NCBI GenBank assembly: GCA_021733835.1 | Contig: JAIPKD010000006.1 | Span: forward strand, 211-64,210 | Source of the DNA: Verrucomicrobiota bacterium | Lineage (GTDB): Bacteria; Verrucomicrobiota; Verrucomicrobiia; Limisphaerales; JAIPKD01 | DNA: 64,000 nucleotides | Reading direction: 5' to 3' | In this document: piece by piece, positions 1-64,000 of the stretch | Layout of the letters: each line of letters opens with the position of its first letter | Position numbering within the stretch: the stretch's first letter is position 1 | The notes under the pieces: generated by a model | Told to the model about the DNA's origin: nothing | The model's database searches: none | What the model saw: only the letters and a program-made list of their open reading frames with translations | Program-made: the position numbers and the translations under genes

Positions 1-2
1 TT

Positions 3-281
3 CACTTCGTTGCCTACGACGGGAATGGCAATGTCATGGCGCTGGTCGATGCGGATGACGGGACGATCTCGGCCGAGTACGAATACGGTCCGTTCGGCGA
101 GCTGATCCGCGCCACCGGCCCGATGTCCGACAACCCCATCCGCTTCTCCACGAAGTACCACGACACCGAAACCGGCCTGGTTTATTACGGGTATAGGTAT
201 TATTGGCCAGCGATGGGCCGGTGGATCAGCAGGGATCCTATTGGAGAGAGGGGTGGGGTGAAATTACGCCCACATTCCTGA
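3..281 (+). CDS. RHS/YD-repeat protein, 3' fragment (RHS repeat-associated core); 5' end lies off-window
   Basis: Frame is open from the window edge. HFVAYDGNGNVMALVD..YEYGPFGE..YYGYRYYWPAMGRWISRDPIGERGG matches the YD-repeat/RHS core consensus (RYYDPxxGRWxSxDPIG). The ORF stops 8 codons after DPIGERGG. Confidence 0.8.
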   Translation, partial: HFVAYDGNGNVMALVDADDGTISAEYEYGPFGELIRATGPMSDNPIRFSTKYHDTETGLVYYGYRYYWPAMGRWISRDPIGERGGVKLRPHS

Positions 282-317
282 ATTAATCTGTTAAATGTTA
301 AGACGTGACCCTAATAG

Positions 318-3300
318 CTAAGGAATAACCAGCCGGTAGAAGCGCGTTTGTTGGGGCGATGGATCGGTGATTGTGATGTCTTGCGTTGTTTCGGGTGCGG
401 GTATGTTTGTTAATACATTCCATTCACCGGTGTTTATGTCTGCGCTGTATATAATGCGATATATCCTGCCCGGTATGGCGCGGAAGCGGAGTAGTGTTTC
501 GTTGTTTTTGATACTAATGGATTTCAGCCTGAACACACTATTGGGGTCTACGGGCACGGTGCCGCAGGTAAATTCATCGAGATTCGATAGACCATCGCCG
601 TCTGGGTCGGCGTCGGCTCCGTTATCGCCGGTGGCGCTGAACGGGTCGAATCCGAATTCAAGTTCCCATGCGTCCGGTAGGCCGTCGCTATCGTGATCGG
701 GCACGGCGGGGGTGTTGTTTGTGCTTCCCGGCGTGGCGTGTGCGCCCGTCCAGTTGATCGGATCATCGCCGTAACATGCGTCATTTATGCGCTGGATCGA
801 GTAACCGGTTCCGTTGGAATTGGTGGGCCATGGTGTATTCGGCGAGTAAGTAACGTGATCGACCGGAATGCAGGGTACATCTCCATCCGGTTGCGGCGTA
901 TCCGGTCGAAGTAAAACGATTTGGTCGCCGGCGTTGTTTAAGCGGCCGTTGAACGGTCCGACAAGTTTTGTGTGATCATCCAATTGATACTGCGCGCGGA
1001 ATGCATCGGCTGATTCGGTATCCGTATCCGGATTGAATCCCACGACAACCAGTAGTCCATCGGAGGGCACAGTTGTATTGGTTGGGAAACCGAACTCGAT
1101 GCCATTGCTCAGGCGCCATGTATTCCATGGTTCTTGCGGATTGAAGAGGGGGACATTGGTTTTGGTAATATTACGGAGCTCGATGAATTCGTCTCGCAGG
1201 TTATTCGTGCCGTCCAAGAGTGGAGGTTCGTACATGATTTCATTGATAACGACCGGCCCGATCCTAGGCCCCGAATTATGGGCGCCGAGTGTCGGTTCTG
1301 ATTGGATAATGAAGTGTTCGTTGCCTGTACTGACTACATGTCGTCCAATAGTGGCGGCTTCGGGGGCGGCGCTGAAATTGAATCCGTGAATATATCCCGT
1401 CAGGTTGCTGGCTGTGTCGGCGGAGAACAGATAAATTTCTTCGCCTTGGGCGTTTAAAGCGAAGCATTCGGAAGAGTCGGGGCTTGAGTTGAAGTCGTCT
1501 TCGTCAAAGACCATGAACGCATTTGACCGGATAACGGTCTGATCGGGGATTCTGAATTTATGCGGTGTTTGGATATCATCGGTTAGGAACCAGCCGCCGA
1601 TATCGACCGGTTTATCATTGGGGTTGTAGAGTTCGATGGTATCCGTAGCGGGAGGTGTGGTGTGTGTGAGTATTTCATTGACCAGGACACGCGGGATATC
1701 TGTTGGTGTTGTGTTCTGAGTTCCGGGTGTTCCGCCTGAAATGCCCGAGCTTAGCCATCCATCGCGTCTGCTCCATGCGTCGGGGCCGGCGGATTCATCG
1801 GCGACTATTAACGAGAAGCCGGCGCCGTCCGTTCCGGGGAACCAATCGTCGTGGTATTCAAATGCGAGGATGTCTTCACCGTTTGCGTCTATCAAACGTA
1901 GGTATTCACCGTCGTTTGCCAGGTTTCCGGTATACTCACCGGCGATACGTTCCACGTTTTGGTAACGCGTCTGGAATGCATCGAGACTCTTGACTACGAC
2001 GACGCATCCATTCGGGGCGAGTGTTGTGACCTGCGAACCGGCGAAATTGAAGGCAATTCCGTTTACGAACCGGACGCCGCTCAAGTCCAGGGTCGAGTCA
2101 CTGATGTTCTTAAGCTCGATGAATTCGAAGTCGTCGTTATCGACGCCGGGTATTGCGGAGGACTCGTCTGCCGTGGGTGCGGCGGGATTGTAATAGAGTT
2201 CCGAGACGATTAATGCGGCGGCGGAGGCAGGGGGGAACTCGGAGAACAGTGCGGTAGCCGGGCCCGACCACTTACTCGAGAGCGGCGGATTGTTGGGGCC
2301 TGTCAGACTTTGATGGCCGGGATCGAATACTCGGGTTGTGACGCGGGTTTTGGAGGTGAATGAGATCGGTTCCGAATAGACCTTTGCCGAGGGCGAAACG
2401 CCGCCGCCGGGCAGTCGTGGGTCTGTCCCGTCCAAGGTATAATAAACGGTGCTGTTATTTGGAGCATGTATTGTGAGTTCTGTTCCGGGTTGTATTACGC
2501 CGCCGGCGGGATCGAGCATGGGCGGCGCAACAAATTGGCTGTCAATGAAGTCGATGCGTTGAGAGAACCAGTCTTTGAGATGTATGACTTCACCGCGGAA
2601 TCCACCGAACCGCGGGGTTTGTCCCCAGCGATCGAGGTCACGCTCCTGCGCTTCCAGTAGTTCCAAAGCCATGGAGTTTATTAATGAATGGATGTTATTT
2701 TCACTGAAAGTGCCTTTTCGTAGTTCCTGCCATCTGTCAATGTATTTCTGGAAGAAGTCTATGTCTGTGAACATTTTCCCCCACCAAATGTAATTGAAGA
2801 AATCGGTGCCGCGATCGCCGGTCTCGGCGCGCCAGACGTATGGATTATCATCGCGTCCGTCCGTCGAGCCCATTGATCTGTCGAAGTCCCAGATGGGGCC
2901 GAACTCGAGTTTCCCGCCGCGTTGTTTATGTATATAGGTACTCAGACGCAGGGCGTCGACGTTGAAGGCGAGGACATTGATCAGGTGGTGATCGATCGCG
3001 GCGTCGACGTCGATGTATTTGGCGTAGCCTGTCTCCGGGTCATCGAAGTCGGGGCTGTTCAATGCCTGTCCGAATTGGTTGAAGTAGTCATTAACGTATT
3101 GCTCCTGCGGTTCGCGGATTGGTTGTTCTATTTCTATTTCCTTCGGGTCGACGTAACAGATTGTTTGTCCCGCCGCATTGAAGCCGGTGTCGCCGGGGTC
3201 CAGCCGGTCGATCTTAAAGATATACCCGCCGGTGATCCACGGCTTGCGGTCGTTGTCGGTGAAAAGTTTATCGACGTCTACACGGTCGTCGTCGCGCTTG

Positions 3301-5090
3301 ACTTTTTCCATGAGCGCGTAGACGCCCCAATATTGGTCGTTGGATATGGATGTGCCGCCGGTACTGAGGAACACCTCGACGAAACGCGTGCGTACGGCGT
3401 AACGGCCCATTTGATTGCTCAATTCGTAGATAAGTGGATTCCGCATAAGCGCGCGATCGAAGTTGTACGGGCCCCAGAGTATCCAATCGGATTCGTTCGG
3501 CATTCCGAGCGGCTCGATATTTTTGTCTTCGTCGAACTCATTCCATGCTTCGACGTTCAGCGACGGTTTAGGTCGCCATGCGGTGCTCGAGCCGCGGATT
3601 TTGATGCCGGCGCGAGTGGTTAGTTGAGGTGAATTGGTTATCGAGCTCCGTGAGTCGTCGGGAGCGTCCATGATCGTCAGAAACGCCGATTGATAATCGT
3701 TGTGCGGGATATCGCCTTGGCCGAAGTTTTCGAGTATTACCAAAGGCAGGTTTGATGAAAAACGGCTGATTTCAGGTTCGAGCGCGACGTAGGCCTTGCT
3801 TTGTACGATGCCGAGGCCGCCATCCGGCAATACTACGCGCGCGCGCAGCAGTGTGGTTTGCGTGATGGTTATCGGGTCTTGATATAAAGTGGATGAAGCG
3901 CTTGGTCGTGTGCCGTCCGTTGTATAGCGTATTTCCGCAGACTTCGGGGCGCCCGTCGGCGGTTCAAGCTGGATGGTTAAGGAATTGCGGAACGTCCCGC
4001 TTTTTTGGGAAAAGACGACAGCTCCCGCGGAGCCGTGTGATGTCTCGCCTGTGTTGGATTCGCCGGGTGTAGGTTTAAATAGATACCCGTTCTTGGAAAC
4101 GCCCGGCGGGAGGACGTATCCGCTGAGTCTGGGGCGGATTAAGAGGTCGGAGCTGTCGGGATCGTTATTCAAGCCGTGGAAGGCCAGGATGTTTTTGCCT
4201 TGGCTAAGTAAGCTAATCGAATCGGTGACAACGAATTCGGCGAATTCCGTAGCGATGGAGTCCGGGCGGTTTTCCGGCGCGCCTGAGTTCCATGCGAGCG
4301 ACTGCGGCGCATTATGGCGTGCTATTTCTGTGCCGTTCAGGTATGCGACCATTCCGTCGTCGTACTGGAGATGCAGTATCAACCGATCCAGGTTCGGTAT
4401 TTGTTCGAGGTCGAACGGTATTCTGATAAATGCCGATTCATTGACGTACCGCATTTCGCCGATGTCCAGGCCGATCAGGTTGCCGTAATCATAGCCTACG
4501 CCTGTGGCGCCTGTTTTCCATGTGGAGTCGTCGAAATCCTGTTTGAACCATGTCGAATCGATCGAGTCGTCATTGGGGATCAGCGCCCGTGCTTGCGCCC
4601 CTGTATCGAGCAGTGTTACTTCAGTACCGGGTGTGTCGGCCGGGCCGTAGGCGATGTCGGCCTGTTGCGGTGGGAATTGAAATTCCGAGACAATATTGGT
4701 GTCGGGATCGAGCAGCGCCAGGTACTCACCTTCGCGATCCAAGCGGAAATTCGTATGCATGGGGCGTCCCGGCTGTCTTCTGTCTTTTCCCGATGCGAAG
4801 ACCACCCGATAGCCGTCGGCGGGGATCGTTATCGCGGGGAAGCTCCATTGCGTGAGGTCATTTGTGGTGTCCGTAAGGAACCAGCCGCTCATATCTACCT
4901 CGGCGCCGGTTGTATTATGGATTTCTATCCAGTCTGAGCGGTCGCCGTCTTCATCGACGGTCGTTTCCCGGTTGTCGGCCATGAACTCGGTGATTTCGAG
5001 GGTGGCGCCTGATAAAACGGTCGCACCCGCCAAGCTCGCGCATAGTGTCAGGAAGAAGCGAATAACGCTGTAGTAATTCATCACGAACAA
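318..5090 (-). CDS. Secreted 1590-aa LTD/CotH-family protein (four lamin-tail domains, CotH kinase-like core, chitobiase/FN3-associated modules, TSP3-like Asp-rich C-terminus)
   Basis: Hydrophobic signal-like N-terminus. Four LTD-like segments (LEITEFMADN..WIEIHN, VSELYYNP..FEFIELKN, VNEILTHT..IELYN, INEIMYEP..FIELRN). CotH-like core (YWGVYALMEKVKRDDDRVDV). IRYTTDGTRP and VYYTLDGTDP modules. DSDGLPDAWE/DPDGDGLSNLDEF repeats near the C-terminus. Confidence 0.8.
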   Translation of the reverse strand: MFVMNYYSVIRFFLTLCASLAGATVLSGATLEITEFMADNRETTVDEDGDRSDWIEIHNTTGAEVDMSGWFLTDTTNDLTQWSFPAITIPADGYRVVFASGKDRRQPGRPMHTNFRLDREGEYLALLDPDTNIVSEFQFPPQQADIAYGPADTPGTEVTLLDTGAQARALIPNDDSIDSTWFKQDFDDSTWKTGATGVGYDYGNLIGLDIGEMRYVNESAFIRIPFDLEQIPNLDRLILHLQYDDGMVAYLNGTEIARHNAPQSLAWNSGAPENRPDSIATEFAEFVVTDSISLLSQGKNILAFHGLNNDPDSSDLLIRPRLSGYVLPPGVSKNGYLFKPTPGESNTGETSHGSAGAVVFSQKSGTFRNSLTIQLEPPTGAPKSAEIRYTTDGTRPSASSTLYQDPITITQTTLLRARVVLPDGGLGIVQSKAYVALEPEISRFSSNLPLVILENFGQGDIPHNDYQSAFLTIMDAPDDSRSSITNSPQLTTRAGIKIRGSSTAWRPKPSLNVEAWNEFDEDKNIEPLGMPNESDWILWGPYNFDRALMRNPLIYELSNQMGRYAVRTRFVEVFLSTGGTSISNDQYWGVYALMEKVKRDDDRVDVDKLFTDNDRKPWITGGYIFKIDRLDPGDTGFNAAGQTICYVDPKEIEIEQPIREPQEQYVNDYFNQFGQALNSPDFDDPETGYAKYIDVDAAIDHHLINVLAFNVDALRLSTYIHKQRGGKLEFGPIWDFDRSMGSTDGRDDNPYVWRAETGDRGTDFFNYIWWGKMFTDIDFFQKYIDRWQELRKGTFSENNIHSLINSMALELLEAQERDLDRWGQTPRFGGFRGEVIHLKDWFSQRIDFIDSQFVAPPMLDPAGGVIQPGTELTIHAPNNSTVYYTLDGTDPRLPGGGVSPSAKVYSEPISFTSKTRVTTRVFDPGHQSLTGPNNPPLSSKWSGPATALFSEFPPASAAALIVSELYYNPAAPTADESSAIPGVDNDDFEFIELKNISDSTLDLSGVRFVNGIAFNFAGSQVTTLAPNGCVVVVKSLDAFQTRYQNVERIAGEYTGNLANDGEYLRLIDANGEDILAFEYHDDWFPGTDGAGFSLIVADESAGPDAWSRRDGWLSSGISGGTPGTQNTTPTDIPRVLVNEILTHTTPPATDTIELYNPNDKPVDIGGWFLTDDIQTPHKFRIPDQTVIRSNAFMVFDEDDFNSSPDSSECFALNAQGEEIYLFSADTASNLTGYIHGFNFSAAPEAATIGRHVVSTGNEHFIIQSEPTLGAHNSGPRIGPVVINEIMYEPPLLDGTNNLRDEFIELRNITKTNVPLFNPQEPWNTWRLSNGIEFGFPTNTTVPSDGLLVVVGFNPDTDTESADAFRAQYQLDDHTKLVGPFNGRLNNAGDQIVLLRPDTPQPDGDVPCIPVDHVTYSPNTPWPTNSNGTGYSIQRINDACYGDDPINWTGAHATPGSTNNTPAVPDHDSDGLPDAWELEFGFDPFSATGDNGADADPDGDGLSNLDEFTCGTVPVDPNSVFRLKSISIKNNETLLRFRAIPGRIYRIIYSADINTGEWNVLTNIPAPETTQDITITDPSPQQTRFYRLVIP

Positions 5091-5274
5091 TAAATGTATA
5101 ATAGTCGTATTGTTGCCCGATGTTTGATTTTTCAGTTAATCGAAATCTTATTGTGAGCAAACCTTACAATGCTATATGATCGCAGCGAACGATTTAGCGG
5201 GCAAGCGTAAAGCATGGTTGTATGCTTACCGGAAAACAAGCTGTCCAATGAATTAGTTACGACGCGCGTTTTGA

Positions 5275-7260
5275 ATGAAAGTATCAATTGAGAGAATTTT
5301 TATGAGTGTAATAAGAGGCGTATATTGGAGGATCATGATTTTACCGGCATTGATCTGTTTCGCTTATTCCGGTATGGCAGTCGAGTGTTACGTGGTGCCG
5401 CCGTTGAGTGTGAATGTTTTCAAAACAACAAGCCCGGCGGCTGACGGCTCGCGTGAAGCGCCGTTCTATAAGGTTTCCGACGCAGTTTCAAAGTTGCGGG
5501 AGCTCAAGACCGCCGAGACGAAGCGCATCATCGTCCGCGGCGGCGAGTATTATAACGTCTGCTTGAATCTCGATTCGCGCGATTCGGGGTTGGTTATAGA
5601 AGCCGCCGAGGGCGAGACGCCGGTATTATACGGCGGACAGCCGCTGACGGGATGGAAGAGGGGCGATGACGGATTGTATTATGCCGCGCTTCCGGAGTTT
5701 CCCGAGCCGCCTGCCGATTATAAGGCGCAGCCGAGGGATTGGGAGATTAGGATGCTGGTGGTCGACGGCGTGATGCGTCCGCGTTCCCGATACCCGGTAG
5801 AGGGGCGGCTGGAACATTTATCGGAGTTCGACGTTCCATGGATGAGCTCGACCGGCGGCGGATGGAAGCGTGATCCGACGAGGGAAGAACTCACAACGCT
5901 AAGGTTTAAGGAGGGTGATATAGGCGATTGGCTGGAACCACAGAATGCGGAAGTAACGGTTTACCATATGTGGGACGAGTCGTGCGTGGGTGTAGAGAGC
6001 GTTGATTTGAAAAACCGGATTCTAACCCTTGATCCGGCGACGGGGCACCCGCCGGGTGCGTTCGGTGTAAAGGATTACGTTATTTGGAATACGCGCAAGG
6101 GATTGTCTGAACCGGGACGATGGTATCACGACCGCGCGCGGAACAGGGTGGTTTATCGGCCGATGAAGGGGGAGAACATCGAGGAGGCAAAAGTGCTGGT
6201 GCCGACGCGAACGACGATATTCAGGGTCAAGGATTCGGAGGCGCAGAAGGCGCATAGGATAGTTTTAAGGGGTTTGCGTTTTTCTGTAACTACAGTGCCG
6301 CTCATGGCCGGCGGCTTCGCGGCGGCGCGTTATGACGGTGCGGTTTCTTTGGAGGATACCTCCGACTGCCTGCTTGAGGATATCGTGGTGGCAGATGTCT
6401 GCGGACATGGAATCAATACAAAGGGTGGAAACTCCGGACTCCGGATAATCGACAGCGAGATCGAACATTGCGGCGCCGGTGGTATATATGCCGGCGGTTC
6501 CGGAACCGTGGTATCGAATAATTATGTCCATCATATCGGTATCTCGTATCCGAGCGCGATTGGTATATTCCGCGGCGGCCGGGGGAATGTCGTTTCGCAT
6601 AACGAGATACACGACACGTCGTACTCGGCCGTGAATTACGGTGGGATTTCGAATGTTGTAGAGTCGAACCTGATTTATCGATGCATGCAAGTGCTCCACG
6701 ACGGCGCCGCCATCTATATGTTCGCTGCGAAGGATTGCGTGCTCCGCGGAAATTTCGCTAGGGACATAATCGATACCGGCGGTTACGGGGCATCATCATA
6801 TTATTTAGATGAGCGGAGCACCGGATGCGTCGTCGAGCATAATTTAAGCCTCAATGTAGCGCGTCCTATCCATAATCATATGGCGACCAATAACGTAATT
6901 CGCGATAACGTATTCTTTGCCGGCGGCGACATGAAGCTTACATTCCCGCGCTCCGTCGGATTCGAGATGGAGAATAATATTATCCATGCCGGCGGCAAGA
7001 TAAGGATCGAGAACTGGGATGCGGTGACTAATTGGAACGACAACGTGCTTTTCAGCGAGACCGGCGAGATCGAAAGGATTGGGTTCAAGGATTATTCGGC
7101 TGTTGAAACAATACACGGCCCGCCGCCGAACACGATCATCGACAATCCGATGTTATCCGACGATATCACCAATGGTTTAGTCCGGTTCAAGGATAACTCG
7201 CCATTAAGTGATCTGGGATTCGTGCCGCTTGATGTATCATCGGCGGGGAGGATCGAGTAG
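5275..7260 (+). CDS. Right-handed parallel beta-helix repeat protein (pectate-lyase fold), probably a secreted polysaccharide-active enzyme
   Basis: 661-aa ORF with a hydrophobic N-terminus. Stacked beta-helix repeat motifs (IIDSEIEHCGAGGIYAGG, NNYVHHIGISYPSAIGIF, VSHNEIHDTSYSAVNYGG, VVESNLIY, VIRDNVFF, MENNIIH). Confidence 0.7.
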   Translation: MKVSIERIFMSVIRGVYWRIMILPALICFAYSGMAVECYVVPPLSVNVFKTTSPAADGSREAPFYKVSDAVSKLRELKTAETKRIIVRGGEYYNVCLNLDSRDSGLVIEAAEGETPVLYGGQPLTGWKRGDDGLYYAALPEFPEPPADYKAQPRDWEIRMLVVDGVMRPRSRYPVEGRLEHLSEFDVPWMSSTGGGWKRDPTREELTTLRFKEGDIGDWLEPQNAEVTVYHMWDESCVGVESVDLKNRILTLDPATGHPPGAFGVKDYVIWNTRKGLSEPGRWYHDRARNRVVYRPMKGENIEEAKVLVPTRTTIFRVKDSEAQKAHRIVLRGLRFSVTTVPLMAGGFAAARYDGAVSLEDTSDCLLEDIVVADVCGHGINTKGGNSGLRIIDSEIEHCGAGGIYAGGSGTVVSNNYVHHIGISYPSAIGIFRGGRGNVVSHNEIHDTSYSAVNYGGISNVVESNLIYRCMQVLHDGAAIYMFAAKDCVLRGNFARDIIDTGGYGASSYYLDERSTGCVVEHNLSLNVARPIHNHMATNNVIRDNVFFAGGDMKLTFPRSVGFEMENNIIHAGGKIRIENWDAVTNWNDNVLFSETGEIERIGFKDYSAVETIHGPPPNTIIDNPMLSDDITNGLVRFKDNSPLSDLGFVPLDVSSAGRIE

Positions 7261-7323
7261 TGGAAATTGCCGGTCTTTTTTCTGAGATCGGGCGCGGGGA
7301 AGGGGGGCGCCCATAAAAAAATT

Positions 7324-7398
7324 GGCTGTCCGACTAGGATTCGAACCTAGACCAAAGCCTCCAAAGGGCTTTGTGCTACCATTACACCATCGGACAGC
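7324..7398 (-). tRNA. tRNA-Gln (anticodon UUG)
   Basis: Reverse complement reads GCTGTCCGATGGTGTAATGGTAGCACAAAGCCCTTTGGAGGCTTTGGTCTAGGTTCGAATCCTAGTCGGACAGCC. It has a 7-bp acceptor stem (GCTGTCC/GGACAGC), anticodon stem AAGCC/GGCTT with loop CTTTGGA (U33, UUG, G37), and a T-arm CTAGG-TTCGAAT-CCTAG. CCA is not encoded. Confidence 0.9.
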
Positions 7399-7495
7399 AC
7401 GATTTAACCCTACACAATCTTCAGGATGTATCAAAGGAAAAATTACCAGCAATTCTAATTATGGATACCTGGCGCACAGGTGAGTGGTGTCTGGA

Positions 7496-7664
7496 GATAA
7501 ATTGCGATAATCCGTATAATATCGGGCGTGATCAATCTTCGGAGCGCGACTGTGCTGAAAGCCGGTCGCGGATGTCTGAAGAAGACGTTGCCCCCGGTAA
7601 TCGAATAAAGCCATGGCATTCGAGGCCGCTGCGGCTGATCCTTCGGACACACCCGCGCTCCGCC
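7496..7664. repeat. Copy A of an unclassified structured intergenic repeat family (5' plus central modules)
   Basis: Near-identical to 14252-14422 and highly similar to 49268-49436. It contains a local hairpin (cgcgac 7545-7550 / gtcgcg 7565-7570) and a 9-bp long-range complement (cggagcgcg 7540-7548 / cgcgctccg 7654-7662). Confidence 0.85.
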
Positions 7665-7755
7665 TAAAATGAGAACTGCTGAAGGAAAACTCAATGAACT
7701 TGATCAAGATTCACCATTCTGTTATTACGAAAAAGTACAATTAAACTATCTTTCT

Positions 7756-10700
7756 ATGAAAATGAATGCCTATCCGATTCGAAACCGTTTGATGGTTGGA
7801 TTATTTGTTTTTTGTTCAACTTTGCAAAGCCTTGTTGGCGCTCAATTGGATGTGGCGCCGTTTGGAATTCCTTTACCTGACGCTTGCGGAGTTAAGTGGG
7901 AGGATCCGAGGGAATTACATGAAGTCGAAGTCCAGTTCAAGGAGACTGTTCCAGCACCAGAAACCGTCCATTTGGAATACTGGGGAAGCTGGTGGCCGGA
8001 ACAGCATTTGCCAAAAGATCGGGAGCCGGGCGGGGGTGACATCGGATGGATGGAATTGGGCAATTGGTATAAATACGGATGGCGGACTGCGGATACGATT
8101 TGCGAAACACAGGGGCATTCTCTCAAATTCCGCTTCAGGCCTGTGAACGAAAAGGAATTTCCGAAAATAGAAGATTATCCAGCTCCGTTTCGGTATACGT
8201 TGAAGATGCGTATCTGTTCGGAGGCTCCGCTACCGCCGGTTGATCGTCTCAAAGCCTACACGGATTCTACAATGGAACCGATGGTTGTCAGGGTGTTATA
8301 TGAAGAAACGCCTCTGAAAATGCCATCGGTCGAGGTGTTCAACGGATCGCTCGAATCGGTTGAAAAAACTGCATCAAGGGAATTGATGTTGAATTTGCAG
8401 GTATCCGTTAATTCCGATCCGAACACATTCGACAAAACCCTGGTCACGTTGAGAACGGATGACAACGTATTCACTTTTAAAGTCGACGATCTCAAGGACG
8501 GCCCGCTCATTCTGACGCATCTTGGCATTGCTGTTGTGCGGGATAACGATACACGGGATTATACTGAATTACGTAAGGAACAAAAGGGTAGAGAGGGAGC
8601 CACTTTGTATGAACGGGTCAAGCAATTACCCGAACAAACCTGGAAATCCGCCTGGGACAGCATGCCCCCCAAGAAAAGTCACATTTATTTTCCTTTGGGC
8701 TTGGATGGAGGTCGACAACGGTTCCGTTTACATGCCAATGGCGATATTGATTTTCGTTCCAATGATCATTACTTGAAGAATCTGAAGGGAAACGATACTG
8801 ACAGGCTCGATCTGGAACCTCCCCCCGTTGAGATCAAGTTTGGATTGCCCGATGTTCCTGTCGATCGCTCCCTGGAAGGAAATGGACTGCCTGTGTGCAG
8901 GACGGTTTGGAATCAAAATGGTGTTCAAGTTGAACAAACCGCATTTGTGACGGAATTGAATGGGTTGAAATCAGAAGGCCCCGCCCCGGACGCTGATGCC
9001 TTCACGGTTTTCATGGCAAGATTTGCATTCACAAATACGAGCACATCAGCCCAGTCGGTTTCTTGGCATATTGAATACCATTCCGGCGGTGATGCAAAAA
9101 CATTGCGATTGGATGATTCCGGTATGTTATGGATTGGAGATCAGTTAAGGGGTCAGGTGGAAGGTCTCCAATCGATGTGGGCGAATATAAAGGACACCCA
9201 ATGGACCTTTAAACTCAAACCGGGGGAGGATGTTATCACACTTGTCAAAATCCCGTATTGCATCCTGACAGAATCCTCAGAATGGGACTCGCTGAAATCA
9301 CTTAACTATGATGTTCAGCACACGGCTGTTGCTGAATATTGGAGGCGTCAGTTTGAAAAAGGAGCCCGTTTGATCACCCCGGAACCCATGTTGAACGCGT
9401 TTTACCGCTCGCATGCCATGCATTTGCTCGTCAATTGTGAACGGGAACCAGGTAGTGACCGTCGATTTGCCCGTGTCGGTTCGTTCAGTTATGGCGCTTA
9501 CGGGAATGAGTCCTGCATGATGGTGCTGGATTTGGAACGTCGCGGTTATCACAAACTTGCCCAGGATTGCCTGGACGCCTGGTTGCATTATCAGGGAACC
9601 GTGCCTTTGCCGGGCAGCTTTTCCGGACACGACGGAGTGTTATATGGGGCTGCAGGTTATGAGGCAGGAGGATACAACCAACATCATGGATGGATTCTTT
9701 GGATGCTTGCTGAGCATTATCGGTTTACCAGGGACAAAGCCTGGTTGGAACAGGCCGCGCCTGGAATCATCAAGGGCGCAGATTGGATCATTCGAGAAAC
9801 AGCCCGCACCTCTGATCGGAGTGAATTGGAACAGGGATTGCTGCCGGCAGGCAGCCTTGAAGACATTGGAGATTGGTGGACCTGGCTTTCAACCAGTTGC
9901 TATACGTGGCGCGGATTGGATAATGCTGCATGGGCTTTGGAGGAAATCCAACATCCGGAGGCAGACCGCATCCGGCAGGCGGCTGATGATTATCATGCGG
10001 CCTTGTTGAAAAACTTCCGTGAAGCCGCCGCAAGATCTCCCGTGGTACGTCTTCGTGATGGAACGGCGGTGCCCAAGTTTCCATCCCATGTTCATCGACG
10101 AGGACGTAGTTTTGGATGGATATGTGAAACCCTTGAAGGCGCCATACACCTTCTCATCACCCGGGCTCTGGATCCTAATTCCCAGGAGGCGGAGTGGATT
10201 CTCAAAGATTACGAGGACAATCTTTACCTGTCGAATCAGTATGGATACACGCTTGATGATTTCGATACAGAGTGGTTTAGCCACGGGGGTATGTCCATGC
10301 AGGCCTGTCTTCTCCTGGGGGTGGAACCGTATCTCTATCGCGATGATGTCAAGCATGCGTTGAGAGCGCTCTTCAATGGGCAGGCCGTGAGCTATTTTCC
10401 GGATGTCTGTCTTAACACAGAACATGCATTACCGGAATTAGGAGACTGGCGTGGGGATCATTTCAAGAGTAGCGATGAATCCAATGCAGCAGGATGGTTG
10501 CGATATCTTTTTGTCAGGGAAGACAATGAGTATCTATTATTGATCGGTCAGGCAATCCCACGGGAATGGCTGGCGGCAGACAAACATTGTGGCATCGAAA
10601 ATGCCGCCACGTGGTTTGGTACGGTCAGTGTGATGTATCACGGCACGAAAGATCAGATAATCTGCGACCTGAAAGGTCCTCAGCGTAATCCCCCCAGGGA

Positions 10701-10845
10701 AATCCGGGTTCGATTTCGTGATCCTGAATCACGGTCATTGCAATCTGTTATTGTGAACGGAAAACCATGGACACAATTCAAAGATGACTGGGTCACCCTG
10801 CCGGGGTCGGTCGGTAACGCCAAAATTTCAGCAAACTTCAATTAA
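7756..10845 (+). CDS. Secreted hypothetical protein (~1029 aa); the C-terminal half may be a six-hairpin/(alpha/alpha)6 glycosidase-like domain
   Basis: Long ORF. The internal ATG at 7756 gives MKMNAYPIRNRLMVGLFVFCSTLQSLVGAQ, a signal peptide. The upstream part of the ORF overlaps repeat copy A. Trp/Tyr-rich helical segments (GYNQHHGWILWMLAEHYRFTRDKAWLEQAAPG) hint at an alpha/alpha barrel. I do not recognise the family. Confidence 0.6.
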   Translation: MKMNAYPIRNRLMVGLFVFCSTLQSLVGAQLDVAPFGIPLPDACGVKWEDPRELHEVEVQFKETVPAPETVHLEYWGSWWPEQHLPKDREPGGGDIGWMELGNWYKYGWRTADTICETQGHSLKFRFRPVNEKEFPKIEDYPAPFRYTLKMRICSEAPLPPVDRLKAYTDSTMEPMVVRVLYEETPLKMPSVEVFNGSLESVEKTASRELMLNLQVSVNSDPNTFDKTLVTLRTDDNVFTFKVDDLKDGPLILTHLGIAVVRDNDTRDYTELRKEQKGREGATLYERVKQLPEQTWKSAWDSMPPKKSHIYFPLGLDGGRQRFRLHANGDIDFRSNDHYLKNLKGNDTDRLDLEPPPVEIKFGLPDVPVDRSLEGNGLPVCRTVWNQNGVQVEQTAFVTELNGLKSEGPAPDADAFTVFMARFAFTNTSTSAQSVSWHIEYHSGGDAKTLRLDDSGMLWIGDQLRGQVEGLQSMWANIKDTQWTFKLKPGEDVITLVKIPYCILTESSEWDSLKSLNYDVQHTAVAEYWRRQFEKGARLITPEPMLNAFYRSHAMHLLVNCEREPGSDRRFARVGSFSYGAYGNESCMMVLDLERRGYHKLAQDCLDAWLHYQGTVPLPGSFSGHDGVLYGAAGYEAGGYNQHHGWILWMLAEHYRFTRDKAWLEQAAPGIIKGADWIIRETARTSDRSELEQGLLPAGSLEDIGDWWTWLSTSCYTWRGLDNAAWALEEIQHPEADRIRQAADDYHAALLKNFREAAARSPVVRLRDGTAVPKFPSHVHRRGRSFGWICETLEGAIHLLITRALDPNSQEAEWILKDYEDNLYLSNQYGYTLDDFDTEWFSHGGMSMQACLLLGVEPYLYRDDVKHALRALFNGQAVSYFPDVCLNTEHALPELGDWRGDHFKSSDESNAAGWLRYLFVREDNEYLLLIGQAIPREWLAADKHCGIENAATWFGTVSVMYHGTKDQIICDLKGPQRNPPREIRVRFRDPESRSLQSVIVNGKPWTQFKDDWVTLPGSVGNAKISANFN

Positions 10846-11201
10846 TCCTGTGGCAAAAAGATATGTAGTTGATTGCGTTACATGTCATGGTTTATCGATG
10901 GGTATCCTTAAATTAGTAATTAAGCCATCTTCCACAGCTGCATCCAGTCCCTTGATCTGTTTACGAACCTTTCTGTTCTTATTTGACTTAATAACTATTT
11001 TAAGGCGTTGAGGTTGTTATCCGGTCAATGAGAACCTACAGGCAAGGCGGATGGGCTTCTATGGTAGCACTCATTAACAGACCCTCCCCAAGGTGCAGGG
11101 ATGCTCGTGGGCCCCCTGAAATAAGACTGAGGATTTTTAGGCGTATTATGGTTGGCGGTTGACATTCGGCTCTGGGGGCGGGATGATTATGAAATACAGT
11201 C

Positions 11202-12272
11202 ATGACACTAAAAACCTTAAGCTTATTGTGCGGGGGATGCCTGGGACTTGCTTCTCTATTGAGTGGCGCTGATCCAGCTTCATCAGACGCCGGTCGGGTA
11301 ATCCAACCTCAGGCTTCGTCCTTTAACACGCCCGAATTTTGGGAGTATAGTGACCCGCTGGTGGCGCCTGAAGCACGGGCGGAAAATCGCAGTCGTGCCC
11401 AGAAGGATCCGACTGTGGTTTTTTATAATGGCCGTTGGCACCTTTTCATGACCGTTAAATTGCCGGGCCGCTCGGCTATCGAATATTGTGGCTTTGAAGA
11501 CTGGAAAAATGCCGATACCTCGAAACGAACCCTGCTGCAGATATGTGACAGTGATTATTTTTGCGCCCCGCAGGTGTTCTATTTTCGGCCGCACGAGAAA
11601 TGGTATCTGGTCTATCAGGCAGGCATGCCGGGTGCCGACAAGATGTGGGTAGCCTATTCCACTACCACAACCATTGACGATCCAAGCTCCTGGTCCCAGG
11701 CCAAACCGATGTTGGACGGCGGACCCGATGACCCGCGCCAGCAAGGAGGGCTCGATTATTGGATCATCTGTGATGACCAGCGGGCTTACCTGTTTCTGAC
11801 CAGTTTGAATGGCAAAATGTGGCGGCTATGGACCCGACTGGACGAGTTCCCAAATGGATTCCGGGACTGTCAACTGGCGCTGAACGCCAAGGTATTCGAA
11901 GCCAGTCACACCTATCGACTTAAGGGTATGCAGCAATACCTGACCATTATCGAGGAGAACGGTCGGCGGTATTACAAGGCTTACATTTCCGATCGACTGG
12001 ATGGTGAGTGGGAGCCCGTGGCGGACACGGCAGAGGAGCCGTTTGCCGGTTGGGCCAATATCCGGCCTGCGACCGGTGTGCAGCCCTGGACGGACAACGT
12101 CAGTCATGGAGAACTGATTCGGGATGGATATGATGAAACCTTGACGGTGGACCCGGATAACCTGCGATTCTTATTTCAGGGGATGTGGGACAAGGACAAA
12201 TCAGGGAAGGGCTATGGCCGCTTTCAATGGCGGATCGGCATGCTGACGCCGGTCTCGGCAGTCGAACCATAG
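11202..12272 (+). CDS. GH62-family alpha-L-arabinofuranosidase (five-bladed beta-propeller)
   Basis: Signal peptide present. Blocks match GH62 enzymes: DPTVVFYNGRWHLF, APQVFYFRPHEKWYLVYQ, FPNGF, FEASHTYRLKGMQQYLTIIEENGRRYYKAY.SDRLDGEWEPV, EEPFAG, VSHGELIRDG, LRFLFQG, WRIGMLT. Confidence 0.85.
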   Translation: MTLKTLSLLCGGCLGLASLLSGADPASSDAGRVIQPQASSFNTPEFWEYSDPLVAPEARAENRSRAQKDPTVVFYNGRWHLFMTVKLPGRSAIEYCGFEDWKNADTSKRTLLQICDSDYFCAPQVFYFRPHEKWYLVYQAGMPGADKMWVAYSTTTTIDDPSSWSQAKPMLDGGPDDPRQQGGLDYWIICDDQRAYLFLTSLNGKMWRLWTRLDEFPNGFRDCQLALNAKVFEASHTYRLKGMQQYLTIIEENGRRYYKAYISDRLDGEWEPVADTAEEPFAGWANIRPATGVQPWTDNVSHGELIRDGYDETLTVDPDNLRFLFQGMWDKDKSGKGYGRFQWRIGMLTPVSAVEP

Positions 12273-12603
12273 CGAATTGTCGGATACCTTGCGTTTTCCT
12301 TTCAGGATACAATTCTGCCTTCATGAAGCGCTTCCCAACGTTCTTGAGGGCCAGTTAGTGGCAAGCGGTACCGACTTGTTGAGAAGGCTACTCATGAGCT
12401 CCGAAAAGGCATCTAACACAGAAGGATGTGTTGCGGCGAACCCGGTTGGGCACGTCCCTGGTTGAATAAGCCCGATGAATAAGAAGCGGCGGACGAAGCG
12501 GCTTATGCGTTTTGTGTTGAACGACAACAACTTTTTCATTTGACAAAACATCTTTTAAAATAATAGTCTTGGCTAATACAATTTAAGGAAAGGCGAGTTT
12601 GAT

Positions 12604-12960
12604 ATGACACCAATACTTATTGCCCTGGCAGTGTGCTTGCCGATCGTCGGTCTGATGGGTGGTATTTATTTATGGATTCAGCGTAGCCGCATACCTGAAC
12701 TGATTCGATTCAAGGTGTTGCGAGTGTTACTGTACGTGATTATTGGCAGTGGGAGTCTTGTTATGTTCGTAGAAGTATTAGGCTCCGAACCCGGAGAGTC
12801 TGTGTTTGCGAGTTTGCTGTTGTATGTATTCTTGTTTTTTAGTTTTGGTCTTGGCGCCGGCTCGGTGGCGCTGGAGATGCGCAAGTGCCGCCGGAATTTT
12901 AGAGAGAAACTCATGAGGAACGGGGTCACACAAACTAACAATGGTGATCTCGATGAATAA
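12604..12960 (+). CDS. Small integral membrane protein (about 3 TM), hypothetical
   Basis: 118-aa ORF with three hydrophobic helices and a charged C-terminal tail. No recognisable family. Confidence 0.5.
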   Translation: MTPILIALAVCLPIVGLMGGIYLWIQRSRIPELIRFKVLRVLLYVIIGSGSLVMFVEVLGSEPGESVFASLLLYVFLFFSFGLGAGSVALEMRKCRRNFREKLMRNGVTQTNNGDLDE

Positions 12961-13043
12961 ATCCGTGTGTTGGTATCTCTGTGAGAGCATTTTTCGAAGA
13001 GAGATAGGGAGGTACGATCACGCAACGAAGGATCGATCCCATT

Positions 13044-13172
13044 AGCCGCGCTCCGCAACCCTTACCGTTCGCGTTCCCGTCCGGATTAATAAATTTGAAA
13101 GAAATTCTAATGATCGAAACCGACCACGGACATCACGGGAATCGCGAACGTGAACGTAGCCGGAATCGAAAC
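13044..13172. repeat. Partial repeat-family copy: junction motif plus long-loop hairpin module
   Basis: agccgcgctccgcaaccc..ccgttcgcgttcccg (13065-13079) pairs with cgggaatcgcgaacg (13136-13150, one bulge). The architecture parallels 14411-14505 in copy B. Confidence 0.6.
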
Positions 13173-13259
13173 TTCTTTGCGTCCTTCGCGCCCTTGGCGA
13201 GGTACATTTTCTCTCGCAAAAACGCTAAGACCGCCAAGTATATCCACGAATAATTGCAT

Positions 13260-13495
13260 GAGCTGTGAGCTGTGAGCTGTGAACGGGGAAAGGGGAGGTG
13301 CAATGTCGGATTATGGGGTAAGGATTCATCAGGATTACGGATTAAAGGAGGCCAGGAGGAGAGCTAAGTATGGTTACCCACCCCTTTCATCCCCTCCGGT
13401 GGAGGGGATCATTGTATAGTTCCCCTCCTTGGAGGAGTAGGGCTGGGTTTTTCCTCCGCGCAAGAGAAACCTCAACAGCTCAACAGCTTAATCAT
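13260..13495. repeat. Hairpin-rich intergenic element bounded by inverted short tandem repeats
   Basis: 3x gagctgt tandem at 13260-13283 on the left. On the right, 2x caacagct at 13473-13492, an approximate reverse complement. Internal G/C hairpins cccctccggtggagggg and cccctccttggaggag. Confidence 0.6.
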
Positions 13496-13559
13496 TCAAA
13501 ACCGGGACTTACGCTTTTTGTTGGGCTTTTTTTGCTATAAATATTTCATCCCTAACGGG

Positions 13560-13723
13560 ATTCTGGAAGGCGAAGGCGCTTGGCAATCGGATGAAGGCGT
13601 AGCATTCAAAGCTGCTGTGGCTGATCCTTCGGACACAGCCGCGCTCCGGCGGATTGAACGCGACTGTGCGTATCAAGGACATTTTATTCTGATAATTCCC
13701 GCTATTTATTAGCTTTTTAAGCA
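13560..13723. repeat. Copy D of the repeat family (central plus 3' modules only)
   Basis: 13582-13723 aligns with 49364-49506 (ggcaatcggatgaaggcgtagcattc..gctgatccttcggacacagccgcgctccggcggattgaacgcgactgtgcgtatcaaggac..ctatttattagctttttaagca). Confidence 0.8.
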
Positions 13724-13731
13724 ATTTACCC

Positions 13732-14166
13732 CTAGCTCACCGATGGCAGCCCCTCCGTAACTCCCGAATTACCAAGCGGCGCCGTGGGGCCGCCATTCGG
13801 TGGAGCGCCTGGTTCGCTATTGCTGCTCACGCCTGCTCGTCGCCGGATGTGGATGTACGGTAGCATCAGGAGGCACAGTATGACCAAGTGGAAACAGGCG
13901 GCTTTAGAGTCTGTTGTGCCGATGGCAACCAGTGTGCCAACCGTAAATAGGATCAGCCCCTTGTGTCCTACCTGTGGTTTTATAAAGTACGCACCTGCGG
14001 CAAGCACCATTCCCAAGCAAAGCAACTGAACCGTTACAGGCACGGTTCCGGCATCACTACGAAAATTGATGATTGCGTAGCGCAGCAGTGAAATAGAACA
14101 CAGCACCAAATACAATCCAGCGATCACCGTAATGTACCAGTATCTTTTGGTTTCCTTCATGGCCAT
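13732..14166 (-). CDS. Small integral membrane protein (about 4 TM) with a Pro/Gly-rich tail, hypothetical
   Basis: 144-aa ORF with four hydrophobic segments. No recognisable family. Confidence 0.5.
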   Translation of the reverse strand: MAMKETKRYWYITVIAGLYLVLCSISLLRYAIINFRSDAGTVPVTVQLLCLGMVLAAGAYFIKPQVGHKGLILFTVGTLVAIGTTDSKAACFHLVILCLLMLPYIHIRRRAGVSSNSEPGAPPNGGPTAPLGNSGVTEGLPSVS

Positions 14167-14251
14167 ATTCTAGTTAGCGAACCATTCGATTACTAGGAGA
14201 TATTTCCTACTATGTTGATATTAGTCGACAACCTGGGAACACTTTTCTAGT

Positions 14252-14520
14252 GATAAATTGCGATAATCCGTAAAATATCGGGCGTGATCAATCTTCGGAG
14301 CGCGACTGTGCTGAAAGCCGGTCGCGGATGTCTGAAGAAGACGTTGCCCCCGGTAATCGAATAAAGCCATGGCATTCGAGGCCGCTGCGGCTGATCTTTC
14401 AGACACAGAAGCGCTCCGCACCCCCCCTGTACGCGTTCGCGTTTTTCGTATAGCATCATCGACTGCGAATAACCAGAATCAGAATCGGGAATGCGAACGC
14501 GTACGTGTACGCGAACAGAG
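14252..14520. repeat. Copy B of the repeat family (5' plus central modules) with an appended long-loop hairpin
   Basis: 14252-14422 is near-identical to copy A. It is followed by a perfect 12-bp inverted repeat, gtacgcgttcgc (14430-14441) / gcgaacgcgtac (14494-14505). Confidence 0.85.
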
Positions 14521-14537
14521 CCGGAAGCCGGTTGTTT

Positions 14538-15239
14538 TTACTTTTTGCAGCGGAAACTGAGTATGTCGTAGTCGAGCACCGTATAATCCTTGGTTTCCAA
14601 GCGCATTTTCCCGGCGCGTTTGGCGCCTGTTTCTCCGCCGTATTGGATTAAGTCTTCGAAGCTGATCACCTCGGCGCGGATAAAGCCTTTTTGGAGATCG
14701 GTATGGATTTCAGAGGCGGCGTCTTTTGCCGTGGTACCATTTGGGATTAGCCAAGCCCTATTTTCCTTTCCGCCGACGGTGGCGAAGGAGATGTAGTCCG
14801 AGAACTTGACTGCGTCGGAGACGAGTGCCGGCCAGTTTTCTGCGTCAATGGACGGCTCCGAGACAACCGGCTTCAGAGTGATCCATTTTCTGGAACCGAG
14901 CAATTTCTTCTCGGCGGGTGTCAGCTCGAGTGTGGATATAAACCGTTCTTGCTCGAGGGCGTCTTGGAGTTTTACAAGGAGCTGTTTTTCGTCATCCTCC
15001 GGACTCCTGGCGAGTCTGGTTTCTATAAACTCCAGGTCTTCAAGGATGAGGTCACTAATGTATTCCTTTTTGGTAATAATCGCGTCGGCCTCGTTCAGGT
15101 CGTCGGCATCGGTTACCTCGATCGTCGCATAAGCTTTTTTCTTGGCTTCGACCAGTTCGTGAATTTGATCGAGCCGCGTGTCGCGGACATTGTGATTGCC
15201 GTTTTGGATATCCGTTAAATTATAAGCGCAGATTTTCAT
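14538..15239 (-). CDS. YchF-like protein lacking the P-loop GTPase/ATPase motifs (helical insert plus TGS/DUF933 C-terminal domain only)
   Basis: The C-terminus [72 protein letters not shown] matches the YchF C-terminal domain. There is no GxxxxGK(S/T) motif anywhere. The protein is 233 aa versus about 360 for YchF. Confidence 0.7.
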
Positions 15240-15408
15240 TTGTCGGTTTCGAGGATTGAATGCCCGAAAGCAAGGCGAAGTTATGTAAAGAAAAAGAGCG
15301 GTGTTGTCAAATTATTTATATCGGCCTCTTATCTCGGATAAAGGGAAGGCAACGGCATATTGGGCGTATTATATTGAAATTTCGGTATTTGCGAATATTG
15401 TACACACG

Positions 15409-15774
15409 ATGAGTAAGGTATTAATAGCGGAGGATGACCCGCTAATGATGCAGCTTGTGTCTTTCAAGTTAAAGCAGAATGGTGTGAACGTCATTACCGC
15501 CAGAGACGGGGAGTCCGCGTTGGCCCTGGCGCAAAATGAGAAACCCGATCTGATAGTGCTTGATTGCATGATGCCGGTCATGGATGGATTCGAGGTGCTT
15601 CGGCGGCTCAAGGAATCGGATGAGCTGAGGCGTATTCCGGTAGTAATGCTGACGGCGCGCAACAAGGATGTGGATGTAGTTACAGGGCTCGAGCTGGGTG
15701 CGTCAGACTACATACCGAAGCCATTCAGTCCAAATGAGTTTATTGCACGGGTAAAACGGCTTCTTTCAAATTAA
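15409..15774 (+). CDS. Stand-alone response-regulator receiver domain (CheY-like)
   Basis: MSKVLIAEDDPLMMQL..DLIVLDCMMPVMDGFEVLRRLK..PVVMLTA..GASDYIPKPFSPNEF is a canonical REC domain. The start is chosen at the internal ATG at 15409. Confidence 0.85.
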   Translation: MSKVLIAEDDPLMMQLVSFKLKQNGVNVITARDGESALALAQNEKPDLIVLDCMMPVMDGFEVLRRLKESDELRRIPVVMLTARNKDVDVVTGLELGASDYIPKPFSPNEFIARVKRLLSN

Positions 15775-15787
15775 TAGTAACATTATA

Positions 15788-18565
15788 ATGGATACATCTT
15801 GTTATTCTCGAGCGCGGAGAATTTCCGTAAGCGTCGGCAGCGCGCTGGGATGGTTGTCACAGCTGGCTGTCTTTGTACTGGCATGTGTTGCGGGGCGGCT
15901 TAACGCCGGTCTTATCCTGAACGAGTATAACGCCGTGGGTACGGATAAGTACCTGGAGGGCGCGGGGCAGTCGGGAGACACGTTTTTTGGATATGTTCGC
16001 GGTAACGGTGGGAACTGGTTCGAGCTCGTCGTGGTCGAAGACCATTTGGATATCCGCGGCTGGCGGATGGAATGGAGCTGGTACGACGACGCGCAAAATC
16101 GCGGCGGTGGTGTGATAAAGGTATCGGACTCACCGGTGTTTGCTAATCTACGCGCGGGCACGCTTGTTACATTTATCGAGGACGACACGGCAGGCGGCGG
16201 ACTGGACACGGATACGGTTGTCTATCCCGAGGTTGATGACTGGTGGTTGAATGTGTGCGTGGGCGAGCATGTACTGGTTGAGACCGAAGGCGCGTTTGTT
16301 GAAGATGGCATTGAGAGAACGCTGGCGGATGGCGAATTCCAGGTGAACAATGACAATTGGGTTTTAACGATCAAGGATGCGGATGGGAATTTGGTCTTCG
16401 GCCCGGCGGGTGAAGGGAGCGAGTACTGGCCGGGTTCCGGCGTCAACAGCAGGGAAACGGCCCGGCTCCAGACCGACCCGTCACCGTGGGTGCACCCCGG
16501 ATCGGAGTATTCGGACGGCGAGACGAGCACATTCGGGGCGCCGAATGATTGGGACGCCGGAGTGAATACCCAAGATTTTTCGCGGCTTAGGACGGTTGCA
16601 CCGGAGCGTCCGCGGATTAGCAGACTATACTCGGTGCCGGATTCAGAGAAACTCGTTATCGAATGGAACGGGTTTAACGGTCAGCCGTACTTGATCCAAT
16701 CGGCCGAGCTGGGTGTATTGTCCGGCAAGGCGGATGCTGCGTGGCGCGATATTTTGCATTTGACCGGCGGTGATAATCCTATATCGGCGAGTTTACAATT
16801 GGAGCGCGAAAGCCGCGGACGGCTTTACCGGGTGGTTATCCCCGGCGCCGCGCAGGTTGAGCCGTTATTTGCGTTGAATCATGCCAGTTCGTGGTTTGCC
16901 GAAGGCCCGCGAATTACCCTTGATTTCCAAAATGAACAGGCGCTCGTAAGGTTTACCACCGACGGTAGTGTGCCGACGTTGGAGAGCGAGTTGTTCCAGG
17001 GTGAATTGGGTATTACGAATAACACCGTTGTCCGATTGCGCGCGTTTCCCGGCGGCCGGTTGCCGGGGGAGACGGAGACCGTTTTTCTCGGTGTCGGAGA
17101 ACAGCCGGCGCTGCCTGTAATGGCGTTGGTTACCGAGCCTTCGAACCTGTTCGATCCGGAGACGGGGATTTACGAGAATCCGATGAACCGGGGGCGTGAC
17201 TGGGAGCGTCCCGTAGAAACGGTGTTTTTGGGTGACGCCGGTGATTCGAATTTCCAGGTGGGCGCGGGCTTACGCATAGCGGGTCAGTACAGCAGGAACC
17301 ACGATAAGAAGTCTTTTCGTCTGTATTTTAGAGGCGACTACGGCCCGCGCGTGATGAACCGTGTCGTCTTTTCAGACAAACCGGATGTGGATGAATTCGA
17401 TGTCCTCGTTGTCCGTAGCGGCGCGACCGATCAATATGTGGATAATTGGTCGCTGATACGAGATCCGTTGCTACACAGGTTATATGCGGAAACAGGCGGA
17501 TACTACGCCGCATGTGAGTTTGTCCATTTGTATATCAACAGCGAGTACTGGGGTATATACACTTTGCGCGAGAGGGTGGACGAGAATTATCTGCTCGCGA
17601 ATTTCGGGAGCGAGGATGTTGATCTTATCAAGTTCGAGAACGAATCACCGGTGGCGGAGGTCGGGGATATGTCGGCGTGGAACGAGATGACGAATTTCTT
17701 CAATAACGCAGAGCCTGCGAATGAAGATGATTACTCGCAAGCGGCGGAATATTGGGACTTAAGAGATTTTACCGATTACCAGATATTCGAAATCTACAGC
17801 GGCAACCAGGACTGGCCGCACAACAACGTATATGCGTTTCGTGAGCGTGTTGATGACGCGCAATGGCGGTTTATCCTTTGGGATATGGATTTAACGATGG
17901 GCCTGCCATGGTGGGATATCGATCATGTATTCCACGACACACTGGCTTGGGCGACGAGGTCACAGCCGGAAATCGGTCTAGCGCCGCCATGGCTTCAAGG
18001 TGAAGACGGGCGCGAAGACCAAGGGCGACTGCTTTGGTCGACGCTTATCTTGCGGAAGCTGCTTGAGAACCCGGCCTATCGTGTGCGGTTTATAAATAGG
18101 TTCGCCGATTTGCTGAACTCGACGTTGTCGTACGATAACGTCGAGTCCGAACTTTCGCGGCTTGAATCATTGTTATCGAGCGAAATCCGGAAGGAAGAAG
18201 TGCGATGGGATAAACCGGTAGGGCAATGGGATACAAATATCGAGCAAATACGCAGGTTCGCCGAGCTGCGCCCCGGGTTTTTGAGAGAGAAGATTGCGGA
18301 GCGCTTCAATTTGCCGGGCTTGACTACCGTCAGATTGAGCGTCTCCGGCGGAGGCGGAAATGTGCGGATTAACTCGGTCGAAGCGAATCCTTTACCGTGG
18401 GAGGGTGTTTATTTCCGGTCGGTTCCGGTCACGGTATCAGCCGCGCCGGATGAGGGTTATGAATTCGCGGGTTGGATAAATTCCGGTCTCCCGGATTCGG
18501 AGACGCTATTTCTCACGCCGACAAATAGCTTGATCGAGCTTGAAGCCGCGTTTCAGCAGAAGTGA
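15788..18565 (+). CDS. Secreted LTD/CotH-family protein (925 aa)
   Basis: N-terminal TM/signal segment. LTD-like LILNEYNAV..NWFELVVVEDHLDIRGWRMEW. VRFTTDGSVPT chitobiase-type module. CotH core (YINSEYWGIYTLRERVDENYLLANFG, DWPHNNVYAFRE). Confidence 0.8.
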   Translation: MDTSCYSRARRISVSVGSALGWLSQLAVFVLACVAGRLNAGLILNEYNAVGTDKYLEGAGQSGDTFFGYVRGNGGNWFELVVVEDHLDIRGWRMEWSWYDDAQNRGGGVIKVSDSPVFANLRAGTLVTFIEDDTAGGGLDTDTVVYPEVDDWWLNVCVGEHVLVETEGAFVEDGIERTLADGEFQVNNDNWVLTIKDADGNLVFGPAGEGSEYWPGSGVNSRETARLQTDPSPWVHPGSEYSDGETSTFGAPNDWDAGVNTQDFSRLRTVAPERPRISRLYSVPDSEKLVIEWNGFNGQPYLIQSAELGVLSGKADAAWRDILHLTGGDNPISASLQLERESRGRLYRVVIPGAAQVEPLFALNHASSWFAEGPRITLDFQNEQALVRFTTDGSVPTLESELFQGELGITNNTVVRLRAFPGGRLPGETETVFLGVGEQPALPVMALVTEPSNLFDPETGIYENPMNRGRDWERPVETVFLGDAGDSNFQVGAGLRIAGQYSRNHDKKSFRLYFRGDYGPRVMNRVVFSDKPDVDEFDVLVVRSGATDQYVDNWSLIRDPLLHRLYAETGGYYAACEFVHLYINSEYWGIYTLRERVDENYLLANFGSEDVDLIKFENESPVAEVGDMSAWNEMTNFFNNAEPANEDDYSQAAEYWDLRDFTDYQIFEIYSGNQDWPHNNVYAFRERVDDAQWRFILWDMDLTMGLPWWDIDHVFHDTLAWATRSQPEIGLAPPWLQGEDGREDQGRLLWSTLILRKLLENPAYRVRFINRFADLLNSTLSYDNVESELSRLESLLSSEIRKEEVRWDKPVGQWDTNIEQIRRFAELRPGFLREKIAERFNLPGLTTVRLSVSGGGGNVRINSVEANPLPWEGVYFRSVPVTVSAAPDEGYEFAGWINSGLPDSETLFLTPTNSLIELEAAFQQK

Positions 18566-18595
18566 GGTTGTTTTTTTTGAAAAATTGTCGGTCAC

Positions 18596-19972
18596 TCAGA
18601 CCTCGATGGACTCGCCCGGACCGGGCTCCATTATTTTTATCTTCGGATAACGCCGTTTAATTTGCTCCGCCATCCATGCGCGGGAGTCATCCGAGCCGTG
18701 ACCGAGTACCACTGTAGACGGCGCGACGTGTCCGACGAAGTCAAGGAGGTCGTCGCGGTCGGCATGCGCGGTCAGGTCAAACGAGTCAATTTCGCAGTTA
18801 ACGGTTGCGTCACCGCCGGATTGACTGAAATGGAATGTTTCCCCGTGTTTTGCGGCGCGCAACCGGCCGCCGGGTGTGTCCGGGTCGGTATAACCCACGA
18901 AAAAGATGGCGTGCCGTTCTTCCTGGAGCATTCGCAGGGCGATATCATGGGCGGCGGTCTTCTCCGTAAGCATACCGGCGGTAAGGACGAACAACCTGTT
19001 TTTGGTGAGTTTAATCTTTTCCGTCTGTTTCTTATCGAGCACGGTCAGGTCCAGGTTCTCGTTGAGTATCAGGTTACTGTGATTTCTGTGTGTGCGGTGT
19101 GACTCGAGGTCATAGATTTCAGTGAACACCCTGCCGAGGCCGCCGATGAATACGGGTTGACGTTTGAGACGTCCAGAGCGCATCATTAATGCTAGGACGG
19201 CGAGCATTTCCTGTGTCCTCCCCAAGGCGAAGACGGGGATGAGGACACAGCCCTTGCGTTTGAACACGCGTTGAATGGAATCGATGAGTCGTTCGATCTC
19301 GCGCTCGCGCGTTTGGCCTTCAGGTACCTCGCGACCGCCGCGTGTGGTTTCAAGGATAAGGACGTCCGCCTTGACGTCTTCGAATCTCGCGCCGCGTAAA
19401 ATTGTCTGGTCCTTGAAACAGACGTCGCCCGTATAAAACACGGTCTGTTTGTTCCCGCGTACCATGATTCCGGAAGACCCGAGGGCATGGCCGGCGTCGT
19501 AGAACTCGAGTGTAGGCGATAAAAAGCCCTTGCGTGTTTTATGGAATGCCGCCCATTCTATTTCCCGATTATACTTGAAGCCTTGAAAACGCGGCGCGAT
19601 GTCATCGAGCTCATCGTGTGTGTACAACGGCAGGTCGGTGATACCCAGCTCATCGCGTTGACTTTTCATTACGTTTACCGAGTTATGCAGGATGCGCTCG
19701 ATGAGAAAATAACTCAATTCGGTCATAAGCACATGTGCCCTCGGGAAATAGTCGAGCGCAAGCGGAAGTGAACCGACATGGTCGTGATGACAGTGGCTTA
19801 TTGCTACGGCGTCCAGGTCTTCCCCTTTGATAAGCGAGTATTGAGGGAGGGAGTCGTGACCAATCCGTTTCGGATGTGATCCGGCGTCCATCAGGAGCTT
19901 GTATCCCTCGATATCCACGAACCAACCGCTTGCGCCGATGTCTTTATCATTATTGAGATTTAAAATCCGCAT
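18596..19972 (-). CDS. MBL-fold metallo-hydrolase of the beta-CASP (RNA-metabolising) type
   Basis: HCHHDHVGSLP (HxHxDH) motif. Overall beta-lactamase/beta-CASP layout with late conserved D/H residues (DLTAHADRDDLLDF, VVLGHG). Confidence 0.75.
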   Translation of the reverse strand: MRILNLNNDKDIGASGWFVDIEGYKLLMDAGSHPKRIGHDSLPQYSLIKGEDLDAVAISHCHHDHVGSLPLALDYFPRAHVLMTELSYFLIERILHNSVNVMKSQRDELGITDLPLYTHDELDDIAPRFQGFKYNREIEWAAFHKTRKGFLSPTLEFYDAGHALGSSGIMVRGNKQTVFYTGDVCFKDQTILRGARFEDVKADVLILETTRGGREVPEGQTREREIERLIDSIQRVFKRKGCVLIPVFALGRTQEMLAVLALMMRSGRLKRQPVFIGGLGRVFTEIYDLESHRTHRNHSNLILNENLDLTVLDKKQTEKIKLTKNRLFVLTAGMLTEKTAAHDIALRMLQEERHAIFFVGYTDPDTPGGRLRAAKHGETFHFSQSGGDATVNCEIDSFDLTAHADRDDLLDFVGHVAPSTVVLGHGSDDSRAWMAEQIKRRYPKIKIMEPGPGESIEV

Positions 19973-20200
19973 AACCTCTATTTTAGGTCAATAGACAGAG
20001 TGTGCACACAAAAATTACCGTGTTTATAAATAATTCGTGAACGCATTGAACAAGGCCCGGCCGGATTACGTCTTATAATTAACGGATCGGAAAGGGGATA
20101 AGAAAGGTGTGGAAGCCGATTCTGATGATATAGAAGTGCGTGGTTAGCGATAAGTTGTATTGGTTCGTACTCATTGTTTCCTATAGATTGTTTGGGTTGG

Positions 20201-20243
20201 CAGGCATCCGGTGGTTGGAAGACACCCGGATGCCTGTTTTTTT
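20201..20243 (+). terminator. Rho-independent terminator with no annotated upstream plus-strand gene
   Basis: caggcatccggtg..cacccggatgcctg forms an ~11-13-bp stem followed by TTTTTTT (20237-20243). The minus-strand orientation has no U-tract. Confidence 0.7.
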
Positions 20244-20734
20244 GGCAAGGTTTGTCCGTGTCATAAAAGCAATTGACGCGAGCAAAAATTACGCGAAATC
20301 CCGCGTTATTGCTTGATACGCGAAGGCCCGGCGCGGGTATCTACGATTAAATCGTATGCGCAGTGGTTATGGATCAGCAGTGGTTCAAGTGTTTTTAGGT
20401 TGAAAAAAACCGGATAAATGGGAGAATGATCTGTGTTCGTCCGGCAGGAGGCCTATGGTCTCCGGCATTCGAGCCGGAGTGAATACAAGGCCGAGGGTGA
20501 ATCCATTGGATTTCCGGTTGCGAAAAGAGTTATGCTTTTCAAGGCAGGGGAAAATCTGTTATTAATCCCGGGCGATCATAATTCCCGTTGAATGATGATG
20601 TGCGCGGGTTTTATTGCATGATAACGGATTAATGGTTATACGAATGTTCATAGGGGACTGATTGGGGGCGGCTTTTTTAGAAAAGGTTCAGGCATTACGT
20701 GGTTTAAAACAGAGGTCCTATCCAGGATGTTGAG

Positions 20735-22912
20735 TTGGGAATGAAGACTTTTCTTTTTATTTGTACGGGTAATGTGTGCAGGAGTCCGATGGCGGAGGCG
20801 CTTTTCCGGCGTGCGATTGAAGGCAGGGACGGAATACGGGTTGCTTCGGCGGGCATGGGCGCGGTTTGCGGTATGCCGCCCAGTGAGCATGCCGTCGTTG
20901 CCATGCGTGAACTGGGGCTTGATATAAGGGGGCTTAGCAGCCGGCCGCTTACACATGACCTGGCAATGGATGCGGACTACATCATTGGAATGACGCGGGC
21001 GCATGTGGATGCGGTGGCGTCGATGTATCCGCAGGTGGCGGAGAAGACCTTTTTGCTCCGGGAGTTCGATAGTTCTTTGAAGCCGCATGAACAGGATATA
21101 CAGGACCCGATCGGCGGGGATTATAACGTTTATGTGAACTGTCGTGATCAGATCAGACGAGGCATTGAGATAATGTTAAAATACTTTGATGAGAACGGGA
21201 TGATGGATGTGAGTGATAATGAATCCAAGGAACCTACCTCCATGGTGATCGGAGCCGACCACCGAGGGTACGAGTTAAAGGAAGAGATCAAGAAGCACAG
21301 CGATGAACTCGGTTTGGAATTGACCGATGCCGGCGCTTTTACTGAAGGCAGCAGTGATTATCCGGATACCGCATGGGCGACATGCCGACAGGTGCTCGAT
21401 AAAAAGGCCGATTTCGGTGTGCTGATTTGTTTCACGGGTTTGGGAATGAGTATCGCCGCCAATAAAATCCCCGGCATCCGCGCCGCGCTTGTCTATGATG
21501 AGGAAATGGCGGCGTTGGCCAGAGAGCATAACAATGCGAACATTTTGTGCCTAAGCGCTAAAAGCGTGGATTCAGAAAAAGCGTTGGCCATCATCAATGC
21601 GTATATCGGCGCAGGTTTCGAAGGCGGTAGGCACCAGCGACGTTTAAGCAAGATGTGCGAACTTTCACGCCCCGCGCGCCTGCGCCTGTGGGAGGCTGAT
21701 CAAGATGTGGCCGCCGCCATAGAGTCCGAACGCCGGCGCCAACAGGAAAATATCGAACTCGTGGCCAGCGAAAACTTTACAAGCCCCGCCGTAATGGAAG
21801 CCCAGGGCTCGGTGTTGACCAATAAGTACGCCGAGGGCTATCCGGGTAAACGCTGGTACGGAGGATGCGAGCACATTGACGTAGTTGAGCAATTGGCCAT
21901 TGACAGGGCCAAACAGCTCTTCGGCGCCGAGCATGCAAACGTGCAGCCGCACAGCGGGAGTACGGCGAATATGATCGTCTATTTTGCCGTGCTTAAGCCG
22001 GGCGACACGATTCTGACGATGGACCTTAGCCACGGCGGACACTTGACTCATGGAAACAAGGCGAATTTCTCGGGTAAATTCTTTAACGTAATTCATTATG
22101 GCGTCCGGAAAGAAGACGAGCTTATCGATTATGATCAGCTTGCGCAGACCGCACGTGAGCATAAGCCCAAGATGATCACCGTCGGCGCCAGCGCGTATCC
22201 GCGTGTTATCGATTTTGCTCGGATGTCCGAGATCGCCCGTGAAATCGACGCCTATATGATGGCGGATATCGCGCATATCGCAGGACTCATTGCAGCCGGC
22301 GAGCATCCAAGCCCGGTGCCGCACGCGGATTTTGTCACAACCACAACCCACAAGACGCTGCGTGGCCCGCGCGGCGGACTGGTTTTGTGCCCTGAAAAGT
22401 ATGCGAAAAAAATTGATTCGCAGACATTTCCCGGAATTCAAGGCGGCCCGCTGGAACACGTTATCGCAGGAAAAGCGGTCTGCCTCCAGGAGGCTCTAAA
22501 GCCCGAATTCAAGTCGTATCAGAAGCAAATCCTGAAAAACGCCAAGGCACTGGCGGAGGGATTGACCAAGAACGGTTTCCGTCTGGTCAGCGGCGGAACG
22601 GACAATCACCTGCTACTTGTCGATGTCGGTATGCGCGGCATGACCGGTAAGGAATGTCAAATCGCCTTGGATGAAGCGGGGATTACATTGAATAAGAATG
22701 CGATCCCGTTTGAAACGCGCTCGCCTTTCCAGGCAAGCGGGATAAGGATGGGGACACCCGCAGTCACTACCCGCGGAATGAAGGAACTGGAAATGCTTGC
22801 AATTGCCGATATGATAAGCGAAGTTCTTATGGAAGTCAAAGATGTTGACAAAGCGCGTGTTGTGCGCGAGCGTGTTAAAGAACTAACGGGTAAATTCCCC
22901 TTACCATACTAA
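20735..22912 (+). CDS. glyA: Triple-fusion protein: LMW protein-tyrosine/arginine phosphatase + ribose-5-phosphate isomerase B + serine hydroxymethyltransferase
   Basis: A single uninterrupted 725-aa frame. aa 1-155 carry [12 protein letters not shown] (the CX5R(S/T) P-loop) and the DP loop DIQDPIGG. aa ~170-315 are RpiB-like ([38 protein letters not shown]). aa ~315-725 are SHMT ([51 protein letters not shown]). Confidence 0.85.
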
Positions 22913-23088
22913 TTAATTGAATTTTTAAATGACCGGCGGCGTCTATCAAAAAAATCCCTGCCGAATGGGATGGCTGACAGGGAATGAACCCTATCAATCC
23001 GGAGACTACCCGGCAGTGTCATTAGACTGATACCCGGCCCTGCCTATCTATTTTACTAACCGGTACTTAATATCACTCATTTGGATTT

Positions 23089-24660
23089 ATGCCTAGAACT
23101 AAGAAGAAGAAAAAGAGCGCAAAAACAAAAACATCTGATCCTGAAGAAAATAAAAAGAACATTGAGGAGGTCGAAATGTTGAATTCGGCTGATAACAATC
23201 AAAACGCAAATAACTCTTCTACAACAGCCAAACAGCCCACTAAGCGGAAGAAGAAGAAATCAAAAAAGGGCGCATCGAAGAAAAACAGTCAGGGGCCGGG
23301 ACGTGCCGAGAGCGTAGACACCGAAGCATCCGGACAACAGACTATTTTACCCGGGGAAGTGGAAGAGGTTATTCCGCCTACCGCAATCGAATCCTCGATC
23401 CACGCCATAAACATCGCCAAGCTCCAGTCAATGGGCATGCACGAGCTCAATAGGATCGCCAAGGAGTTCGGGATCGAGAACTACGGAACCCTCAAGAAAC
23501 ACGAGGTCATATTTCAAATTCTCCAAAGGAACGCGGAGCGCAGCGGCATAATGTTCTCTGAGGGAGTTCTTGAGGTGCTTTCCGAAGGGTATGGATTCTT
23601 GAGGTCTCAAAGCTTCAATTACTTGCCGGGCCCTGAGGATATCTATGTTTCACCTTCTCAAATACGCCGGTTTAACCTCCAGACGGGGAACCGTGTAGCA
23701 GGACAAATACGGCCGCCGAAGGAAAAGGAACGCTTCTTCGCGCTTCTCAAGATCGAGGCGATTGATAAGGAGGACCCGGACAAGGCCAAGGATAAGATAC
23801 ATTTCGATAATCTGACTCCGTTATTCCCCGAAGAACGCTTTATCCTTGAAACCGCAAAAGAGGAGTTGTCAACGCGCGTGCTTGATTTGGTCTGTCCGAT
23901 CGGTAAAGGCACCCGCGGTCTAATCGTAGCGCCGCCGCGGACGGGCAAGACGATTCTCATGCAGAAGCTCGCCAACGCGATTTTGAAAAACAATCCCGAG
24001 GTATACCTCATTATTCTTCTCATAGACGAGCGCCCCGAGGAGGTTACCGATATGGAGCGCACCTGTCAGCCCGCCGAGGTGGTCAGTTCCACATTCGACG
24101 AACCGCCCGAACGCCACACACAAGTGGCGGAAATGGTCATCGAGAAGGCCAAGCGCATGGTTGAGCATAAGAAGGATGTGGTGATCCTGCTCGACTCGAT
24201 CACACGTCTTGCACGTGCATATAATACCGTCCAACCGCATTCTGGTAAGATTCTATCCGGTGGTGTCGACGCGAACGCGCTGCACAAACCGAAACGTTTC
24301 TTCGGCGCTGCCCGGAATATCGAGGAGGGCGGATCGCTCACCATAATCGCCACTGCATTGATCGATACCGGCTCACGCATGGACGAGGTTATCTTCGAGG
24401 AGTTTAAAGGCACCGGTAACATGGAGGTGAACCTTGACAGGCATCTGGTCGACCGACGCATCTTCCCATCGATCAATATCGAGCTTTCAGGTACGCGGAA
24501 GGAAGAGTTGCTTTATCATCCGGATGAGTTTGATCGTGTTGTCATGCTCCGTCGCGCGCTTACGGGCGTTCCGCCCGTCGAGGCGATGGAGTTGCTATTG
24601 AAGAGACTCAAGAAGACGGAGAGCAATATCGAATTTTTGCTCACGATGAGCGTTAAGTGA
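23089..24660 (+). CDS. rho: Transcription termination factor Rho with a Lys-rich N-terminal extension
   Basis: RNA-binding region ([33 protein letters not shown]). Walker [19 protein letters not shown]-terminal [17 protein letters not shown]. The first ~95 aa are K/N/S-rich low complexity. Confidence 0.95.
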
Positions 24661-24661
24661 T

Positions 24662-25972
24662 ATGATCGAACGTTATTCGCGACCTGAAATGCGGGCCGTC
24701 TGGACGGAGCGGCGTAAGCTCGAAATATGGCTTAATATCGAGCTGCTCGCCGCCGAGGCGTTGTGTCGTGAGGACGTGGTGCCGGAGGACGAGTTTAAAC
24801 AAATCCGGGAACGTGCCGCTTTCGATATCGAACGTTGTTACGAACTGGAAAAGACACTACACCACGATGTCGTGGCCTTTACCACGAACGTCTCGGAAAA
24901 TATAGGCAAGCCGGCCAGCCGCTGGCTGCACTTCGGCCTTACCAGCAGCGATATAATCGATACGGCCTTCGCCGTTCAAATGGTCGAGGCCGTGGATATC
25001 CTGATCAAGGACGTCGAGGAACTGCGGACGGTCATAGCCGCCAAGGCTAGGGAACACAAATACACGCCGATGATCGGGCGGAGCCACGGTATCCACGCCG
25101 AACCGACTACATTCGGTCTCAAGATGGCGCTGATGTACGACGAGTTCGGACGCGGCATCGAGCGATTGCAGTCCGCGCGCCGCCGTGTCGCAACGGGTAA
25201 GCTTTCGGGCGCAGTGGGTACGAGCGCACACCTGTCGCCGTCGGTCGAGGAGTATGTCTGTCGAAACCTCGGCCTGGAGCCGGCCGTGATAGCCACGCAA
25301 GTAGTACAGCGTGATATCCATGCGGAGTTTATTGCCGCCCTTGCATTAGTCGCCGCCGGGATCGAACGTTGGGCGGTAGAATTCAGGCACTTACAGCGCA
25401 CCGAGGTTCTCGAGGTCGAAGAGTTTTTCTCCAAGGGACAAAAAGGCTCGAGCGCAATGCCGCACAAGCGGAATCCGATCACGAGCGAACGCTTGTCGGG
25501 CTTATCCCGGGTTATACGCTCCAACCTCGTCGCCGCACTGGAAAACGTCGCCCTCTGGCATGAGCGTGATATCAGTCATAGCTCGGTAGAGCGGATCATC
25601 TTTCCTGATTCCTGCATATTACTCGATTACATGCTCGACCTGTTGAAACGGCTTACCGGAAACCTGATTGTCTACCCCGAGAATATGAAGAGGAACCTCG
25701 GACTTTCACTCGGTCTCTGGCATTCACAGACCGTCCTGCTGGCGTTGATCCAAAAAGGATTGAGCCGCGAAGAAGCCTATGGGCTCGTCCAGAAGAATGC
25801 CATGAAGACGTGGGAGGCCAGGCACGAGGGCAGGGAAACGGGCTTGAAATCGCAACTTCTTGAAGACCCGGAAGTACGCGGTATCCTTTCCGCGGACGAG
25901 CTGCAACAACTCTGCAATATGGATGCGCATTTCAAGGAAGTCGATTCGAAGTTCAAGAAGCTCGGTTTGTAA
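24662..25972 (+). CDS. purB: Adenylosuccinate lyase
   Basis: [16 protein letters not shown].. N-terminus, the [10 protein letters not shown] signature loop, and a 436-aa length typical of PurB. Confidence 0.95.
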
Positions 25973-26018
25973 TCTGCGTAACTATTTCCGGCGAGCGCCG
26001 GTGATTATGCACACGTGT

Positions 26019-26711
26019 TTAATCGTATGTAATTTCGCCCATACGCCGTTGAAGTTCGGATAGTGCGGTCTCGCGCTCTTCGACGCCCGCGTCCCGTGGG
26101 ACGCGCATCGGTTCGCTCAGGTAAACGGTGCATACAGAGAAGGGCAACGGTACCTGGAACTTGTCCCAGCTCTTCAATTCAATCTTCCTGTTCAAATGAT
26201 ACGACACCGGTACGATGGGGTAACCGGTGACTTGCGCCAGCCATATCACGCCGTCCTGGACAACGTACCTCGGACCGCGCGGGCCGTCGGGGGTAATGGC
26301 CAAGTTACAACCTTTCCTGCCGTGATTGGTCAATTCGCGCAAGGCCTGCGGCCCGCGTCTGCTGGTCGAACCCCGAACCGCGTCGAATCCAAAACGCCGG
26401 AGTACATCGGACAAGAAGCCACCGTCACGACTTGCGCTGACCAGTGCGGCCATTCGGCGTTCGGGCTGTCGTTTTCTAATGTAACTACGATAAATGATCG
26501 CGCATAGCGCCAGCCTGTTGTGCCAGATACTGAAGATAATCGGTTGTTTATTCTTCTCATTAATAATGCCGGAGCTGTCGATCCAGCGGAACCTGATCGT
26601 TAACGCCACCAATCGTATAAGGGCATAAACGAGGAATGCCTTGATCCGGCCTGGGATCGATACTGCATGCGGCTTGCGGTGCACGATTGGTTTGGAGGCG
26701 GTTCGGCTCAT
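26019..26711 (-). CDS. DUF374-type lysophospholipid acyltransferase-like protein
   Basis: IFSIWHNRL..LVSASRDGGFLSDVLRRFGFDAVRGSTSRRGPQAL..LAITPDGPRGPRY matches the DUF374 family. The start is placed at the ATG that forms an ATGA overlap with the ruvA stop; the longest ORF begins at 26729. Confidence 0.7.
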   Translation of the reverse strand: MSRTASKPIVHRKPHAVSIPGRIKAFLVYALIRLVALTIRFRWIDSSGIINEKNKQPIIFSIWHNRLALCAIIYRSYIRKRQPERRMAALVSASRDGGFLSDVLRRFGFDAVRGSTSRRGPQALRELTNHGRKGCNLAITPDGPRGPRYVVQDGVIWLAQVTGYPIVPVSYHLNRKIELKSWDKFQVPLPFSVCTVYLSEPMRVPRDAGVEERETALSELQRRMGEITYD

Positions 26712-27313
26712 TTGCCCTTCTTTAGACATGCGCGTACCAGTTCTTCCAAGGAGGCCTCAGGGCCGAGCATGGTCTTGGCCTGCTTGACGGCGTTTATGGC
26801 ATCGTTCTGCTTGAAGTCCATTGCGATCAATGCGCGGATGGCGTCCGAGGTCTTTTGATCCTCCGGCGTGAGTTCACGCGTGGCGCTGACCGATTCCCAT
26901 TCGGCGGCGTCACCGAATTTGTCCTTGAGTTCGACCACAATACGTTCGGCGGTTTTCTTGCCCAGACCGGAGATTTGTGAAAGGGCCTTCACGTCGCTGC
27001 GCGAAACGGCGCCGCGGAACACGGTGGCGGTCATTCCGCTGAGTATGTTCAGTGCGATCTTCGGGCCTACGCCGCTGACGGAATTAATTAACAGCTTGAA
27101 CAAGGCGCGTTCCTCCTGGGAGGTGAATCCGTAGAGCACTTGTGTGTCTTCGCGTATCGAAAGGTGTGTAAACAGGCGAACTTCACTGCCGGGGGCGGGG
27201 AGTGTGTTGTAAGAAGACAGCGGTATTAGGAGTTCGTAACCAACGCCGTGTACGTCCACGACTATCTTTGTCGGGATCGCCTCAGTAAGTTTACCTTGGA
27301 TTGTCGATATCAT
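26708..27313 (-). CDS. ruvA: Holliday junction branch-migration complex subunit RuvA
   Basis: MISTIQGKL..VVDVHGVGYELLIP..LFTHLSIREDTQVLYGF..LISVSGVGPKIAL is canonical RuvA. Confidence 0.95.
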   Translation of the reverse strand: MISTIQGKLTEAIPTKIVVDVHGVGYELLIPLSSYNTLPAPGSEVRLFTHLSIREDTQVLYGFTSQEERALFKLLINSVSGVGPKIALNILSGMTATVFRGAVSRSDVKALSQISGLGKKTAERIVVELKDKFGDAAEWESVSATRELTPEDQKTSDAIRALIAMDFKQNDAINAVKQAKTMLGPEASLEELVRACLKKGK

Positions 27314-27921
27314 ATTCGAGTTTGATTTGATATGTCGGGCATGGAAGTCTTCAATTGCCCAGCGAACGCGATCGCCAGGGCCAACGCATCCGCGGCATCG
27401 GCGGCCGGAACCTTATCGAGACAAAGTAGTTCCCTGACCATTTTTGCGACCGCCTGTTTTTGCGCGGCGCCGTATCCTACCACAGCGCGCTTGACCTTGC
27501 GCGGAGAAAACTCGTAGATATCGAGTCCGGCCTCCGCGGCCGCGAGCAGACAGACGCCCCTGGCTTCGCCCATCAGCAAAGCAGTTTGTTTGTTCTGCGC
27601 GTAAAAGATGGCCTCGATCACGCATACAGTGGGTTTGTATTCGTGGATTACACGCTTGAGCGTGTCGGCGGTCTTGACCAGGCAGCGGGACTTCGGCCAC
27701 TTGGCCGGGCACTTAATAGTATCAAAGACCAACGCCCGCGGATGCGGGTGTTCTATGTGTATCACACCGAAACCGGTGCCGCGTAAAGACGGGTCGATGC
27801 CGATTACGACCTCCGGCTTGTGTGTCGACGAAGACGCGGGTGCGGTCGAGCCGCGGCTTCGCGGTCTTGGTTGTTCCATCCGGTTTGTCAGCCGGGCAAG
27901 CTGAGCTTGACTGATTCCCAC
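27310..27921 (-). CDS. ruvC: Crossover junction endodeoxyribonuclease RuvC (start codon uncertain; possible N-terminal extension)
   Basis: VIGIDPSLRGTGFGVI..VIEAIFYAQNKQTALLMGEARGV..DAADALALAI are the RuvC catalytic blocks. ATGA overlap with the ruvA start. Confidence 0.9.
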   Translation of the reverse strand: MGISQAQLARLTNRMEQPRPRSRGSTAPASSSTHKPEVVIGIDPSLRGTGFGVIHIEHPHPRALVFDTIKCPAKWPKSRCLVKTADTLKRVIHEYKPTVCVIEAIFYAQNKQTALLMGEARGVCLLAAAEAGLDIYEFSPRKVKRAVVGYGAAQKQAVAKMVRELLCLDKVPAADAADALALAIAFAGQLKTSMPDISNQTRI

Positions 27922-28061
27922 GATTGTATACTGCCGGAACGCCGCCGTTTAAAAAAGCAAAAAGGTGGTAGCAGAATATATCTTCACATGAAAAACGGCC
28001 CTGCCATGAGGGCCGCTTCTCGAAGGCGCTCTTAAATCATGCATTTTGCGCCGATACTGTG

Positions 28062-29282
28062 TTACTTTCTCAAGTCTATACACACCAGTTTGTTCATAGC
28101 CCGGCAATAGAGTAAGCCGTTAGCTAATGTAGGCGAAGCCCACGTGTCGCGCTCATCCGATATATCCATACCGCCGAGCTCGTTAACTCCGTCGGGCGAT
28201 AACTCGGCAACAGCAATCCTGGCGCGATCGCTGTACACAAGAAACTTGTCGCCCGCGAGGATCAGCGAGCCTTTGCCGTAGTCGCCGTTGTCCCAAATCT
28301 CCTCGCCGGTTTCCCAGTCGAGGCATTTGAGTTTATCTTCGTCGAATCCATAAATGAATCCGTCCTTAACGACGCAGCTATTCACATGATTGCGCATGTT
28401 CCTGTTTTGCCAAATCTCTTTCGGCGGGGAAGTCGAAATATCAATGAGCGCGCAACCGGTGCCGTATCCGGAGGAAACGAAGAGCTTTCCGTTCTTCACG
28501 ATCGGTGTGGCGGCGTTGACGCCGTATTTGGTTGTCCATGGGTAACTCCAGAGCACTTCGCCGTTGGATAACTTATGCCCAGTCAAGCCCTCGGCGGTCA
28601 ACATAACAACGCATTCGACGCCGTCCTGTGTTATGGAGATCGGCGAGGAATATGCCGCCGGCGCCTCGCCCGCCTGCCAAACGATCTTGCCGTTCATCTT
28701 ATTGAATGCGACGACGGACGGATCGGGCGCGCCGACTTCGGTAATAATCAGGTCGCCTTTGATAAGCGGCGAACCCGAGTACCCCCATCGCGGCGGCTTT
28801 GCGCCGAAGTCGTCCGCGAATTCATTCGACCAGATTACCGTGCCGTCCTCGGCGTCGAAGCAGAAGAACTCGCCCTCGCGGCCGAGTGTGTAAACCCGGT
28901 TGCCGTCTATAGTAGGCGTGCATCGGGTGCCCGGACGTCCCATGCTCGAGGGCTGAGCAATACATGGATAGCTGTGCGACCAGATTTGTTCGCCTGTCTC
29001 CGCATCAAGGCAGAGAACATAGTCTACATCATCCTTGTTGCCCATCGTGTAGAGGCGTCCGTTGCTGATTGACGCGCTCGAGTAGCCTTTGCCGACGTCG
29101 GCTTCCCACAGGATATCCGGTCCGTCTTTAGGCCACTGAACCAACCAACCGGTCTCGGCGGTTTTTCCCGTCCGCTCCGGACCGCGCCATTGAGGCCAAT
29201 CGCCGCTTTGGACGATAGCCGTCGATATTAATAACGCACATATCGAACTGCAAAGAATCCGTAAATTTGTATAAGGTTTCAT
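28062..29282 (-). CDS. Secreted PQQ-like (BamB-type) beta-propeller repeat protein
   Basis: Signal peptide, then DWPQWRGPERTGK followed by repeated W/G propeller-blade motifs. Confidence 0.75.
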   Translation of the reverse strand: MKPYTNLRILCSSICALLISTAIVQSGDWPQWRGPERTGKTAETGWLVQWPKDGPDILWEADVGKGYSSASISNGRLYTMGNKDDVDYVLCLDAETGEQIWSHSYPCIAQPSSMGRPGTRCTPTIDGNRVYTLGREGEFFCFDAEDGTVIWSNEFADDFGAKPPRWGYSGSPLIKGDLIITEVGAPDPSVVAFNKMNGKIVWQAGEAPAAYSSPISITQDGVECVVMLTAEGLTGHKLSNGEVLWSYPWTTKYGVNAATPIVKNGKLFVSSGYGTGCALIDISTSPPKEIWQNRNMRNHVNSCVVKDGFIYGFDEDKLKCLDWETGEEIWDNGDYGKGSLILAGDKFLVYSDRARIAVAELSPDGVNELGGMDISDERDTWASPTLANGLLYCRAMNKLVCIDLRK

Positions 29283-29469
29283 ATGTTCACCATAGGTTTT
29301 TGGAGTTTACAATAGCAGGATAATCGAACAATCGAGTAAGTCAATAATGGTTGGATTTCTTTTAAGGAATTCGGATATGGCCATTTATTTGTTCGGATAA
29401 CGGGGGAAACCAGGTATCCTCGGATAAGTTGATAGTAAAACGACAACCGATAGTTAAAGGACGGAGAAT

Positions 29470-30756
29470 ATGAAGTCAGTAGAGATGCCAAAGGAACTAT
29501 TCGAGTTGAACAGAGATCGGTTGAAGCGCCTGATGTTGAAGGACTCGGTGGCCGTCGTAAATTCAAACGATGTATATCCGACGAATGCCGATGGAGTGAT
29601 GGCGTTTCATCAGAACGCGGATATGTATTATTTAACCGGGATCAATCAGGAAGAGAGCATTCTTCTGCTTGCGCCGGATGCGTATGACGAAGGCAAGCGT
29701 GAAATATTGTTTTTGCGGAAGCCAAGCGAGCATTTATCGACATGGGAGGGTGATAAGCTGAGTAAGGACGAGGCTAAGCGGATTTCTGGGGTAGAAAACG
29801 TTGAGTGGTTGTCCGAGTTCGACACGGTTTTTCACCAGTTGATGTGCGAGGCCGAGAACGTGTATTTGAACAGCAACGAGCATCAGCGCGCGGCGTCGGA
29901 GGTCATCACACGCGATATAGTGTTTGTGAGGGAGTGCATGCGGAAATACCCGTTGCATTGTTATCGGAGGCTGGCGCGGTTGATGCACGAGCTGAGGGCT
30001 GTCAAGTCCGATCATGAAATAAAGTTGATTAGAAAGGCGTGTGAAATAACGGCGCGGGGGTTCCGGCGTGTGCTCGAGTTCGTCAAGCCCGGCATCAACG
30101 AGGCGGAGGTCGAGGCCGAGTACGCGCATGAATTCATCAGGGATCATGCAAACTTCGCGTACTTGCCGATAATAGCCGCAGGCAAGAATAATTGCGTCTT
30201 GCATTATAACAGTAACGAACGTACATGCGAAGACGGTGATCTCCTTCTTATGGACGTAGGCGCCGCTTATGGTTATTACAATTCGGACATGACACGAACC
30301 ATCCCGGTGAACGGCAGGTTCACGCGCAGACAGAAGGAATTGTATTGCGCCGTGTTGGACGTGCTCAAGGAGATGACGGGCCGGATGACGCCAGGCAAGA
30401 CGATCCGTGACCTGCGTGAGGAAACCGACGAAGTGATAGCCGAGAAATGCGTCGAGCTGGGCTTGCTCAAGCGCACACAGGTCAGGCGGCTTAAATCGAA
30501 CAAGGCGCCGTTGCGGAAATACTTCATGCATGGAGTATCGCATCCGATTGGACTGGACGTTCATGACGCGATGTATAACCACCAGAAGATCGAACCCGGT
30601 TGGTTATTGACTTGCGAGCCCGGTATTTACATCAGGGACGAAGGCGTGGGCGTGCGCCTGGAGAATACCGTTCTTATTACCGAGGAGGGGACGGTGAACC
30701 TGATGTCGGATATCCCGATCGAGCCGGAGGAGATAGAAGATATCATGAATCGATGA
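29470..30756 (+). CDS. Xaa-Pro aminopeptidase (M24B family)
   Basis: Aminopeptidase P N-terminal domain plus pita-bread fold motifs (LLMDVGAAYGYYNSDMTRT, HGVSHPIGLDVHD, LTCEPGIY, VRLENTVLIT). Confidence 0.85.
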   Translation: MKSVEMPKELFELNRDRLKRLMLKDSVAVVNSNDVYPTNADGVMAFHQNADMYYLTGINQEESILLLAPDAYDEGKREILFLRKPSEHLSTWEGDKLSKDEAKRISGVENVEWLSEFDTVFHQLMCEAENVYLNSNEHQRAASEVITRDIVFVRECMRKYPLHCYRRLARLMHELRAVKSDHEIKLIRKACEITARGFRRVLEFVKPGINEAEVEAEYAHEFIRDHANFAYLPIIAAGKNNCVLHYNSNERTCEDGDLLLMDVGAAYGYYNSDMTRTIPVNGRFTRRQKELYCAVLDVLKEMTGRMTPGKTIRDLREETDEVIAEKCVELGLLKRTQVRRLKSNKAPLRKYFMHGVSHPIGLDVHDAMYNHQKIEPGWLLTCEPGIYIRDEGVGVRLENTVLITEEGTVNLMSDIPIEPEEIEDIMNR

Positions 30757-30759
30757 GCG

Positions 30760-31668
30760 ATGGAGACCGGTCTGGTCAGCAATATTCAGCGGTATTCGGT
30801 CAAGGACGGACCGGGTATCAGGACGACCGTGTTTTTCAAGGGGTGTCCGCTGAATTGTTCTTGGTGTCATAATCCTGAGAACATAGTCGGGCGTCCAGAA
30901 TTGGTTGTAATTGAATCGAGGTGTATACGATGCGGTACTTGCGCGGCAGTCTGCCCCGTCGTCGAAGGATTGGATGCATCAAAGGAAATCATTCGCGGGC
31001 GGATGGTCGGCAGGTGTAGGCTTTGCGGTGCGTGCGTCGAGGCTTGTCCCACCAATGCCCGGCGTATGATCGGGAGCAGCCTGAGTACGGACGCGGTGAT
31101 GCGCGAGATATCGGCGGATCGTGTCTTTTACGAGGAGTCGGGGGGTGGGGTGACTTTTTCCGGCGGCGAGCCGTTGATGCAGTTCGATTTCCTTATGGAG
31201 CTTCTCGAAAAGTGCCGTAAGGACGGCGTGCATACGTCAGTTGACACTTGCGGTTATGCGCCGCCGGCGCGGATTCTCGCCGTAGCGGAGGCGGCGGATA
31301 TGGTGTTATACGATCTGAAGTTTCTCGATGACTCGTTGCACGTGAAGTATTGTGGTGTGTCGAATCATGATATCCTCGATAACCTGTGCACACTGGCTGG
31401 TCGCGTGGATGTCCGGCTAAGGATTCCCGTGATTCCCGGCGTGAACGATACGCCGGATGAAGTGGAGGCGATGGCTCGTTTTATCTCTGCGCTTCGAGGC
31501 GTGCCGGCGATAGACCTGCTTCCTTACCATCGGCTGGGGACGCATAAATTAGAGCGACTCGGCAGGAAGAACGGGATGAAAGGGATCGACTCGGCGGGGG
31601 ATGAGATTGCTGAGGCGGTTGCATTGCGATTTGGTGAGCACGGTTTGAAGGCGGGGATTATATCTTAG
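30760..31668 (+). CDS. Glycyl-radical-enzyme activating protein (radical SAM with two extra ferredoxin-type clusters)
   Basis: DGPGIRTTVFFKGCPLNCSWCHNPE (CX3CX2C), followed by CIRCGTCAAVCP and CRLCGACVEACP, and GGVTFSGGEPL. Confidence 0.85.
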   Translation: METGLVSNIQRYSVKDGPGIRTTVFFKGCPLNCSWCHNPENIVGRPELVVIESRCIRCGTCAAVCPVVEGLDASKEIIRGRMVGRCRLCGACVEACPTNARRMIGSSLSTDAVMREISADRVFYEESGGGVTFSGGEPLMQFDFLMELLEKCRKDGVHTSVDTCGYAPPARILAVAEAADMVLYDLKFLDDSLHVKYCGVSNHDILDNLCTLAGRVDVRLRIPVIPGVNDTPDEVEAMARFISALRGVPAIDLLPYHRLGTHKLERLGRKNGMKGIDSAGDEIAEAVALRFGEHGLKAGIIS

Positions 31669-31735
31669 GATATTGCGTGATGAAATCGCGCGAGGGTACG
31701 GATGGTGTAATGCTTTCAAGCGGTGTTCGAGGATT

Positions 31736-32434
31736 TTACCGTGTATTCCCGCCGTTGTATTTGCACATGCCGATGCGCGGTGAATTAACGAGCGGCAGAA
31801 AATCATTGTCGGCGGGCGATTCCTTTGCCTTGCACTGAACACAGAGGAGTCTTTCCGGATTTATTTTCTCATTGCCGGCGCGGACACAAAAGGCCTCGCC
31901 GCCGCACCGGCCGCAGCGCAGCTCGGGCGGGTCGTTTCGGGCGAGCAAAGTTATACCGGGTGCGACGGGTATCTTCTCCAGTAAATCCATTATACGGAAT
32001 CTGAGCTTCGTCGGCGCGACAGGGTCGAAGTCGTATCTGAACTTCATGCCCGGCTTGAGGACAGTCTTCAACTGTTTATTCATGGACTCCGTACGTATGA
32101 TGCCCGGATCGGCCGTTGCGGGATCACCGGAGTATCGAATTCGATCGATGGTGAAGAAACTCGGGTGCCGGCAGCACTCGAGCCAGATGTCACGGAGGAA
32201 GGCGTCAAGGTCTTCGAGTGTCATTCTCGACGGAATAGAAACGAGTATCCAGTACATCGGTAGGAGGCTGCCTTCTGCGATAAGATAGAAGACTTCGTCT
32301 TTATTGCCCAAAACTTGTGCGTTCTCCTCGGCGCATTTTCTTGTGTGCCGGATCATGTGGCGCTTATTAAGCGGCTTTCCGCAAATCATGCACTCGCCGG
32401 GATACAGTCTTTCTGGCTTTCGTCGTCTTGGCAT
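31736..32434 (-). CDS. Hypothetical protein, pRiA4b-ORF3-like core flanked by Cys-pair (zinc-ribbon-like) motifs
   Basis: YWILVSIPSRMTLEDLDAFLRDIWLECCRHPSFF..LKPGMKFRYDFDP..TKLRFRIM resembles the PF07929-type pattern. CxxC pairs at both ends. Confidence 0.45.
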   Translation of the reverse strand: MPRRRKPERLYPGECMICGKPLNKRHMIRHTRKCAEENAQVLGNKDEVFYLIAEGSLLPMYWILVSIPSRMTLEDLDAFLRDIWLECCRHPSFFTIDRIRYSGDPATADPGIIRTESMNKQLKTVLKPGMKFRYDFDPVAPTKLRFRIMDLLEKIPVAPGITLLARNDPPELRCGRCGGEAFCVRAGNEKINPERLLCVQCKAKESPADNDFLPLVNSPRIGMCKYNGGNTR

Positions 32435-32856
32435 TGTCTAACTTTCTTGCGTTATTGACTTAGCGGATCAGCGACATCGTCGTTTCAGCGCACAGTGTTC
32501 CAGATTTCCCGCAGTTATCTTAATTCTCCAGCATTATATTAAGTGGCGGGATTACTTCAAGGTTTCTTCGGGCTCGGCAACAATTTCCTCAGGGTCGGCA
32601 AAAGAGGACATAAGGAATGGCCGCTGTTTGCGGCGGTGGCGGGTATGTTCTGGGAGGGCTTCGGAGTGATGCAGCATTTTCAGCGTTAAGAGGGCTTGAT
32701 TCCGGCTGTTTCCATGCATGCGCTGAGTGGACCGGGATTTCGGCGGGCGGCCTGGCATACCGTTTGCTGGATGCGCAGCGATATGGGGTTTTGCGGGAAA
32801 AAAGCCGGATACGCCGAGCCGGATACGCCGGTTGAGATGAATTTAAGAATAACATT

Positions 32857-33633
32857 GTGATGTCTTCAGCAGCGGAAATACCAGTCGTAATCCTGGCCGG
32901 TGGGCTTGGAACCAGACTGCAAACCGTTGTGCCGGATCGGCCGAAGGTAATGGCCGACGTGGGCGGACGCCCGTTTTTGGCGTGGATATTGGACTTTGTG
33001 AAGAGCCGCGGGTTCGGACGGATCATTATTTGTACCGGATACAAGGCGCGGGATATCGAAGCCTACTTCGGCGCCGGGTACGATGGTTTGTCAATACGAT
33101 ACTCTAATGAAGCGACGCCGCTGGGAACGGGCGGAGCGCTTGGGAATGCCCTGGATATGATCGATGCGGAATACGCGGTGGTTATGAACGGCGATACGCT
33201 GTGCGAGGTCGAGCTTGAAAAATTGTGTGAGCGCCACGAGGCGTGTGAGGCGGATGCGTCGCTGACCGCCGTTTGGACGGACGATTGCACGAGGTTCGGC
33301 AGGCTTGTTGTCGACGCAAACTCGATGGTGATGGATATGGAAGAGAAGTCTGGTGTGCGGTGCGCGGGCTTAATAAACGGTGGTGTTTACGTTGTTAATA
33401 CCCGGCTGATACGTGGGATACCGGCTTCTTCGTGTATTTCATTGGAGACCGGTTTGTTGCCGGAATGGATAAAAGGTGGTCGTTGCTTTGCCGTGGAGAT
33501 GGAAGGTTTGTTTATAGACATTGGAACTCCCGAGTCGTATGCGCGCGCGGATGAAATAATGCGGGGAACATCGTTTGTTCGAACACCAATCCGCCGGGCA
33601 TCGGCCGGACATCAAATCCCGACTATACAATGA
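32857..33633 (+). CDS. Sugar-1-phosphate nucleotidylyltransferase (HddC-like guanylyltransferase type)
   Basis: VVILAGGLGTRL..RPKVMADVGGRPFL..PLGTGGAL..INGGVYVV is the NTP_transferase fold signature. The ~250-aa size is typical of HddC-type enzymes. Confidence 0.8.
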   Translation: MMSSAAEIPVVILAGGLGTRLQTVVPDRPKVMADVGGRPFLAWILDFVKSRGFGRIIICTGYKARDIEAYFGAGYDGLSIRYSNEATPLGTGGALGNALDMIDAEYAVVMNGDTLCEVELEKLCERHEACEADASLTAVWTDDCTRFGRLVVDANSMVMDMEEKSGVRCAGLINGGVYVVNTRLIRGIPASSCISLETGLLPEWIKGGRCFAVEMEGLFIDIGTPESYARADEIMRGTSFVRTPIRRASAGHQIPTIQ

Positions 33634-34706
33634 TTATAACCCGAACACCATACAGGATATCATTCTTCGGCGGCGGCACGGATTATCCCGCTTGGTATAT
33701 GGAGCATGGCGGCGCGGTGTTGGCTACGACCATAGACAAGTATTGTTACTTAACTTGCCGATTCCTCCCGCCGTTCTTCGAACACAAGATACGTATCGTC
33801 TATTCGGTTATCGAGAACTGCAACAGCGTGGACGAAATACGGCATCCATCGGTACGCGAGATATTGAAGTACTTGAATGTACAGCGGGGTGTGGAGATTC
33901 ACCATGACGGCGATTTGCCGGCACGCAGTGGTATGGGCTCGAGCTCCGCGTTCACCGTCGGGCTCATGAATGCAGTGCACGCGTTGCACGGCAGGTTCGC
34001 GGGGAAGAAGAAACTGGCCTTGGACAGTATCGAACTGGAACAGAATATCCTGAAGGAAACAGTCGGTTCCCAGGATCAGGTCATGGCGGCGCATGGCGGA
34101 TTCAACCACGTTGTATTCCACACGTCATCGGAGATATCGGTACGCCCTGTAATATTGCCGAAGAACCGTATGAGCGCCTTATCCGAACGGCTCATGTTGT
34201 TTTACACGGGAATAAAGCGTACGGCGTCACACGTGGCCTGCAGTTACGTCGATGGATTCGAAACAAAACGGCGCCAGCTCAGGATGCTCAAGAACATGGT
34301 GGACGAGGCGCTGGAGGTGTTGTCCGGCGACAAAGACCTAAACTACTTCGGTGAGTTGCTACATGAGGCATGGATATTCAAGAAATCCCTTGGTGCGCGC
34401 GTTTCCAATGGCGAGGTCGATGGGATATACGACGCGGCGCGCCGGGCGGGCGCTCTTGGTGGAAAGATCACCGGCGCGGGCGGCGGCGGATTCTTACTGC
34501 TTTATGTGCCGATTGAATGCCAGAAGGATGTCAAGCGCGCGCTTTCCGGCCTTTTGCACGTGCCGTTCGAATTCGAGTCCTCGGGCAGCCAGGTAATATA
34601 TTTCGATGAAGAAGAAGATTACTCCGAGGCCGAAAAGGAAAACGAGCACCGTATATCCATGATTTGCAGGGAGATGGATGAGATGATCCCAACAGAATCT
34701 ACATAG
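33630..34706 (+). CDS. GHMP-family sugar kinase (HddA-like)
   Basis: MIITRTPYRISFFGGGTDYP N-terminus, GHMP motif LPARSGMGSSSAF, and C-terminal KITGAGGGGFLL. 4-nt overlap with the upstream gene. Confidence 0.8.
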   Translation: MIITRTPYRISFFGGGTDYPAWYMEHGGAVLATTIDKYCYLTCRFLPPFFEHKIRIVYSVIENCNSVDEIRHPSVREILKYLNVQRGVEIHHDGDLPARSGMGSSSAFTVGLMNAVHALHGRFAGKKKLALDSIELEQNILKETVGSQDQVMAAHGGFNHVVFHTSSEISVRPVILPKNRMSALSERLMLFYTGIKRTASHVACSYVDGFETKRRQLRMLKNMVDEALEVLSGDKDLNYFGELLHEAWIFKKSLGARVSNGEVDGIYDAARRAGALGGKITGAGGGGFLLLYVPIECQKDVKRALSGLLHVPFEFESSGSQVIYFDEEEDYSEAEKENEHRISMICREMDEMIPTEST

Positions 34707-34715
34707 GAAAAGATT

Positions 34716-35357
34716 ATGCAGGATACAGTTTTGGAAAATACAAAACGTTTGCCGCAGTTGACACCCGAGTATTTACGCGAGTTCGAAGAGGAGATAGCGG
34801 CGGAGTTCAACGTCGGCAATATTCGCGCGCCGGTGCACTTGTACAGCGGTAACGAGGAGATGATGATCGATCTGTTCCGTGGGATTCATAGGGACGACTG
34901 GGTGTTATGCTCGTGGCGCAGTCATTATCAGTGCTTACTCAAGGGTGTGCCCAGGGACGAGCTAAAAAGAGAAATACTCGACGGCCGCTCCATCTCCCTC
35001 TGCTTCCCCGAGTACAGGATATTCTCATCCGCCATAGTAACCGGTATCCTGCCGATCGGCGTCGGCATAGCAATGGCGATCAAGCGGAGCGGTGAGAAAA
35101 ACAGGGTGTATTGCTTTATAGGTGAAATGACATCGGAGACGGGCGTGGCGCACGAGTGTATTAAGTACAGTGAAAACCACAATCTGCCTATACATTTTAT
35201 TATCGAAGACAACGGTAAATCGGTTTGTACAGACACACGGCAGGCATGGAATTGTGAAAAGCTTACATACGAAGGCATACGCAATCACAGAATTACTTAT
35301 TATAAATATAACTCCAAATGGCCGCATGCAGGTGCCGGAGTGCGTGTACAATTTTGA
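34716..35357 (+). CDS. Short TPP-dependent E1 alpha-like subunit
   Basis: VHLYSGNEE..SWRSHYQCLLKG..IVTGILPIGVGIAMAIK..CFIGEMTSETGVAHECIKYSENHNLPIHFIIEDNG follows the E1-alpha TPP-binding pattern, but the protein is only 213 aa. Confidence 0.7.
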   Translation: MQDTVLENTKRLPQLTPEYLREFEEEIAAEFNVGNIRAPVHLYSGNEEMMIDLFRGIHRDDWVLCSWRSHYQCLLKGVPRDELKREILDGRSISLCFPEYRIFSSAIVTGILPIGVGIAMAIKRSGEKNRVYCFIGEMTSETGVAHECIKYSENHNLPIHFIIEDNGKSVCTDTRQAWNCEKLTYEGIRNHRITYYKYNSKWPHAGAGVRVQF

Positions 35358-35359
35358 AT

Positions 35360-35896
35360 ATGAAATATTTCGACGAATTAAAATGGGCAATGGAATTCTT
35401 GGCCCAGGATACCAGGACGGTGTTTCTCGGACAGGCGGTGGCGTGCGCGGGTACGGCTATGTCCAATACGCTTAGGGACGTCGACCCGGACAGGAGGATC
35501 GAGCTGCCTGTCAATGAAGAGATGCAAATGGGAATGACCAACGGCATGGCGTTGAGCGGTCTTATCCCTGTAAGCGTATTTCCGCGTTGGAATTTTCTGC
35601 TGCTTGCGATGAACCAGCTTGTAAACCATCTAGACAAAATACCCGTCATCTCGAGGGGAAGGTGTGCTGCCAGGGCGATTATTCGCACCGGAATTGGATC
35701 GGAGCGTCCGCTCAACCCACAGTGTCAGCACGTTGGGGACTTCACGGAGGTCGTCGACGCGATGTGCCGGAACATCGAGGTGATTCGATTGGAGGAACCT
35801 GAGGATGTGTTTCCCGGTTATAAAAAAGCGCTAGAACGTGACGACGGTAAAAGCACCATATTGGTGGAATATGGAGATTACTATAATGAAAAGTGA
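35360..35896 (+). CDS. Short TPP-dependent E1 beta-like (pyrimidine-binding domain) subunit
   Basis: VFLGQAV..GTAMSNTL..RIELPVNEEMQMGMTNGMALSGLIPVSVFPRWNFLLLAMNQLVNH resembles the E1-beta/transketolase Pyr domain. The start sits 3 nt after the upstream stop. Length is 178 aa. Confidence 0.65.
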   Translation: MKYFDELKWAMEFLAQDTRTVFLGQAVACAGTAMSNTLRDVDPDRRIELPVNEEMQMGMTNGMALSGLIPVSVFPRWNFLLLAMNQLVNHLDKIPVISRGRCAARAIIRTGIGSERPLNPQCQHVGDFTEVVDAMCRNIEVIRLEEPEDVFPGYKKALERDDGKSTILVEYGDYYNEK

Positions 35897-37103
35897 TACA
35901 GTGGCATTGAACGAAACGGCGGTGGCGGAAGATAGCCTCGGCCCGTGGCCGTTGATGCGTAACAATATCTCGCGAGCCGACCTGGACGCAGTAATCGAGT
36001 TTCTTGGCAAAGATGATCCGATCCTGACGCAATCGGAAAACGTGCGAGCATTTGAGAAAGAATGGTCCGAATGGTTGGGAGTCGATTACAGTGTATTCGT
36101 TAACTCGGGCGCGTCGGCGAACTTATTAACCATGTCCGCGCTTAAGTATATATACGGGCCCGGAGAGGTTATCGTTCCAAGTTTGACTTGGGTTTCGGAT
36201 ATCGCGTCCGTCATACAAAGCGGACTCAAGCCGGTGTTTGTGGACATCGATCCTTTCACGCTCGGCATGGATACCGAGCAAGTATTGGATAAGTTGAATT
36301 CGCGCACGCGCGCGGTGTTCTTGACGCATACCCTTGGATATAACGCGTTGAATGATAAGTTGTTAGACGAGCTTAAGGCCGGCGGAGTTCCGCTGATCGA
36401 GGATGTTTGCGAGTCACATGGGGCGACGTATAACAACAAAAAACTCGGCGCGTTCGGCTGGATATCGAATTTTTCTTTCTACTATGCCCACCACTTAAGC
36501 ACTATCGAAGGTGGTATGGTATGCACATCCGACCCGGAGGTATATTATATTGTTCGTATGCTCCGGTCTCACGGCATGGTGCGTGAATCGGGTTCTCTTG
36601 AGACCAAGACCCGGTATCGCGTTGAGAATCCCGATCTTAATCCCGATTTCATATTCGCATACCCCGCATATAATATGCGAAATACCGAAATCAATGCAGT
36701 CATAGGCCGGAACCAACTTAAGCGCTTGAACGAGAATAACAGGAAACGTACACGTAATCTCCATATTTTTCTCGAACACTTGGATGCAGAACGGTTTCAG
36801 ACGTGTTTCAACACCGCCGGGAGTAGTAATTACGCGTTTACATTGATACTGAATGCGCCGGATTTAAAACTGCGGAATAGGATTGAAAAAGAATTGCGCG
36901 AGAACAAAGTCGAGTTCAGACGCGGTACCGCCGGCGGAGGAAACCAGCTGCGACAGCCGTATCTGCGAAGGATATTCGGGGATATTTATAAAAACTATCC
37001 CGCAGTCGACCATGTACATTTCTTCGGATGGTATATAGGTAACTATCCGGACCTGGAAGAAGAGAGAATAATTCACCTTTGTAGACTATTAAACGGAGTC
37101 TAA
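35886..37103 (+). CDS. DegT/DnrJ/EryC1-family PLP/PMP enzyme of the ColD/E1 sugar 3-dehydratase type (His replaces the Schiff-base Lys)
   Basis: VNSGASANLL. The active-site block NFSFYYAHHLSTIEGGMV (36468-36521) resembles ColD FSSFYSHHIATMEGG and E1 SFYPAHHITMGEGG rather than the aminotransferase SFxxxK motif. Confidence 0.7.
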   Translation: MKSDTVALNETAVAEDSLGPWPLMRNNISRADLDAVIEFLGKDDPILTQSENVRAFEKEWSEWLGVDYSVFVNSGASANLLTMSALKYIYGPGEVIVPSLTWVSDIASVIQSGLKPVFVDIDPFTLGMDTEQVLDKLNSRTRAVFLTHTLGYNALNDKLLDELKAGGVPLIEDVCESHGATYNNKKLGAFGWISNFSFYYAHHLSTIEGGMVCTSDPEVYYIVRMLRSHGMVRESGSLETKTRYRVENPDLNPDFIFAYPAYNMRNTEINAVIGRNQLKRLNENNRKRTRNLHIFLEHLDAERFQTCFNTAGSSNYAFTLILNAPDLKLRNRIEKELRENKVEFRRGTAGGGNQLRQPYLRRIFGDIYKNYPAVDHVHFFGWYIGNYPDLEEERIIHLCRLLNGV

Positions 37104-37106
37104 GCG

Positions 37107-38660
37107 ATGTTATATGAAAGACGACCGGATGTATTATTCGTGCACGCGGATTCGTCCGTCTTATCGTATCAGGGGCTGAGCGCCAGGTTTGCGGCGATCG
37201 AGCCGCCGACGTGGTGTCTGCTCCTGGCGCAGAGTTGCAGGAGTGTTGGTTTTGGGGCGATGATCCTGGATTGCGCCGCCGAGGGCTTGGATATCGATGA
37301 AGCGGTAGAGCGTATTTGTGAGATTCGTCCGCGACTAGTCTGTTTTGTGGTATATGGACAGAATCCGAACTCGGGAACGACTAATATGTCGGGTGCAACC
37401 CTCCTATGTAGGCGGCTAAAGGAGGTATCGAACGGAGCCAAGACATGCTTTGTCGGCTCGCATACCAATGCGCTGCCGAATGAGGTGCTAGGTTTGGATT
37501 ATGTGGATTTCGTGCTGTTGAACGAAGGCGTTTATGCGTTGCGAAATTTACTGAAAACCGATTTGGAGAATTACCTAGATAAGGTGCGCGGCATCGGTTT
37601 TAAAAAATACGGGAGAAACATCTTGAATGAGCCCGAGTATGTTGTGCCACAGGAACGAATGGACATTGATTTGCCGGGCTACGCGTGGGACTTGTTGCCG
37701 TATAAGAGTAAACCACTTGATCTATATCGCTCACACTTCTGGCATGCAGACTTCGATCATACAAAACGTACGCCGTTCGCCGCAATATATACATCATTAG
37801 GCTGCAGATTCAGGTGCGAATTTTGCATGATAAATATATTGAACCGTATGGATAATCGTCTGCATATAACCGCCGCCGATTCTCCCCAAATGCGGTTTTG
37901 GTCGCCGGACTTCATAATACGCGAGTTCGAAAAACTTGCAGGCATGGGGGTGGAAACCATTCGTATCTCCGACGAAATGTTCTTCTTGGATAAACGCTAT
38001 TACAAGCCGTTGGTTGAAATGCTGGAAGAACGCGATCTCGGATTGCGCCTTTGGGCGTATGCTCGGGTTGATACCGTGCGCAGTGAGTACTTGAAACACT
38101 TCAAGAACGCAGGAATCAATTGGCTGGCCATCGGCGTCGAGTCCGCGAATAAGCAAGTCAGACACGAAGTATCAAAGGGTTCATTCAAGGATACGAATAT
38201 TTACGATGTAATCAATATGATCCGCGATGCGGATATAAATGTGATATCGAATTTTATCTTCGGCCTTCCCGAAGACACGATTCAGACGATGCGTGAAACG
38301 CTGGACCTCGCACTTGAGCTTAACACGGAAATGGCAAACATGTATCCGTGTATCGCCCTGCCGGGCAGTAGACTGTATCATACCGCAAAGAAGAGGCATT
38401 GGGCACTCCCTGAATCTTATGAAGGCTACGGATTCCTGTCATACGAATGTCAACCGTTACCGACAAAGTATGTATCCGCAAAAGAAGTGCTGAGTATTCG
38501 TGATAAGGCATGGAATGAATATTTTAACAATCCGGCCTACCTCGAATTGGTCGAACGAAAGTTCGGCGTCAAGCAAAGACGAAATGTCGAAGAAATGAAG
38601 AAAATACGGCTCAGACGTAAAATTCTTGGAGATGTACCGCTTAAGTGCGAAGCCGAATAA
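37107..38660 (+). CDS. B12-binding-domain radical SAM enzyme (class B, probable methyltransferase)
   Basis: N-terminal Rossmann-like B12-binding region (LVCFVVYGQNPNSG) and radical SAM motif SLGCRFRCEFC (CX3CX2C). Confidence 0.8.
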   Translation: MLYERRPDVLFVHADSSVLSYQGLSARFAAIEPPTWCLLLAQSCRSVGFGAMILDCAAEGLDIDEAVERICEIRPRLVCFVVYGQNPNSGTTNMSGATLLCRRLKEVSNGAKTCFVGSHTNALPNEVLGLDYVDFVLLNEGVYALRNLLKTDLENYLDKVRGIGFKKYGRNILNEPEYVVPQERMDIDLPGYAWDLLPYKSKPLDLYRSHFWHADFDHTKRTPFAAIYTSLGCRFRCEFCMINILNRMDNRLHITAADSPQMRFWSPDFIIREFEKLAGMGVETIRISDEMFFLDKRYYKPLVEMLEERDLGLRLWAYARVDTVRSEYLKHFKNAGINWLAIGVESANKQVRHEVSKGSFKDTNIYDVINMIRDADINVISNFIFGLPEDTIQTMRETLDLALELNTEMANMYPCIALPGSRLYHTAKKRHWALPESYEGYGFLSYECQPLPTKYVSAKEVLSIRDKAWNEYFNNPAYLELVERKFGVKQRRNVEEMKKIRLRRKILGDVPLKCEAE

Positions 38661-38713
38661 ACAAACCGGTCAGCCGTATTATAATATGATTAAATTAGTG
38701 TAATAATATTACC

Positions 38714-41700
38714 ATGCAAAACAGCGTATATTCAAACCCGACCGACGCGAATGATGTAATTTACGAGTCCATCAATGATGCGTTTGAGTTCGGGGATTAT
38801 TCCTACGTAGCGCAGTCCGGGGAGAAATCGGATTGGCGATACTGGGTTGCTCTCGGACTTCTGGGGAAGACAGATGATGCAATCAATGGTTTGAATGAAT
38901 TCAGCAATCCCGAAGCGTGTTTCTACAAGGCCGTAAGCCTATGGATGGATGGGCGTGATAATGATGCCTCCTCACTGCTTGCAAAGATAGATACCGTTAA
39001 TGCTCGAAGGCTGCTCAAAATGATCTCACAGCCGAAAATCAATGTGCTTGCTCAAACGTTTTGGGACACGAGCTGCTTCAGCGATCCGAAATTCAATGTT
39101 AAAAAGATCGGCTTAAACGCGTATCCGTTTAAAGAAAGAAGCAGCCGTATTTGTAAGAGCGCTTTAAAGCAGATCGATAATCGCGAGCAATATGATTTTT
39201 TCTTTGCACACATGATAGAGTGGGAACACTTACCGCATGATCTGCATGAATTGCCTTGCCCTGTCTTCGGCGTGACGTCGGACTTTGATCTGCATATTCA
39301 AACAATCCATGATTGGCTTTTTGTATTCGACCACCTTATTACAGTTGGCTCAGAAGAAGCATGGAAAGTTAGACATATATCGCGGCGGCCGTCGTCGGTA
39401 TTCGTCAAAATGTTCCCTTTAAAAGATAAGATACCGAATGCATCCTTCTCAGATAAAATAACTAATCTTTATGTATCAGGAACATTGTTCAATCCGTATC
39501 ATCACGATAAAGCCCGTTTAAACAACCTGATATTCGAAAGTGAATTAAGTGATAATCTATTCGTTGATGGATTCGTAGGTCAGCAATTGTATTATGAACA
39601 ATTAAAGAAATCCAAGGTCTGTTACACGTACGTACGTCATGGTTCGTCCATGCCGTCGCGTGGAATCGATGCGCTTGCAATGGGCTGCGCAGTGGTCGTT
39701 CAGGAAAACAGTCCACTCTCCATCTTCGCCTCTGAAAAAGAGGGTCTGTTTACATATAACCATAAGACTGACGATTTGGTAAATGTATTGGCTCATGTGA
39801 TCGACAATTGGAAGAGTATCAAGGGCAATTTAAAAAAAGGTGCCGATATTGTTAGAAATGAATTTAATCATAAACGTTGCGTATCACAATTTTTAAGGTA
39901 CTTGACCTTTCTAGCGGCGACTCATAATTATAGTAGATCAAACAGGAAGAATGCAAGTGGTATATCGCAGAAACGAGCGCATGTGCGCAGAGGTAGAAAA
40001 CAGCCTTTGGGAGTTAATAAAGACTTGGCATTAGACAAATATTCAGAATTCAAAAGGCACGAGCCAAAAGATAGAACGCTTAAGGCATATATTGATACGG
40101 CACGGGAGCTGGAATATCTAGTTGCAGGCGATTATATCGAAGAAATAGCAAGACGCGGCGGAAACACTGTGCGGATTGAACAAGCACAGGAGATAGTGCA
40201 AATAAACGAATTAGTGTCGAATATTTATAATGAAGGCACCATAATATACACAAAATCCTTGGCATTACGTTTCAATCAAATAAGACACTACATGTATTTG
40301 GGAAAACCAGATAATACGCCGTGGATTATCGAAGAGGCGAAGGATATTGTATCAAAACCACTTGATCACTGGACGCTGGATCACCTTGACGATATATTTG
40401 CATGGGATTACTTCAGCGATAGTTTTAATTATAGAAAATATTTCGATATTATTACGTACGGACTGATAAAAAATGATATTGATTACACACAGCTAAAAAG
40501 ACTGATCCTGGCATCAATAAACTATTATTTAGGACAGTACACCGGCGGATTGGAATACTTGAGAAAAGCGGTTGAATTAGACTCAGAATTCGCATTTTAT
40601 AAATATACATATGTACAAGCTCTATTGATATCCGGTACGGAAGATAATAACAAGGAGGCGATAATAATGCTAAGAGAACTTGCGAACACATCTATGATGT
40701 TCGCCAAAGCGATAGAAATGTTGATTTCACCCGAATTACAGCGCCATATAACACCTGGGGAATACTCAAAATATGAGTTTAAGCTCCGTAATTACATGAA
40801 TCAAATGTATAACGCAAATGATAATTTAAAGGAATATTTGACGACTACATTAGTTGAACCTAGAAGTGATACAGATACTGATACATTGCAAACACAAATT
40901 AAAGAACACGAAAAAGTAGGCGTTGAAGAAAATAGACTAACAATGAATAGCCGAATCCCAATAAGTAAAAGGGAAAGATACGCAGATAAGACTATATTAT
41001 TGATTAATATGGAATGCGCTAATTGGGAAAACGCGAGATCATGGTCATACTGTGGTGGGTATGCCTTTGAGGAAGGATTGGAGTGGTGCGGCGCAAACGT
41101 ATATAAATTACCGGCAACAGCCGGCGGAAGCTCAAATCATCCGGCTTCCTGGCTAAGTCGCATGAAAGAAATCGGCTTATCGAGGAGATACGACCAGATA
41201 TGGATATGGATGACGCATGTGGATTACACGCAAGAGTTCCTTGAAAAAATAAAGGAATTATCGCCGGTTCGTGTGGGGATTATAATGGAATCAATGGAGC
41301 ACACAAACGATGAATATAATAAATATGTCAAGTGTCGAGGTAGGCGGGAGAAAATATTAAGTCAGCTCGAATATATGACGCATGCGCTGGCTTTCGACGA
41401 CTACGATGTCAAAACAATAGAAAAGGAAGCGGGAATACATGCAATGTGGTGTCCACCCGTGGTGCCGTGGCGGAGTGTATGCAACGAGATCATAATGCCT
41501 GATCCAGCGCCCGCAGCCTTTTATGGCACTGTATATTCCAGTGAGAGAATGAAGTTTTTAAGTCATGATGGTCTAAAAGGATTAATAACTAAGCCGGAGT
41601 TGCTTGAAGAAAGAACGACACTGCCGAAGGCGTTTGATGATCACCAGCGGAAGTACATCGAGATATTGCTTGGAAACGATATGGTGGATAACGAGGTATT

Positions 41701-44260
41701 TTATAATTATTACTTCGGATTGGAATTAATACGACGAAGGTTATTCGATTTATGGATGAGGTCAATCGCGCGCTCATACGCTGTAGTAAATCTACCATCG
41801 ATTTTTAAATGCTATGCGGGACGAGTAGTTGAGACAATGGCAGCCGGGCGTCCGGCTATATCGTGGGCGCCGCCCAGGCAAAGGACAAGGTCATTATTCG
41901 AACCGGATAACGAAATATTGCTGTTCGATCGAAATTCTCCAGAGGAACTGGCGGAAAAGATCAGAATGCTCCAAAGAGATAAAGACTTAGCTTTTAATAT
42001 AGCATGTAATGCACGAGAGAAAGTATTGAATTATCATACGGAGCGAGTGCGAATGCAGCAGGTGTTGGATTGGATAGACGAATTCGAAGAACCGGATTAC
42101 GGCGAAGGTGATTACGGAGAATGCAAGGATTTCTGCGAAGACGATGAATTAATGGATAGCAATCGGGGTATCCTCGACGCTGGGATACCGGGAAACGGAG
42201 ATAACGGCGGTGGAATACCGAATAATATTCGTAATGCGCAAGAGAAGATCAAACTGGAGAGTAAGCCTATAGAATTACCTGAGGCGGGGAAGAAGGGACG
42301 TCTTCGCGACGCATACGGACTCTTGTCTGAGGGGCGATTACAAATGTCGTGGCAGGCGACCATTGAGGCAATGCGCGAGCGCCCGTTTCATCCGGAGGCG
42401 ATCACGGTATTATCCAGGATCGCTCATGCAGCTGGGGATTTGGAGAAGGCCAAGACGCTGGTTGACGCGGCTATACGAATGGCGCCCGGATTCAAATTGG
42501 CACAGGATTTAAAGAAGACGATTAAGAAGGCGCGATCAAAAGGGAGTGAGAATACTAAAACGCCATGGGCGATGATTCCGGATGAGCCTGTGTTTAAGAA
42601 TATCAAGAACACGGCGAAGTCTTCGTACGTGGGCGTGTTAACCGCATGTATCATAGTGCGAAACGAGGAGAAGTTTATTGAGCGTTGCATCAGTTCCGTG
42701 AAGCCCATCGCCGCGCAGATAGTGGTGGTGGACACCGGTTCTATGGATAGGACGGTTGAAATAGCGCGCCGATTAGGCGCAGAGGTACATAGTTATGAAT
42801 GGAACGATGACTTCAGCGCCGCCAGAAACTTCAGTCTTGAAAAGGCGCGTGGTGATTGGGTGTTAATAATCGACGCAGATGAAGAGCTGCCCGCCTCAGA
42901 GCACGCGAACATCATGAATAATATGCGGGAATTATCGGTGCTAGGATTTCGTCTGCCGATTGTCAACGCAGGACGTAATCAGCATGGAGCGGCTTACGTG
43001 CCGCGGTTGTTCCGGAACGCGCCGGGCCTCTTTTTTGTCGGCCGGATTCACGAACAGGTTTTCAAGAGTGTCACTGTTCGCGCAAGGGAGTGGGGATTGA
43101 CCGTAGGAATAAGTTCCGCCCAGCTGGTGCACTATGGATATGACGCGGACTTGATGAAGGATAGGAAGAAACAGGAAAGGAACATGAACCTTATCAAGCG
43201 CGCTGTTGAAGAAGACCCGAATGATCCGAACATAGCGATGAACATGGGCTTAGAGCTGGGGCGTTCGGGGCGGCTTGAAGAGTGTATCGGATGGTATTAC
43301 AAGGCGATGCAGTTGATGACATTGCAACCGGACACGCGGGCGCCTGAGCTTCGGGAAGTGATGTTGACTCAGTTTTGCGGATATCTCGCCAATCTCAGAC
43401 GGTACAGCGAGATTCCCGAGGTTCTCGGCTCGGAATTGGCGAGGACGCAGGAGTTTACTGCATCGCTGCATTACATTTTGGGTCTGGCATATTTCAACCT
43501 CGGCAAATTCAGCGCCGCGTTGGAAGAGGTGGAGACCTGCATGGCCAAGAAAAATAGGCAAACCATGAGTCCGCAAATAAACGAGGTGCGTGGGATCGAA
43601 CCGTTGTTGATCCGCGCTAATTGCCTTGCCTTGCTTAAGCGTTATGAAGAGGCTGGGAAGGCGTTTCGTGTTGCGTTGGAACATGACGAGCGGTCGCGGA
43701 GTGCACGGTTCGATTACGCCAGGTTCCTCGCGTCACGCCGTCAGACCGGTGAGGCATTGAGGCTATTAATCGAGCTGGTTTCTGAAGGCGCCGGTGAATT
43801 GCCGGTTTGGGATATAGGCGCGCGCATAGCGTTAACGGATAGGCGGTATACGGCGTATGCGTTGGATTGGACGGCGGAGGCGGTGAATGTTTTTCCTCAT
43901 GAACGGATCGTGATCCGTCAACGCGCCGAGGCGCTACTGCTCAATGACATGCCGGAACAGGCATTTACATGGTACCGTAAGTTGAAATACCCGCTCGATT
44001 CGACATCCGAGGCAGGGTTGTTGGTTTGTGGTTTCGTCGTAGACGATGAAGAGGTATGCAGCGATGTGAAGACCGATAGAGTTTTGAACGCTGAATTCGC
44101 GGCTTGGTACAAGCGCCTTGTCCAATTCGGGGCGCGTACGACAATCAAAAAATTGAATTCACGCATGCACGCCGTGGCCGATATATTGCCGTTGACCGGG
44201 CCCTTACTTAGAAACGCCGCCGCGCAGGCGCAGGCTTCGACGGTGGTTACCGATTCCTGA
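38714..44260 (+). CDS. 1848-aa multi-glycosyltransferase: two CgeB/GT1-like modules + GT2 (GT-A) module, interleaved with TPR/helical repeats
   Basis: aa ~150-400 form a GT-B-like module (SRGIDALAMGCAVVV). aa ~760-1130 are CgeB-like (GRVVETMAAGRPAIS..LFEPDNEILLFDRNSPEELAEKIRML..AREKVLNYHT). aa ~1305-1520 are GT2 (CIIVRNEE..VVVDTGSMDRT..NDDFSAARN..LIIDADEEL). TPR-like helices lie between and after these modules. Confidence 0.75.
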   Translation: MQNSVYSNPTDANDVIYESINDAFEFGDYSYVAQSGEKSDWRYWVALGLLGKTDDAINGLNEFSNPEACFYKAVSLWMDGRDNDASSLLAKIDTVNARRLLKMISQPKINVLAQTFWDTSCFSDPKFNVKKIGLNAYPFKERSSRICKSALKQIDNREQYDFFFAHMIEWEHLPHDLHELPCPVFGVTSDFDLHIQTIHDWLFVFDHLITVGSEEAWKVRHISRRPSSVFVKMFPLKDKIPNASFSDKITNLYVSGTLFNPYHHDKARLNNLIFESELSDNLFVDGFVGQQLYYEQLKKSKVCYTYVRHGSSMPSRGIDALAMGCAVVVQENSPLSIFASEKEGLFTYNHKTDDLVNVLAHVIDNWKSIKGNLKKGADIVRNEFNHKRCVSQFLRYLTFLAATHNYSRSNRKNASGISQKRAHVRRGRKQPLGVNKDLALDKYSEFKRHEPKDRTLKAYIDTARELEYLVAGDYIEEIARRGGNTVRIEQAQEIVQINELVSNIYNEGTIIYTKSLALRFNQIRHYMYLGKPDNTPWIIEEAKDIVSKPLDHWTLDHLDDIFAWDYFSDSFNYRKYFDIITYGLIKNDIDYTQLKRLILASINYYLGQYTGGLEYLRKAVELDSEFAFYKYTYVQALLISGTEDNNKEAIIMLRELANTSMMFAKAIEMLISPELQRHITPGEYSKYEFKLRNYMNQMYNANDNLKEYLTTTLVEPRSDTDTDTLQTQIKEHEKVGVEENRLTMNSRIPISKRERYADKTILLINMECANWENARSWSYCGGYAFEEGLEWCGANVYKLPATAGGSSNHPASWLSRMKEIGLSRRYDQIWIWMTHVDYTQEFLEKIKELSPVRVGIIMESMEHTNDEYNKYVKCRGRREKILSQLEYMTHALAFDDYDVKTIEKEAGIHAMWCPPVVPWRSVCNEIIMPDPAPAAFYGTVYSSERMKFLSHDGLKGLITKPELLEERTTLPKAFDDHQRKYIEILLGNDMVDNEVFYNYYFGLELIRRRLFDLWMRSIARSYAVVNLPSIFKCYAGRVVETMAAGRPAISWAPPRQRTRSLFEPDNEILLFDRNSPEELAEKIRMLQRDKDLAFNIACNAREKVLNYHTERVRMQQVLDWIDEFEEPDYGEGDYGECKDFCEDDELMDSNRGILDAGIPGNGDNGGGIPNNIRNAQEKIKLESKPIELPEAGKKGRLRDAYGLLSEGRLQMSWQATIEAMRERPFHPEAITVLSRIAHAAGDLEKAKTLVDAAIRMAPGFKLAQDLKKTIKKARSKGSENTKTPWAMIPDEPVFKNIKNTAKSSYVGVLTACIIVRNEEKFIERCISSVKPIAAQIVVVDTGSMDRTVEIARRLGAEVHSYEWNDDFSAARNFSLEKARGDWVLIIDADEELPASEHANIMNNMRELSVLGFRLPIVNAGRNQHGAAYVPRLFRNAPGLFFVGRIHEQVFKSVTVRAREWGLTVGISSAQLVHYGYDADLMKDRKKQERNMNLIKRAVEEDPNDPNIAMNMGLELGRSGRLEECIGWYYKAMQLMTLQPDTRAPELREVMLTQFCGYLANLRRYSEIPEVLGSELARTQEFTASLHYILGLAYFNLGKFSAALEEVETCMAKKNRQTMSPQINEVRGIEPLLIRANCLALLKRYEEAGKAFRVALEHDERSRSARFDYARFLASRRQTGEALRLLIELVSEGAGELPVWDIGARIALTDRRYTAYALDWTAEAVNVFPHERIVIRQRAEALLLNDMPEQAFTWYRKLKYPLDSTSEAGLLVCGFVVDDEEVCSDVKTDRVLNAEFAAWYKRLVQFGARTTIKKLNSRMHAVADILPLTGPLLRNAAAQAQASTVVTDS

Positions 44261-44436
44261 GGAGTAATTCCGAGGGATGTTTAAAGCGCTGATATTCTTG
44301 GGGGGATAAAGGTGAGTTAATGGGCGAGCCCGATAATCATTTGGGTTTATGTTCCATCCGTCTGTTGGGATGTTTTCGTCCGATCGCGCATGATAATTGG
44401 CTTGTATTCGGAGGTTTGGTTTTTATCATTAGTTAC

Positions 44437-47220
44437 ATGAAGAGCCGCATTTTTTTGAACCGATGGAGGAGTTTTTTTATATGGCAAATATCGACGGCCA
44501 TTATTGTCTCGATGTTGCAGGGTGCATTGTTTTGTTATGGAGATGCCGACACCGGTAAGGCCGGTTGCTCGCTGCGTCCGGTGGACTTACGATGCGAGTA
44601 TCTGATCGAACCTTTGGGGATCGATGTGAAACGTCCGCGGCTGAGCTGGGCGCTTTCGTCCGCGGATAAAGGCGCCAGGGGTTTGCGACAGACGTCTTAT
44701 CGTATAGAGGTTGCATCGAGTATGGAGGATTTGAGAGGGGGTGAAGCGGACTTATGGGACTCTGGGATCGTTGAATCCGATGATTCCACGTTGATCGGGT
44801 ACGGCGGCAAGCGTTTGGAGTCCGGGCAGGTCTGTCTTTGGCGGGTAAAGGTTCGTGATGCGGCGGGTGTTTGGTCGGAGTGGAGCGAGCCGTCCAGGTG
44901 GACGATGGGGCTGCTCGAGCCGTCGGATTGGCGCGCGAAGTGGATAGGCACAGGTGATGAGTTCAAGCGTAAGGAAGGCTGGCCGCCGCCCGACAACGAG
45001 ATGCCGGACCCATGGTTCAGGAAGAGTGTTAATCTGGATGAGGCGCCGTCACGGGCGGTGTTGTATGTTGGGTCGGTCGGGTATCACGAGGTTTATGTGA
45101 ACGGCCGGAAGGTGGGCGACATCATACTCGTGCCCAATGCCACCGACAATACGAAGCGCGCGCGGTATCGGGCATACGAGATCGCCGAGTATTTGAATCC
45201 GGGCGAGAACGTGATCGGGCTGTGGCTTGGTGTGTCCTGGTCGATTTTTCCGCCGTTTGCGACCGATAACAAGCCGCGGGCGCCGTTGGTGATAATGCAG
45301 GGGGATATTCGGATGCCAGGTGGTGAACAGATCGGGATACGTACTGATGCCTCGTGGAAAACGCATCCGAGTCCGAACACGCTCCTCGGCGTCTGGGATT
45401 TCATGCATTTCGGCGGTGAAGAATACGATGCGCGTGAGGCGATACCGGACTGGTGTTCCCCGGATTTCGATGATTCCAAGTGGTCGAGCGCGGTGGAGTA
45501 TGATCCCGAACTCCAGCTTTCGTCCGACTTTATCGAGCCCAACACGCTCAAACGGCGAATACATCCGGTTTCGATAGAGACGACCGAGGCAGGGGGTCAG
45601 CGCGTAGACATGGGCGTGAATTTCGCGGGATGGGTGGAGATAGATGTGTCCGGTAATCCGGGGACGCGGGTCGAATTCCAGTTTTCCGAACGCGCGGACG
45701 CGGAGATGACGCACAGGCTGCGGAGTGCATACGTGATAGGGCCTTCCGGCGAGGGGACTTTTAAGAACCATTTCAATTACAGCGTGGGCCGATGGATATT
45801 GGTCAAGGGGCTTGATGCCGAATTGAAGTCCGAAGACGTGCGTGGTTGGCTTGTGCGTAGTGATTTTGAACGCGCCGGGCGGTTTGAGTGCTCGGATGAA
45901 TTGTTCAACGAGATCTACGAGACCACGTCGTGGACGTTTGAAAACCTCAGTCTGGGTGGGTACGTCGTTGATTGCCCGCATCGCGAGAGAATGGGTTACG
46001 GCGGCGATGCGCATGCGACTATCTGCACGGCGTTGGATAATTATCGTGTCGGCGCGTTCTATACGAAGTGGGCGCAGGACTGGCGGGACGTCCAGAAGCC
46101 TAATGGCGACTTGCCGTATACGGCGCCGACCTACTGGGGCGGCGGCGGCCCGGCATGGAGCGGATTCTGCATAACGCTCCCATGGGAGGTATATCGCGCT
46201 TACGGCGACAAGAGGATTTTGCGTGAGAACTTTGCGACGATGACGAACTGGCTCGAATTCCTCGAGACGAAGAGCGCGGACAATCTACTAGTCCGATGGG
46301 GTGGCGAATGGGATTTTCTCGGTGACTGGCTTTGGCCGGGCGCCGAGGGCGTGAACGGTGATACGCGTGAGACGCTGTTTTTTAATAACTGTTACTGGGT
46401 ATATAACCTGCAAACGGCATCGAAGATCGCGCGGATAATCGGCGAACCGGCTATCGCTGAAAAATATGAAGCGCGTGCGGAGCGGGTACGCCGGGCTGTT
46501 CACAAAGAGTTTTTTGTTCCCGGGGAGGATGGATATGTAAACTGTTTCCAAGCGTATCTTGCGACCGCGCTTTTGACGGAAGTGCCGCCGGAGGGCGAGC
46601 GGGCGGACGTCTGGGAGCGGCTCGAAAAGGAGATATTGGATAAGCGGAATGGGCATATTCACGCCGGGATCACCGGCGGTGCGATGTTGTTCAAGACATT
46701 GATGGAATACGATAGGAACGATCTTATCAGTACGATGGTGGGACAAGAGGATTATCCCGGTTGGGGCGACATGCTCGAGCGTGGCGCGACGACATTCTGG
46801 GAGGCGTGGGACGGACGTAATTCGCGACTGCACAGTTCGTATCTGTATGTCGGCGCGTGGTTTATTCATGGGGTCGGCGGCATACGCCCGGGCGCGGAGC
46901 CGGGGTACGAGGATTTCGTTATCCGCCCTGCTGTACCGCCGGAGACGGAGCTTGAGTGGGCGAGCACGTCTTACATGTCCGAGCAAGGGCGTATCAAGAG
47001 CGATTGGCGTGTAAGCGAGGGTAAGCTCGAGCTTGATGTTTGTATTCCGCCGAATACGACGGCGCGCGTATACCTGCCGCATACGGGGGCGGGGGAATTG
47101 ACAGAAAGCGGTGCTGCGATTGATAAGGCCGCGGGTGTGAGAAGCGTAACGCGCGACGGCGCTTTTGATGTCGTTGCTATCGGCTCCGGCGAGTATGAAT
47201 TCGAATCACGGTTGGATTGA
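44437..47220 (+). CDS. GH78-family alpha-L-rhamnosidase
   Basis: LRCEYLIEPLGIDVKRPRLSWAL..RQTSYRIEVASS..LWDSG..CLWRVKVRD is the GH78 N-terminal signature. Length and the C-terminal six-hairpin region are consistent. The start is chosen at MKSRIF; the longest ORF begins at 44320. Confidence 0.85.
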   Translation: MKSRIFLNRWRSFFIWQISTAIIVSMLQGALFCYGDADTGKAGCSLRPVDLRCEYLIEPLGIDVKRPRLSWALSSADKGARGLRQTSYRIEVASSMEDLRGGEADLWDSGIVESDDSTLIGYGGKRLESGQVCLWRVKVRDAAGVWSEWSEPSRWTMGLLEPSDWRAKWIGTGDEFKRKEGWPPPDNEMPDPWFRKSVNLDEAPSRAVLYVGSVGYHEVYVNGRKVGDIILVPNATDNTKRARYRAYEIAEYLNPGENVIGLWLGVSWSIFPPFATDNKPRAPLVIMQGDIRMPGGEQIGIRTDASWKTHPSPNTLLGVWDFMHFGGEEYDAREAIPDWCSPDFDDSKWSSAVEYDPELQLSSDFIEPNTLKRRIHPVSIETTEAGGQRVDMGVNFAGWVEIDVSGNPGTRVEFQFSERADAEMTHRLRSAYVIGPSGEGTFKNHFNYSVGRWILVKGLDAELKSEDVRGWLVRSDFERAGRFECSDELFNEIYETTSWTFENLSLGGYVVDCPHRERMGYGGDAHATICTALDNYRVGAFYTKWAQDWRDVQKPNGDLPYTAPTYWGGGGPAWSGFCITLPWEVYRAYGDKRILRENFATMTNWLEFLETKSADNLLVRWGGEWDFLGDWLWPGAEGVNGDTRETLFFNNCYWVYNLQTASKIARIIGEPAIAEKYEARAERVRRAVHKEFFVPGEDGYVNCFQAYLATALLTEVPPEGERADVWERLEKEILDKRNGHIHAGITGGAMLFKTLMEYDRNDLISTMVGQEDYPGWGDMLERGATTFWEAWDGRNSRLHSSYLYVGAWFIHGVGGIRPGAEPGYEDFVIRPAVPPETELEWASTSYMSEQGRIKSDWRVSEGKLELDVCIPPNTTARVYLPHTGAGELTESGAAIDKAAGVRSVTRDGAFDVVAIGSGEYEFESRLD

Positions 47221-47255
47221 ATAAAATGAGAAAAATGTCGTGCGGTGAATCGTAA

Positions 47256-49235
47256 ATGAAGAGGAATAGTATGCGTGCAATTATAATTCCATTGATTATT
47301 GGTACGGTGTGTTTGGGAGCGGATTTTGTTAAATTGGAGAGGTTGAACCTGAACAAGGCGCGCCAGGGTTGGGGCGCTCCACAGCTCGGCAGGTCTGTGA
47401 TAGGACGTCCGTTACGGGTCGGGGGCGAGGAGTTCAAGAGCGGCGTGGGCACTCATGCGTCCGGTGTCATTCTTGTTGAGTTGAACGGCGAGTGCGAACG
47501 CTTCCGGGCCAAGGTGGGGGTTGACGATGAGACGGATGGCAAGGGATCGGTTCGGTTTAAGTTGGTTGCGGACGGGCGCAGGGTGTTTCAGACCGATGTA
47601 GTGTGTGGCGGCGATAAACCTGTCACTGTCGATGTCGATCTTCAAGGTGTCGAGCGGCTTGCGCTTGTCGTAAGTGATGCCGGGGACGGCATGGCCTACG
47701 ATCATGCAGACTGGTGCGAGGCTGAGTTTATAACCGGGCCTGGACTTATTGAGGTTCGCGATTTGCCGCGGGAGGAACGTGAGATACTCACGCCATCACC
47801 GCCCGGTGAGCCGCGAATTAACGGACCGCGCCTTTATGGGGTGCGGCCTGGCAGTCCGCTTCTCTTCAAGATTCCAGCAACCGGCGAGCGTCCGATGGAG
47901 TTTGCGGTGCGGGGATTGCCGGAGGATTTGGTCGTCGATACCGATACCGGGATTATTACAGGTTGTATCGAGTCCGATGAGCATAAGACGTATAAGGTAG
48001 AGCTCATTGCAGAGAATCGGCTTGGAAGAGATAGTCGGGAATTCAGTATCGTGGTTGGTGATAGGATCGCGCTCACTCCGCCAATGGGTTGGAACAGCTG
48101 GTATGTACACGAGCATAGGGTGACCGACGAAGTGATGAGGGCGGCGGCGGATGCGATGGTCAATAGCGGATTGGCCGATCACGGATTTCAATATGTATCG
48201 ATCGACGATTGCTGGATGAACGCCGAGGCGCACAGTGACCCCTCACGCGTGGGTCCGTTGCGTGATGAAAACGGTGATATCCTGCCGAATTCGAATTTTC
48301 CGGATATGAAGGCGATGACCGAATACATCCATTCGAAGGGACTGAAGGCGGGGATTTATACGTCGCCGGGATCGCGCACTTGCGCCGGGTTCTGCGGGAG
48401 CTACGGACACGAAGCGCAGGACGCCAAGCGTTTCGCTGATTGGGGATTCGATTTGCTTAAGTATGACTGGTGTTCTTACACTCGGATAGCGAAAGACAAT
48501 AGCAGAGAAGAGTTAAAGAAACCGTATGCGCTGATGGGGAGGATTTTGCGCAAACAGGATAGGGATATTTTACTTAATATCTGTCAATATGGGATGGGCA
48601 AGGTTTGGGAGTGGGGTGCCGAGGTCGGCGGTAACAGTTGGCGTACCACCGGCGATCTCGGATGGAGTTTCGAGGATATCCCGCAGGCGATGTTCAGGAT
48701 CGGTTTCGGTCAAAACGGTCTTGAAAAATGGGCAGGACCCGGGCATTGGAACGATCCGGACTATCTTTTACTTGGATATATCAGTAACTGGCGGGGAGGC
48801 ACGGCTATGACACCGCTAAGTCCGAACGAGCAGTATACGCATGTGACGCTATGGTGCCTGCTTTCTGCGCCGTTGTTTTTAAGCGGTGATATAACGCGTT
48901 TGGACCCGTTCACACTGGGGCTGTTGACGAATGACGAGGTGTTGGCGGTCAATCAAGACCCGCTGGGACGCCAAGCCCGGCGCGTGTCAAAGGACGGTGA
49001 CCTGGAGGTATGGGCTAAGGAGATGGAGGATGGATCGAGAGCCGTCGGGCTTTTTAATCGAGGGCCCGTGGCTGAATATGTAACCGTGCATTGGCCGGAT
49101 ATCGGGATTAACGGCGTTAGAAGAGTCAGGGATTTGTGGCGATGCGAAGATATCGGTGAGTTTGAAGGGAAATTCGAGGCCGTGTTGCCGAGGCACGGTA
49201 CGAAGCTGATAAGGGTATTTGATGAAAAAAAATAG
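47256..49235 (+). CDS. GH27-family alpha-galactosidase with an N-terminal NPCBM domain
   Basis: NPCBM block (GVGTHASGVILVELNGECERFRAKVGVDDET). GH27 blocks (TPPMGWNSWY, QYVSIDDCW, KAGIYTSPGSRTCAG, DLLKYDWC). Confidence 0.9.
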   Translation: MKRNSMRAIIIPLIIGTVCLGADFVKLERLNLNKARQGWGAPQLGRSVIGRPLRVGGEEFKSGVGTHASGVILVELNGECERFRAKVGVDDETDGKGSVRFKLVADGRRVFQTDVVCGGDKPVTVDVDLQGVERLALVVSDAGDGMAYDHADWCEAEFITGPGLIEVRDLPREEREILTPSPPGEPRINGPRLYGVRPGSPLLFKIPATGERPMEFAVRGLPEDLVVDTDTGIITGCIESDEHKTYKVELIAENRLGRDSREFSIVVGDRIALTPPMGWNSWYVHEHRVTDEVMRAAADAMVNSGLADHGFQYVSIDDCWMNAEAHSDPSRVGPLRDENGDILPNSNFPDMKAMTEYIHSKGLKAGIYTSPGSRTCAGFCGSYGHEAQDAKRFADWGFDLLKYDWCSYTRIAKDNSREELKKPYALMGRILRKQDRDILLNICQYGMGKVWEWGAEVGGNSWRTTGDLGWSFEDIPQAMFRIGFGQNGLEKWAGPGHWNDPDYLLLGYISNWRGGTAMTPLSPNEQYTHVTLWCLLSAPLFLSGDITRLDPFTLGLLTNDEVLAVNQDPLGRQARRVSKDGDLEVWAKEMEDGSRAVGLFNRGPVAEYVTVHWPDIGINGVRRVRDLWRCEDIGEFEGKFEAVLPRHGTKLIRVFDEKK

Positions 49236-49237
49236 GG

Positions 49238-49506
49238 ATTTGCTTTTTTATCGTGAGGTCTAGTAACAAATTGCGATAATCCGTAAAATATCGTGCGTGA
49301 TCAATCTTCGGAACGCGACTGTGCTGAAAGCCGGTCGCGGCTGTCTGAAGAAGACGTTGGCCCCGGTAATCGAATGAAGCCGTGGCATTCGCAGCTGCTG
49401 CGGCTGATCCTGCGGACACAGCCGCGCTCCGACGGATTCAACGCGACTGTGCGTATCAAGGACAGTTTATTCTGATAAATGTCGCTATTTATTAGCTTTT
49501 TAAGCA
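49238..49506. repeat. Copy C of the repeat family: the only copy with all modules (5' leader, 5', central and 3')
   Basis: 49268-49436 aligns with copies A and B. 49364-49506 aligns with copy D. The leader 49238-49265 matches 52073-52100 at 25/28 positions. Confidence 0.85.
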
Positions 49507-49514
49507 AATAAGCG

Positions 49515-51758
49515 CTAGTACCTTTCCCCTATCGTCTGCGCCCTAATCACCCTGTAAAACGCAGCGGAACTTTGCGTGTTCGTGTCCGAAATATTCGCCA
49601 CAGATCCGTCTCCCCAAATGGATTCAAGCAAATACCACGATCCTTCATTCAGAGTGGACGATTTCAGCACCTGGTAATTTTCGCCGGAGTCGGTCTGAAC
49701 ACCAAAGCCGAAGGTGCCCGTCGCTGAATCAAAGCTGGGCGGAACAGCGATTTCAGGATCCGGCAGCGGATCACCTGAATCAAAGTATGTAAAATCAATG
49801 TTATTGGCTACCGCACCTGCAGAAATAACAACGGTTGATGCTGTATTGGAATTGGCATTCGCATACCACTGCTCATCAACATCATTATATAACAAGCGCA
49901 GCTTATAACTGCCCGGCGGAATACTCGGAAGCGTGTAGTCGAACGTGAACTCACTGATCATTCGTGAGAAAAGCAGGCTACCTCCTGAAGCATCGTAAAA
50001 TTCCATCGTACCGTTGACTCCATGCATAGAATCAGCACCAAACACAGCGACGTGTCCGTTGATTAATCCCGTAGAAGGATTATTTACAACGGTAAGCAGC
50101 GTCCCGTCACCGGCTACGCCGTTCGTCGTTGTAGCCGAACTCTGGAACAAGTATTTCCCGGGTTTCGTATTTTCAGATATGGTGAACTCATACGTGTGCT
50201 GCGAGTTGTCGCCATTCCACCAGCTGTCATGCGTCTCCAGTCCCAGATCGCTCACGCTATAGGAGTAATAGGTCATCGGATCGCTGGCCAGACAGACCAG
50301 CATGTTTGTGGAATTCGGATCATTGCTCATTATCGGGTCCATGAAGTGATGAGAAAGAATAGACGGTGAAGCCGGAATGGACGACGATACGCTGAAATTG
50401 GTAGCTGTTCCGTCAGGCAGAACGGCCTGAAGTACTGCACTTCCTGTGGCATGCGGCAGAACGTAGAGACTTCCCCACAAAGACGGTTCCTGAAACACAT
50501 TAATTTGTGCCGGTGCCGAACTGCTCCAGACCGGTTTTGGAAGATCGTCGGTGATGTCATTTCCCAAGGTATCCATAATCTGCAATGAAGCCGTTACCGG
50601 ATCCTGAGAAGTAAACGTCGTCCCGTCCACATCCAGCGTACAGCTAGCAACTTCACGAACATCCACCTGAAAAGAAACCTCTCTCGGAGGCAGGCTGGTT
50701 TCGACGGCACTGATCACGACCGTATGAATCCCGGTACTCATTCCGGTTGTATCGAAATAGAGCACCGATCCGCCCTCCGTCATCATAGGGTTCCTGCTGA
50801 AAGTCGCCGTGGGATAGCCGGGCACACTCATCGTAACGCCGTTGGTTGGTGTAAACCCGTTTTCAAATATCGCAAAAACATCCACTTCGATCTGCTGTCC
50901 TGCAATTACTACGGGAGATTTAGATTGGGCTTCCACAAAAAAGTGCGGGCTGGAAACCGACAGTTCCCGTCTGCGGAGCGTCATCGTACCGTCCACTTCC
51001 ACACTGAGCATTCCGCCATTAGAAACTGAGTCAACCAGCACGGTGACGGCTGTCTCCGTCCATGTCTGAACGGTTACACCATTGGTCTTTCCATCAACAT
51101 ATACCGTATCCGCTTCGCTTCCGAAATTGCTGCCATTGACTGTAACCGTTTCGCCGTAGGCGACCGATGGCGGTGAAATAGACTGCAAAACCGGGATCGG
51201 TCCGGCAACCAGTCCTTCCGAAGACGTCAGCGAAGCAGAATCAACAAGCACCCCGTAATCACCGGATGTTAATAAAATCTGAAATCCCACAAGCCGGTCT
51301 GCATCAGCGGGAAACAAATATGAATCGCTAAATGTTGCAAAACTTCCATCCGGAACAAGGGCATTATCAGGACTCAGCACTGTAACCGTTTCCCGGTCGC
51401 CGGCCAACGTCATATACTCCAACTCTACAGCGGCAACGCTACCCGGGAGCAGCCCGCCCCAGTCGGGTCCGGCGACATCCAGACTGACCTGCACCGTTTT
51501 GTTTGCCACGCCTTCCACATTCAGGGGCTGACTGACAATTACACCGCGATAATCCATTACCGGCGGATCCAGACTGATAGCTCCGGATACATGATCATAA
51601 GGAATCCATGACTCCAAAGCGGGATCCACGCTCCAATACTCAAGTACAGAATCGAATTCGCCGTCTGTGAGCAACTCATCGGCCAGTGCTCCGCTCCATC
51701 CTGCAGAAAAAAGAACCCCGACCGCCACAATACACTTAAACATTTTACACATATTCAT
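49515..51758 (-). CDS. Secreted IPT/TIG (Ig-like) repeat surface protein, hypothetical function
   Basis: Signal peptide. IPT/TIG-like segment (PVLQSISPPSVAYGETVTVNGSNFG). Long beta-rich Thr/Ser/Val-rich sequence. Confidence 0.65.
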   Translation of the reverse strand: MNMCKMFKCIVAVGVLFSAGWSGALADELLTDGEFDSVLEYWSVDPALESWIPYDHVSGAISLDPPVMDYRGVIVSQPLNVEGVANKTVQVSLDVAGPDWGGLLPGSVAAVELEYMTLAGDRETVTVLSPDNALVPDGSFATFSDSYLFPADADRLVGFQILLTSGDYGVLVDSASLTSSEGLVAGPIPVLQSISPPSVAYGETVTVNGSNFGSEADTVYVDGKTNGVTVQTWTETAVTVLVDSVSNGGMLSVEVDGTMTLRRRELSVSSPHFFVEAQSKSPVVIAGQQIEVDVFAIFENGFTPTNGVTMSVPGYPTATFSRNPMMTEGGSVLYFDTTGMSTGIHTVVISAVETSLPPREVSFQVDVREVASCTLDVDGTTFTSQDPVTASLQIMDTLGNDITDDLPKPVWSSSAPAQINVFQEPSLWGSLYVLPHATGSAVLQAVLPDGTATNFSVSSSIPASPSILSHHFMDPIMSNDPNSTNMLVCLASDPMTYYSYSVSDLGLETHDSWWNGDNSQHTYEFTISENTKPGKYLFQSSATTTNGVAGDGTLLTVVNNPSTGLINGHVAVFGADSMHGVNGTMEFYDASGGSLLFSRMISEFTFDYTLPSIPPGSYKLRLLYNDVDEQWYANANSNTASTVVISAGAVANNIDFTYFDSGDPLPDPEIAVPPSFDSATGTFGFGVQTDSGENYQVLKSSTLNEGSWYLLESIWGDGSVANISDTNTQSSAAFYRVIRAQTIGERY

Positions 51759-51882
51759 AATTTCTCTTACCAGCTAAAAAATAAAGTCACATTTTACATC
51801 ATTCCGCAATTTTCAGCGATAAAGGTCAGATCGCCCTAGCCGGTATCCCAGATATGCAACCCGCCGTCCACTCCGATAGAGT

Positions 51883-52053
51883 TCAAGGAAACATTTGGCG
51901 TGAATCCTTCGCCGGCTTAGGAATATGCAACATGGATGTGCTGGTTACACGGTCGCCATAAGATCCGGGAATCAACCCATTACTCAATCCGTCAAACGTC
52001 AGAACCGTTGCCTGCGCCGTCCCCGCCAACAACCCCAAAAGCCCCGCGACCAT
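51883..52053 (-). pseudogene. Possible 5' remnant of a secreted-protein gene (signal peptide plus about 35 aa)
   Basis: MVAGLLGLLAGTAQATVLTFDGLSNGLIPGSYG resembles the N-termini of exported/PEP-CTERM-type proteins, but the frame stops after 56 codons. It sits within a scrambled region. Confidence 0.3.
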
Positions 52054-52072
52054 TCGCTTCTTAAAGGTAGAA

Positions 52073-52100
52073 ATTTGATTTTTTATCGTGAGGCCTAGAA
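52073..52100. repeat. Isolated copy of the repeat-family 5' leader
   Basis: atttgattttttatcgtgaggcctagaa versus atttgcttttttatcgtgaggtctagta at 49238-49265 (25/28 identical). Confidence 0.7.
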
Positions 52101-52305
52101 TAGTACGCTGAAGGACTGGGGCAAGCAAAATGTGCCGGAAAATGAATGGCCGAGAATCCTCGGCCTGACCGCCGGCGAGGGAGCGCGGCACGTGTTTTTT
52201 GACCCTTGTGGAAACAAAGCCCGTCACCATAAGCCCCGCGCGGATTTTTTGAATCCATAAGGACGCCCCGGTTTACCACCTCCTTGAATGCGTTTCAGAC
52301 GGCTG

Positions 52306-52435
52306 TCACTTCCACCCGTAGTAACGAATCAGATGCTCGCCGGGATCGGGGATGTGCTGAGTGACTTCGGCCAAAAAATCGAGCGGATCGAGCACTTGAA
52401 AGTTGCGCTTCGGCCCGGCCAGAAGATACTCCCTG
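52306..52435 (-). mobile_element. IS91-family (Y2/rolling-circle) transposase gene fragment, degenerate
   Basis: The minus-strand translation ..AAREYLLAGPKRNFQVLDPLDFLAEVTQHIPDPGEHLIRYYGWK* matches the conserved IS91-type block (LDxLEFLAxxxxHIPxxGxxxxRYYGxYSN). It is truncated at both ends. Confidence 0.65.
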
Positions 52436-52548
52436 GCCGCTTCGGGGAATCGACACATCCGGTTGTTATCCTTGTTGGGTTAAACGGCGAGTGTGAACGC
52501 TTCCGGGCAAGGGTTGGTGTTGACGATGAGACGGAGGGCGGGGGCGAT
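52430..52548 (+). pseudogene. NPCBM-domain fragment, a degenerate duplicate of part of the GH27 gene
   Basis: STHPVVILVGLNGECERFRARVGVDDETEGGG parallels GTHASGVILVELNGECERFRAKVGVDDETDGKG. The nucleotide match covers 52461-52540 versus 47461-47540. Confidence 0.75.
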
Positions 52549-53949
52549 TCATTTTGATTGCAATTGTTTTATCAGCATTTCATGTAGACCGCCGAAACCG
52601 CCGTTGCTGAGTATGCAGACGATGTCGCCCGGCCTGGTTGAATTCAAGAGCCGGTGTGCGATTGATTCCGTTGTGGGCAGGTGGAAGGCGGAGACGCGGG
52701 ATTTAACGAGATCATCGATAATTTGCTGTGGATCGAGGCGTTCGGATGCCTGTAATTGGTCGATACGATTTACTTGAGCGATTATTACGGCATCGGCGAG
52801 GCTGAGCGCGGCGGTCAGTTCTTTTTGGAATATATTCCTGCGTGTCGTATTCGAGCGTGGTTCGAATACGGCCCATATCCTGCGTCCGGGGAACCGCGTT
52901 TTCAGTGCCTCGAGGGTTTGTCTTACGGCGGTCGGGTGGTGCGCGAAGTCATCGATGATACCGACGCCGCCGAAGATGCCGCGGTCTTCCATCCTGCGTT
53001 TGACGCCTTTGAATGTAGCGAACGCGGATTGTATTTGATGGTGGTCGAGGCCTGCATGATATGCGCAAATAGCGGCGGCCGCGGCGTTTTGAATGTTAAA
53101 GGCGCCGTTTAGGGGGACGGAATAAGCGTCGCCGTTGAGTTTGAAATTCGAGTGTGTTTCGGAGGCTTGAATACCGGTTATCGCGTACTCCGCGTCTTTG
53201 GTGAGGCTGAAGCCTGTCGTCCGGCACGGCGCCGTGTCGAGCAGGCCGGAAATGTTCGGTGAGTCGCCGTTTGTAATGAGCAATGCGTTCCGGGGTATGA
53301 TATTGATGAATTGTCGGAAAGACTTACGAACGGCATCGAGGTCTTCGAAGATATCCGCGTGGTCGAATTCGATATTATTGATTATAGCGATTTCGGGGAT
53401 GTAATGAATGAACTTGCTGCGTTTATCGAAGAAGGCCGAATCGTATTCGTCGCCTTCGATAACGAACCAATCGCTTGGGGTGAAGGCGACGCCTTTGTCG
53501 AAGTTACGCGGGATTCCGCCTATTAGGAATCCGGGGTTTAGTCCGTTATGTTCAAGCGTCCATGCAATGAGTGAGGCGGTGGTGGTTTTGCCGTGGGTGC
53601 CCGTGACGACGATCGCTTTTTTATCGCGCAGGAAAAACTCTTTAATCAACTCGGGCAGTGAGAGGAAAGGGAGTTTATTATCGAGGATATATTCAACTTC
53701 CGGGTTGCCCCTTGAGACGGCATTGCCGATAACGACGAGACCAGGCCGTGGTTCCAGGTTATTTTCGGAGAACCCGTTGGTTGCCGCAATTCCGTTTTGT
53801 GCCAGGAATGTGGACATCGGCGGATACGTGTTCAGGTCGGAGCCTGAGATGGTGTATCCGCGGTTTTTCAATTCCACCGCCGCGGCGGCCATGGCCGTGC
53901 CGCTGATGCCGATGAAATGAATGGAGCGAATATCACTCTGACCGTTCAT
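52549..53949 (-). CDS. mpl: UDP-N-acetylmuramate:L-alanyl-gamma-D-glutamyl-meso-diaminopimelate ligase (murein peptide ligase)
   Basis: IHFIGISGTAM..GSDLNTYPPMSTFL..VIGNAVSRGNPEVE..VTGTHGKTTTASLIAWTLE..GDEYDSAFFDKRSKFIHY..FDHADIF..DDFAHHPTA..SNGGFGG is collinear with E. coli Mpl. The start is placed at MNGQSD (ATGA overlap with the upstream stop). Confidence 0.9.
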   Translation of the reverse strand: MNGQSDIRSIHFIGISGTAMAAAAVELKNRGYTISGSDLNTYPPMSTFLAQNGIAATNGFSENNLEPRPGLVVIGNAVSRGNPEVEYILDNKLPFLSLPELIKEFFLRDKKAIVVTGTHGKTTTASLIAWTLEHNGLNPGFLIGGIPRNFDKGVAFTPSDWFVIEGDEYDSAFFDKRSKFIHYIPEIAIINNIEFDHADIFEDLDAVRKSFRQFINIIPRNALLITNGDSPNISGLLDTAPCRTTGFSLTKDAEYAITGIQASETHSNFKLNGDAYSVPLNGAFNIQNAAAAAICAYHAGLDHHQIQSAFATFKGVKRRMEDRGIFGGVGIIDDFAHHPTAVRQTLEALKTRFPGRRIWAVFEPRSNTTRRNIFQKELTAALSLADAVIIAQVNRIDQLQASERLDPQQIIDDLVKSRVSAFHLPTTESIAHRLLNSTRPGDIVCILSNGGFGGLHEMLIKQLQSK

Positions 53950-54338
53950 TCTTCCTCGGCGCTGATGTTCTTGCAGCATTGCCGGAAGTAGTCGGTTACG
54001 TTGCTGATGAAAATCTCGAGGGCCTTCTCCGGGTTGGGCGCTTCGAAGTCTTCGAATTCATCGGAAATCTCCCAGGTGCGTTCGACCATGATCTCCTCGT
54101 CGAATTCATCGCGGCAAGGTCTTTCCTCGTCGTGGGAAATTAATGCGTCTTGCATGTGACAAAATTCGCGTTCCCACATACGGCACCTGAATTGTGACGG
54201 TGTTTCCGTATTTTGGAAAAGCTCGATCCTGACAGGGAAGAAATGGTTACAGATAGTTAGATCGAATTCGATTGTTTCGATCAGTCTGAAAATGTCACTT
54301 TCGATGATCGGTAGGTCGATTTTCATAATTTGGTACAT
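53946..54338 (-). CDS. Acidic hypothetical protein (130 aa)
   Basis: ORF between gatB and mpl on the same strand. The start at MYQIMKID avoids overlapping gatB. Asp/Glu-rich with several Cys. No recognisable family. Confidence 0.5.
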   Translation of the reverse strand: MYQIMKIDLPIIESDIFRLIETIEFDLTICNHFFPVRIELFQNTETPSQFRCRMWEREFCHMQDALISHDEERPCRDEFDEEIMVERTWEISDEFEDFEAPNPEKALEIFISNVTDYFRQCCKNISAEEE

Positions 54339-54348
54339 TTTGATGTGT

Positions 54349-55773
54349 TTACTCGTTGAGTTTTTTCTCGAGCGTTTCTCCGACAATGGCCGGATTCGCC
54401 TTTCCTTTTGTGATTCGCATGACCTGGCCTTTGAGGAAGTTGAGCGCCGCGGATTTGCCGGACTTAAAATCATTGGCTGATTTGGGGTTTGCGGCGATTA
54501 CTTCGTCACAGATTTTATCGATTGTGGCGGTGTCACTGACCTGTGCAAGGCCTTTTTCGTCGACAATTGCGGCCGGCGATTTTCCGGTATTAAACATATC
54601 GATAAAAACGGTTTGGGCGATTTTGGAGCTGATTTTACCTGTTTCGACTAAATCTACAAGCTCAAGAACGGAATTCGGCGGGAATTCGAGTTCATCGATC
54701 GTTTTGCAGGACTCGGACATAAGCGCACGAAGATTGTTAATGATCCAGTTTGCGACGGATTTGGGATTCTTTGCATCCTTGACGATGCTTTCGAAATACC
54801 GGGCCAGCGGTATATCGTGAACAAAGGCCTCAGCGTCGGCGGCTGGAAGCTTGTATTCCTTCATAAGACGTTGTTTCTTATGAAGCGGGAGTTCGACCAT
54901 CCTTGATCTGACTTCTTCTATCCATTCTTCCGACGGCACAAAGGGCATAAGGTCGGGTTCGGGAAAATACCGATAATCATGGGCATATTCCTTCGTGCGC
55001 ATGGACTCGGTTTCACCCGATAAATCGTCCCAGCGCCGCGTTTCCTGTACCAGTTTGCCGCCGCTTTGCAGTACGCTTATTTGACGTTGGATTTCGTATT
55101 CCAGGGCGCGTTTAATCCCGCTGAAGGTGTTCATGTTTTTTATCTCGATTTTTTCGCCCAGCGCCGGTTCGCCTTTTGGCCTGACGCTGATGTTGACGTC
55201 GCAACGTACCATCCCCTTTTCCATGTCACAGTCGCTGACGCCGCCGTAGACCATTATTTCCTTCAGCGCGTTCAGGTAGTCATATGCCATTTGTGCGGAT
55301 CGGATATCGGCTTCGGATACGATCTCCAGCAGCGGTACGCCGGCGCGGTTGAAATCGATGCCGCTGGTGCCTTCAAAATGGAAGTTTTTGCCGACATCTT
55401 CTTCGAGGTGTGCGCGATTTATGCGGACACGCGCGACAACGCCGCCGGTTTCGAAATCCACGTATCCGCCGAGGTTTGATGGGCGGTCGTATTGTGTGAT
55501 CTGATAATTCTTGGGCATGTCCGGATAAAAATAGTTTTTTCGGTCGAACTTGGCCGAAGGGGCGATCGCGCAATTAAGAAGGAGGCCGGCCAGCGCCGTT
55601 TGTCGCATGGCTTCTTCGTTGGCGACGGGGAGAACGCCCGGCATGCCGAGACAAACAGGGCACACAAGTGTATTGGGCGGTTCGCCGAACTTATTGCCGC
55701 AGCCGCACCACATCTTGGTTTTGGTTTTCAACTGAACATGCGTTTCCAGTCCTATGACCGCTTCGTATTCCAT
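54349..55773 (-). CDS. gatB: Asp-tRNA(Asn)/Glu-tRNA(Gln) amidotransferase subunit B
   Basis: MEYEAVIGLETHVQL.TKTKMWCGC..NT..CPVCLGMPG.LPV..FDRKNYFYPD.PK.YQI.Q is the canonical GatB N-terminus, with a C-terminal YqeY-like tail. Confidence 0.95.
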   Translation of the reverse strand: MEYEAVIGLETHVQLKTKTKMWCGCGNKFGEPPNTLVCPVCLGMPGVLPVANEEAMRQTALAGLLLNCAIAPSAKFDRKNYFYPDMPKNYQITQYDRPSNLGGYVDFETGGVVARVRINRAHLEEDVGKNFHFEGTSGIDFNRAGVPLLEIVSEADIRSAQMAYDYLNALKEIMVYGGVSDCDMEKGMVRCDVNISVRPKGEPALGEKIEIKNMNTFSGIKRALEYEIQRQISVLQSGGKLVQETRRWDDLSGETESMRTKEYAHDYRYFPEPDLMPFVPSEEWIEEVRSRMVELPLHKKQRLMKEYKLPAADAEAFVHDIPLARYFESIVKDAKNPKSVANWIINNLRALMSESCKTIDELEFPPNSVLELVDLVETGKISSKIAQTVFIDMFNTGKSPAAIVDEKGLAQVSDTATIDKICDEVIAANPKSANDFKSGKSAALNFLKGQVMRITKGKANPAIVGETLEKKLNE

Positions 55774-55811
55774 AATTACGGATTAAATTAAAGAATGATG
55801 AAATTGAACAC

Positions 55812-55839
55812 AAAAAAACGGCGCTTCCTTGCCGTTTTT
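55812..55839. terminator. Bidirectional terminator-like hairpin (A-tract, stem-loop, T-tract)
   Basis: aaaaaaacggc-gcttcctt-gccgttttt has a 5-bp GC-rich stem flanked by A7 and T5. It lies upstream of gatB in an AT-rich spacer. Confidence 0.4.
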
Positions 55840-56036
55840 CGTGAATAACTGCCGTAAGAGCCGAAATTCTCATTTTGACGAAAATTGATGCAGAAATATC
55901 AATGTGCCCAAGCTAGATAAATGAATCAAAACGAACAGAATAGCGGAATTTTCGATAATTAAGTTTTGGTTCTTTACTGTATATCGAAAAAATGCCGATC
56001 GAAGTGGGGCTTTTTAAGGAGGAAAAATGAATGTGC

Positions 56037-56204
56037 ATTCGAAAAAGACCGAAACTTCGGTCCGTTATGTCAATTTCAATGTACACGGTGCGACATCATC
56101 CGGTGCGCCCGAAGGCCTAATACAAATTTTGAATGACAGAAATTCAAGGTTGGATGAGCGCGGAACAGTCGAGAGCCGATTCAACCGAACTTAATGATTC
56201 AAAG
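56037..56204 (+). CDS. Candidate small ORF (55 aa) with a strong Shine-Dalgarno sequence
   Basis: AAGGAGG at 56027-56033 lies 3 nt upstream of the ATG. It encodes MNVHSKKTETSVRYVNFNVHGATSSGAPEGLIQILNDRNSRLDERGTVESRFNRT. It falls below the ORF-track length cutoff and has no recognisable family. Confidence 0.3.
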
Positions 56205-56632
56205 GAAAGATTTGATGATCCTTGGAATCAATAACGCCATACCACTTCGATGGCTATAAAAGGATTCAATTTTGTAAAGGTCGATCGATACGATAAATAA
56301 TGCCGCTATAAATTTCTAAAATTCTTGGAATAAGCAACTTAGTCGATTGCTCGTGGAAGCGGAGGCGTGCGCTCAGATAAAATTCCGTTGTAAATACCGG
56401 TTTTTCTGTGTGTTTCCCGGGAATGCGGTCGGATGAAAATGGGATCAAATGTCGAGAAATATGTTAGTATATGAGTGACCCTTCGGGTAGTCTTGCGGCG
56501 TTGCGCTGAAAAATGAGTATATCATCGCAAAAAAAATTAATGGTTAACTAATAAAATTGCTTGCACTGATCTGATTGAGAGTTAAAATTATTGGAAACTG
56601 GAAATAAATATTAACTCAACACAATAAAAGCT

Positions 56633-58525
56633 ATGCATCCGGAAAATGTAAAAGAGCTGGAGCTTATACTTAAGCAATTACAAGTCGGCGCAATGGGCCT
56701 GCAAGGGCCGCGCGCCAGAAAAGTGCGACAGCAATCAGGTGATGTGATGACAATCAGCATCCCTACGCACGTGAGGGACTGGCCGTTGGACCAGATGCCC
56801 TTGTCGGTAAGGTTGAGCGGCGTGCTTCAGAAAATGGGGTTCAAGAAGCTGGGCGACCTGCATGGATTGTCGTATATCCAGGTTCTGAGCATGCGCAACT
56901 GCGGACGCCGTTCGATTTTCGAGTTGGTCGAGCTTGTACGCCGTCTTCAAGCCGGAGAATTTGATCCTGTTAAGGTAAAGGGTTCGGGCATCGATTATCT
57001 CACTGAATTTTTGGATGATATAATCGATGAGCTCGGCGAGAGGGAGCGCCAGATGCTCATGTTGAGAATGGGCGCTGACGGCGGTCCGCCGATGACGCTT
57101 GAAGAAGTGGGTTCGAAGTATGGATTGACACGCGAGCGGGTGAGACAGGTTGTCGACCTCCTTGTATTGAAGATATTGCGAAGCGGCGGGCCTCCGATTC
57201 AGGACTTATTGGAAGACCTGGCCGAGCAATGTCTATCGGCGATTTGCCCATTGACGCCTGAATTATTCGTTAAATGGCTGGGCATAACGCCTGCCAAGCA
57301 TTGCAGGTATGCGGTGCCGTTTTATATTCGTCTCTTTAGCGCCCTTGAGCCCAGCCTGCCCGGGTGGTCGGAAGGGCAAAAGCCCAGTCCGAATCCGGAA
57401 ATGTGGATCAAGGAAATCTCGCGGCCGTTGACCGAGATTCTCAAGGGCAGTGTTTCGCCGCTCTCTTTCGAGAACGCATACAAGAAATTGAAGTCCAACG
57501 CGAATTTATCGAAATTGACGCCGGGCGAATTTCTTGCGGCGCTGAAGCAGAGCAGAACATTGGCCGTCGAGTTTCCGGAACCCGAAAAACCGGTGATTCG
57601 GCTTTCGAGTTTACGGATACACGACTGGGTTCAGCGCGTATTGTTGAACTCCGAAGACCCGATGACGCCTCAAGAGATAATCAAGAGCGCGAAAGAATTG
57701 TTCTCCGAGAACTTCCCGGATATATCGATCGGTGGCCTCAGGAATTCGCTGAAGCCCGAACACGGGATATTCCTGCTTGACCGTCGTGCATTCGGAACGC
57801 GGAAGCATATCAAATTGCCTGAGCGCCTTTGGAGGAGGGCGAGAAACGACGTGGCTAAACTGCTTCAGAAGGAGGAACGTCCTGTTTCCACACGGGAAAT
57901 CATCAGGGACAACACGTTCGGTTGGGCATGTTTGACGAATGTTTATGAATTGGCCCAAGTATTAAGGGATGATACAAGATTTACGGACTTGGGGCGCTTT
58001 CTGTTTGCCCTTGAGTCTTGGGGTATGGGTGAACGCGAGCATATTAAAGACCTTATTCCCAAGATTCTCAAGGAAAAGGGTCAGCCCATGACCGCCAATC
58101 AGATTCTGGATGAATTAAAAGCGCGACGATCAGTCGGACGCGCCACGATTTCGGCCGTCATACGCAATCATCCGGACATAAAACGTTTGGGTTACGGCTA
58201 CTATGGGTTGAAGGAGTGGAAGGAGATGCCCAAAGAATTCATCGTTAATCAACCTTCGCTGATCAGCAAGAAGGTGATTTCACTTAAACCGCCGGTGTCC
58301 TTCGCCGAGGTTTGCAAGGAACTTGATATACCGGTCAAAGGCAAGTTGGCGGATGATCTTTGGAACACCCTCCAGGTGTCAAGCCGAATAAAAACCAAGG
58401 ATGAAGAGAAATCGGCGTCTGCGTTGATAGTCCAACGTAATGCTCGCGTAGCCGAAAAAAAGAAAAGCGCCGGCGCAAAGGCAAAGAAGAAGAAAAAGAA
58501 GGTAAGAAAGAAAAAGACCGCTTAG
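56633..58525 (+). CDS. Multi-HTH DNA-binding protein: RpoA alpha-CTD-like HhH + sigma-70 region 4 + three HARE-HTH-like modules + Lys-rich tail
   Basis: LSVRLSGVLQKMGFKKLGDL..MRNCGRRSIFELVELV is alpha-CTD-like. ERERQMLMLRMG..MTLEEVGSKYGLTRERVRQVVDLLVLKIL is region 4. Three repeats carry an xPMTxxEII.. opening; the second and third end in a G..L.EW/SW-type motif (e.g. GQPMTANQILDELK..LGYGYYGLKEW). The C-terminus is KKKSAGAKAKKKKKKVRKKK. Confidence 0.65.
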   Translation: MHPENVKELELILKQLQVGAMGLQGPRARKVRQQSGDVMTISIPTHVRDWPLDQMPLSVRLSGVLQKMGFKKLGDLHGLSYIQVLSMRNCGRRSIFELVELVRRLQAGEFDPVKVKGSGIDYLTEFLDDIIDELGERERQMLMLRMGADGGPPMTLEEVGSKYGLTRERVRQVVDLLVLKILRSGGPPIQDLLEDLAEQCLSAICPLTPELFVKWLGITPAKHCRYAVPFYIRLFSALEPSLPGWSEGQKPSPNPEMWIKEISRPLTEILKGSVSPLSFENAYKKLKSNANLSKLTPGEFLAALKQSRTLAVEFPEPEKPVIRLSSLRIHDWVQRVLLNSEDPMTPQEIIKSAKELFSENFPDISIGGLRNSLKPEHGIFLLDRRAFGTRKHIKLPERLWRRARNDVAKLLQKEERPVSTREIIRDNTFGWACLTNVYELAQVLRDDTRFTDLGRFLFALESWGMGEREHIKDLIPKILKEKGQPMTANQILDELKARRSVGRATISAVIRNHPDIKRLGYGYYGLKEWKEMPKEFIVNQPSLISKKVISLKPPVSFAEVCKELDIPVKGKLADDLWNTLQVSSRIKTKDEEKSASALIVQRNARVAEKKKSAGAKAKKKKKKVRKKKTA

Positions 58526-58552
58526 TGTCTGAATAAGCGTTACGGATCGTGC

Positions 58553-58589
58553 GCGGTACCGGTTTTGAATCGCCGGTACCGCTTTTTTT
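58553..58589 (+). terminator. Rho-independent terminator
   Basis: gcggtaccgg-ttttgaatcg-ccggtaccgc is a perfect 10-bp stem followed by TTTTTTT, located 28 nt after the stop at 58525. Confidence 0.85.
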
Positions 58590-58754
58590 GGGTGATGTAT
58601 CCGGAATCCTCAAAAGGTAATGCGGCAAATCAATACTTACGATTCAATAAAGACACCGGCCTTCACAGGCGCTGATCCACCGGTTCCGTGAATGCTAAGT
58701 TGCACTATATGGGGTTATCATGTAATTTTGCTATCGATTTAAAGGGAAATCGTT

Positions 58755-59804
58755 ATGAAAAAATCGCGTAGAGATGAAAACAAGCAGTCGCGTAGGGATT
58801 TCTTGCGAAAAGGCATGGAAGGAATGCTTGCATTCGGCGCCGGCGGCGCAGCCGGAGTATTTGCCGATGACACGATACGCCCGAAACCCGGAAACCATAG
58901 CGCGATTCCAAACGCCTCTCCGACAAGTGGCTATGACATGTCGAAGTTGGCGGAGGTCGATCCGGCGCTTATTCGATATCGCGAGAAGGGGAGATTCGGC
59001 TGCGATATGGAGGAATCGGTTGCGTTATGGATTGATAACGGCGACCTCGTGTATGTATGCGGCGATGAATGCGTAAATGTTTTTGACCGTGTCGGTAGAA
59101 AGAGAACAACGTTGAAGGTCGGCGGCAGACCGCGGGCGGTGTGTTCCGTCGACGGTGATAGGATATTGGTGGCGGTCGGAGACAGGATTGTGATCCTCGA
59201 TTCGGAAGGAGGAGTCTTAAGCGATACAGGATCGCTGGGTGAGCGTTCCGTTGTGACGTCAATTGCGGTTGGCGGGGAAGGAACGATTTTCGCAGCCGAT
59301 GCCGGAGAAAAGTGTATTTGGAAGATAAGCGCCGATGGGAAGGTGCTTTCGAAAAACAGAGGAGACACCGAGGGCGGTGGTGTCGGGTTTGTGATACCGA
59401 GTCCCTTTTTCGATATTGCATTTGACGCCGACGGCCTGTTATGGGCGACGAATACCGGTGAACACCGCATCGAGGCATATAACGAAGAAGGCGAGATTTC
59501 GCGATCCTGGGGGAAGCCGACGATGGCGATCGAGGGCTTTTGCGGCTGTTGTAATCCGGTTAACATATCGATTTTGAATGATGGTCGGTTTGTGACCGCG
59601 GAGAAGGGACTGCCGAGGGTGAAGGTTTATTCGGCGGATGGTGAATTCGAATGTGTAGTGGCGCCGCCGAACTCGTTCCCGGGATTAATGAGGAAAAGAC
59701 CTGCCGGGCGGATGCGTGCGCTGGACGTCGCTGTAAATTCCGATGGCGAGGTTTATGTATTGGATACCGGTTCGAGTCAGGTTAGAATCTTTGTTACAGA
59801 TTAA
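58755..59804 (+). CDS. Tat-signal NHL-repeat-like beta-propeller protein
   Basis: Twin-arginine motif SRRDFLRKG plus a hydrophobic region. Repeated blade motifs (ILVAVGDRIVILD, IFAADAGEKCIWKI, LLWATNTGEHRIEAY, RFVTAEKGLPRVKVY, VYVLDTGSSQVRIF). Unusual GFCGCCNP motif. Confidence 0.7.
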   Translation: MKKSRRDENKQSRRDFLRKGMEGMLAFGAGGAAGVFADDTIRPKPGNHSAIPNASPTSGYDMSKLAEVDPALIRYREKGRFGCDMEESVALWIDNGDLVYVCGDECVNVFDRVGRKRTTLKVGGRPRAVCSVDGDRILVAVGDRIVILDSEGGVLSDTGSLGERSVVTSIAVGGEGTIFAADAGEKCIWKISADGKVLSKNRGDTEGGGVGFVIPSPFFDIAFDADGLLWATNTGEHRIEAYNEEGEISRSWGKPTMAIEGFCGCCNPVNISILNDGRFVTAEKGLPRVKVYSADGEFECVVAPPNSFPGLMRKRPAGRMRALDVAVNSDGEVYVLDTGSSQVRIFVTD

Positions 59805-59858
59805 GCCGTGCCGCCGGATGTGTGCGGCACGGGTTTGAAAAAAGTAAAATCCCTAAGA

Positions 59859-60110
59859 ATGAAAGAGCGTAATAACGATATACATGGTTCGGCCGAAAAG
59901 GCGCAAAGCCGCAGAGAATTTGTAAAGGTCGGTATGAGATGGGGGTTCCTTGGGGTGCTGGGTGTCTTGGGCGCCGTCCTCGGCGCCAGGAGCGTGAACG
60001 GCGAGGATTGTTATTACACGATTCCATGTAACGGCTGCCGTGCGTTCGAGTTTTGCCGGCTGCCGAAGGCGTCGAATTTTAAAAGTGGTAATCCTTTGAC
60101 GAACCGATGA
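59859..60110 (+). CDS. Small (83 aa) Tat-signal Cys-motif protein
   Basis: SRREFVKVG twin-arginine motif plus a hydrophobic stretch, then CYYTIPCNGCRAFEFC (CX5CX2CX5C). The stop overlaps the next start (ATGA). An alternative GTG start exists at 59808. Confidence 0.55.
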   Translation: MKERNNDIHGSAEKAQSRREFVKVGMRWGFLGVLGVLGAVLGARSVNGEDCYYTIPCNGCRAFEFCRLPKASNFKSGNPLTNR

Positions 60111-60694
60111 GCAAGGCGGAGAAAGAGAAAGGCATCGAGCGCGGACACTCAAGGCGCGGATTCCTGAGCGGCGGTTTTCGAGGGGCGATGTTGTTCTTTT
60201 TTGGGATGGTAACCGGATTCTTTACCGGGAAGGTGCGCGCTGAACGTACGGTTTGGCAGATTGACCCATTTAAATGCGTGTTTTGCACAAACTGCGCGAC
60301 GGAATGTGTGTTGGAACCATCCGCTGTGAGGTGCGTACAGTATTACCCGATCTGCGGCTACTGCAAGCTGTGTACCGGATATTTCGATCCGCAACCGATA
60401 AATCTGGACACAGGCGCCGAGAACCAGATTTGTCCGACCGGCGCGATAATCAGGACAAAGCTCGAGGACCCGTATTACGAGTACACGATCGATGAGGAGC
60501 TGTGCATCGGTTGCGCCAAGTGCGTCGAGGGTTGTGAGTTGTTTGGTAACGGCTCGTTTTTCTTACAGGTCAGGCATGATAAGTGCGTAAATTGCAATGA
60601 ATGCGCGATAGCGGTTTCGTGCCCCGGTCAGGCTTTCGTGCGTGTTCCGGCCGGTGATCCTTATCTTTTGAAAACAAGGGAGACTGCGGGATGA
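60107..60694 (+). CDS. Tat-signal poly-[4Fe-4S] ferredoxin (NapG/MauM-like)
   Basis: SRRGFLSGG twin-arginine motif. Cluster motifs CVFCTNCATEC, CGYCKLC..CP, CIGCAKCVEGC and CVNCNECAIAVSCP. Confidence 0.8.
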   Translation: MSKAEKEKGIERGHSRRGFLSGGFRGAMLFFFGMVTGFFTGKVRAERTVWQIDPFKCVFCTNCATECVLEPSAVRCVQYYPICGYCKLCTGYFDPQPINLDTGAENQICPTGAIIRTKLEDPYYEYTIDEELCIGCAKCVEGCELFGNGSFFLQVRHDKCVNCNECAIAVSCPGQAFVRVPAGDPYLLKTRETAG

Positions 60695-62100
60695 GGGAAT
60701 CGACCGGTTCAAATCTCATCGGTGACTCTGGCGGGTGCGGGTGTTCCAGTGTCAAACGCCGGGGCATGCGTCCGATGCTATGGTTGCTCCTGTTATTGAT
60801 TAACATAGCGCCGTTGCAGAATGCCTATGGTGTGATGCGTTTTCCGCCGCCGGAGTTCGAGTCCGGCTATCAGATGCCGACGACCACGACACCCGAGGCG
60901 CGGTCGGACTTCCTGGATTACCTGGATATAGCGGTATTGGCGGCGGCGTTGAGTATGGCGGCGCACCTGGTCTTGTGGCGGCGTTCGCGGAAGTGGGTAT
61001 TTGTGCTCATGCTGTTTTCGCTGGCGTATTTCGGATTTTACCGCAAGGGCTGTATTTGTTCAATTGGTTCGATTCAAAATGTGGCATTGGCTGTTTTTGA
61101 CGGCGGATATGCGCTGCCGTTGAGTGCGCTGATGTTTTTCCTTTTGCCGCTTGTTTTCGCGTTATTTTTCGGACGCGTCTTTTGCGGGGCGGTATGCCCT
61201 TTGGGCGCGATTCAGGACGCGGTGTTATTCAGGCCGGTAAAGGTCAAGCCGTGGTTGGAGCATGTGCTGGCTACGGTTCCGTTTTTGTATCTCGGCGCCG
61301 CCGTGCTTTTTGCGGCCACGGGCAGTGCCTTCATTATTTGCGAGTACGATCCTTTTGTCGCTTTCTTCAGGCGGAGCGGGTCTTTTGGTATGTTGACGCT
61401 CGGAGTTGGATTCCTGGTTCTCGGCGTATTCGTGGGGCGTCCGTATTGCCGGTTCTTATGCCCGTACGGCGCGGTTCTACGGGTGCTTTCGTATTTCTCG
61501 AGATGGAAGGTCGAGCTCTCACCCAACGAATGCCTGCAATGTCAAATTTGCGAGGAGGCATGTCCGTACGGCGCGATATCGGAACCTATCGTTTTTGAAG
61601 AGCCGGAGACGCCATTGCAGCGCAGGCGCTCGGTTATACAACATGTAATAGTGACGCTGGTTATCGGCGCTTCGCTTGCGGTCATCGGCGGCGGCTTGGC
61701 TACTGAATTCTCAAAAGTGCATCCTACGGTGAGCCTGGCCGAGCGTGTGGCCGGCGAGGAGCAGGGGAGGTTTGAAGACACGACTGATGCGAGCGCGGCG
61801 TTTAGGGATACCGGTCGGACGACCGATGAGTTGTATGCGGAGGCCATGACAATACGCTCTGAATTCGTCACGGGCGGCCGGTGGCTCGGCGCATTTTTCG
61901 GGATTGTGATCGGGTTGCGAATGATGATCCCGGCATTCCGGCAGCGGCGATCCGTGTATGATCCTTCGCCGTCGGCGTGCCTTTCGTGCGGCCGATGTTA
62001 CAATTATTGTCCCAAAGAACTTTTGCGGGTAAAACGCAACCGCAGTCTTTGTCCTAAAGTAGATTCCACGAGTCCCAAAAACTCGGCAACCGTAAAATAG
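60691..62100 (+). CDS. Integral-membrane polyferredoxin (NapH/MauN/YccM-like 4Fe-4S binding protein)
   Basis: Multiple TM helices. Paired CX3CP motifs (FCGAVCPLGAIQD, CRFLCPYGAVL). Ferredoxin motif CLQCQICEEACPYGAI. Late CLSCGRCYNYCP. ATGA overlap with the upstream gene. Confidence 0.8.
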   Translation: MRESTGSNLIGDSGGCGCSSVKRRGMRPMLWLLLLLINIAPLQNAYGVMRFPPPEFESGYQMPTTTTPEARSDFLDYLDIAVLAAALSMAAHLVLWRRSRKWVFVLMLFSLAYFGFYRKGCICSIGSIQNVALAVFDGGYALPLSALMFFLLPLVFALFFGRVFCGAVCPLGAIQDAVLFRPVKVKPWLEHVLATVPFLYLGAAVLFAATGSAFIICEYDPFVAFFRRSGSFGMLTLGVGFLVLGVFVGRPYCRFLCPYGAVLRVLSYFSRWKVELSPNECLQCQICEEACPYGAISEPIVFEEPETPLQRRRSVIQHVIVTLVIGASLAVIGGGLATEFSKVHPTVSLAERVAGEEQGRFEDTTDASAAFRDTGRTTDELYAEAMTIRSEFVTGGRWLGAFFGIVIGLRMMIPAFRQRRSVYDPSPSACLSCGRCYNYCPKELLRVKRNRSLCPKVDSTSPKNSATVK

Positions 62101-62111
62101 AAAGTTATCAT

Positions 62112-63926
62112 ATGGCCCGATTCCCAAGAATAGAATCGTTTTTCGGATCAAGGTTGGCCCGGAACATTGCTTTTGTAGCGGGCGCGTTTTGTTGTGCGCT
62201 TGCGCTTGTGATGCTTTACGAAGTATTCAGCGCCGGGACCAAGGAATTCGTTGATGCAAAAAAGATAACGGCGCTCAAGCAGAAGTTGAACGAAAACCCG
62301 TTGGACGAAGAACTGAAGGCGGAGATACGTGTCGTTGACCTTGAACGGCGTCGGGTCTTTCTCAGGCGGAATGAGTTGCTGAATTCAGGCGCCTGGCTGC
62401 TTCTTCTCGGCGCCGCGCTTTTTTATACGGGTGCGAAGTTATACAATTATAAGACGAAGATTCGGCCGCCGCGTGGACGCGGTTTGAAGGCCGAAGCCCA
62501 GCTGATGGCGGCTGTTACTGATCAACGCGCATTGGCCGTGCTCGGCGCTGTTGCAGTGGCCGGCGGAGTGATTGCGCTCCTGATTTCAGATACCAATATC
62601 GAACAGCGCACAATAGCCAAGGCCGGCGGTGCCGTTGACGAAGGCGCCGGAACCAGCGCGTCTGATACAAACGGGGTACAAGACGTTGCCGATATGGCGC
62701 CTTATCCGTCACATGACGAGATGATGCAGAATTGGCCGAGATTCCGCGGCCCGGGCGGGAACGGCGTTTCGCAGTACCTCAACGTACCGACCAACTGGAA
62801 TGCCGCTACCGGCGAGGGTATAGTTTGGAAAACGGAAGTACCGATCACCGGACCGAGTTCACCTATCGTCTGGGGCGACAGCATTTTCTTGGCGTCCGCG
62901 ACTGAGACGGTCGAGGAGATTTATTGTTTCGATGCTTCGGACGGCGGACTCGTCTGGAGGAGGCAGCTCAAGAATGTGCCGAATGAACCCGAGGAGCCGC
63001 CGCAGGTTATGGAAGACTCCGGCGGATACGCGCCGTCTACGCCCGCAACGGATGGACGCCGCGTTTACGCCATATTCGCCAATGGGAATCTCGGCGCATT
63101 CGACTACGAAGGTAAACAGGTCTGGGTCAAAAATCTCGGCCTCCCGGATAACGGATATGGACATGCATCCTCTTTGCTCACATACAAGGACAAGCTGATC
63201 GTGCAATACGATCAGGGAACGCCTGATGATGAGAAATCCAGGATATACGCCTTTGATACGGCAACCGGTGAAATGGTGTGGCAGACCGATCCGCGGCCCG
63301 TGCCGGCGTCCTGGGCGACGCCTATCGTAATACGTCCGGAGACCGCGCCTGAGCAGATAATTACTTGCGCTGATCCGTGGGTTATTTCCTATGCACCCGA
63401 TGATGGTGAGGAGATTTGGCGTGCAAGGGCATTGTACGGCGAGGTCACGCCCTCGCCTATCTTTGCATCCGGCCTGGTATTCACCGCTATGGAAGGCGAA
63501 TTCCTCTCGGCAATCGAACCAGACGGAACGAATGATGTGACGGACACCAAGATTGTATGGGAGGGCGAGGATGGATTGCCGAACATAGCCAGTCCTGTTT
63601 CCGATGGAAAACGCGTGTACCTTATAAACACTTATGGGCCGATGACGTGTTACGATATCGACGATGGTGAGCTGTTGTGGGAGAAGTACATCGAGTTCGG
63701 CCCGGATGAAATTGCTGAATTTAACTCATCCCCGACCGTCGCGGGTGAAATGGTGTACGTGACCTCCACCGGCGGCACCACGATCATAGTCCCGGGCGGC
63801 GACGAGTATAAAGAGGTGAATCGTTGCAGCCTGGGCGAACGCGTGCTTTCGTCGCCGGCGTTCATGGACGGGCGCATTTATATCCGCGGCGAAACGAACC
63901 TGTTCTGTCTTGGATCAGGGGAGTAA
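62112..63926 (+). CDS. Membrane-anchored PQQ-like (BamB-type) beta-propeller protein
   Basis: Three N-terminal hydrophobic helices, then WPRFRGPGGNGVS and repeated propeller blades (IVWGDSIFLAS, RVYAIFANGNLGAFD, LIVQYDQG, RIYAFDTATGEMVW, MVYVTSTGG, RIYIRGETNLFCL). Confidence 0.75.
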   Translation: MARFPRIESFFGSRLARNIAFVAGAFCCALALVMLYEVFSAGTKEFVDAKKITALKQKLNENPLDEELKAEIRVVDLERRRVFLRRNELLNSGAWLLLLGAALFYTGAKLYNYKTKIRPPRGRGLKAEAQLMAAVTDQRALAVLGAVAVAGGVIALLISDTNIEQRTIAKAGGAVDEGAGTSASDTNGVQDVADMAPYPSHDEMMQNWPRFRGPGGNGVSQYLNVPTNWNAATGEGIVWKTEVPITGPSSPIVWGDSIFLASATETVEEIYCFDASDGGLVWRRQLKNVPNEPEEPPQVMEDSGGYAPSTPATDGRRVYAIFANGNLGAFDYEGKQVWVKNLGLPDNGYGHASSLLTYKDKLIVQYDQGTPDDEKSRIYAFDTATGEMVWQTDPRPVPASWATPIVIRPETAPEQIITCADPWVISYAPDDGEEIWRARALYGEVTPSPIFASGLVFTAMEGEFLSAIEPDGTNDVTDTKIVWEGEDGLPNIASPVSDGKRVYLINTYGPMTCYDIDDGELLWEKYIEFGPDEIAEFNSSPTVAGEMVYVTSTGGTTIIVPGGDEYKEVNRCSLGERVLSSPAFMDGRIYIRGETNLFCLGSGE

Positions 63927-64000
63927 TCGTATATTTTGGATAATGTAGCGGCGAATTCGATGTATCCGAAGACAGACACACGAAAGTCTTGGTATGGAAT

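Follow-up and report, generated by a model that had tools for sequence, protein, structure and literature searches.

The locus described here raises the question of why three glycosyltransferase modules should be carried on a single bacterial polypeptide and which acceptor they would serve. In the window, by which we mean the whole 64-kb stretch of DNA that was analysed, the ORF list and translation give one unbroken ORF at 38714..44260 of the + strand, with an ATG start and 1848 aa, exactly as the first-pass annotation had described it. About 1850 stop-free sense codons are beyond chance, so this ORF is genuine. A frame of this length could nevertheless be an assembly chimera, or separate genes read through via sequencing error, and the break in GC3 within the gene is indeed sharp (0.42 upstream of codon 1189, 0.62 downstream). 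We consider such an artefact extremely improbable, because the identical protein and its neighbours are found in the Logan assembly of SRR12088347 (a different assembler, probably the same reads) and because about 13-14 homologous Verrucomicrobiota clusters, 34-44% identical to the protein, are collinear with it over both block A (aa 20-1131) and block B (aa 1195-1837). Unrelated samples supplied 13 homologous clusters, and in these the modules follow the same order. Together these results rule out both misassembly and read-through; the 1848-aa fusion is genuine and is kept across the family. Promoter and terminator scans gave nothing above shuffled expectation. The gene, its parts and the six genes upstream are as follows.

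32857..33633, + strand: sugar-1-phosphate nucleotidyltransferase (Pfam NTP_transferase, E 3.7e-24)
33630..34706, + strand: GHMP-family sugar kinase (Pfam GHMP_kinases_N/C)
34716..35357, + strand: TPP-dependent enzyme, short E1 alpha-like subunit (Pfam E1_dh)
35318..35896, + strand: TPP-dependent enzyme, short E1 beta-like subunit (Pfam Transket_pyr only)
35838..37103, + strand: DegT/RfbH/PseC-type PLP sugar aminotransferase or dehydrase (Pfam DegT_DnrJ_EryC1, E 1.9e-64)
37107..38660, + strand: B12-binding radical SAM enzyme (Pfam B12-binding and Radical_SAM)
38714..44260, + strand: three-module glycosyltransferase, 1848 aa, whole gene (ORF, Pfam, homologues, Logan assembly)
38714..39010, + strand: N-terminal segment of about 100 aa, preceding module 1 in nearly all members (homologue search)
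39011..39958, + strand: GT-B module 1, aa 100-415, GT4-like fold (AF2, Foldseek, Pfam Glycos_transf_1)
40091..40873, + strand: central helical, TPR-containing region, aa ~460-720 (Pfam TPR_CcmH_CycH, TPR_8)
40976..42097, + strand: GT-B module 2, aa 755-1128, PF13524 (CgeB/YkvP-like), GT4-like fold (Pfam, AF2, Foldseek)
42104..42298, + strand: acidic, Gly-rich linker, aa 1131-1195, at the junction of blocks A and B
42617..43216, + strand: GT2 (GT-A) module, aa ~1302-1501, GmaR/SunS-like (Pfam, PDB profile matches)
43193..44260, + strand: C-terminal TPR array and helical tail, aa ~1494-1848, putative acceptor-docking domain (Pfam)

The architecture is three transferase modules and TPR arrays on one polypeptide, as had been proposed from the letters and as Pfam confirms. 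Glycos_transf_1 matches at aa 251-367 (34 bits), and Glyco_trans_1_2 (PF13524, CgeB/YkvP-like) matches two stretches, the better at aa 1016-1119 (E 2.2e-19; 70.3 bits, gathering cutoff 25), its match to module 1 by itself being weak. Glycos_transf_2 (PF00535) matches at aa 1311-1406 (E 4e-20; 72.8 bits, cutoff 23.3), and TPRs are found at aa 597-671, 1241-1275 and 1494-1700. The MAF_flag10/DUF115 domain of Maf flagellin glycosyltransferases is absent from the best 25 of 26 Pfam families at E <= 1. In each of the three modules the residues of the motifs vary little or not at all across the family. The N-terminal segment has a weak ARM/TPR-like Pfam match at aa 59-92, and in an exhaustive search module 1 usually begins at residue ~85-100 of its relatives. 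The central region, which follows a basic linker (aa ~410-460) and in which TPR_CcmH_CycH (aa 597-671) and TPR_8 (aa 599-625) overlap, is conserved together with module 1, the two forming one unit in P0016-P0018. The acidic Gly-rich linker contains the GC3 change point and is the site of a TPR insert of ~600 aa in most homologues. The C-terminal array, in which TPR_2, TPR_19, TPR_14 and TPR_17 are matched, is kept to the C-terminus in homologues. Neither a signal peptide nor a transmembrane segment was found in the protein; the first-pass annotation had seen none at the N-terminus and the hydropathy scan agrees, with no Kyte-Doolittle mean over 19 residues above 1.32, from which we conclude that no transmembrane segment is present.

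Two GT-B modules had been placed at about aa 150-400 and 760-1130. Both are present, and only the start of the first needs correction, from aa 150 to near aa 100. Whether they have GT-B architecture had been posed beforehand as a point on which the proposal could fail, and structure prediction gives two-lobe folds for both (module 1, pLDDT 84.2 and pTM 0.83; module 2, pLDDT 91.1 and pTM 0.90). In Foldseek searches these two-lobe Rossmann folds have GT4 enzymes as their best PDB matches (E 1e-8 to 5e-10), namely BshA, a mannosyltransferase and SdgB for module 1 (E ~1e-8) and SdgB, MshA, PimA and TarM for module 2; the matches span both lobes, and profile searches align the C-lobe with GT4 chains. 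The invariant motif is SMPSRG-x-[E/D]-x-LA-x-GC in the C-lobe of module 1 and NLPS-x2-K-x-Y-x-GRVVE-x-MA-x-GRP in module 2. The family of module 1 comprises 467 representative clusters, and more than 100 stand-alone homologues of module 2 were found, some of them in flagellar islands. A recent tandem duplication as the origin of the two modules was rejected, as hhalign joins only ~90 C-lobe columns with a probability of 22%.

This absence of detectable homology beyond ~90 C-lobe residues is also one reason to ask if catalysis is limited to one or two of the modules, with the other GT-B, most plausibly module 1, a degenerate domain for sugar-nucleotide binding or scaffolding. That would make the protein a transferase of one or two steps and not a three-step assembly line. 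In the same direction point the modest score of module 1 against Pfam GT families (the 34 bits for Glycos_transf_1), its weak match to PDB profiles (E 0.095) and the replacement of the conserved C-lobe Glu of its family by Asp (D319). We regard this as quite improbable, however, since module 1 has a complete, confidently predicted two-lobe fold, forms the core of a large separate family and has polar residues that are invariant family-wide (T188, S189, D190, D192, H194, H263, D265, K266, R308, H309 and R316), a combination that points to an active site under purifying selection.

The third module is of the GT2 type, and the motifs for which it was recognized at the outset are confirmed by Pfam and the translation, with DTGSMDRT at aa 1340-1347 and DADEEL at aa 1387-1392. 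The DxD expected of a GT-A enzyme is present as D1387-A-D1389, which like D1340 is nearly invariant in the family, and a TPR at aa 1241-1275 lies just ahead of the module. Its best solved relative is the GT domain of GmaR (22ao, E 1.6e-31, ~200 residues aligned), with which it has DTGS, DADE and HEQ motifs in common, followed by SunS (E 2.6e-19) and the ThuS-like 7msk (E 1.8e-17). GmaR, SunS and ThuS all glycosylate proteins or peptides. The best NCBIfam match is TIGR04195 (SunS), at 86.2 bits far under the equivalog cutoff of 350.

Upstream of the giant glycosyltransferase gene lie the nucleotidyltransferase, GHMP kinase, split TPP E1, DegT and B12-radical SAM genes, and downstream lie GH78 and GH27+NPCBM, as had been reported. 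The best NCBIfam matches in this sugar cassette stay below their cutoffs: HddC/mannose-1-P guanylyltransferase for the nucleotidyltransferase (161 bits, cutoff 300), HddA for the kinase (123 bits, cutoff 600) and RfbH for the DegT protein (196 bits, cutoff 423). The kinase is 57-63% identical to those of the Sphaerotilus, Spirulina and L007 cassettes. The E1 alpha-like subunit, which we propose may add a two-carbon branch to a keto-sugar, is 63-73% identical to the L002, L007 and L021 copies, and the beta-like subunit is 66-68% identical to cassette copies. The B12-radical SAM enzyme, probably a C-methyltransferase acting on the sugar, is 62-66% identical to the L007, L016, L018 and L021 copies. 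A gene caller starts the E1 beta-like gene at ~35360 (L006 gene call) and the DegT gene at ~35886. Identity of the cassette between Verrucomicrobiota, Betaproteobacteria and Cyanobacteria is 57-67%, which points to a widely exchanged pathway for a putative branched, methylated sugar.

Full-length orthologues occupy flagellar loci, in three distinct arrangements. In the first, present on at least six Pedosphaerales/Limisphaerales contigs, variable sugar genes are followed by the giant glycosyltransferase, a hypothetical gene, DUF4836, TPR/GT9, flhF, flhA and flhB; one such neighbourhood, L007, has the cassette of the window (63-68% identity) upstream of the giant gene and flhFAB downstream. The second (L002) runs fliW-csrA-flagellin-E1-transketolase-giant glycosyltransferase, and in the third (L026), which encodes the closest relative of block A, the giant gene is followed by flhF-flhA-flhB-fliRQPONM-flgE/G. 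All full-length orthologues with enough flanking sequence, the window itself excepted, are flagellar-linked. Module 2 alone also has orthologues beside the same GHMP/NTP/E1/DegT/B12-rSAM cassette, between flagellin/flhDC and motAB in Sphaerotilus montanus (P0086) and adjoining flagellin/fleQ in Alteromonas hispanica (P0064). These stand-alone, predicted PF13524 transferases are full-length homologues of the module (32-34% identity over 97-98% of it, E 1e-73 to 1e-87), but such proteins are single modules of ~370 aa, or methyltransferase fusions, and have no TPR. The Alteromonas island does not represent the entire protein in pieces: it encodes an orthologue of module 2 only, and its 436-aa PF13524 protein and 507-aa GT2 gave no match to the module 1 or block B profiles.

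We therefore favour, with a probability of roughly 60%, a fused, multi-step, soluble cytoplasmic flagellin O-glycosyltransferase that modifies flagellin before export. The first-pass annotation had guessed at a protein glycosyltransferase, which is supported by the similarity of the GT2 module to GmaR, SunS and ThuS and by the orthologues in flagellar clusters; it had not named flagellin, which on genomic context is the likely acceptor. The flagellin reading draws on the flagellar loci of the orthologues, with L007 enclosing the giant gene between the cassette and flhFAB, on the GmaR-like GT2, on the module 2 orthologues in flagellar islands and on the conservation of the fusion and its motifs across the family. 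It is also consistent with the absence of a transmembrane segment and signal peptide and with the role of TPRs as the flagellin-binding element of FlmG (PMC7591256). The six upstream genes would make an unusual nucleotide-activated sugar, which the kinase and nucleotidyltransferase would activate and which the DegT, split TPP and B12-radical SAM enzymes would tailor by amination/deoxygenation, two-carbon branching and C-methylation, respectively. The acceptor protein may bind to the TPR arrays, the first sugar would be placed on Ser/Thr by the GmaR-like GT2 module, and the two GT4-like modules would extend the chain with more sugars, of which at least one would be what the cassette makes, so that one polypeptide could complete a short defined glycan. 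In this scheme we infer which protein is the acceptor in this organism, in what order the modules act, which donor sugars they use and that all three are active.

Against this reading stand the window itself, where 38 kb before the giant gene and 20 kb after it revealed no flagellar gene, as well as the confinement of the GmaR similarity to the catalytic domain and the Asp at D319. The conserved Pedosphaerales neighbours hyp357, DUF4836 and TPR+GT9 were not found in the window. The same architecture and chemistry might instead serve a pilin, an S-layer or other surface protein, a secreted adhesin, or a soluble or lipid-linked oligosaccharide, with the flagellar linkage of the relatives being lineage-specific. 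Relatives of module 1 are found in Cyanobacteria (Spirulina, Pseudanabaenaceae), Myxococcota and Desulfobacterales; the Spirulina locus (L025) combines a module 1 protein with the same GHMP/NTP/DegT/B12-rSAM cassette and a GT2 and contains no flagellar genes, and cyanobacteria are not known to have flagella, so the cassette and transferase pair can serve other acceptors. In another locus (L022) a stand-alone module 1 lies beside an ABC2 membrane protein and a WsaF-like fragment. We think a different acceptor less likely than flagellin here, given the consistent flagellar linkage of the full-length orthologues, a GT2 module closest to a flagellin transferase, the absence of adjacent Wzx/Wzy, Wzm/Wzt or polyprenyl-phosphate priming transferase genes and the lack of a membrane anchor.

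Several described systems resemble the flagellin glycosyltransferase proposed here in part. GmaR is a cytoplasmic flagellin O-GlcNAc transferase and MogR anti-repressor of Listeria monocytogenes, with a crystal structure covering residues 141-637 (PMC9638930). Like GmaR, the window protein has a GT2 catalytic domain followed by TPRs (aa 1494-1700); GmaR, however, is 637 aa long with one transferase domain, whereas the window protein has two extra GT-B modules and no detectable match to the GmaR linker or anti-repressor (MogR-binding) domains. With aa 1195-1848 as query the sole GmaR chain at E <= 0.01 was 22ao, which comprises 204 residues of the GT domain. GmaR-type transfer to Ser/Thr of flagellin is predicted for this module from the flagellar neighbourhoods of the orthologues. 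In FlmG of Caulobacter/Brevundimonas, also cytoplasmic, the TPR binds flagellin and the GT-B selects the donor, and its gene accompanies flagellar or sugar-biosynthesis genes (PMC7591256; bioRxiv 10.1101/2022.03.25.485807). By described architecture, both proteins unite TPR and GT-B on one cytoplasmic chain, but in FlmG (596 aa) a TPR precedes one GT-B and the sugar transferred is pseudaminic or legionaminic acid, whereas here two GT-B modules flank the TPR region, a GT2 is added and the pseudaminic/legionaminic acid pathway is not encoded in the window. SunS and ThuS likewise have a GT2 with a helical extension and glycosylate peptides directly, although the window protein scores only ~86 bits against the SunS model and no lantibiotic-type or glycocin precursor gene was found near it. 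Polysaccharide glycosyltransferases of the WbdA/WbbM type also carry several modules on one chain and make a defined repeat, acting on undecaprenyl-linked acceptors at the membrane, with genes accompanied by wzm/wzt and a priming transferase (PMC11231755). Their design lacks TPR arrays, and neither a wzm/wzt transporter nor a priming transferase is among the window ORFs.

Judged from sequence, the family joins several TPR arrays to a GT2 resembling that of GmaR and to two GT4-like modules, and it bears on how acceptor and donor specificity are encoded in flagellin O-glycosylation, a process described mostly for enzymes with one module (Maf, FlmG, GmaR). A literature search brought up no study of flagellin glycosylation in Verrucomicrobiota, and one for the sugar cassette in flagellin glycosylation gave nothing relevant. 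If it acts on flagellin, the protein would be a natural system for the coordination of sequential glycosylation on one scaffold and a compact three-step part for glyco-engineering. A more far-reaching version, which we offer only tentatively and think unlikely, is a single-polypeptide assembly line on flagellin, in which three active, TPR-flanked transferases, each beside its own docking array, would build a defined hetero-oligosaccharide in the cytoplasm, and in which the family would exchange whole blocks at flexible linkers, as in NRPS/PKS systems, and so diversify its glycans. The window gene might then be an example caught in the act, a foreign block A (GC3 0.42) joined to a native-looking block B (0.62) at the very linker that bears the 600-aa TPR insert in most relatives.

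The GH78 rhamnosidase and GH27 galactosidase lie downstream as first noted, but a functional link to them was rejected because they adjoin the giant gene in no homologous locus; the GH27 has a signal-peptide-like N-terminus, in contrast to the cytoplasmic transferase, and the adjacency is coincidental. A spore-coat-like system of CotH kinases and CgeB-like modules was likewise rejected, the two being more than 20 kb apart and unlinked in any homologous locus. NeuB/PseI and CMP-NulO synthetase were not found within the 64-kb window; NeuB and CTP_transf_3 are present in one orthologous locus, L001.

At 38714-44260 (+) there is one open reading frame, which starts with ATG and runs for 1848 codons. 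Pfam matches in its product, here called the giant glycosyltransferase (GT), bear out the three transferase modules and the TPR repeats that the first-pass annotation had described:

aa 251-367, Glycos_transf_1
aa 1016-1119 (best match), Glyco_trans_1_2 (PF13524, CgeB/YkvP-like family)
aa 1311-1406, Glycos_transf_2
aa 597-671, 1241-1275 and 1494-1700, TPR matches

The translation contains both motifs that had been quoted, DTGSMDRT and DADEEL, and the gene neighbours are as described. No 19-residue window of the protein reaches transmembrane-level hydrophobicity (maximum Kyte-Doolittle mean 1.32). The observation on this gene is confirmed. An identical 1848-aa product with the same neighbours is present in an independent Logan assembly of run SRR12088347. 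In a search of 5.8 billion proteins we found 17 related clusters, those with a named source all being from Verrucomicrobia. In 13 of the 17, block A (aa 20-1131, both GT-B modules) and block B (aa 1195-1837, the GT2 module and TPRs) both align collinearly to the query, with 34-44% identity. Among GTDB species genomes we located 13 further loci, 12 of them in Verrucomicrobiota (Pedosphaera, Limisphaerales). The second assembly and the recurrence of the fusion in homologues rule out the chimeric join that had been a concern and show that the fused gene constitutes an established family. Most relatives are about 2400 aa long because they carry an insert of some 600 additional TPR residues precisely where the two blocks join; this insert is missing in the window protein and in the homologues P0002 and P0014. 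In the MAG with locus L016 (9923-17302) the orthologue is broken up, its sequence being spread over three ORFs that overlap (9923-11224, 11125-11673 and 11621-17302), the result of either frameshifts, making it a pseudogene, or sequencing errors. Another giant fusion (L024, 4542-10004; 1820 aa), with Glyphos_transf, sulfotransferase and TPR domains, lies directly upstream of P0016, a module 1-TPR-GT2 protein, indicating that sugar-modifying enzymes have been fused to TPR scaffolds recurrently in that lineage.

The annotation had allowed that the GT-B modules might lack the conserved catalytic architecture. Alignments were built for module 1 (aa 100-415, A2) and module 2 (aa 755-1128, A3), and both structures were predicted with confidence (pLDDT 84.2 and pTM 0.83 for module 1, 91.1 and 0.90 for module 2). 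Foldseek searches of the PDB returned exclusively GT4-type GT-B enzymes (SdgB, BshA, MshA, PimA, TarM, trehalose synthase and sucrose-phosphate synthase) at E-values of 1e-8 to 5e-10, with both lobes covered. In profile searches the C-lobe donor-binding motif aligns to GT4 chains, and each module has many polar residues that are invariant family-wide. A GT4-like two-lobe fold is thus predicted for both modules, and the objection fails. A recent duplication can be rejected, since the two are very distant (hhalign aligns about 90 columns, probability 22%). An exhaustive HMMER search shows module 1 to be the core of a family with 467 representative clusters, usually laid out as about 90 N-terminal residues, GT-B and a helical extension. 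More than 100 proteins of about 370 aa are stand-alone homologues of module 2.

Among solved structures, the GT2 module (aa ~1302-1501) is closest in sequence to the Listeria GmaR glycosyltransferase domain (22ao, E 1.6e-31) and next to the peptide S-glycosyltransferases SunS and then ThuS-like 7msk; the top NCBIfam match, the SunS model, is far under its cutoff (86 bits vs 350). GmaR, which attaches GlcNAc to flagellin, is built of a GT domain, a TPR domain and then more helical domains (PMC9638930). The giant GT resembles the GmaR catalytic domain alone, no similarity being detected outside it. TPR arrays are common to the giant GT and FlmG, in which the TPR is the flagellin-binding element (PMC7591256).

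Contigs of Pedosphaerales/Limisphaerales, at least six of them, have a hypervariable block of sugar-modification genes ahead of the orthologue (for example NeuB/CMP-transferase in L001; sulfotransferases, methyltransferases and a Glyphos_transf protein in L003) and, after it, a hypothetical gene, DUF4836, a TPR+GT9 protein, flhF, flhA, flhB and fliR. The gene order in L002 is cheD, fliW, csrA, flagellin, E1_dh, Transket_pyr, giant GT. The closest relative of block A is in L026, where just one 180-aa gene stands between the giant GT and flhF-flhA-flhB-fliR-fliQ-fliP-fliO-fliN-fliM. In L007 the window's sugar cassette (63-68% identity) is upstream of the giant GT and flhFAB downstream. In the isolate Sphaerotilus montanus a stand-alone module-2 homologue is found between flagellin/flhDC and motAB/cheYZ, alongside GHMP kinase, split E1, DegT, nucleotidyltransferase and B12-rSAM genes, and in Alteromonas hispanica another, with the same enzyme set, is in an island ending with flagellin and fleQ. 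The conserved protein of about 477 aa that adjoins flhF in Pedosphaerales/Limisphaerales loci, with TPR and Glyco_transf_9 (heptosyltransferase family) domains, gives the flagellar region a second TPR-glycosyltransferase (L001 20577-22007; L003 20641-22074; syntenic in L007, L008, L009, L016 and L018).

The cassette, whose six genes encode a nucleotidyltransferase, a GHMP kinase, a split TPP E1, a DegT enzyme and a B12-radical SAM enzyme, was found at the following loci:

32857-38660, window
4359-12710, L021
2329-8143, L025 (Spirulina, a cyanobacterial MAG)
206-5287, L007 (a verrucomicrobial MAG)
L020

Most of its genes are 57-68% identical among the window, Sphaerotilus (a betaproteobacterium) and L007. 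The S. montanus genes are 57-66% identical to the window's, with the nucleotidyltransferase, the least conserved gene overall (32-39%), at 38%; in Spirulina the kinase and DegT alone (60-67%) come up to the 57-68% of the other cassettes. These identities are far above those of the associated transferases, which suggests that the cassette is a horizontally mobile sugar pathway. Its kinase and nucleotidyltransferase resemble HddA and HddC, with scores under cutoff. Judged by enzyme families alone, the short E1 alpha/beta pair, DegT and B12-radical SAM suggest a C-branched, C-methylated amino or deoxy sugar.

From the variable sugar island beside a conserved transferase within the flagellar gene clusters of relatives, and from the GmaR-like catalytic domain, TPR arrays and cytoplasmic location, we propose with a probability of about 0.6 that the giant GT is a cytoplasmic flagellin O-glycosyltransferase carrying out several steps on a single scaffold. 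Analogy with GmaR and SunS makes the GT2 module the leading candidate for linking sugar to protein, with the GT-B modules as those for elongation. Co-inheritance with the cassette (of module 2, and of module 1 in Spirulina) suggests that modules 1 and 2 would transfer its product. The earlier interpretation is thus partly supported: a protein glycosyltransferase is favoured by the GmaR-like GT2 module and the flagellar loci, which now point to flagellin as the specific acceptor. We hold back from a firmer estimate, and keep an acceptor other than flagellin as a less likely alternative, because there are no flagellar genes anywhere in the 64-kb window, because the module-1 family is broad, with named members in Spirulina, Pseudanabaenaceae, Desulfobacterales and Myxococcota, and because the Spirulina locus couples a module-1 protein to the same GHMP/NTP/DegT/B12-rSAM cassette. 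Cyanobacteria are not known to have flagella, which makes cassette and transferase together a portable unit, able to act on other acceptors. TPR-bearing cytoplasmic protein O-glycosyltransferases are a known kind of enzyme to which the giant GT would belong; the three-transferase fusion is the new part, and its family has no characterised member.

The GC3 of the giant GT is 0.42 in codons 1-1189 and 0.62 in codons 1190-1848. The best single change point, codon 1189 (near window position 42278), is in the acidic, Gly-rich inter-block linker and coincides with the site of the TPR insert of most homologues. GC3 in other window genes is 0.54-0.68, and the profile is flat in five orthologous genes. 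The break may mark block exchange by recombination. It suggests, without proving, that an imported block A was fused at the linker to a block B already resident. Ranked by identity, the homologues come in broadly congruent order for the two blocks.

The GH78 and GH27 genes are not neighbours of any giant GT homologue in the loci examined, and are most simply unrelated polysaccharide-degradation genes. Two large CotH-kinase-domain proteins are not linked to the giant GT locus in any of the homologous contigs. These and other genes of the window are:

318-5090 (-), CotH protein of 1590 aa with four lamin-tail domains and chitobiase/Fn3-associated domains
15788-18565 (+), CotH protein
29470-31668 (+), M24 Xaa-Pro aminopeptidase, then a glycyl-radical-enzyme activase
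20735-22912 (+), 725-aa ORF

The activase best matches the trans-4-hydroxy-L-proline dehydratase activase (336 bits vs cutoff 425), with no glycyl-radical enzyme gene adjacent. The 725-aa ORF, a single frame without stops, encodes a low-molecular-weight phosphotyrosine phosphatase (aa 6-144), RpiB (aa 171-307) and a serine hydroxymethyltransferase (aa 320-694), an unusual triple fusion if translated as one protein.

Follow-up and report, generated by a model that had tools for sequence, protein, structure and literature searches.

Intergenic repeats of a Verrucomicrobiota genome as probable REP doublets of a RAYT-associated family

The intergenic repeats in a 64-kb window of a Verrucomicrobiota genome (the window being the whole stretch of DNA that was analysed) are very likely REP doublets, similar to REPINs and BIMEs, of a Verrucomicrobiota REP family; they form head-to-head heterodimers with co-duplicated flanking modules and were probably mobilised in trans by a RAYT, now or once. 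The term head-to-head heterodimer is taken from Di Nocera et al. 2013 (PMC3733652). Elements of the REP/REPIN type are small, non-autonomous pieces of DNA that are spread through bacterial genomes by a dedicated tyrosine transposase, the RAYT. The repeats thus belong to a kind of element that is already known, here in a phylum that has been little studied, and do not form a new RNA family. The initial annotation had left the repeats unclassified, a label that can be given up: two REP units in inverted orientation make up each core, and in related contigs RAYT genes have this unit at their flanks.

Three full copies (A, B and C), one half copy (D) and one relic (E) are present in the 64-kb window, all of them on the + strand and intergenic. 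Repeat search, blastn and word counts agree that the repeats are real, lie where they had first been placed and stand far above chance. By repeat search and blastn, copy B (~14246-14419) is 95% identical to copy A (~7490-7663), the part of copy C that can be aligned with A (~49259-49432) has 90-93% identity to A, and positions 13582-13735 of D are 88% identical to positions 49365-49518 of C. Overall, copy C spans 49259-49518, copy D 13553-13735 and relic E 13031-13076, with inter-copy distances of 0.7 to 35 kb. Among the words of the window, the 18-mer AAATTGCGATAATCCGTA occurs 3 times where 0.06 occurrences are expected, and CGGAGCGCG occurs 7 times where 1.6 are expected. All window copies share a single orientation, which would fit transcribed elements too. 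The parts of the copies are as follows.

Copy A, 7490..7539, + strand: 5' extension, conserved in A, B and C and lying outside a canonical REP doublet
Copy A, 7540..7571, + strand: REP-L, CGGAGC GCGACTG T GCT GAA AGC CGGTCGC GG
Copy A, 7572..7627, no strand: spacer, 56 nt between the REP units, with a centre that is variable across the family
Copy A, 7628..7662, - strand (tag strand): REP-R, CGGAGC GCGGGTG T GTCC GAA GGAT CAGCCGC AGC, with 1 stem mismatch
Copy B, 14246..14295, + strand: 5' extension
Copy B, 14296..14327, + strand: REP-L
Copy B, 14328..14383, no strand: spacer
Copy B, 14384..14418, - strand: REP-R, decayed, with 2 mismatches in the outer stem and the inner stem TCT-TTC-AGA
Copy C, 49259..49308, + strand: 5' extension
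Copy C, 49309..49340, + strand: REP-L, with the tag CGGAAC, 1 change from the consensus
Copy C, 49341..49396, no strand: spacer
Copy C, 49397..49431, - strand: REP-R, intact, CGGAGC GCGGCTG T GTCC GCA GGAT CAGCCGC AGC
Copy C, 49432..49518, + strand: 3' module, common to D, starting with the truncated REP-L-like piece AACGCGACTGTGC
Copy D, 13553..13613, no strand: diverged spacer, REP-L missing
Copy D, 13614..13648, - strand: REP-R, with 1 mismatch at the stem foot (CAGCCAC)
Copy D, 13649..13735, + strand: 3' module, 88% identical to the C module
Relic E, 13031..13076, + strand: remnant of a REP-R end plus ~25 nt of B-type flank

The window thus holds 3 left units, 4 right units and 1 relic. 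A hairpin-pattern search of the whole window matched the units of A, B, C and D only, with 0.8 matches expected. REP-L is identical between copies A and B, and the 3' module common to C and D measures 87 nt, its end coinciding in both copies with the stop codon of a minus-strand neighbour (gene 49515-51758 for C, ORF 13732-14166 for D). Copy D has also kept a diverged spacer, which places its start near 13553 and corrects the extent first given. A fragment at 13044-13062 had been assigned to the family and is a true relic; when 13047-13076 is aligned to the end of B plus ~25 nt of B flank, the score is 32, as compared to 14.7 +/- 2.1 for shuffles. The second fragment so assigned, 52073-52100, does not belong to the element, as it matches only the 36 nt located 5' of copy C (49228-49263) and constitutes a separate small repeat. 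Occurrences of CGCGCTCCG in the beta-helix gene (6947-6955) and of GGAGCGCG at 52180 are without hairpin context and were taken as chance. The recurrence of cgcgactgtgc in the 3' part, seen earlier, is found at 49440-49452 and 13656-13669.

The intergenic location that had been noted for the copies is borne out, as all of them lie between ORFs of ordinary Pfam content, the neighbours being a beta-helix protein, GH62, a YchF-like protein, an alpha-galactosidase, a TIG protein and MurC. Copy A lies directly 5' of an ORF beginning at 7669 and, as reported, close to a tRNA-Gln gene (7323-7396), the distance being ~95 nt. Copies C and D are flanked by convergent gene ends. The closest other homologues of the alpha-galactosidase beside copy C are at most 66% identical and lie without synteny.

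Each core consists of two inverted hairpin units, ~56 nt apart, with their CGGAGC tags facing outward. The unit is laid out as CGGAGC, a 7-bp stem GCG(G/A)CTG, a bulged T, an inner stem-loop, CAG(C/T)CGC and AGC; with an inner stem of 3-8 bp and a GAA or GCA loop, its length is 31-35 nt. With two hairpin units paired in inverted orientation, the long-range complement of the initial annotation (cggagcgcg...cgcgctccg) is to be read as two outward tags plus the feet of the stems; its extent was given correctly (9 bp for A and 8 bp for B, with 1 mismatch in C). The local hairpin cgcgac/gtcgcg is indeed present in the sequence, as is the double change of tcc-ttc-gga to tct-ttc-aga. The same annotation had seen no terminal inverted repeat, but the two hairpin units that make up the element are related to each other and inverted.

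When 31 partner arms were located by the hairpin alone, the onset of conservation was sharp at position -6, with C GGAGC preceding the stem and AGC following it. Covariation of the inner stem was assessed for its three innermost pairs in 42 unique arms that carried no constraint from the search pattern. Watson-Crick pairing was found in 114 of 126 cells, as compared to 64 +/- 4 for shuffled arms, and none of 2000 shuffles reached a value as high. Pair 2 is TA in 21, CG in 13, GC in 4 and AT in 1 of the 42 unique arms, and pair 3 is CG in 17, GC in 14 and TA in 10. The outer stem exchanges GC, AT and TA pairs, with pair 4 being GC in 31 and AT in 10 arms. In an alignment of the window doublets with those of the L059 type (L059 being a metagenome locus described below), 95% of the cells are paired, versus 28-40% when the 3' partners are slid. 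Compensatory variation in the stems is strong, and the hairpin is under selection, its structure being maintained by compensatory change. The loops are mostly GAA or GCA, frequently within GCGAAGC, and as DNA, d(GCGAAGC) forms a mini-hairpin of notable stability.

The two units fold best on opposite strands. As DNA, the left unit reaches -10.1 kcal/mol on the tag strand (z = -3.1 for REP-L of copy A) versus -7.8 on the complement, and the right unit reaches -8.7 kcal/mol on its tag strand versus -6.1 on the complement. REP-R of copy C folds at -11.0 kcal/mol (z = -2.8), and REP-R of copy B at only -4.4 kcal/mol (z = -0.24). Family-wide, G.T pairs number 32 on the tag strand versus 15, a weak signal because the sequences are related. 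Because the tag strands are opposite in the two arms, recognition of single-stranded DNA is a better fit than one common transcript. In the window copies, complementarity between the two arms extends over 9 bp at most, with each of them folding into its own hairpin, so the single long hairpin of classical REPINs is impossible here.

The initial annotation had offered three options, and among these the REP-like one stands. A second option was that of small-RNA genes. We regard a reading as such genes, or as cis-regulatory leaders, in which a + strand transcript would form a closed multi-stem RNA domain, as very improbable. Copy A does fold well as RNA on the + strand (-70.1 kcal/mol, z = -3.4, with z = -1.5 on the - strand), the four copies share one orientation, the stems covary, and copy A is located just upstream of the ORF at 7669 with a promoter-like TGGAGA-17-TATAAT. 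However, the good RNA fold of copy A follows from its palindromic build, and copy C as RNA is unremarkable (z = -1.7 and -2.0 on the two strands). The promoter-like site is confined to A, without a conserved counterpart in B or C, and a scan found no terminators after any copy. In Rfam, the copies have no match at the gathering threshold or at E <= 10 other than a best one on copy C with E = 0.62 and half the gathering score, and the whole window yields the tRNA-Gln alone. The optimisation of the two hairpins on opposite strands, the occurrence of doublets in both orientations and as near-perfect palindromes in other genomes, and the bracketing of RAYT genes by the same units all argue against a reading as RNA, as does the position of C and D between convergent gene ends. 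The small-RNA option is thus left without specific support from Rfam, from conserved promoters or terminators, or from the folds, which lie on opposite strands.

The link of the REP doublets to a transposase comes from related loci. In the metagenome locus L059, an ORF at 682-1377(-) of 231 aa scores 86.9 bits (cutoff 80) on the NCBIfam model NF047646, 'REP-associated tyrosine transposase', and 34.4 bits (cutoff 23) on Pfam Y1_Tnp, with its score on transpos_IS200 (19.6 bits) being below the cutoff of 55. The sole PDB relative of this protein is E. coli TnpA-REP (4ER8), whose HMH and YIYINP align with HVH and YIENNP of the L059 protein, these being the HUH motif and the catalytic Tyr. The RAYT gene of L059 lies between two doublets, at 559-683 and 1421-1543, after which come a further two. 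The left arm of the L059 doublet, GGAGCGCGACTGTGCTGAAAGCC(A/G)GTCGC, is that of the window, and the right arms match too. Together with ~110 nt of the adjacent gene start, the L059 doublet is repeated three times.

For each of five further homologues with 84-69% identity (in L070, L073, L074, L077 and L078), CGGAGC-tagged units or doublets lie within ~50 nt on either side of the gene. RAYT genes bracketed by CGGAGC units are thus found in 6 of 6 independent loci, and it is by this signature that a REP-RAYT pair is defined (PMC5581495; PMC3733652). The two most distant homologues have a shorter stem, GGAGC GCGG(G/C)TC TG(T/C)G GA(C/G)CCGC AGC, and across the five homologues the REP stem varies together with the RAYT protein. 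Homologues of the L059 protein number 4212 at E <= 1e-20, and the JGI name for many of them is 'REP element-mobilizing transposase RayT'. By motif search and tblastn, a RAYT was found neither in the 64-kb window nor in loci L001-L034. Weaker RAYT-like ORFs in L057 and L058 have no Pfam hit, the one in L058 giving only a partial tblastn match, and these were not counted.

The pattern of the right arm was found at 34 loci in GTDB genomes and at 35 metagenome loci, that is, at 69 loci in total. About 25 of the GTDB loci are from one Verrucomicrobia MAG (MGR_bin444), where the copies are spread over many contigs, and the remaining ones are from four further Verrucomicrobia MAGs and from a few contigs that have probably been mis-binned. 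Viral contigs scanned with the arm pattern gave 0 matches. In the related loci the element consists of CGGAGC-GCGGCTG-T-GTCC-GAA-GGAT-CAGCCGC-AGC, ~60 variable nt and the reverse complement of the unit. In these loci we counted 34 doublets, with a spacer of 40-126 nt (median 58) and a median total length of 123 nt; the doublets elsewhere occur in either orientation and are near-perfect palindromes. A metagenome scan for the window-type spacer GAAGAAGACGTTGNCCCCGGTAATCG returned 0 hits, and among 78 fetched loci the 5' extension, spacer and 3' modules of the window were seen only in L075, which is from the window's own genome. The arm sequence has no match in the searchable literature. For the units of the other loci, extragenic location was assessed from ORFs spanning them, but the outcome was discarded, as these GC-rich sequences give spurious long frames (e.g., antisense to the RAYT of L059).

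These loci also bear on two readings that involve other enzymes. MITEs such as the Correia elements of Neisseria, ERIC and RUP depend on DDE transposases for their movement, which produces target-site duplications. The repeats could accordingly be pictured as a deletion derivative of a DDE-type IS, moved in trans via its terminal inverted repeats and bordered by target-site duplications. They resemble MITEs in being short (~120-175 nt), non-coding, multi-copy and intergenic, with inverted ends of at least 9 bp, and in being foldable when transcribed. But there are no direct repeats at the borders in the window or in the 69 loci, and both arms form conserved hairpins of their own with compensatory changes, a feature for which DDE terminal repeats have no need. 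The arms are linked to no transposase other than the Y1/HUH RAYT (6/6 loci), and in ~570 kb of fetched loci there is neither a DDE transposase with these ends nor a parent IS. We therefore give a MITE origin hardly any likelihood.

The other reading, the third of the earlier options, takes the repeats as attC-like or other site-specific recombination sites, whose single-stranded hairpins would be used by an integrase. Imperfect inverted arms around a variable centre, with one orientation in the window, are what such sites would look like. The spacing, ends and neighbour genes, however, do not fit attC: the window copies are 0.7-35 kb apart among housekeeping and glycosidase genes without a cassette array, the ends are CGGAGC/GCTCCG without the RYYYAAC/GTTRRRY core, no integrase gene lies beside the copies, and in MGR_bin444 the copies are dispersed on many contigs. 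The probability of this reading is next to nil.

RAYTs are HUH/Y1 transposases of the IS200/IS605 superfamily. For the REP doublets, the proposed mechanism would operate on single-stranded DNA, e.g., at the replication fork, where each unit would fold into a two-tier hairpin on the strand that is read tag first. A RAYT, encoded by a single gene elsewhere in the genome, would then read the hairpin and the tag, cut, and rejoin the strand. In this way the doublet would be copied into new intergenic sites without target duplication, and the 5' extension and the alternative 3' modules would represent flanking DNA or partial pieces of REP clusters duplicated along with it. The window's genome presumably carries a RAYT, and the copies of the window were presumably moved by RAYT action. 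The hairpins may in addition have a host role, e.g., in mRNA 3'-end protection or in termination for the convergent genes beside C and D.

Whether the window copies are still mobile is a separate matter. They may be immobile relics or host-adopted hairpins that descend from REP doublets whose RAYT was lost or silenced, and that now are neutral debris or act as mRNA 3'-end protectors, terminators or protein-binding sites; we regard this as a reasonable if rather unlikely account. It is in keeping with the right-unit stem mismatches (1 in A, 2 in B with a fold z of -0.24, and 1 in D), the 5-10% divergence of the copies and a window without a RAYT. REPs of E. coli at gene 3' ends stabilise the upstream mRNA, and C and D abut minus-strand stop codons, which is where those REPs do so. 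Various host roles of REPs have been listed (PMC3733652). Against relics stand the left unit, which is the same in A and B, the right unit of C, which is intact, and the wider family, which is maintained as seen from compensatory changes and RAYT linkage. The stem mismatches in the units of A, B and D nevertheless indicate that at least some copies are decaying relics. This account concerns present activity and not identity, and it overlaps with the explanation as REP doublets.

As REP doublets, the repeats have several known counterparts. The REPIN-RAYT systems of Pseudomonas and Enterobacteria reportedly consist of REP doublets copied by a RAYT (Nunvar 2010, Bertels & Rainey 2011, Ton-Hoang 2012, Messing 2012; PDB 4ER8). 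The elements described here share with them the inverted pair of short palindromic REPs around a spacer with a tag at the hairpin foot, the repeated occurrence between ORFs (within the window), a Y1/HUH gene bracketed by the units (in related contigs), the absence of a target duplication, and a linked protein that is above the NCBIfam RAYT equivalog threshold and matches only E. coli TnpA-REP in the PDB. They differ from them in having CGGAGC and not GTAG, and in their two-tier hairpin, in which a 7-bp stem is followed, after a bulged T, by an inner stem and a GAA-type loop. Further differences are that the window copies are heterodimers with arm-arm pairing of 9 bp only, that their copying unit is enlarged by 50 nt on the 5' side and by alternative 3' modules, that they come from Verrucomicrobiota, and that the 64-kb window is without a RAYT.

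BIMEs of Escherichia coli combine REPs of the Y and Z types in alternating orientation with fixed linker motifs, and bind IHF, gyrase or Pol I. The window copies are similar in their mosaic, modular build, with two REP variants and recurring linker or flank modules that are partly shared among copies (A/B versus C/D), and in having truncated units and relics; the sequences are unrelated. In IS200/IS605 elements, TnpA reads subterminal hairpins on single-stranded DNA. The transposase superfamily (Pfam Y1_Tnp) and the logic of recognising hairpins on one strand are the same here, but such an IS has a transposase gene of its own, enclosed by ends that differ from each other, and occurs in multiple copies as a whole, whereas the hairpins described here are dispersed without the gene, and the linked protein scores 86.9 bits on the RAYT model as opposed to 19.6 on the IS200 model (cutoff 55). 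Within the phylum, Opitutus terrae (Verrucomicrobia) has the REP families GTAG-17 and GTAG-19 (Di Nocera et al. 2013, PMC3733652). These also form REP hairpins arranged as head-to-head or tail-to-tail dimers with a link to a tyrosine transposase; their dimers have spacers of 1-2 bp and GTAG, as against spacers of 40-126 nt (median 58) and CGGAGC in the present family. REP dimers, heterodimers, flank-carrying clusters and REPs of Verrucomicrobia have thus been described already (PMC3733652; PMC5581495). The CGGAGC tag of the present family differs from the GTAG and CGTC classes, and the linked RAYT clade is large.

Most REP families have GTAG or CGTC (PMC3733652), and CGGAGC is neither of these. 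The copying unit in the window also exceeds a canonical REPIN by its 50-nt 5' extension and its alternative 3' modules. It is conceivable, although we hold it to be unlikely, that the family represents a distinct, phylum-wide REP-RAYT lineage of Verrucomicrobiota, with CGGAGC falling outside GTAG/CGTC, a two-tier hairpin with bulged T and GAA-type loop, a unit that would be near-invariant across species while the RAYT has diverged to ~70% identity, and a copied unit that is enlarged in the present genome. If true, the enlarged copied unit would mean that RAYT-type elements can capture and spread adjacent DNA, e.g., 3' ends for neighbour genes.

The main value of the assignment is for annotation, in that such repeats can be labelled or masked as REP doublets in Verrucomicrobiota MAGs and not taken for new RNAs. 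With it, REP-RAYT pairs for which a concrete consensus can be given are now also known from uncultured Verrucomicrobiota of soil and peat, and the set of co-varying RAYT/REP pairs could be used for studying how these transposases read hairpins. REP doublets also explain contig breaks in assemblies of these genomes. As one indirect sign of dispersal within the window's genome, an independent Logan assembly of this genome (run SRR12088347) stops 171 nt past the stop codon of the alpha-galactosidase gene, within copy C, which is where a break is expected of a dispersed repeat.

At the metagenome locus L059, adjoining the gene for the REP-associated tyrosine transposase (RAYT), there are three repeats of a segment made up of the REP doublet and about 110 nt from the beginning of a small gene (340-470, 1797-1905 and 2109-2225). 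Here DNA flanking the doublet has clearly been duplicated together with it. The small gene has a faint match to DUF4256 (E = 0.006, below the cutoff).

In an independent assembly of the window's own genome (L075, Logan SRR12088347 contig), the locus ends at about window position 49406, so that the contig is broken within REP copy C, 171 nt past the alpha-galactosidase stop codon, behaviour typical of a dispersed repeat. Contigs bearing the Verrucomicrobia-type REP were also found within MAGs assigned to Bifidobacterium, Saccharimonadales, Acidoferrum and Proteobacteria (L012, L014, L025 and L027). Because the sequence of L014 is the same as that of L033, which belongs to Verrucomicrobiia, sequence identity suggests that these contigs were mis-binned into their MAGs.

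Among the GTDB-genome loci L001-L034, chiefly of the Verrucomicrobia MAG MGR_bin444, many left arms have some 39 nt inserted within the REP stem, GTAACCGCAAAGCGGTTCGTCGTTTCTATAGTTCTGGTT, placed between GCGGC and TGTCC. In these loci both orientations of the spacer were found relative to the insertion-bearing left arm, and some copies are ringed by further outer palindromic modules (GCGCATCTTGACGTTGCTACG, TTGCGCACAAAGCCCC and GCGGCGAAGCCGC) as well as by runs of CACAGATG. Examples are listed below, together with features of the window.

Variant REP loci in MGR_bin444 and features of the window
L006 3074-3230 and L024 2115-2270: examples of the variants described above
13250-13480, within: GAGCTGT, three copies in tandem
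13250-13480, within: CAACAGCT, two copies
13250-13480, within: short palindromes, e.g. CCCCTCC-GGT-GGAGGGG
14538-15239, minus strand: YchF-like ORF, 233 aa, YchF-GTPase_C and TGS domains
49228-49263 and 52063-52098: 36-nt direct repeat, two copies, 83% identical, AAAAATAGGGATTTGCTTTTTTATCGTGAGGTCTAG

The gap between relic E and half copy D (13250-13480) is crowded with other small repeats, those listed among them, which may represent a second type of hairpin module. The 36-nt two-copy repeat is not a REP unit; one of its copies follows the alpha-galactosidase stop codon at once, just 5' of copy C. Within the ORF at 52288-52557 (+), beside MurC, 52438-52548 aligns with 47436-47546: an 81-nt stretch matches a portion of the alpha-galactosidase gene at 85% identity, and at the protein level the identity is 70% across 37 aa of the NPCBM domain. 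The stretch looks like a remnant piece of a paralogous gene.

The YchF-like ORF comprises the C-terminal half only, without the N-terminal GTPase domain; on the opposite strand, a gene for a response regulator begins at 15301. The ORF may be a truncated gene, or else may reflect an assembly error in the MAG.

Follow-up and report, generated by a model that had tools for sequence, protein, structure and literature searches.

A conserved five-gene locus of Verrucomicrobiota and other bacterial phyla encoding a candidate periplasmic redox system with a vicinal cysteine pair

Genes and predicted products of the locus

The window analyzed here is the whole 64,000-nucleotide stretch of DNA, and on its forward strand five neighboring open reading frames occupy positions 58755 to 63926 (Table 1), each where a first-pass annotation had placed it. 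Upstream of them, a hairpin at 58553-58582 with its adjoining T-run was the top match in a terminator scan; this element ends the upstream gene and marks the 5' boundary of the operon. Two gene junctions are ATGA start/stop overlaps, at 60107 between the small open reading frame and the ferredoxin gene and at 60691 between the ferredoxin and NapH-like genes. The remaining gaps are 3 or 54 nt before the small open reading frame, depending on the start that it uses, and 11 nt before the PQQ_2 gene. The arrangement described in the first-pass annotation, a same-strand set of five genes behind a terminator, was reproduced in its reading frames, hairpin (58553-58589), overlaps and gaps. Likewise, its product labels agree with the Pfam matches (NHL, Fer4_7/Fer4, two Fer4_5 plus Fer4, and PQQ_2), and the three twin-arginine motifs that it listed, SRRDFLRKG, SRREFVKVG and SRRGFLSGG, are each present in the respective product. 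Genes for a NapA, NosZ or MauB/MauA catalytic subunit were observed neither in the window nor in 80 related neighborhoods. There is no substrate-specific domain in the five-gene system and no NAD(P)H module in the window's 64 kb, and we count these two absences against the reading favored below. We found no literature account or solved structure of the system.

Table 1. Positions of the features of the locus in the window
Feature	Position	Strand	Details
Terminator-like hairpin and T-run	58553..58589	+	11-bp stem, 8 G-C pairs, TTTTTTT
NHL propeller	58755..59804	+	349 aa; Tat signal SRRDFLRKG; Pfam NHL 47.8 bits
F-C-G-C-C-N-P motif	59538..59558	+	NHL-protein residues 262-268
Small protein	59859..60110	+	83 aa from ATG 59859; alternative GTG start 59808
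Ferredoxin	60107..60694	+	195 aa; Tat motif SRRGFLSGG; Pfam Fer4_7/Fer4
NapH-like membrane Fe-S protein	60691..62100	+	469 aa; Pfam Fer4_5 x2 + Fer4
PQQ_2 propeller	62112..63926	+	604 aa; Pfam PQQ_2 109 bits

The first product scores 47.8 bits against PF01436, for which the Pfam cut-off is 20. Its AF2 model (pLDDT 86) has 24 strands in six groups of four, and the best PDB fold matches of this model are the NHL domains of TRIM2, Thin and Brat (E about 1e-16). As modeled, the NHL protein is a six-bladed beta-propeller, and we propose it as the catalytic subunit of the system. Clustering of the family at 50% identity (E<=1e-30) gives 827 clusters, and its motif was matched in a scan by 587 or more species-level genomes. 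Export of the NHL protein by the Tat route is confined to certain lineages; the Planctomycetota and Bacteroidota versions have a plain (Sec-type) membrane anchor, an observation that we count against our main reading.

The small protein, which has no Pfam or NCBIfam family match, combines its twin-arginine motif (SRREFVKVG) with a hydrophobic segment and a cysteine pattern of C-x5-C-x2-C-x5-C-x-LP-x-A (cysteine knot at nt 60009-60056). It is present in at least 61 related loci. Exactly four cysteines occur in 57 of 62 small-protein sequences and the 5/2/5 spacing in 58 of the 62, with no conserved tryptophan in the 62-sequence consensus. It is probably a Tat-targeted, membrane-tethered subunit that would bind a metal or an Fe-S cluster. 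The ferredoxin has 17 conserved cysteines, enough for four [4Fe-4S] clusters with one extra (C76), and RR-x-F is conserved across 72 homologs. A twin-arginine signal with four 4Fe-4S motifs is the feature set of NapG/MauM-type proteins. No NapG/MauM model is found among the ferredoxin's 20 NCBIfam matches at E<=0.1, the best of which, the generic FdxA family and PRK09898, are both far under their cut-offs.

In the fourth product, the paired CX3CP motifs claimed in the first-pass annotation were found as C165-x3-C169P and C253-x3-C257P, along with two complete CxxCxxCxxxCP motifs (C281xxCxxCxxxC291P and C430xxCxxCxxxC440P); both motifs of each type are at least 93% conserved. NapH/MauN proteins show this combination, a polytopic membrane domain bearing two CX3CP motifs together with two 4Fe-4S motifs. 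The best NCBIfam match is to NapH/MauN (TIGR02163), at 59.9 bits against a cut-off of 213, and the NapH model PRK09477 gives 57.8 bits against 234. The likeness to NapG and NapH proposed for the third and fourth products stands as regards motifs, Tat signal and clusters, but does not extend to the curated score cut-offs. Two extra transmembrane helices lie between the two CxxCxxCxxxCP motifs, conserved cysteines C121, C123 and C217 fall on the predicted periplasmic side, and the N-terminus carries an FPPPxF motif. The AF2 model (pLDDT 78) shows eight long helices, and neither sequence nor fold searches gave a PDB relative. At E<=1e-30, the family counts more than 7,700 members.

The fifth product had been described as a membrane-anchored PQQ-like propeller, a description borne out by its PQQ_2 score and by about three N-terminal transmembrane helices. 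It shares the PQQ_2-type eight-bladed-propeller sequence signature with BamB and the PQQ-dependent dehydrogenases, but with the BamB model (TIGR03300, cut-off 285 bits) it scores only 61.5 bits, and with that of PQQ alcohol dehydrogenase (TIGR03075, cut-off 480) only 38.8 bits. Unlike BamB, a lipoprotein of ~390 aa, this 604-aa protein has a three-helix membrane anchor and no lipoprotein signal, and Fe-S genes invariably accompany it. Conservation falls mainly on structural residues (W/G/SP), with one cysteine (C513) besides. In many loci a PQQ_2 gene lies directly beside the NHL gene, and PQQ_2 and NHL are also joined in a fusion protein (P0369); the PQQ_2 protein probably serves the NHL propeller as a scaffold or partner.

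Conservation of the gene set and its neighborhoods

With the NHL protein as the sole query, 80 loci were retrieved, 59 of which extend 5.2 kb or more downstream. In 54 of these 59, ferredoxin, NapH-like and PQQ_2 genes keep both the order and the strand, the recurrent order being NHL, small 4-Cys Tat protein, ferredoxin, NapH-like and PQQ_2. The carriers belong to Verrucomicrobiota, Planctomycetota, Bacteroidota, Lentisphaerae, Kiritimatiellae, Latescibacteria, KSB1 and Aminicenantes, and the gene set is conserved in at least eight bacterial phyla. In the synteny check suggested in the first-pass annotation, the gene set proved strongly syntenic across phyla, beyond what chance would give. The propellers, which might have been scattered BamB/NHL paralogs, are instead linked to the NapGH-like genes. 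There is an NHL side branch in which the Cys-Cys motif is kept and the adjoining Fe-S genes are absent, for example PQQ_2-NHL-Malectin in L002 and the L044 locus, indicating that the cysteine pair need not always be served by this Fe-S chain; we count this branch against our main reading. Marinifilum fragile JCM 15579 is a cultured carrier, which makes genetics and biochemistry feasible.

Directly after the PQQ_2 gene, 32 of 53 loci, including 13 of 13 from Bacteroidota, have an NAD(P)H module, in which NuoE and NuoF are fused and a GltD-like flavoprotein domain is inserted into a HoxU/NuoG-like 2Fe-2S protein. This module resembles a HoxEFU- or NuoEFG-type diaphorase and, we presume, the Sporomusa-type Nfn (StnABC). 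Its linkage, in contrast to that of HoxEFU and Stn, is with a NapH-like protein of the membrane and not with a hydrogenase or soluble ferredoxin. Neither the window nor its closest syntenic relatives have the module; downstream of the operon these relatives have unrelated genes, a GtaA-type glycosidase in L004 and an opposite-strand ABC transporter in L006. No terminal reductase gene, which the first-pass annotation had named as evidence against its reading, is adjacent in the related neighborhoods; unrelated genes or the NuoEF/GltD-like module are found there instead. Nor does a metal transporter, chaperone, regulator, or MauG- or radical-SAM-type maturase recur nearby.

The vicinal cysteine pair and its putative selenocysteine form

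The GFCGCCNP motif of the NHL protein, which the first-pass annotation had called odd, proved to be the key feature of the family. It contains a vicinal cysteine pair, C265 (nt 59547-59549) and C266 (nt 59550-59552), and G264, C265, C266, N267 and P268 are invariant among 94 sequences with 35-42% identity to the window protein. The first cysteine of C-G-C-C is replaced by serine in many family members. By DSSP on the AF2 model, the motif lies in a 17-residue loop preceding the inner strand of blade 5.

While the window gene itself encodes the Cys form, three homologs from independent assemblies (L087, L092 and L093) have an in-frame TGA at the position of C265, with homology continuing downstream, as is expected of a bacterial selenoprotein gene. 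A SECIS-like hairpin with an 8-bp stem and a GGUC loop lies 25 nt 3' of the TGA. The criteria for a bacterial SECIS element are a loop of 3-9 nt with G at the initial two positions, a stem of 4-16 bp, a distance of 16-37 nt after the UGA and an MFE of <= -7.5 kcal/mol (PMC13188914), and the hairpin matches this description. In a control set of Cys-type loci, weaker bSECIS-like hairpins with stems of 7 bp or longer, G-U pairs being permitted, arise by chance in ~12%. Approximately 60 nt surrounding the TGA are nearly invariant at the DNA level and the flanks vary, an ordinary TGA stop terminates the same gene, and among all the loci retrieved none of the five proteins shows another in-frame stop opposite a cysteine. 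The three putative Sec sequences, known from short contigs of 954-3820 bp, form a single clade with 66-81% identity. In this clade no small protein is encoded between NHL and ferredoxin, so the small protein would not be essential to the electron path. We count the chance rate of such hairpins, the restriction to one clade and the missing small protein against our main reading.

A TGA with a SECIS-like hairpin at the first cysteine would mark this residue as redox-catalytic. On this sequence evidence, the C265-C266 pair is probably the catalytic redox site of the NHL propeller, and the NHL family is a putative, previously unlisted selenoprotein family. Mobile two-electron redox or ligand-exchange centers are known in mammalian thioredoxin reductase (C-terminal Gly-Cys-Sec-Gly) and in MerA (C-terminal Cys-Cys). 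As in those enzymes, the NHL proteins have an adjacent Cys/Sec pair; unlike in those enzymes, the order is Sec-Cys, the pair lies in an internal loop of a periplasmic propeller, and its electrons would come from Fe-S clusters, not from a flavin/disulfide center.

Proposed electron path and alternatives

As with NapGH and its paralogs NosGH and MauMN, adjacent and translationally coupled genes encode a Tat-exported multi-cluster ferredoxin and a polytopic membrane protein, the latter with two CX3CP and two cytoplasmic 4Fe-4S motifs as in NapGH. The membrane protein differs from that of NapGH in its two extra transmembrane helices, a ~130-residue insertion and the extra cysteines C121, C123 and C217, and the partners here are NHL and PQQ_2 propellers rather than NapA/B, NosZ or MauA/B. 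By analogy, we read the system as one that may work in the manner of NapGH, NosGH or NosR modules. The core of the first-pass annotation, an orphan NapGH-like module with two propellers and a small Tat Cys protein, is supported, and the system has no characterized counterpart. NapH-like proteins are modular transmembrane electron-transfer units for periplasmic oxidoreductases, mostly of unknown reaction, and such modules (including those of NosR and PceC) are partly paired with beta-propeller enzymes, e.g., NirS and ExaA (Meheust et al., eLife 2021, PMC8238504). The likeness lies in a PF12801 membrane Fe-S protein as the electron conduit for a periplasmic oxidoreductase. However, the systems of PMC8238504 are defined by an FMN-binding domain or ApbE flavinylation, whereas a Tat ferredoxin and a 4-Cys mini-protein are present here and an FMN-binding domain is not.

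We regard it as somewhat probable that the five genes encode one periplasm-facing membrane complex, an Fe-S-wired thiol/selenol oxidoreductase. The entry point for electrons would be the NapH-like subunit's cytoplasmic [4Fe-4S] clusters; the likely electron source in most lineages is the adjacent NuoE/F and GltD-like NAD(P)H module, and in this Verrucomicrobia lineage presumably the quinone pool or an unlinked donor. The electrons would cross the membrane via Cys-ligated centers of the NapH-like subunit and pass to the Tat-exported four-cluster ferredoxin and then, where present, to the small 4-Cys Tat protein. The path would end at a top-face loop of the NHL propeller, held or positioned by the membrane-anchored PQQ_2 propeller, with Cys265-Cys266 cycling between disulfide and dithiol, or between selenenylsulfide and selenolthiol in the Sec clade. 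The reduced pair would then reduce a periplasmic substrate, most plausibly a disulfide or polysulfide-type compound or a thiophilic metal(loid). As with DsbD/CcdA, the proposed outcome is the delivery of cytoplasmic NAD(P)H-derived electrons to a periplasmic dithiol; DsbD uses a thiol-disulfide cascade from thioredoxin, whereas here Fe-S proteins would serve throughout and there is no thioredoxin-fold domain. Disulfide reduction by one-electron Fe-S carriers normally requires a specialized site, which we count against this reading. More tentatively, the NHL propeller may found a new periplasmic reductase class as well as a new family of selenoproteins, with a Cys-Cys/Sec-Cys center on the propeller face powered by an all-Fe-S transmembrane wire that would export low-potential cytoplasmic NAD(P)H electrons, possibly via flavin-based bifurcation in the NuoEF/GltD module.

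The same anatomy would fit electron flow in the opposite direction, with the propellers oxidizing a reduced periplasmic substrate (sulfide, thiol or persulfide) and the electrons passing via the ferredoxin and NapH-like protein to quinone, or via NuoEF/GltD to NAD(P)+. HoxEFU-type modules are reversible, which favors such a scheme. Moreover, NapH-like modules are found beside oxidases such as ExaA as well as beside reductases (PMC8238504). We nevertheless consider this direction unlikely, since Sec/Cys centers are typical of reductases and thiol peroxidase-type enzymes, NAD(P)+ reduction by thiol-level donors is energetically unfavorable, and neither propeller conserves an oxidase-type cofactor site. 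That the NapGH-like pair is instead a general quinol dehydrogenase feeding an unlinked periplasmic reductase, with the propellers and small protein as scaffolds or assembly factors, would agree with the almost entirely structural conservation and weak BamB likeness of the PQQ_2 protein and with the lack of a classical catalytic cofactor site. A Sec/Cys pair is unexpected in a passive scaffold, however, and the propeller linkage is near-obligate across phyla while a reductase gene is never adjacent, making this explanation rather unlikely.

Two further proposals concern the chemistry of the cysteines. CcoG is a Fer4_5-family cupric reductase, and vicinal cysteine pairs bind Hg(II) in MerA and MerT. 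The NapH-like protein is itself a Fer4_5 superfamily member, and the C-x-C-C pattern of the NHL protein presumably resembles metallothionein motifs. The Cys-Cys site could hold Cu, Hg or another thiophilic metal in a periplasmic metal reductase or metallochaperone system, by analogy with CcoG or with the Cys-Cys at the C-terminus of MerA. Against this, no metal-handling gene recurs in the neighborhoods, the first cysteine of C-G-C-C is serine in many members, and no NCBIfam match to the CcoG or Mer families was obtained; we judge a metal-handling role to be quite improbable. The first-pass annotation had drawn an analogy to methylamine dehydrogenase, in which a propeller large subunit and a small Cys-rich subunit with a peptide-derived quinone cofactor would be served by MauM/MauN-like helpers. 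The parallel of propeller, small Cys protein and Tat-ferredoxin/membrane Fe-S pair is superficial, and, while NapH/MauN is the best NCBIfam match, its score is far under the cut-off and there is no MauM/NapG match. This analogy did not hold up: the small protein has four conserved cysteines only, without a conserved tryptophan from which a tryptophylquinone cofactor could form, it is missing in the Sec clade, and no maturation genes lie nearby, leaving a quinoprotein of this type very improbable indeed.

The system is among the most widely conserved NapH-like transmembrane electron-transfer modules, most of which are without a known reaction, and it now has a concrete, testable, putative catalytic residue pair. 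If the Fe-S-wired thiol/selenol oxidoreductase proposed above is correct, it would represent a new redox-active use for the beta-propeller fold, a selenoprotein family not in the 2026 inventory, and a new route for moving reducing power to the periplasm in fermentative or anaerobic Planctomycetota, Verrucomicrobiota and Bacteroidota. In sediments, such a route could matter for sulfur, metal or oxidative-stress chemistry. If the NHL propeller does found a new reductase class, the system would be an unrecognized electron sink, detoxification route or envelope-repair pathway of anaerobic polysaccharide degraders in at least eight phyla.

Gene content and conservation of the operon

The five open reading frames of the operon, a terminator-like site, other features of the window and the sites found in related loci are collected in the table below. 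The first-pass annotation had described 4-nt ATGA overlaps at 60107 and 60691 together with short gaps between the remaining genes, and the ORF coordinates bear this out; every motif that it quoted from the operon proteins was likewise found in the translations. Pfam annotation of all five proteins, a check proposed there, gave the families listed in the table. The end of the upstream gene coincides with the top-scoring terminator-like site in our scan. When the window was scanned with Rfam for a riboswitch or other RNA upstream of the operon, the sole match at gathering score was a tRNA.

Features of the window and of related loci
Feature	Sequence	Coordinates	Strand	Description
NHL propeller ORF	window	58755-59804	+	349 aa; Pfam NHL
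Small ORF	window	59808 or 59859 to 60110	+	100 or 83 aa; no Pfam family
Ferredoxin ORF	window	60107-60694	+	195 aa; Pfam Fer4 families
NapH-like ORF	window	60691-62100	+	469 aa; Pfam Fer4_5 x2 and Fer4
PQQ_2 propeller ORF	window	62112-63926	+	604 aa; Pfam PQQ_2
Terminator-like site	window	58553-58582		followed by T-run
tRNA	window	7326-7396	-	
Upstream protein	window	56633-58525	+	630 aa
Triple-fusion ORF	window	20735-22912	+	725 aa
Larger CotH-kinase protein	window	318-5090	-	1590 aa
Smaller CotH-kinase protein	window	15788-18565	+	925 aa
Aminotransferase/radical SAM/glycosyltransferase row	window	35838-44260	+	
Lone PQQ_2 paralogue	window	28062-29282	-	406 aa
Tandem NHL paralogues	L047	4685-6810		Latescibacteria
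Tandem NHL paralogues	L025	5294-7450		Latescibacteria
In-frame TGA and GGUC-loop hairpin	L087	2957-2995		Planctomycetes-clade NHL homologue
In-frame TGA and GGUC-loop hairpin	L092	2652-2690		Planctomycetes-clade NHL homologue
In-frame TGA and GGUC-loop hairpin	L093	566-604		Planctomycetes-clade NHL homologue

The window covers nearly the whole of a 64,368-bp contig from a MAG named 'Verrucomicrobia bacterium', and the sequence beyond the operon can be read only in relatives. Otherwise the window holds ordinary chromosomal genes (rho, gatB, murC, a purB-like gene, glycoside hydrolases and CotH-type proteins). Directly upstream of the operon, beyond the terminator, lies a gene for a 630-aa protein that has an RNA polymerase alpha-CTD-like segment, sigma-70 region 4, winged-helix/HARE-HTH-like matches and a long Lys-rich C-terminal tail; its top NCBIfam match is the anti-phage MZA sigma factor MzaA, well under the cut-off, and it has no synteny to the operon in relatives. 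Elsewhere, a single ORF joins a low-molecular-weight phosphotyrosine phosphatase domain, RpiB/LacAB and a full serine hydroxymethyltransferase in an unusual triple fusion. CHB_HEX_C_1 (chitobiase/beta-hexosaminidase C-terminal) domains occur in two large CotH-kinase-domain proteins, of which the larger additionally has lamin-tail and Fn3-associated domains. What resembles a cluster for glycan modification places three genes in a row, for a DegT-type aminotransferase, a B12-binding radical SAM enzyme and an 1848-aa multi-glycosyltransferase/TPR protein; the second of these could point to an anaerobic way of life.

Relatives of the NHL protein number in the thousands in database searches. We retrieved 80 genome loci using two conserved NHL peptide patterns alone, and searched the ORFs of each locus with the five window proteins. 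Downstream sequence of 5.2 kb or more was available for 59 loci. In 54 of them, genes for the ferredoxin, NapH-like and PQQ_2 proteins share one order and strand; the other five are mostly cases of split or duplicated genes. The loci come from Planctomycetota (29), Bacteroidota (21, including an isolate, Marinifilum fragile JCM 15579), Verrucomicrobiota (16), Lentisphaerae (three) and Latescibacteria (two), with one each from Kiritimatiellae, KSB1, Aminicenantes and Terriglobia. Among long contigs, the closest two have the identical five-gene order, and what comes after it is unrelated: one contig continues with a GtaA-type glycosidase, the other with an ABC transporter on the opposite strand. 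No known terminal reductase was found downstream of the operon in the 80 neighbourhoods. Because the gene order is syntenic across loci and no known terminal reductase follows it there, the linkage put forward in the first-pass annotation stands against the three alternatives it had named: a lack of synteny, independently scattered propeller paralogues and a known terminal reductase downstream.

Several loci showed further peculiarities. Two from Latescibacteria have a tandem pair of NHL paralogues ahead of the small-protein and ferredoxin genes. In eight from Planctomycetota (L013, L024, L026, L032, L033, L039, L044 and L083), the PQQ_2/NHL genes are preceded, some 2-8 kb before the NHL gene, by genes for an ABC ATPase and a ~1100-aa double-FtsX permease; L032, L033, L039, L044 and L083 additionally have a GT1-family glycosyltransferase gene ahead of the PQQ_2/NHL genes. 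NHL and ferredoxin genes were also present on a contig labelled 'uncultured Bifidobacterium sp.' (L075, CAYHFK010000160), which looks mis-binned since all other carriers are Gram-negative PVC bacteria, Bacteroidota and the like.

Electron-transfer proteins and their partners

The NapH-like membrane protein is far better conserved among homologues (50-59% identity) than the NHL protein (36-45%). Its conserved features are both CX3CP motifs, both CxxCxxCxxxCP motifs, G-C121-x-C123, C217-x-x-D-P-F and an N-terminal R-F-P-P-P. Given the helices of an AF2 model (pLDDT 78) and the positive-inside rule, the predicted topology puts the CX3CP and cluster motifs in the cytoplasm and C121, C123 and C217 in the periplasm. 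A PDB sequence search revealed no relative, a PDB fold search with the model found nothing (best E 0.35), and public sources call the protein no more than '4Fe-4S binding protein', 'polyferredoxin' or 'NosR/NirI family'. The ferredoxin retains RR-x-F and 17 conserved Cys, and had one weak PDB match (9mqx_E). In NCBIfam, the NapH-like protein scores well under the NapH/MauN and NosR cut-offs and the NapG and MauM models do not match the ferredoxin; thus, by analogy, the pair would function like NapGH while lying outside those families.

The small ORF is present in at least 61 related loci, mostly between the NHL and ferredoxin genes, and in eight Verrucomicrobiota it is immediately upstream of the NHL gene. 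From N to C terminus its product has RR-x-F, a hydrophobic segment, basic residues and C-x5-C-x2-C-x5-C-x-L-P-x-A, and no Pfam or NCBIfam model matches it. The first-pass annotation had likened it to the cofactor subunit of methylamine dehydrogenase, an analogy that we reject: 57 of 62 sequences have exactly four Cys, no Trp is conserved among the 62, and no maturases are encoded nearby. The Cys spacing is reminiscent of the [4Fe-4S] loop of endonuclease III, C-x6-C-x2-C-x5-C, which, together with Tat targeting, suggests by analogy that the small protein may be a cofactor-bearing mini-subunit.

For the PQQ_2 protein, a PDB search gave weak BamB matches only, and its conserved residues are structural. 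In many loci a PQQ_2 gene lies directly next to the NHL gene, and in a metagenomic protein of 816 aa (P0369) a PQQ_2 propeller (residues ~130-380) is fused to a Cys-Cys NHL propeller (527-810), a fusion that hints that the two propellers may act together. Many loci have extra PQQ_2 propellers, one to four upstream and one downstream. The window has a lone PQQ_2 paralogue that shares 22.7% identity with the PQQ_2 protein of the operon; it is like the extra PQQ_2 genes upstream of NHL in other phyla but is unlinked here.

Clustering of all neighbouring ORFs in the fetched loci revealed two more recurrent genes immediately 3' of the PQQ_2 gene. The first encodes a ~786-aa NuoE-NuoF fusion (2Fe-2S_thioredx, Complex1_51K, NADH_4Fe-4S and two Fer4 domains), and the second a protein of ~520 aa whose N-terminus is HoxU/NuoG-like (2Fe-2S), whose core is GltD-like (Fer4_20/Pyr_redox_2) and whose C-terminal domain is Fer4_Nqo3-like. 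The pair occurs in 32 of 53 loci with room downstream (Bacteroidota 13/13, Planctomycetota 12/18, Verrucomicrobiota 4/13). A cytoplasmic NAD(P)H-oxidising module is thereby linked to a membrane protein with predicted cytoplasmic 4Fe-4S motifs. Most simply, this would mean that electrons travel through the membrane between NAD(P)H and the periplasm. Searching the 64-kb window by tblastn with the two proteins gave no match; since none of the extra genes lies there, the window operon is the minimal core of the system.

The cysteine pair of the NHL propeller and its probable selenocysteine variant

An AF2 model of the NHL protein is a confident six-bladed propeller (pLDDT 86), whose PDB fold neighbours are generic NHL domains without a functional clue. 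The residues invariant across 94 NHL sequences are mainly structural NHL-repeat positions and G264-C265-C266-N267-P268. In the model, this Cys motif would fall in a 17-residue loop leading from the outer strand of one blade to the inner strand of the next, apparently on the face that surrounds the central channel, the usual site of action in propeller enzymes. At the N-terminus, proteins from Verrucomicrobiota, Lentisphaerae and KSB1 carry a Tat signal, those from Planctomycetota and Bacteroidota a plain membrane anchor, and those of a side branch a lipoprotein signal. This variation by lineage argues for thiol chemistry over a cofactor that requires loading in the cytoplasm.

Reasoning that, were the pair catalytic, selenocysteine might occur in some homologues, we scanned metagenome contigs for G-F-C-G-TGA-C-N-P. 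Only one of the five matches, L087, is an NHL homologue: its TGA coincides exactly with C265, and homology is clear to either side. The other four (L088-L091) lack NHL homology and are chance matches. A search with the L087 N-terminal fragment yielded two more proteins called as ending in ...DGFCG (P0122, 81% identity, and P0123, 66%), one of them from an NCBI Planctomycetes MAG. The DNA of both has the same in-frame TGA, followed by C-N-P-S-H-F-A-V-R-S-D-G..., and gene callers cut all three proteins at ...DGFCG. Assembly GCA_025459165 belongs to this TGA clade. The DNA is near-invariant over about 60 nt around the TGA, and the flanks diverge. Seventeen nt after the TGA lies a hairpin with an 8-bp all-Watson-Crick stem, CGCCGUCC/GGACGGCG, and a GGUC loop.

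The genetic code is not reassigned, because the same gene closes with a normal TGA stop. The hairpin alone is weak evidence, as some of about 75 Cys-type control loci also have hairpins by chance (at least 7 bp, G-U allowed, in about 12%; at least 8 bp in two); the strong part is the TGA conserved in three assemblies. An Rfam scan of L087 found no SECIS. Within the fetched loci, no in-frame stop opposite a Cys was found elsewhere in any of the five proteins, and the other four had no Sec variants. The selenoprotein inventory of PMC13188914 has no NHL or propeller entry. Judged from sequence, the TGA-bearing NHL homologues are probably an unannotated selenoprotein family.

Relation to known systems and proposed electron path

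A literature keyword search found no description of this gene cluster or of an NHL selenoprotein. Its nearest known counterparts are NapGH/NosGH/MauMN and, more broadly, the modular 'NapH-like' systems described by Meheust et al. (PMC8238504); according to that paper, some of the latter pair with propeller enzymes, and for most the reaction is not known. Unlike these, the present system has no FMN-binding domain, employs a Tat ferredoxin and a 4-Cys mini-protein, has NHL and PQQ_2 propellers as its terminal partners, is linked to the NuoEF/GltD module, and has a Cys-Cys or Sec-Cys centre.

In the mechanism we propose, the electron source would be quinol or NAD(P)H, the latter by way of the NuoEF/GltD module in loci that have it. 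Electrons would enter at the cytoplasmic clusters of the NapH-like subunit, use its Cys-ligated centres to traverse the membrane, and reach the periplasmic four-cluster ferredoxin and also, in loci that encode it, the small 4-Cys protein. They would then reduce the C265-C266 disulfide of the NHL propeller, or a selenenylsulfide in one clade, with the membrane-anchored PQQ_2 propeller as a probable partner or scaffold. Cutting against this scheme, a side branch (L002, L044) keeps the Cys-Cys motif without neighbouring Fe-S genes, the Sec clade lacks the small protein, and disulfide reduction by Fe-S carriers requires a special site. With electron flow toward the periplasm, the direction we infer, the reduced Cys pair of the NHL propeller would in turn reduce a periplasmic substrate, perhaps a peroxide, a thiophilic metal(loid), or an acceptor of the disulfide or polysulfide type.

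Follow-up and report, generated by a model that had tools for sequence, protein, structure and literature searches.

A short twin-arginine protein with an RseC-type four-cysteine motif, a candidate iron–sulfur relay subunit of a NapG/NapH-like operon

The closest described counterpart of the cysteine motif considered here is found in E. coli RseC (RseC/MucC, PF04246), where the residues are arranged as C20-x5-C26-x2-C29-x5-C35. The N-terminal domain of RseC reconstitutes an O2-sensitive [4Fe-4S] cluster for which the first Cys is dispensable, and its interaction with RsxB and RsxD was predicted from a two-hybrid system, while the role of RseC is still debated, with an accessory assembly factor among the proposals (PMC11729352). 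In the literature searched, this study was the only one found with the term 'CX5CX2CX5C'. RseC is about 140–160 aa long, with a cytoplasmic Cys domain followed by a further domain and two C-terminal helices, and its partner is the Rnf/Rsx complex. A related pattern, CX6CX2CX5C, is present in the loop of endonuclease III and MutY, where it ligates one [4Fe-4S] cluster and is located C-terminally within a cytoplasmic HhH DNA glycosylase fold. With regard to export, HiPIP and the Tat-anchored Rieske proteins are small iron–sulfur proteins that receive their cluster in the cytoplasm before Tat exports them, and the uncleaved Tat signal of Rieske proteins serves as their membrane anchor. Polyferredoxins of the NapG/MauM type work in the periplasm together with a NapH-like membrane protein, and the leader of E. 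coli NapG has the pattern RRxFLRxxxR with a Gly/Ala-rich helix. Finally, MauA and QhpC are small Cys-rich exported subunits encoded together with a beta-propeller, and the mau clusters also contain MauM- and MauN-like genes.

The 64,000-nt stretch of Verrucomicrobiota DNA analyzed here (the window) contains a small gene placed between a propeller gene and a polyferredoxin gene (Table 1). A protein identical to its product is recorded as a 'hypothetical protein' of a Verrucomicrobia MAG. Literature searches on the operon found nothing relevant.

Table 1. Positions of the small gene, its sequence elements and its neighbors in the window
Feature	Position	Strand	Basis
NHL-like six-bladed beta-propeller, 349 aa, Tat-type leader	58755..59804	+	Pfam NHL and SGL matches
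Intergenic RNA hairpin, propeller stop to small-gene ATG	59801..59838	+	dG -21.7 kcal/mol, z = -3.4
Small gene, Tat-type four-Cys protein, 83 aa	59859..60110	+	ORF, ATG start; conserved family
Twin-arginine core SRREFVK and invariant Arg R27 (+9), RRxFxxxxxR	59907..59939	+	family alignment
Uncharged 16-residue Gly/Ala/Leu-rich helix, aa 28-43, before R44; probable signal-anchor	59940..59990	+	alignment, AlphaFold2
C51-x5-C57-x2-C60-x5-C66, then L68-P69-x-A71; proposed [4Fe-4S] site	60009..60071	+	invariant Cys, RseC spacing
ATGA overlap, small-gene stop and ferredoxin start	60107..60110	+	TGA 60108-60110, ATG 60107-60109
NapG/MauM-like Tat polyferredoxin, 195 aa, 17 Cys, four cluster motifs	60107..60694	+	Fer4 family matches, synteny
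NapH/MauN/NosR-type integral-membrane FeS protein, 469 aa	60691..62100	+	TIGR02163 napH E = 2.6e-16, Fer4_5 E = 2.3e-16
BamB-like PQQ_2 beta-propeller, N-terminal membrane helix, 604 aa	62112..63926	+	PF13360 E = 3.2e-31

The ORF is a genuine gene that is kept by purifying selection, and the family to which it belongs is large and unnamed. The small protein was matched at E ≤ 1e-3 by 114 representatives of clusters defined at 50% identity, all of them 65–125 aa long, and R18, R27, C51, C57, C60, and C66 were invariant among them. The dN/dS ratio had a median of 0.28 over 85 pairs and was 0.16 for the closest pairs. The first-pass annotation of the window had named an absent or broken reading frame, or a lack of selection on the Cys positions, as outcomes that would speak against the peptide; instead, the ORF was present and in frame in 70–71 of 77 evaluable orthologous loci, the Cys codons were invariant, and dN/dS was about 0.16–0.3. 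Neither Pfam nor NCBIfam gave a family at or near threshold for the window protein or for any of the 115 members, and a profile search of PDB sequences returned just a chance Ig match (E = 1.8), with no PDB entry describing the family. Members could be annotated by the signature RRxFLRxxxR, 16 uncharged residues, a basic residue, CX5CX2CX5C, and x-LPxA.

The same annotation had left the start codon open between the ATG at 59859 and a GTG at 59808. The ATG is favored because of the position of the RR pair in the family and because a hairpin covers the GTG. Counted from the ATG, the RR pair begins at residue 18, while the family median is 11 (interquartile range 9–15); from the GTG it would fall at residue 35. 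The GTG was rejected as a start since it lies inside the stable hairpin and clashes with the N-terminal lengths of the family. None of 200 shuffled sequences was as stable as this hairpin, which was rejected as a canonical terminator since no T-run follows it. At the other end of the gene, the proposed overlap of its stop codon with the ATG of the Tat ferredoxin was confirmed as the ATGA sequence at 60107–60110.

The twin-arginine leader that had been proposed for the small protein is well supported by the family alignment. The core S17-R18-R19-E20-F21-V22-K23 (59907–59927) contains a nearly invariant RR pair, with arginine at residue 18 in 116/116 sequences and at residue 19 in 114/116, while R27 is again arginine in all 116. 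The positions after the pair are mostly E (89/116), F (80/116), and L, F, or I (100/116). Across all six reading frames of the window, the pattern [ST]RRx[FL][LIVF][KR] is present only twice, in the small protein and in the upstream NHL-like protein. The core is followed by the uncharged stretch WGFLGVLGVLGAVLGA (aa 28–43) and then by R44, a position which is basic (R or K) in 100/116 members. The protein has both the RR motif and the Sec-avoidance features of a Tat substrate, for which a moderately hydrophobic segment of 13 or more uncharged residues and a basic residue after it are expected. The curated Tat signal models did not reach their cut-offs, as the protein scored 12.8 bits against TIGR01409, under the cut-off of 16.7, and PF10518 matched only 4/115 family members (best E = 0.13). 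The motif RRxFLRxxxR is shared by E. coli NapG and by 60 of the 78 distinct partner-ferredoxin signals. The most reasonable inference from such a leader is export in a folded or cofactor-loaded state, as had been suggested before. The use of Tat argues for a cofactor loaded in the cytoplasm.

The alignment further suggests that the twin-arginine helix is probably an uncleaved N-terminal anchor rather than a cleaved leader. The distance from RR to R44 is constant, with no gaps in any of the 116 sequences, and these sequences have no conserved AxA signal-peptidase site in the alignment. At the end of the helix, positions -1 and -3 are usually R, K, or L, and AlphaFold2, run with an alignment of 115 sequences, modeled a helix from 18 to 47 with pLDDT of 96–98. 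The absence of a conserved cleavage site differs from E. coli NapG, which has a canonical A-x-A site. If the leader were cleaved near residues 43–45, the mature part would have about 38–40 aa, rather than the about 45 aa estimated earlier.

The compact motif of four Cys reported in the first-pass annotation was confirmed as CX5CX2CX5C, with the sequence CYYTIPCNGCRAFEFC (C51, C57, C60, C66) at 60009–60056. In the six-frame translation of the whole window this pattern was observed once, versus 0.08 occurrences expected from the Cys frequency. The exact spacing is kept in 111/116 family members and the four Cys are called invariant in the alignment, with rare variants (L008, L042, and L059) that lost only the first Cys and kept CX2CX5C. 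After the last Cys, the LPxA element is also strongly conserved, with L in 102/116, P in 111/116, and A in 113/116 sequences. Besides the four Cys, L, P, A, and one basic residue, no other conserved residues were found in the mature part of the 116 sequences. The Cys domain was modeled by AlphaFold2 with pLDDT of only 53–59, which is too poor for judging cluster geometry.

The spacing of the four Cys is the same as in RseC, both families keep the CX2CX5C core, and the loss of the first Cys in the family variants parallels the dispensability of this residue in RseC. The two proteins are also similar in that they are small and membrane-anchored, that they accompany a polyferredoxin subunit of a membrane redox complex, a role which is predicted for the small protein, and that their Cys regions are poorly modeled by AlphaFold. 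On the other hand, the order of the parts is different, since in the 83-aa protein the N-terminal Tat helix precedes the Cys domain; this domain is predicted to be periplasmic rather than cytoplasmic, and the partner is a NapG/NapH-like module instead of Rnf/Rsx. When the small family was aligned to RseC by hhalign (sequence against profile), the four Cys aligned, with a probability of 2.8%. The Pfam RseC_MucC profile did not match the window protein and matched 4/115 members, with a best E of 0.13 and 12.7 bits versus the required 24.4, and only over profile positions 10–33. Neither comparison gave significant evidence of homology to RseC. The matches listed in a protein search with E. coli RseC were all enterobacterial, with at least 73% identity.

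Other iron–sulfur and cofactor proteins were also compared with the small protein. The Cys residues of endonuclease III bind a [4Fe-4S] cluster. Its loop and that of MutY share with the small protein a run of about 17 residues with four Cys and the same x2 and x5 spacers, while the first spacer is 6 there and 5 in 111/116 members of the small family, which has no glycosylase domain; PF10576 (EndIII_4Fe-2S) matched none of the 115 members. The leader type is the same as in the NapG/MauM polyferredoxins and a periplasmic location next to the NapH-like protein is predicted as well, but the small protein has neither the CX2CX2CX3C motif nor the ferredoxin fold, and one putative cluster versus four. 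A bacterial 2x[4Fe-4S] ferredoxin (Fer4) was rejected, as CX2CX2CX3C(P) is absent and there was no Fer4 match. The Cys patterns and folds of HiPIP and Rieske proteins are unrelated, there was no Pfam match to them, and the small mature domain has just about 40 aa; HiPIP identity was rejected on motif and context. A haem-binding protein was rejected in the absence of CXXCH in the small protein.

The gene order around the small gene is conserved far beyond the window. The adjacency of the small gene and the propeller gene was found in at least eight phylum-level groups (Verrucomicrobiota, Planctomycetota, Lentisphaerae, Bacteroidota, Poribacteria, Latescibacterota, KSB1, and Aminicenantes), and further in bins labeled Anaerolineales, Limnocylindrales, and Acidoferrum. 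When the NHL-like propeller was used as an independent bait, a member of the small family adjoined it in 70–71 of 77 evaluable loci, and all 12 contexts reached via the small protein itself showed the same operon. The small gene either separates the propeller gene from the ferredoxin gene or lies upstream of the propeller gene, and it is almost always within one gene of the NapG-like Tat polyferredoxin and the NapH-like membrane FeS protein. The earlier proposal of translational coupling to the ferredoxin holds in the window, and in loci with the same gene order the spacing between the two genes is from -20 to +4 nt in 27/46 cases; across the family, however, the constant neighbor is the propeller, which adjoins in 80/80 loci carrying the small gene, while the ferredoxin is a direct neighbor in 51/80. 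In one natural fusion with the ferredoxin (P0163), the small protein stands where the Tat leader of the ferredoxin would be, which suggests that the small protein is located in the same compartment as the ferredoxin and next to it. The propeller has an invariant F-x-G-C-C-N-P motif (aa 262–268, nt 59538–59558), and in 89 sequences the conserved residues were W252, FxGCCNP, T281, E283, and K290. The BamB-like propeller is a conserved downstream member of the operon, found at the same place in loci L001, L007, L008, and L094, and fused to the NapH-like protein in L095. Related loci also co-encode NuoEF-like and GltD-like NAD(P)H modules, and an ABC exporter is encoded nearby in some of them.

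Taken together, we propose, with a probability of about one half, that the small protein is inserted by Tat, probably stays uncleaved, and serves the propeller as a single-cluster electron-relay subunit of a NapG/NapH-like module. The three options considered in the first-pass annotation were an FeS or metal carrier, a cross-linked cofactor subunit, and an anchor; the first is favored as an FeS carrier because the identical CX5CX2CX5C motif of RseC binds [4Fe-4S], and the last because the helix length is invariant and a conserved signal-peptidase site is absent, while the cross-linked subunit is not. As an electron relay, the protein would be loaded in the cytoplasm with a [4Fe-4S] cluster held by its four Cys, in the way seen in vitro for the RseC motif, and would then be translocated by Tat. 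The uncleaved twin-arginine helix would remain as an N-in/C-out anchor and hold the cluster 5–15 residues above the membrane's outer face, where it could pass electrons one at a time between the propeller enzyme and the NapH-like/NapG-like chain. This chain would probably be fed, in related loci, by the co-encoded NuoEF-like and GltD-like NAD(P)H modules.

A bolder extension of this proposal, which we regard as rather unlikely, is that the small protein is a periplasmic counterpart of RseC at the outer face of the NapH-like protein, which would hand low-potential electrons to the Cys-Cys of the propeller GCCNP motif. The electrons would come from a cytoplasmic Stn/Bfu-like NuoEF and GltD, and the operon would be an unrecognized NAD(P)H-driven periplasmic reductase system, which would include the BamB-like propellers and a MacB-type ABC exporter. 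The placement of a cluster beside a disulfide would resemble ferredoxin:thioredoxin reductase. The operon itself is found widely across Planctomycetota, Verrucomicrobiota, Lentisphaerae, Bacteroidota, and several candidate phyla.

Short proteins are regularly overlooked or kept as 'hypothetical', and this family, which comprises over 100 clusters at 50% identity, has no Pfam, NCBIfam, or PDB entry. The small gene marks an uncharacterized operon, with propeller-related loci numbering at least 582 when one genome per species is counted, in phyla that degrade polysaccharides and are abundant in the environment. If it did bind a [4Fe-4S] cluster, the small protein would be among the smallest Tat-dependent FeS proteins and the RseC-type site would be in use on both sides of the membrane, which would give a handle on the role of this site and on NapH/NosR-type electron transfer to periplasmic partners.

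It is equally conceivable that the four Cys coordinate Zn or Cu, or that they make two disulfides. The foremost alternative, although an unlikely one, is a non-redox structural or assembly subunit, in which Zn or two disulfides would form a rigid knuckle and the peptide would tether or stabilize the propeller and/or the ferredoxin, or serve as an assembly accessory. The constant position of the small gene beside the propeller gene, often with a stop-start overlap of 1 or 4 nt, and the fixed length of the helix, which is described as Gly-zipper-like, are in agreement with a structural role. Four loci (L010, L017, L018, and L069), in which the propeller directly precedes the ferredoxin and the small gene is missing, would also be consistent with it, as they suggest that the subunit is not strictly indispensable or that it is encoded elsewhere in those genomes. 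A domain with only disulfides or Zn would not need Tat, however, since Sec export and periplasmic oxidation would be enough, and all other redox proteins of the operon are FeS proteins. The comparison with RseC can be read both ways, as the debate about its role leaves room for an accessory function, while RseC is also the sole tested protein of the exact spacing and it binds [4Fe-4S] (PMC11729352).

It is less probable still that the small protein acts as a Tat escort or as a cluster or metal donor, which would help to fold, load, or pilot the propeller or the ferredoxin, or would give metal to the Cys-Cys site of the propeller, without a permanent place in the electron path. The HMM of the small family also picks up the ferredoxin leaders, with scores of 19–31 bits, and RRxFxxxxxR is common to both kinds of leader, which could point to such a function. 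In the layout with the propeller followed by the small gene, 43 of 51 propellers are without an RR motif of their own; these propellers nevertheless retain N-terminal hydrophobic anchors, so that no hitch-hiking would be needed, and the ferredoxin has its own Tat leader. Moreover, the natural fusion implies a permanent association, and the known Tat chaperones NapD and TorD are cytoplasmic and signal-less.

The analogy to quinoprotein amine dehydrogenases drawn in the first-pass annotation did not hold up, and we consider it very improbable that the small protein is a cofactor-bearing light subunit of the propeller enzyme, like MauA or QhpC, with Cys cross-linked or modified after translation into the catalytic center. 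The operon does resemble such systems, as it pairs a beta-propeller with a small exported subunit rich in Cys and also encodes a ferredoxin like MauM and a membrane protein like MauN; the ABC exporter near some loci is a further similarity. In contrast to MauA and QhpC, which have the quinone-forming Trp, cross-link partners, and maturation enzymes encoded in their operons, in the mature part of the small protein neither Trp nor Tyr is conserved as a source of a TTQ or CTQ quinone, and neither Asp nor Glu as a partner for thioether cross-links to Cys. Likewise, none of the 12 Pfam-annotated loci had a radical-SAM (QhpD-like), di-haem MauG-like, MauD/E-like, or subtilisin-like (QhpE) gene, and the 40 aa with 4 Cys found here compare with about 130 aa and 12 Cys in MauA, so that membership among these small subunits was rejected. 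The last alternative, that the ORF arose by chance or was mis-annotated between two genuine genes, for which only the small size and the missing database family speak, has a negligible probability against at least 114 representatives, the invariant residues, a dN/dS well below 1, and a position kept in at least eight phylum-level groups.

The gene proposed in the first-pass annotation was found where it had been placed, on the plus strand and encoding 83 aa, and its TGA overlaps, as had been noted, the ATG at 60107 of a 195-aa ferredoxin, which likewise starts with a twin-arginine leader and bears four Cys motifs of the ferredoxin type. The order of the protein sequence is MKERNNDIHGSAEKAQ-SRREFVK-VGMR-WGFLGVLGVLGAVLGA-RSVNGED-CYYTIPCNGCRAFEFC-RLPKASNFKSGNPLTNR. 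Searched exhaustively with phmmer, 1.84 billion cluster representatives yielded 114 related proteins at E ≤ 1e-3, all 65–125 aa long and all spanning the leader through the Cys motif. In the alignment of 116 sequences R18, R27, C51, C57, C60 and C66 are invariant, residue 19 is arginine in 114, and L68, P69 and A71 are kept in 102, 111 and 113 sequences, respectively, while the exact CX5CX2CX5C spacing is present in 111. A few divergent members have lost the first Cys, leaving only CX2CX5C, and some of these carry a distant extra Cys. Among 5.8 billion proteins, the family profile recovered only small proteins that were unnamed or annotated as "hypothetical" and one 216-aa fusion, and nothing among the PDB sequences was matched by the profile. 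The family is large, unnamed and broad in phylogeny, and it offers a tractable entry to a putative periplasmic redox system.

Features of the small-gene region and of related loci (window coordinates unless a locus is named)
Feature	Coordinates	Strand	Remarks
Small gene, 83 aa	59859 (ATG)–60110 (TGA)	+	ORF reading of the window
NHL-like propeller	58755–59804	+	F-x-G-C-C-N-P motif at 59538–59558; large family of its own, at least 582 loci
Partner-ferredoxin N-terminus	60107–60250	+	also in related loci
Intergenic RNA hairpin	59801–59838		dG -21.7 kcal/mol, z = -3.4, 0/200 shuffles equally stable
630-aa protein upstream of operon	56633–58525	same as operon	RNA polymerase alpha-CTD-like segment, sigma-70 region 4, HARE-HTH/winged-helix region, poly-Lys tail
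Terminator-like hairpin, then T-run	58553–58582		between 630-aa protein and operon
NuoE/NuoF-like + GltD-like (NuoG-type N-terminus)	L006 15746–19795; L007 15758–19977; L094 11830–15821; L095 13053–16222		operon end, several phyla
NapH-like/BamB-like fusion	L095 9867–12986		1039 aa
Divergent members, first Cys lost	L008/L009 10001–10297; L042 5451–5780; L059 5645–5971		only CX2CX5C left
Member with R-H core	L083 4315–4599		70.7 bits

The Tat-type leader claimed from the first reading was borne out, as the N-terminus fits the Tat consensus (SRREFVK) and continues into a 16-residue uncharged stretch and then a basic residue. Such a stretch with a basic residue behind it is a known Sec-avoidance feature. 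The leader is of the NapG type: the Arg at +9 of the pattern RRxFLRxxxR is invariant in the family, and 60 of 78 distinct partner-ferredoxin leaders share the pattern, as does E. coli NapG. In line with this common leader type, the small-protein HMM scores ferredoxin leaders at 19–31 bits. In one otherwise typical member (L083) R-H replaces R-R in the Tat core (CSRHEFWRAAARY), a change that can be expected to make Tat recognition less efficient, unless it is a sequencing error. Export of the small protein by Tat, with its Cys domain outside, is likely. AlphaFold2 modeled residues 18–47 as one helix (pLDDT 96–98), in which L31, L34 and L41 are kept in 87–95 of 116 sequences; among the same sequences there are no indels between the RR pair and basic residue 44, and the alignment contains no conserved A-x-A site, the positions behind the helix being mostly R, K, S, G or L. 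The fixed length and strong conservation, together with the lack of this site, suggest that the leader is probably retained as an N-in/C-out anchor. The linker between the helix and the first Cys is only 5–15 residues long, so that any entity bound by the cysteines would be held close to the outer membrane surface. For a signal peptide, the N-terminus of the partner ferredoxins varies unusually little in length: the WQIDP motif follows RR at a distance of 34 residues in 68 of 78 distinct sequences. Many of these leaders lack an A-x-A site, and the ferredoxin, too, may keep its Tat helix uncleaved as an anchor; E. coli NapG has the same RRxFLRxxxR pattern but a canonical cleavage site.

The Cys motif of the small protein was also considered as a ferredoxin motif or a haem site, and it fits neither. 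The same spacing is found in RseC, a protein of the E. coli SoxR-reducing system, which reads C20-DVKAS-C26-SS-C29-ASRAG-C35 in the MG1655 genome, and in the literature searched the formula CX5CX2CX5C was used for no other protein. In endonuclease III from the same genome the arrangement is C187-x6-C194-x2-C197-x5-C203, and these four cysteines ligate a [4Fe-4S] cluster. Hence, a run of about 17 residues with such spacing is a proven holder of one cubane cluster. The RseC N-terminal domain reconstitutes an oxygen-sensitive cluster with the 420-nm band typical of [4Fe-4S]; its first Cys is neither conserved nor required, which reduces the core to CX2CX5C, its Cys region is modeled unreliably by AlphaFold, and its interaction with the polyferredoxin subunit RsxB and with RsxD was predicted from a bacterial two-hybrid system (PMC11729352). 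The small family behaves similarly, as its rare variants lose the first Cys alone (L008, L042, L059), it is linked to a polyferredoxin, and AlphaFold2 models its Cys domain poorly (pLDDT 53–59). Alignment of the small-family profile to RseC by hhalign matched all four cysteines with a probability of only 2.8%, and the Pfam RseC_MucC model touched 4 of 115 members, at E ≥ 0.13 and within profile positions 10–33 only; common descent is not shown by these profiles.

The RseC N-terminal domain is the closest functional analog, while the motif geometry is closest to RseC and the Endo III/MutY cluster loop, the export logic to HiPIP and Tat-anchored Rieske proteins, and the leader to NapG; the small protein fell outside all of these families by profile scores, architecture or motif. 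It is therefore best described as a probable small FeS subunit that depends on Tat, its RseC-type site being placed in a new architecture and compartment. We estimate the probability that the four cysteines hold one [4Fe-4S] cluster, loaded before export, at about 0.55. A structural Zn or disulfide knuckle, or a role as an assembly factor only, is a rather unlikely alternative, because the use of Tat would be hard to reconcile with it.

The order of the operon was identical in all 12 contexts reached via small-family members: one to three BamB-like PQQ_2 propellers, the NHL-like propeller (~350 aa), the small gene, the Tat polyferredoxin (~190 aa), the NapH-like membrane FeS protein (~450 aa), another PQQ_2 propeller and, often, a NuoE/NuoF-like protein with a GltD-like protein that has a NuoG-type N-terminus. 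Some loci also carry, upstream of these genes, an ABC ATPase and a MacB/ADOP-type permease (~1100 aa). To avoid circularity, the NHL-like propeller was searched as an independent bait in one genome per species, which confirmed at least 582 loci. The best 80 of these come from Verrucomicrobiota, Planctomycetota, Lentisphaerae, Bacteroidota, Poribacteria, Latescibacterota, KSB1 and Aminicenantes, and from bins labeled Anaerolineales, Limnocylindrales and Acidoferrum. When the small-family HMM was run against all stop-to-stop ORFs of these 80 loci, 70 of the 77 that could be evaluated had a member beside the propeller, three further loci being cut by contig ends, and one locus (L019) had a divergent copy, so the gene is conserved at homologous loci. 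It was missing by this search from six loci, in four of which (L010, L017, L018, L069) the propeller is followed directly by the ferredoxin, while in two (L064, L084) the entire ferredoxin module is missing.

Among 90 loci examined, 51 have the layout propeller, small gene, ferredoxin, and 29, mostly from Verrucomicrobiota, have the small gene first, followed by propeller and ferredoxin, which makes the propeller, not the ferredoxin, the constant neighbor. Stop/start overlaps of 1 or 4 nt between small gene and propeller gene are common, and in the former layout the spacing to the ferredoxin is -20 to +4 nt in 27 of 46 measurable cases. Layout and propeller targeting go together: of the 29 loci in which the small gene comes first, 28 have a propeller with an RR-type N-terminus, and of the 51 in which it follows the propeller, 43 have a propeller with a hydrophobic anchor that lacks RR. 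The window is among the remaining 8 loci, with the less common arrangement of RR propeller, small gene and ferredoxin. In its genomic position the small gene is firmly bound to the GCCNP propeller and to the NapG-like/NapH-like pair. Literature searches found no published work on this operon, which appears uncharacterized.

In P0163, a single 216-aa sequence from a 1052-nt ENA contig, the small-family protein up to LPEAIASRQ is joined straight to the mature ferredoxin (YVWQLDPAKC...), whose own leader of ~45 aa is missing, which places the Cys domain beside the ferredoxin in the same compartment. The fusion also implies a permanent association, and both propellers and ferredoxins carry their own targeting sequences; a Tat escort or metal donor is therefore improbable.

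The conserved gene thus combines a Tat-type N-terminus with an invariant four-Cys domain. In the mechanism we propose, the cysteines would take up one [4Fe-4S] cluster ahead of export, Tat would translocate the protein so that the Cys domain ends outside, and the leader would stay as the membrane anchor. The last step is more tentative: the cluster could relay electrons, close to the membrane, between the NapH-like/NapG-like chain and the propeller. The most likely role of the protein, as one more FeS subunit in a relay, is a conceptually familiar one. The NHL-like propeller, for which Pfam and NCBIfam gave only generic NHL, SGL and weak ScyF-like matches, has invariant W252, F262-x-G-C-C-N-P268, T281, E283 and K290 (89 sequences), and its vicinal Cys-Cys suggests a redox-active disulfide or metal site. 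In L095 a single protein combines the NapH-like part with the BamB-like PQQ_2 propeller downstream of it, which suggests that these two also form a complex. NuoEF-like and GltD-like genes are present downstream in L006–L008 and L093–L095, suggesting NAD(P)H as the ultimate electron donor; the window contig stops just behind the last propeller gene, before their position. Their composition is similar to that of the electron-bifurcating Stn/NfnABC-type modules (PMC7483475).

The analogy to small subunits of quinoprotein amine dehydrogenases, drawn in the first-pass annotation, has a real basis at the operon level, where a propeller and a small exported subunit rich in Cys occur alongside MauM- and MauN-like proteins. 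However, the small family is without a conserved Trp, Tyr, Asp or Glu, and a maturation enzyme is absent from every annotated locus, so the analogy was abandoned and a light subunit that bears the cofactor, as in MauA or QhpC, is highly improbable.

The protein is 100% identical to a "hypothetical protein" from a Verrucomicrobia MAG and had no match in Pfam or NCBIfam. Translated in six frames, the 64 kb contain CX5CX2CX5C once, with 0.08 expected, and the strict Tat core twice, in the small gene and in the gene directly upstream. Pairwise Nei-Gojobori dN/dS on codon alignments of the small gene from related loci had a median of 0.28 (85 pairs), a maximum of 0.65 and a value of 0.16 in the closest pairs, well below 1 as expected for purifying selection. 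A chance ORF is refuted by these conservation data. The start had been left uncertain between ATG 59859 and GTG 59808; the ATG is now preferred, because it puts the RR pair at residue 18, nearer to the family range (median 11, interquartile range 9–15) than residue 35, and because the GTG lies within a stable hairpin. A terminator-like hairpin lies between the operon and the 630-aa protein upstream, and this protein was not found at the equivalent position of related loci. The hairpin at the GTG lies immediately 3′ of the propeller-gene stop and 20 nt 5′ of the ATG, and it is not a canonical terminator, as no T-run follows. It may act as an intercistronic stabilizer or translation-control element; most related loci have a gene overlap at this site instead.
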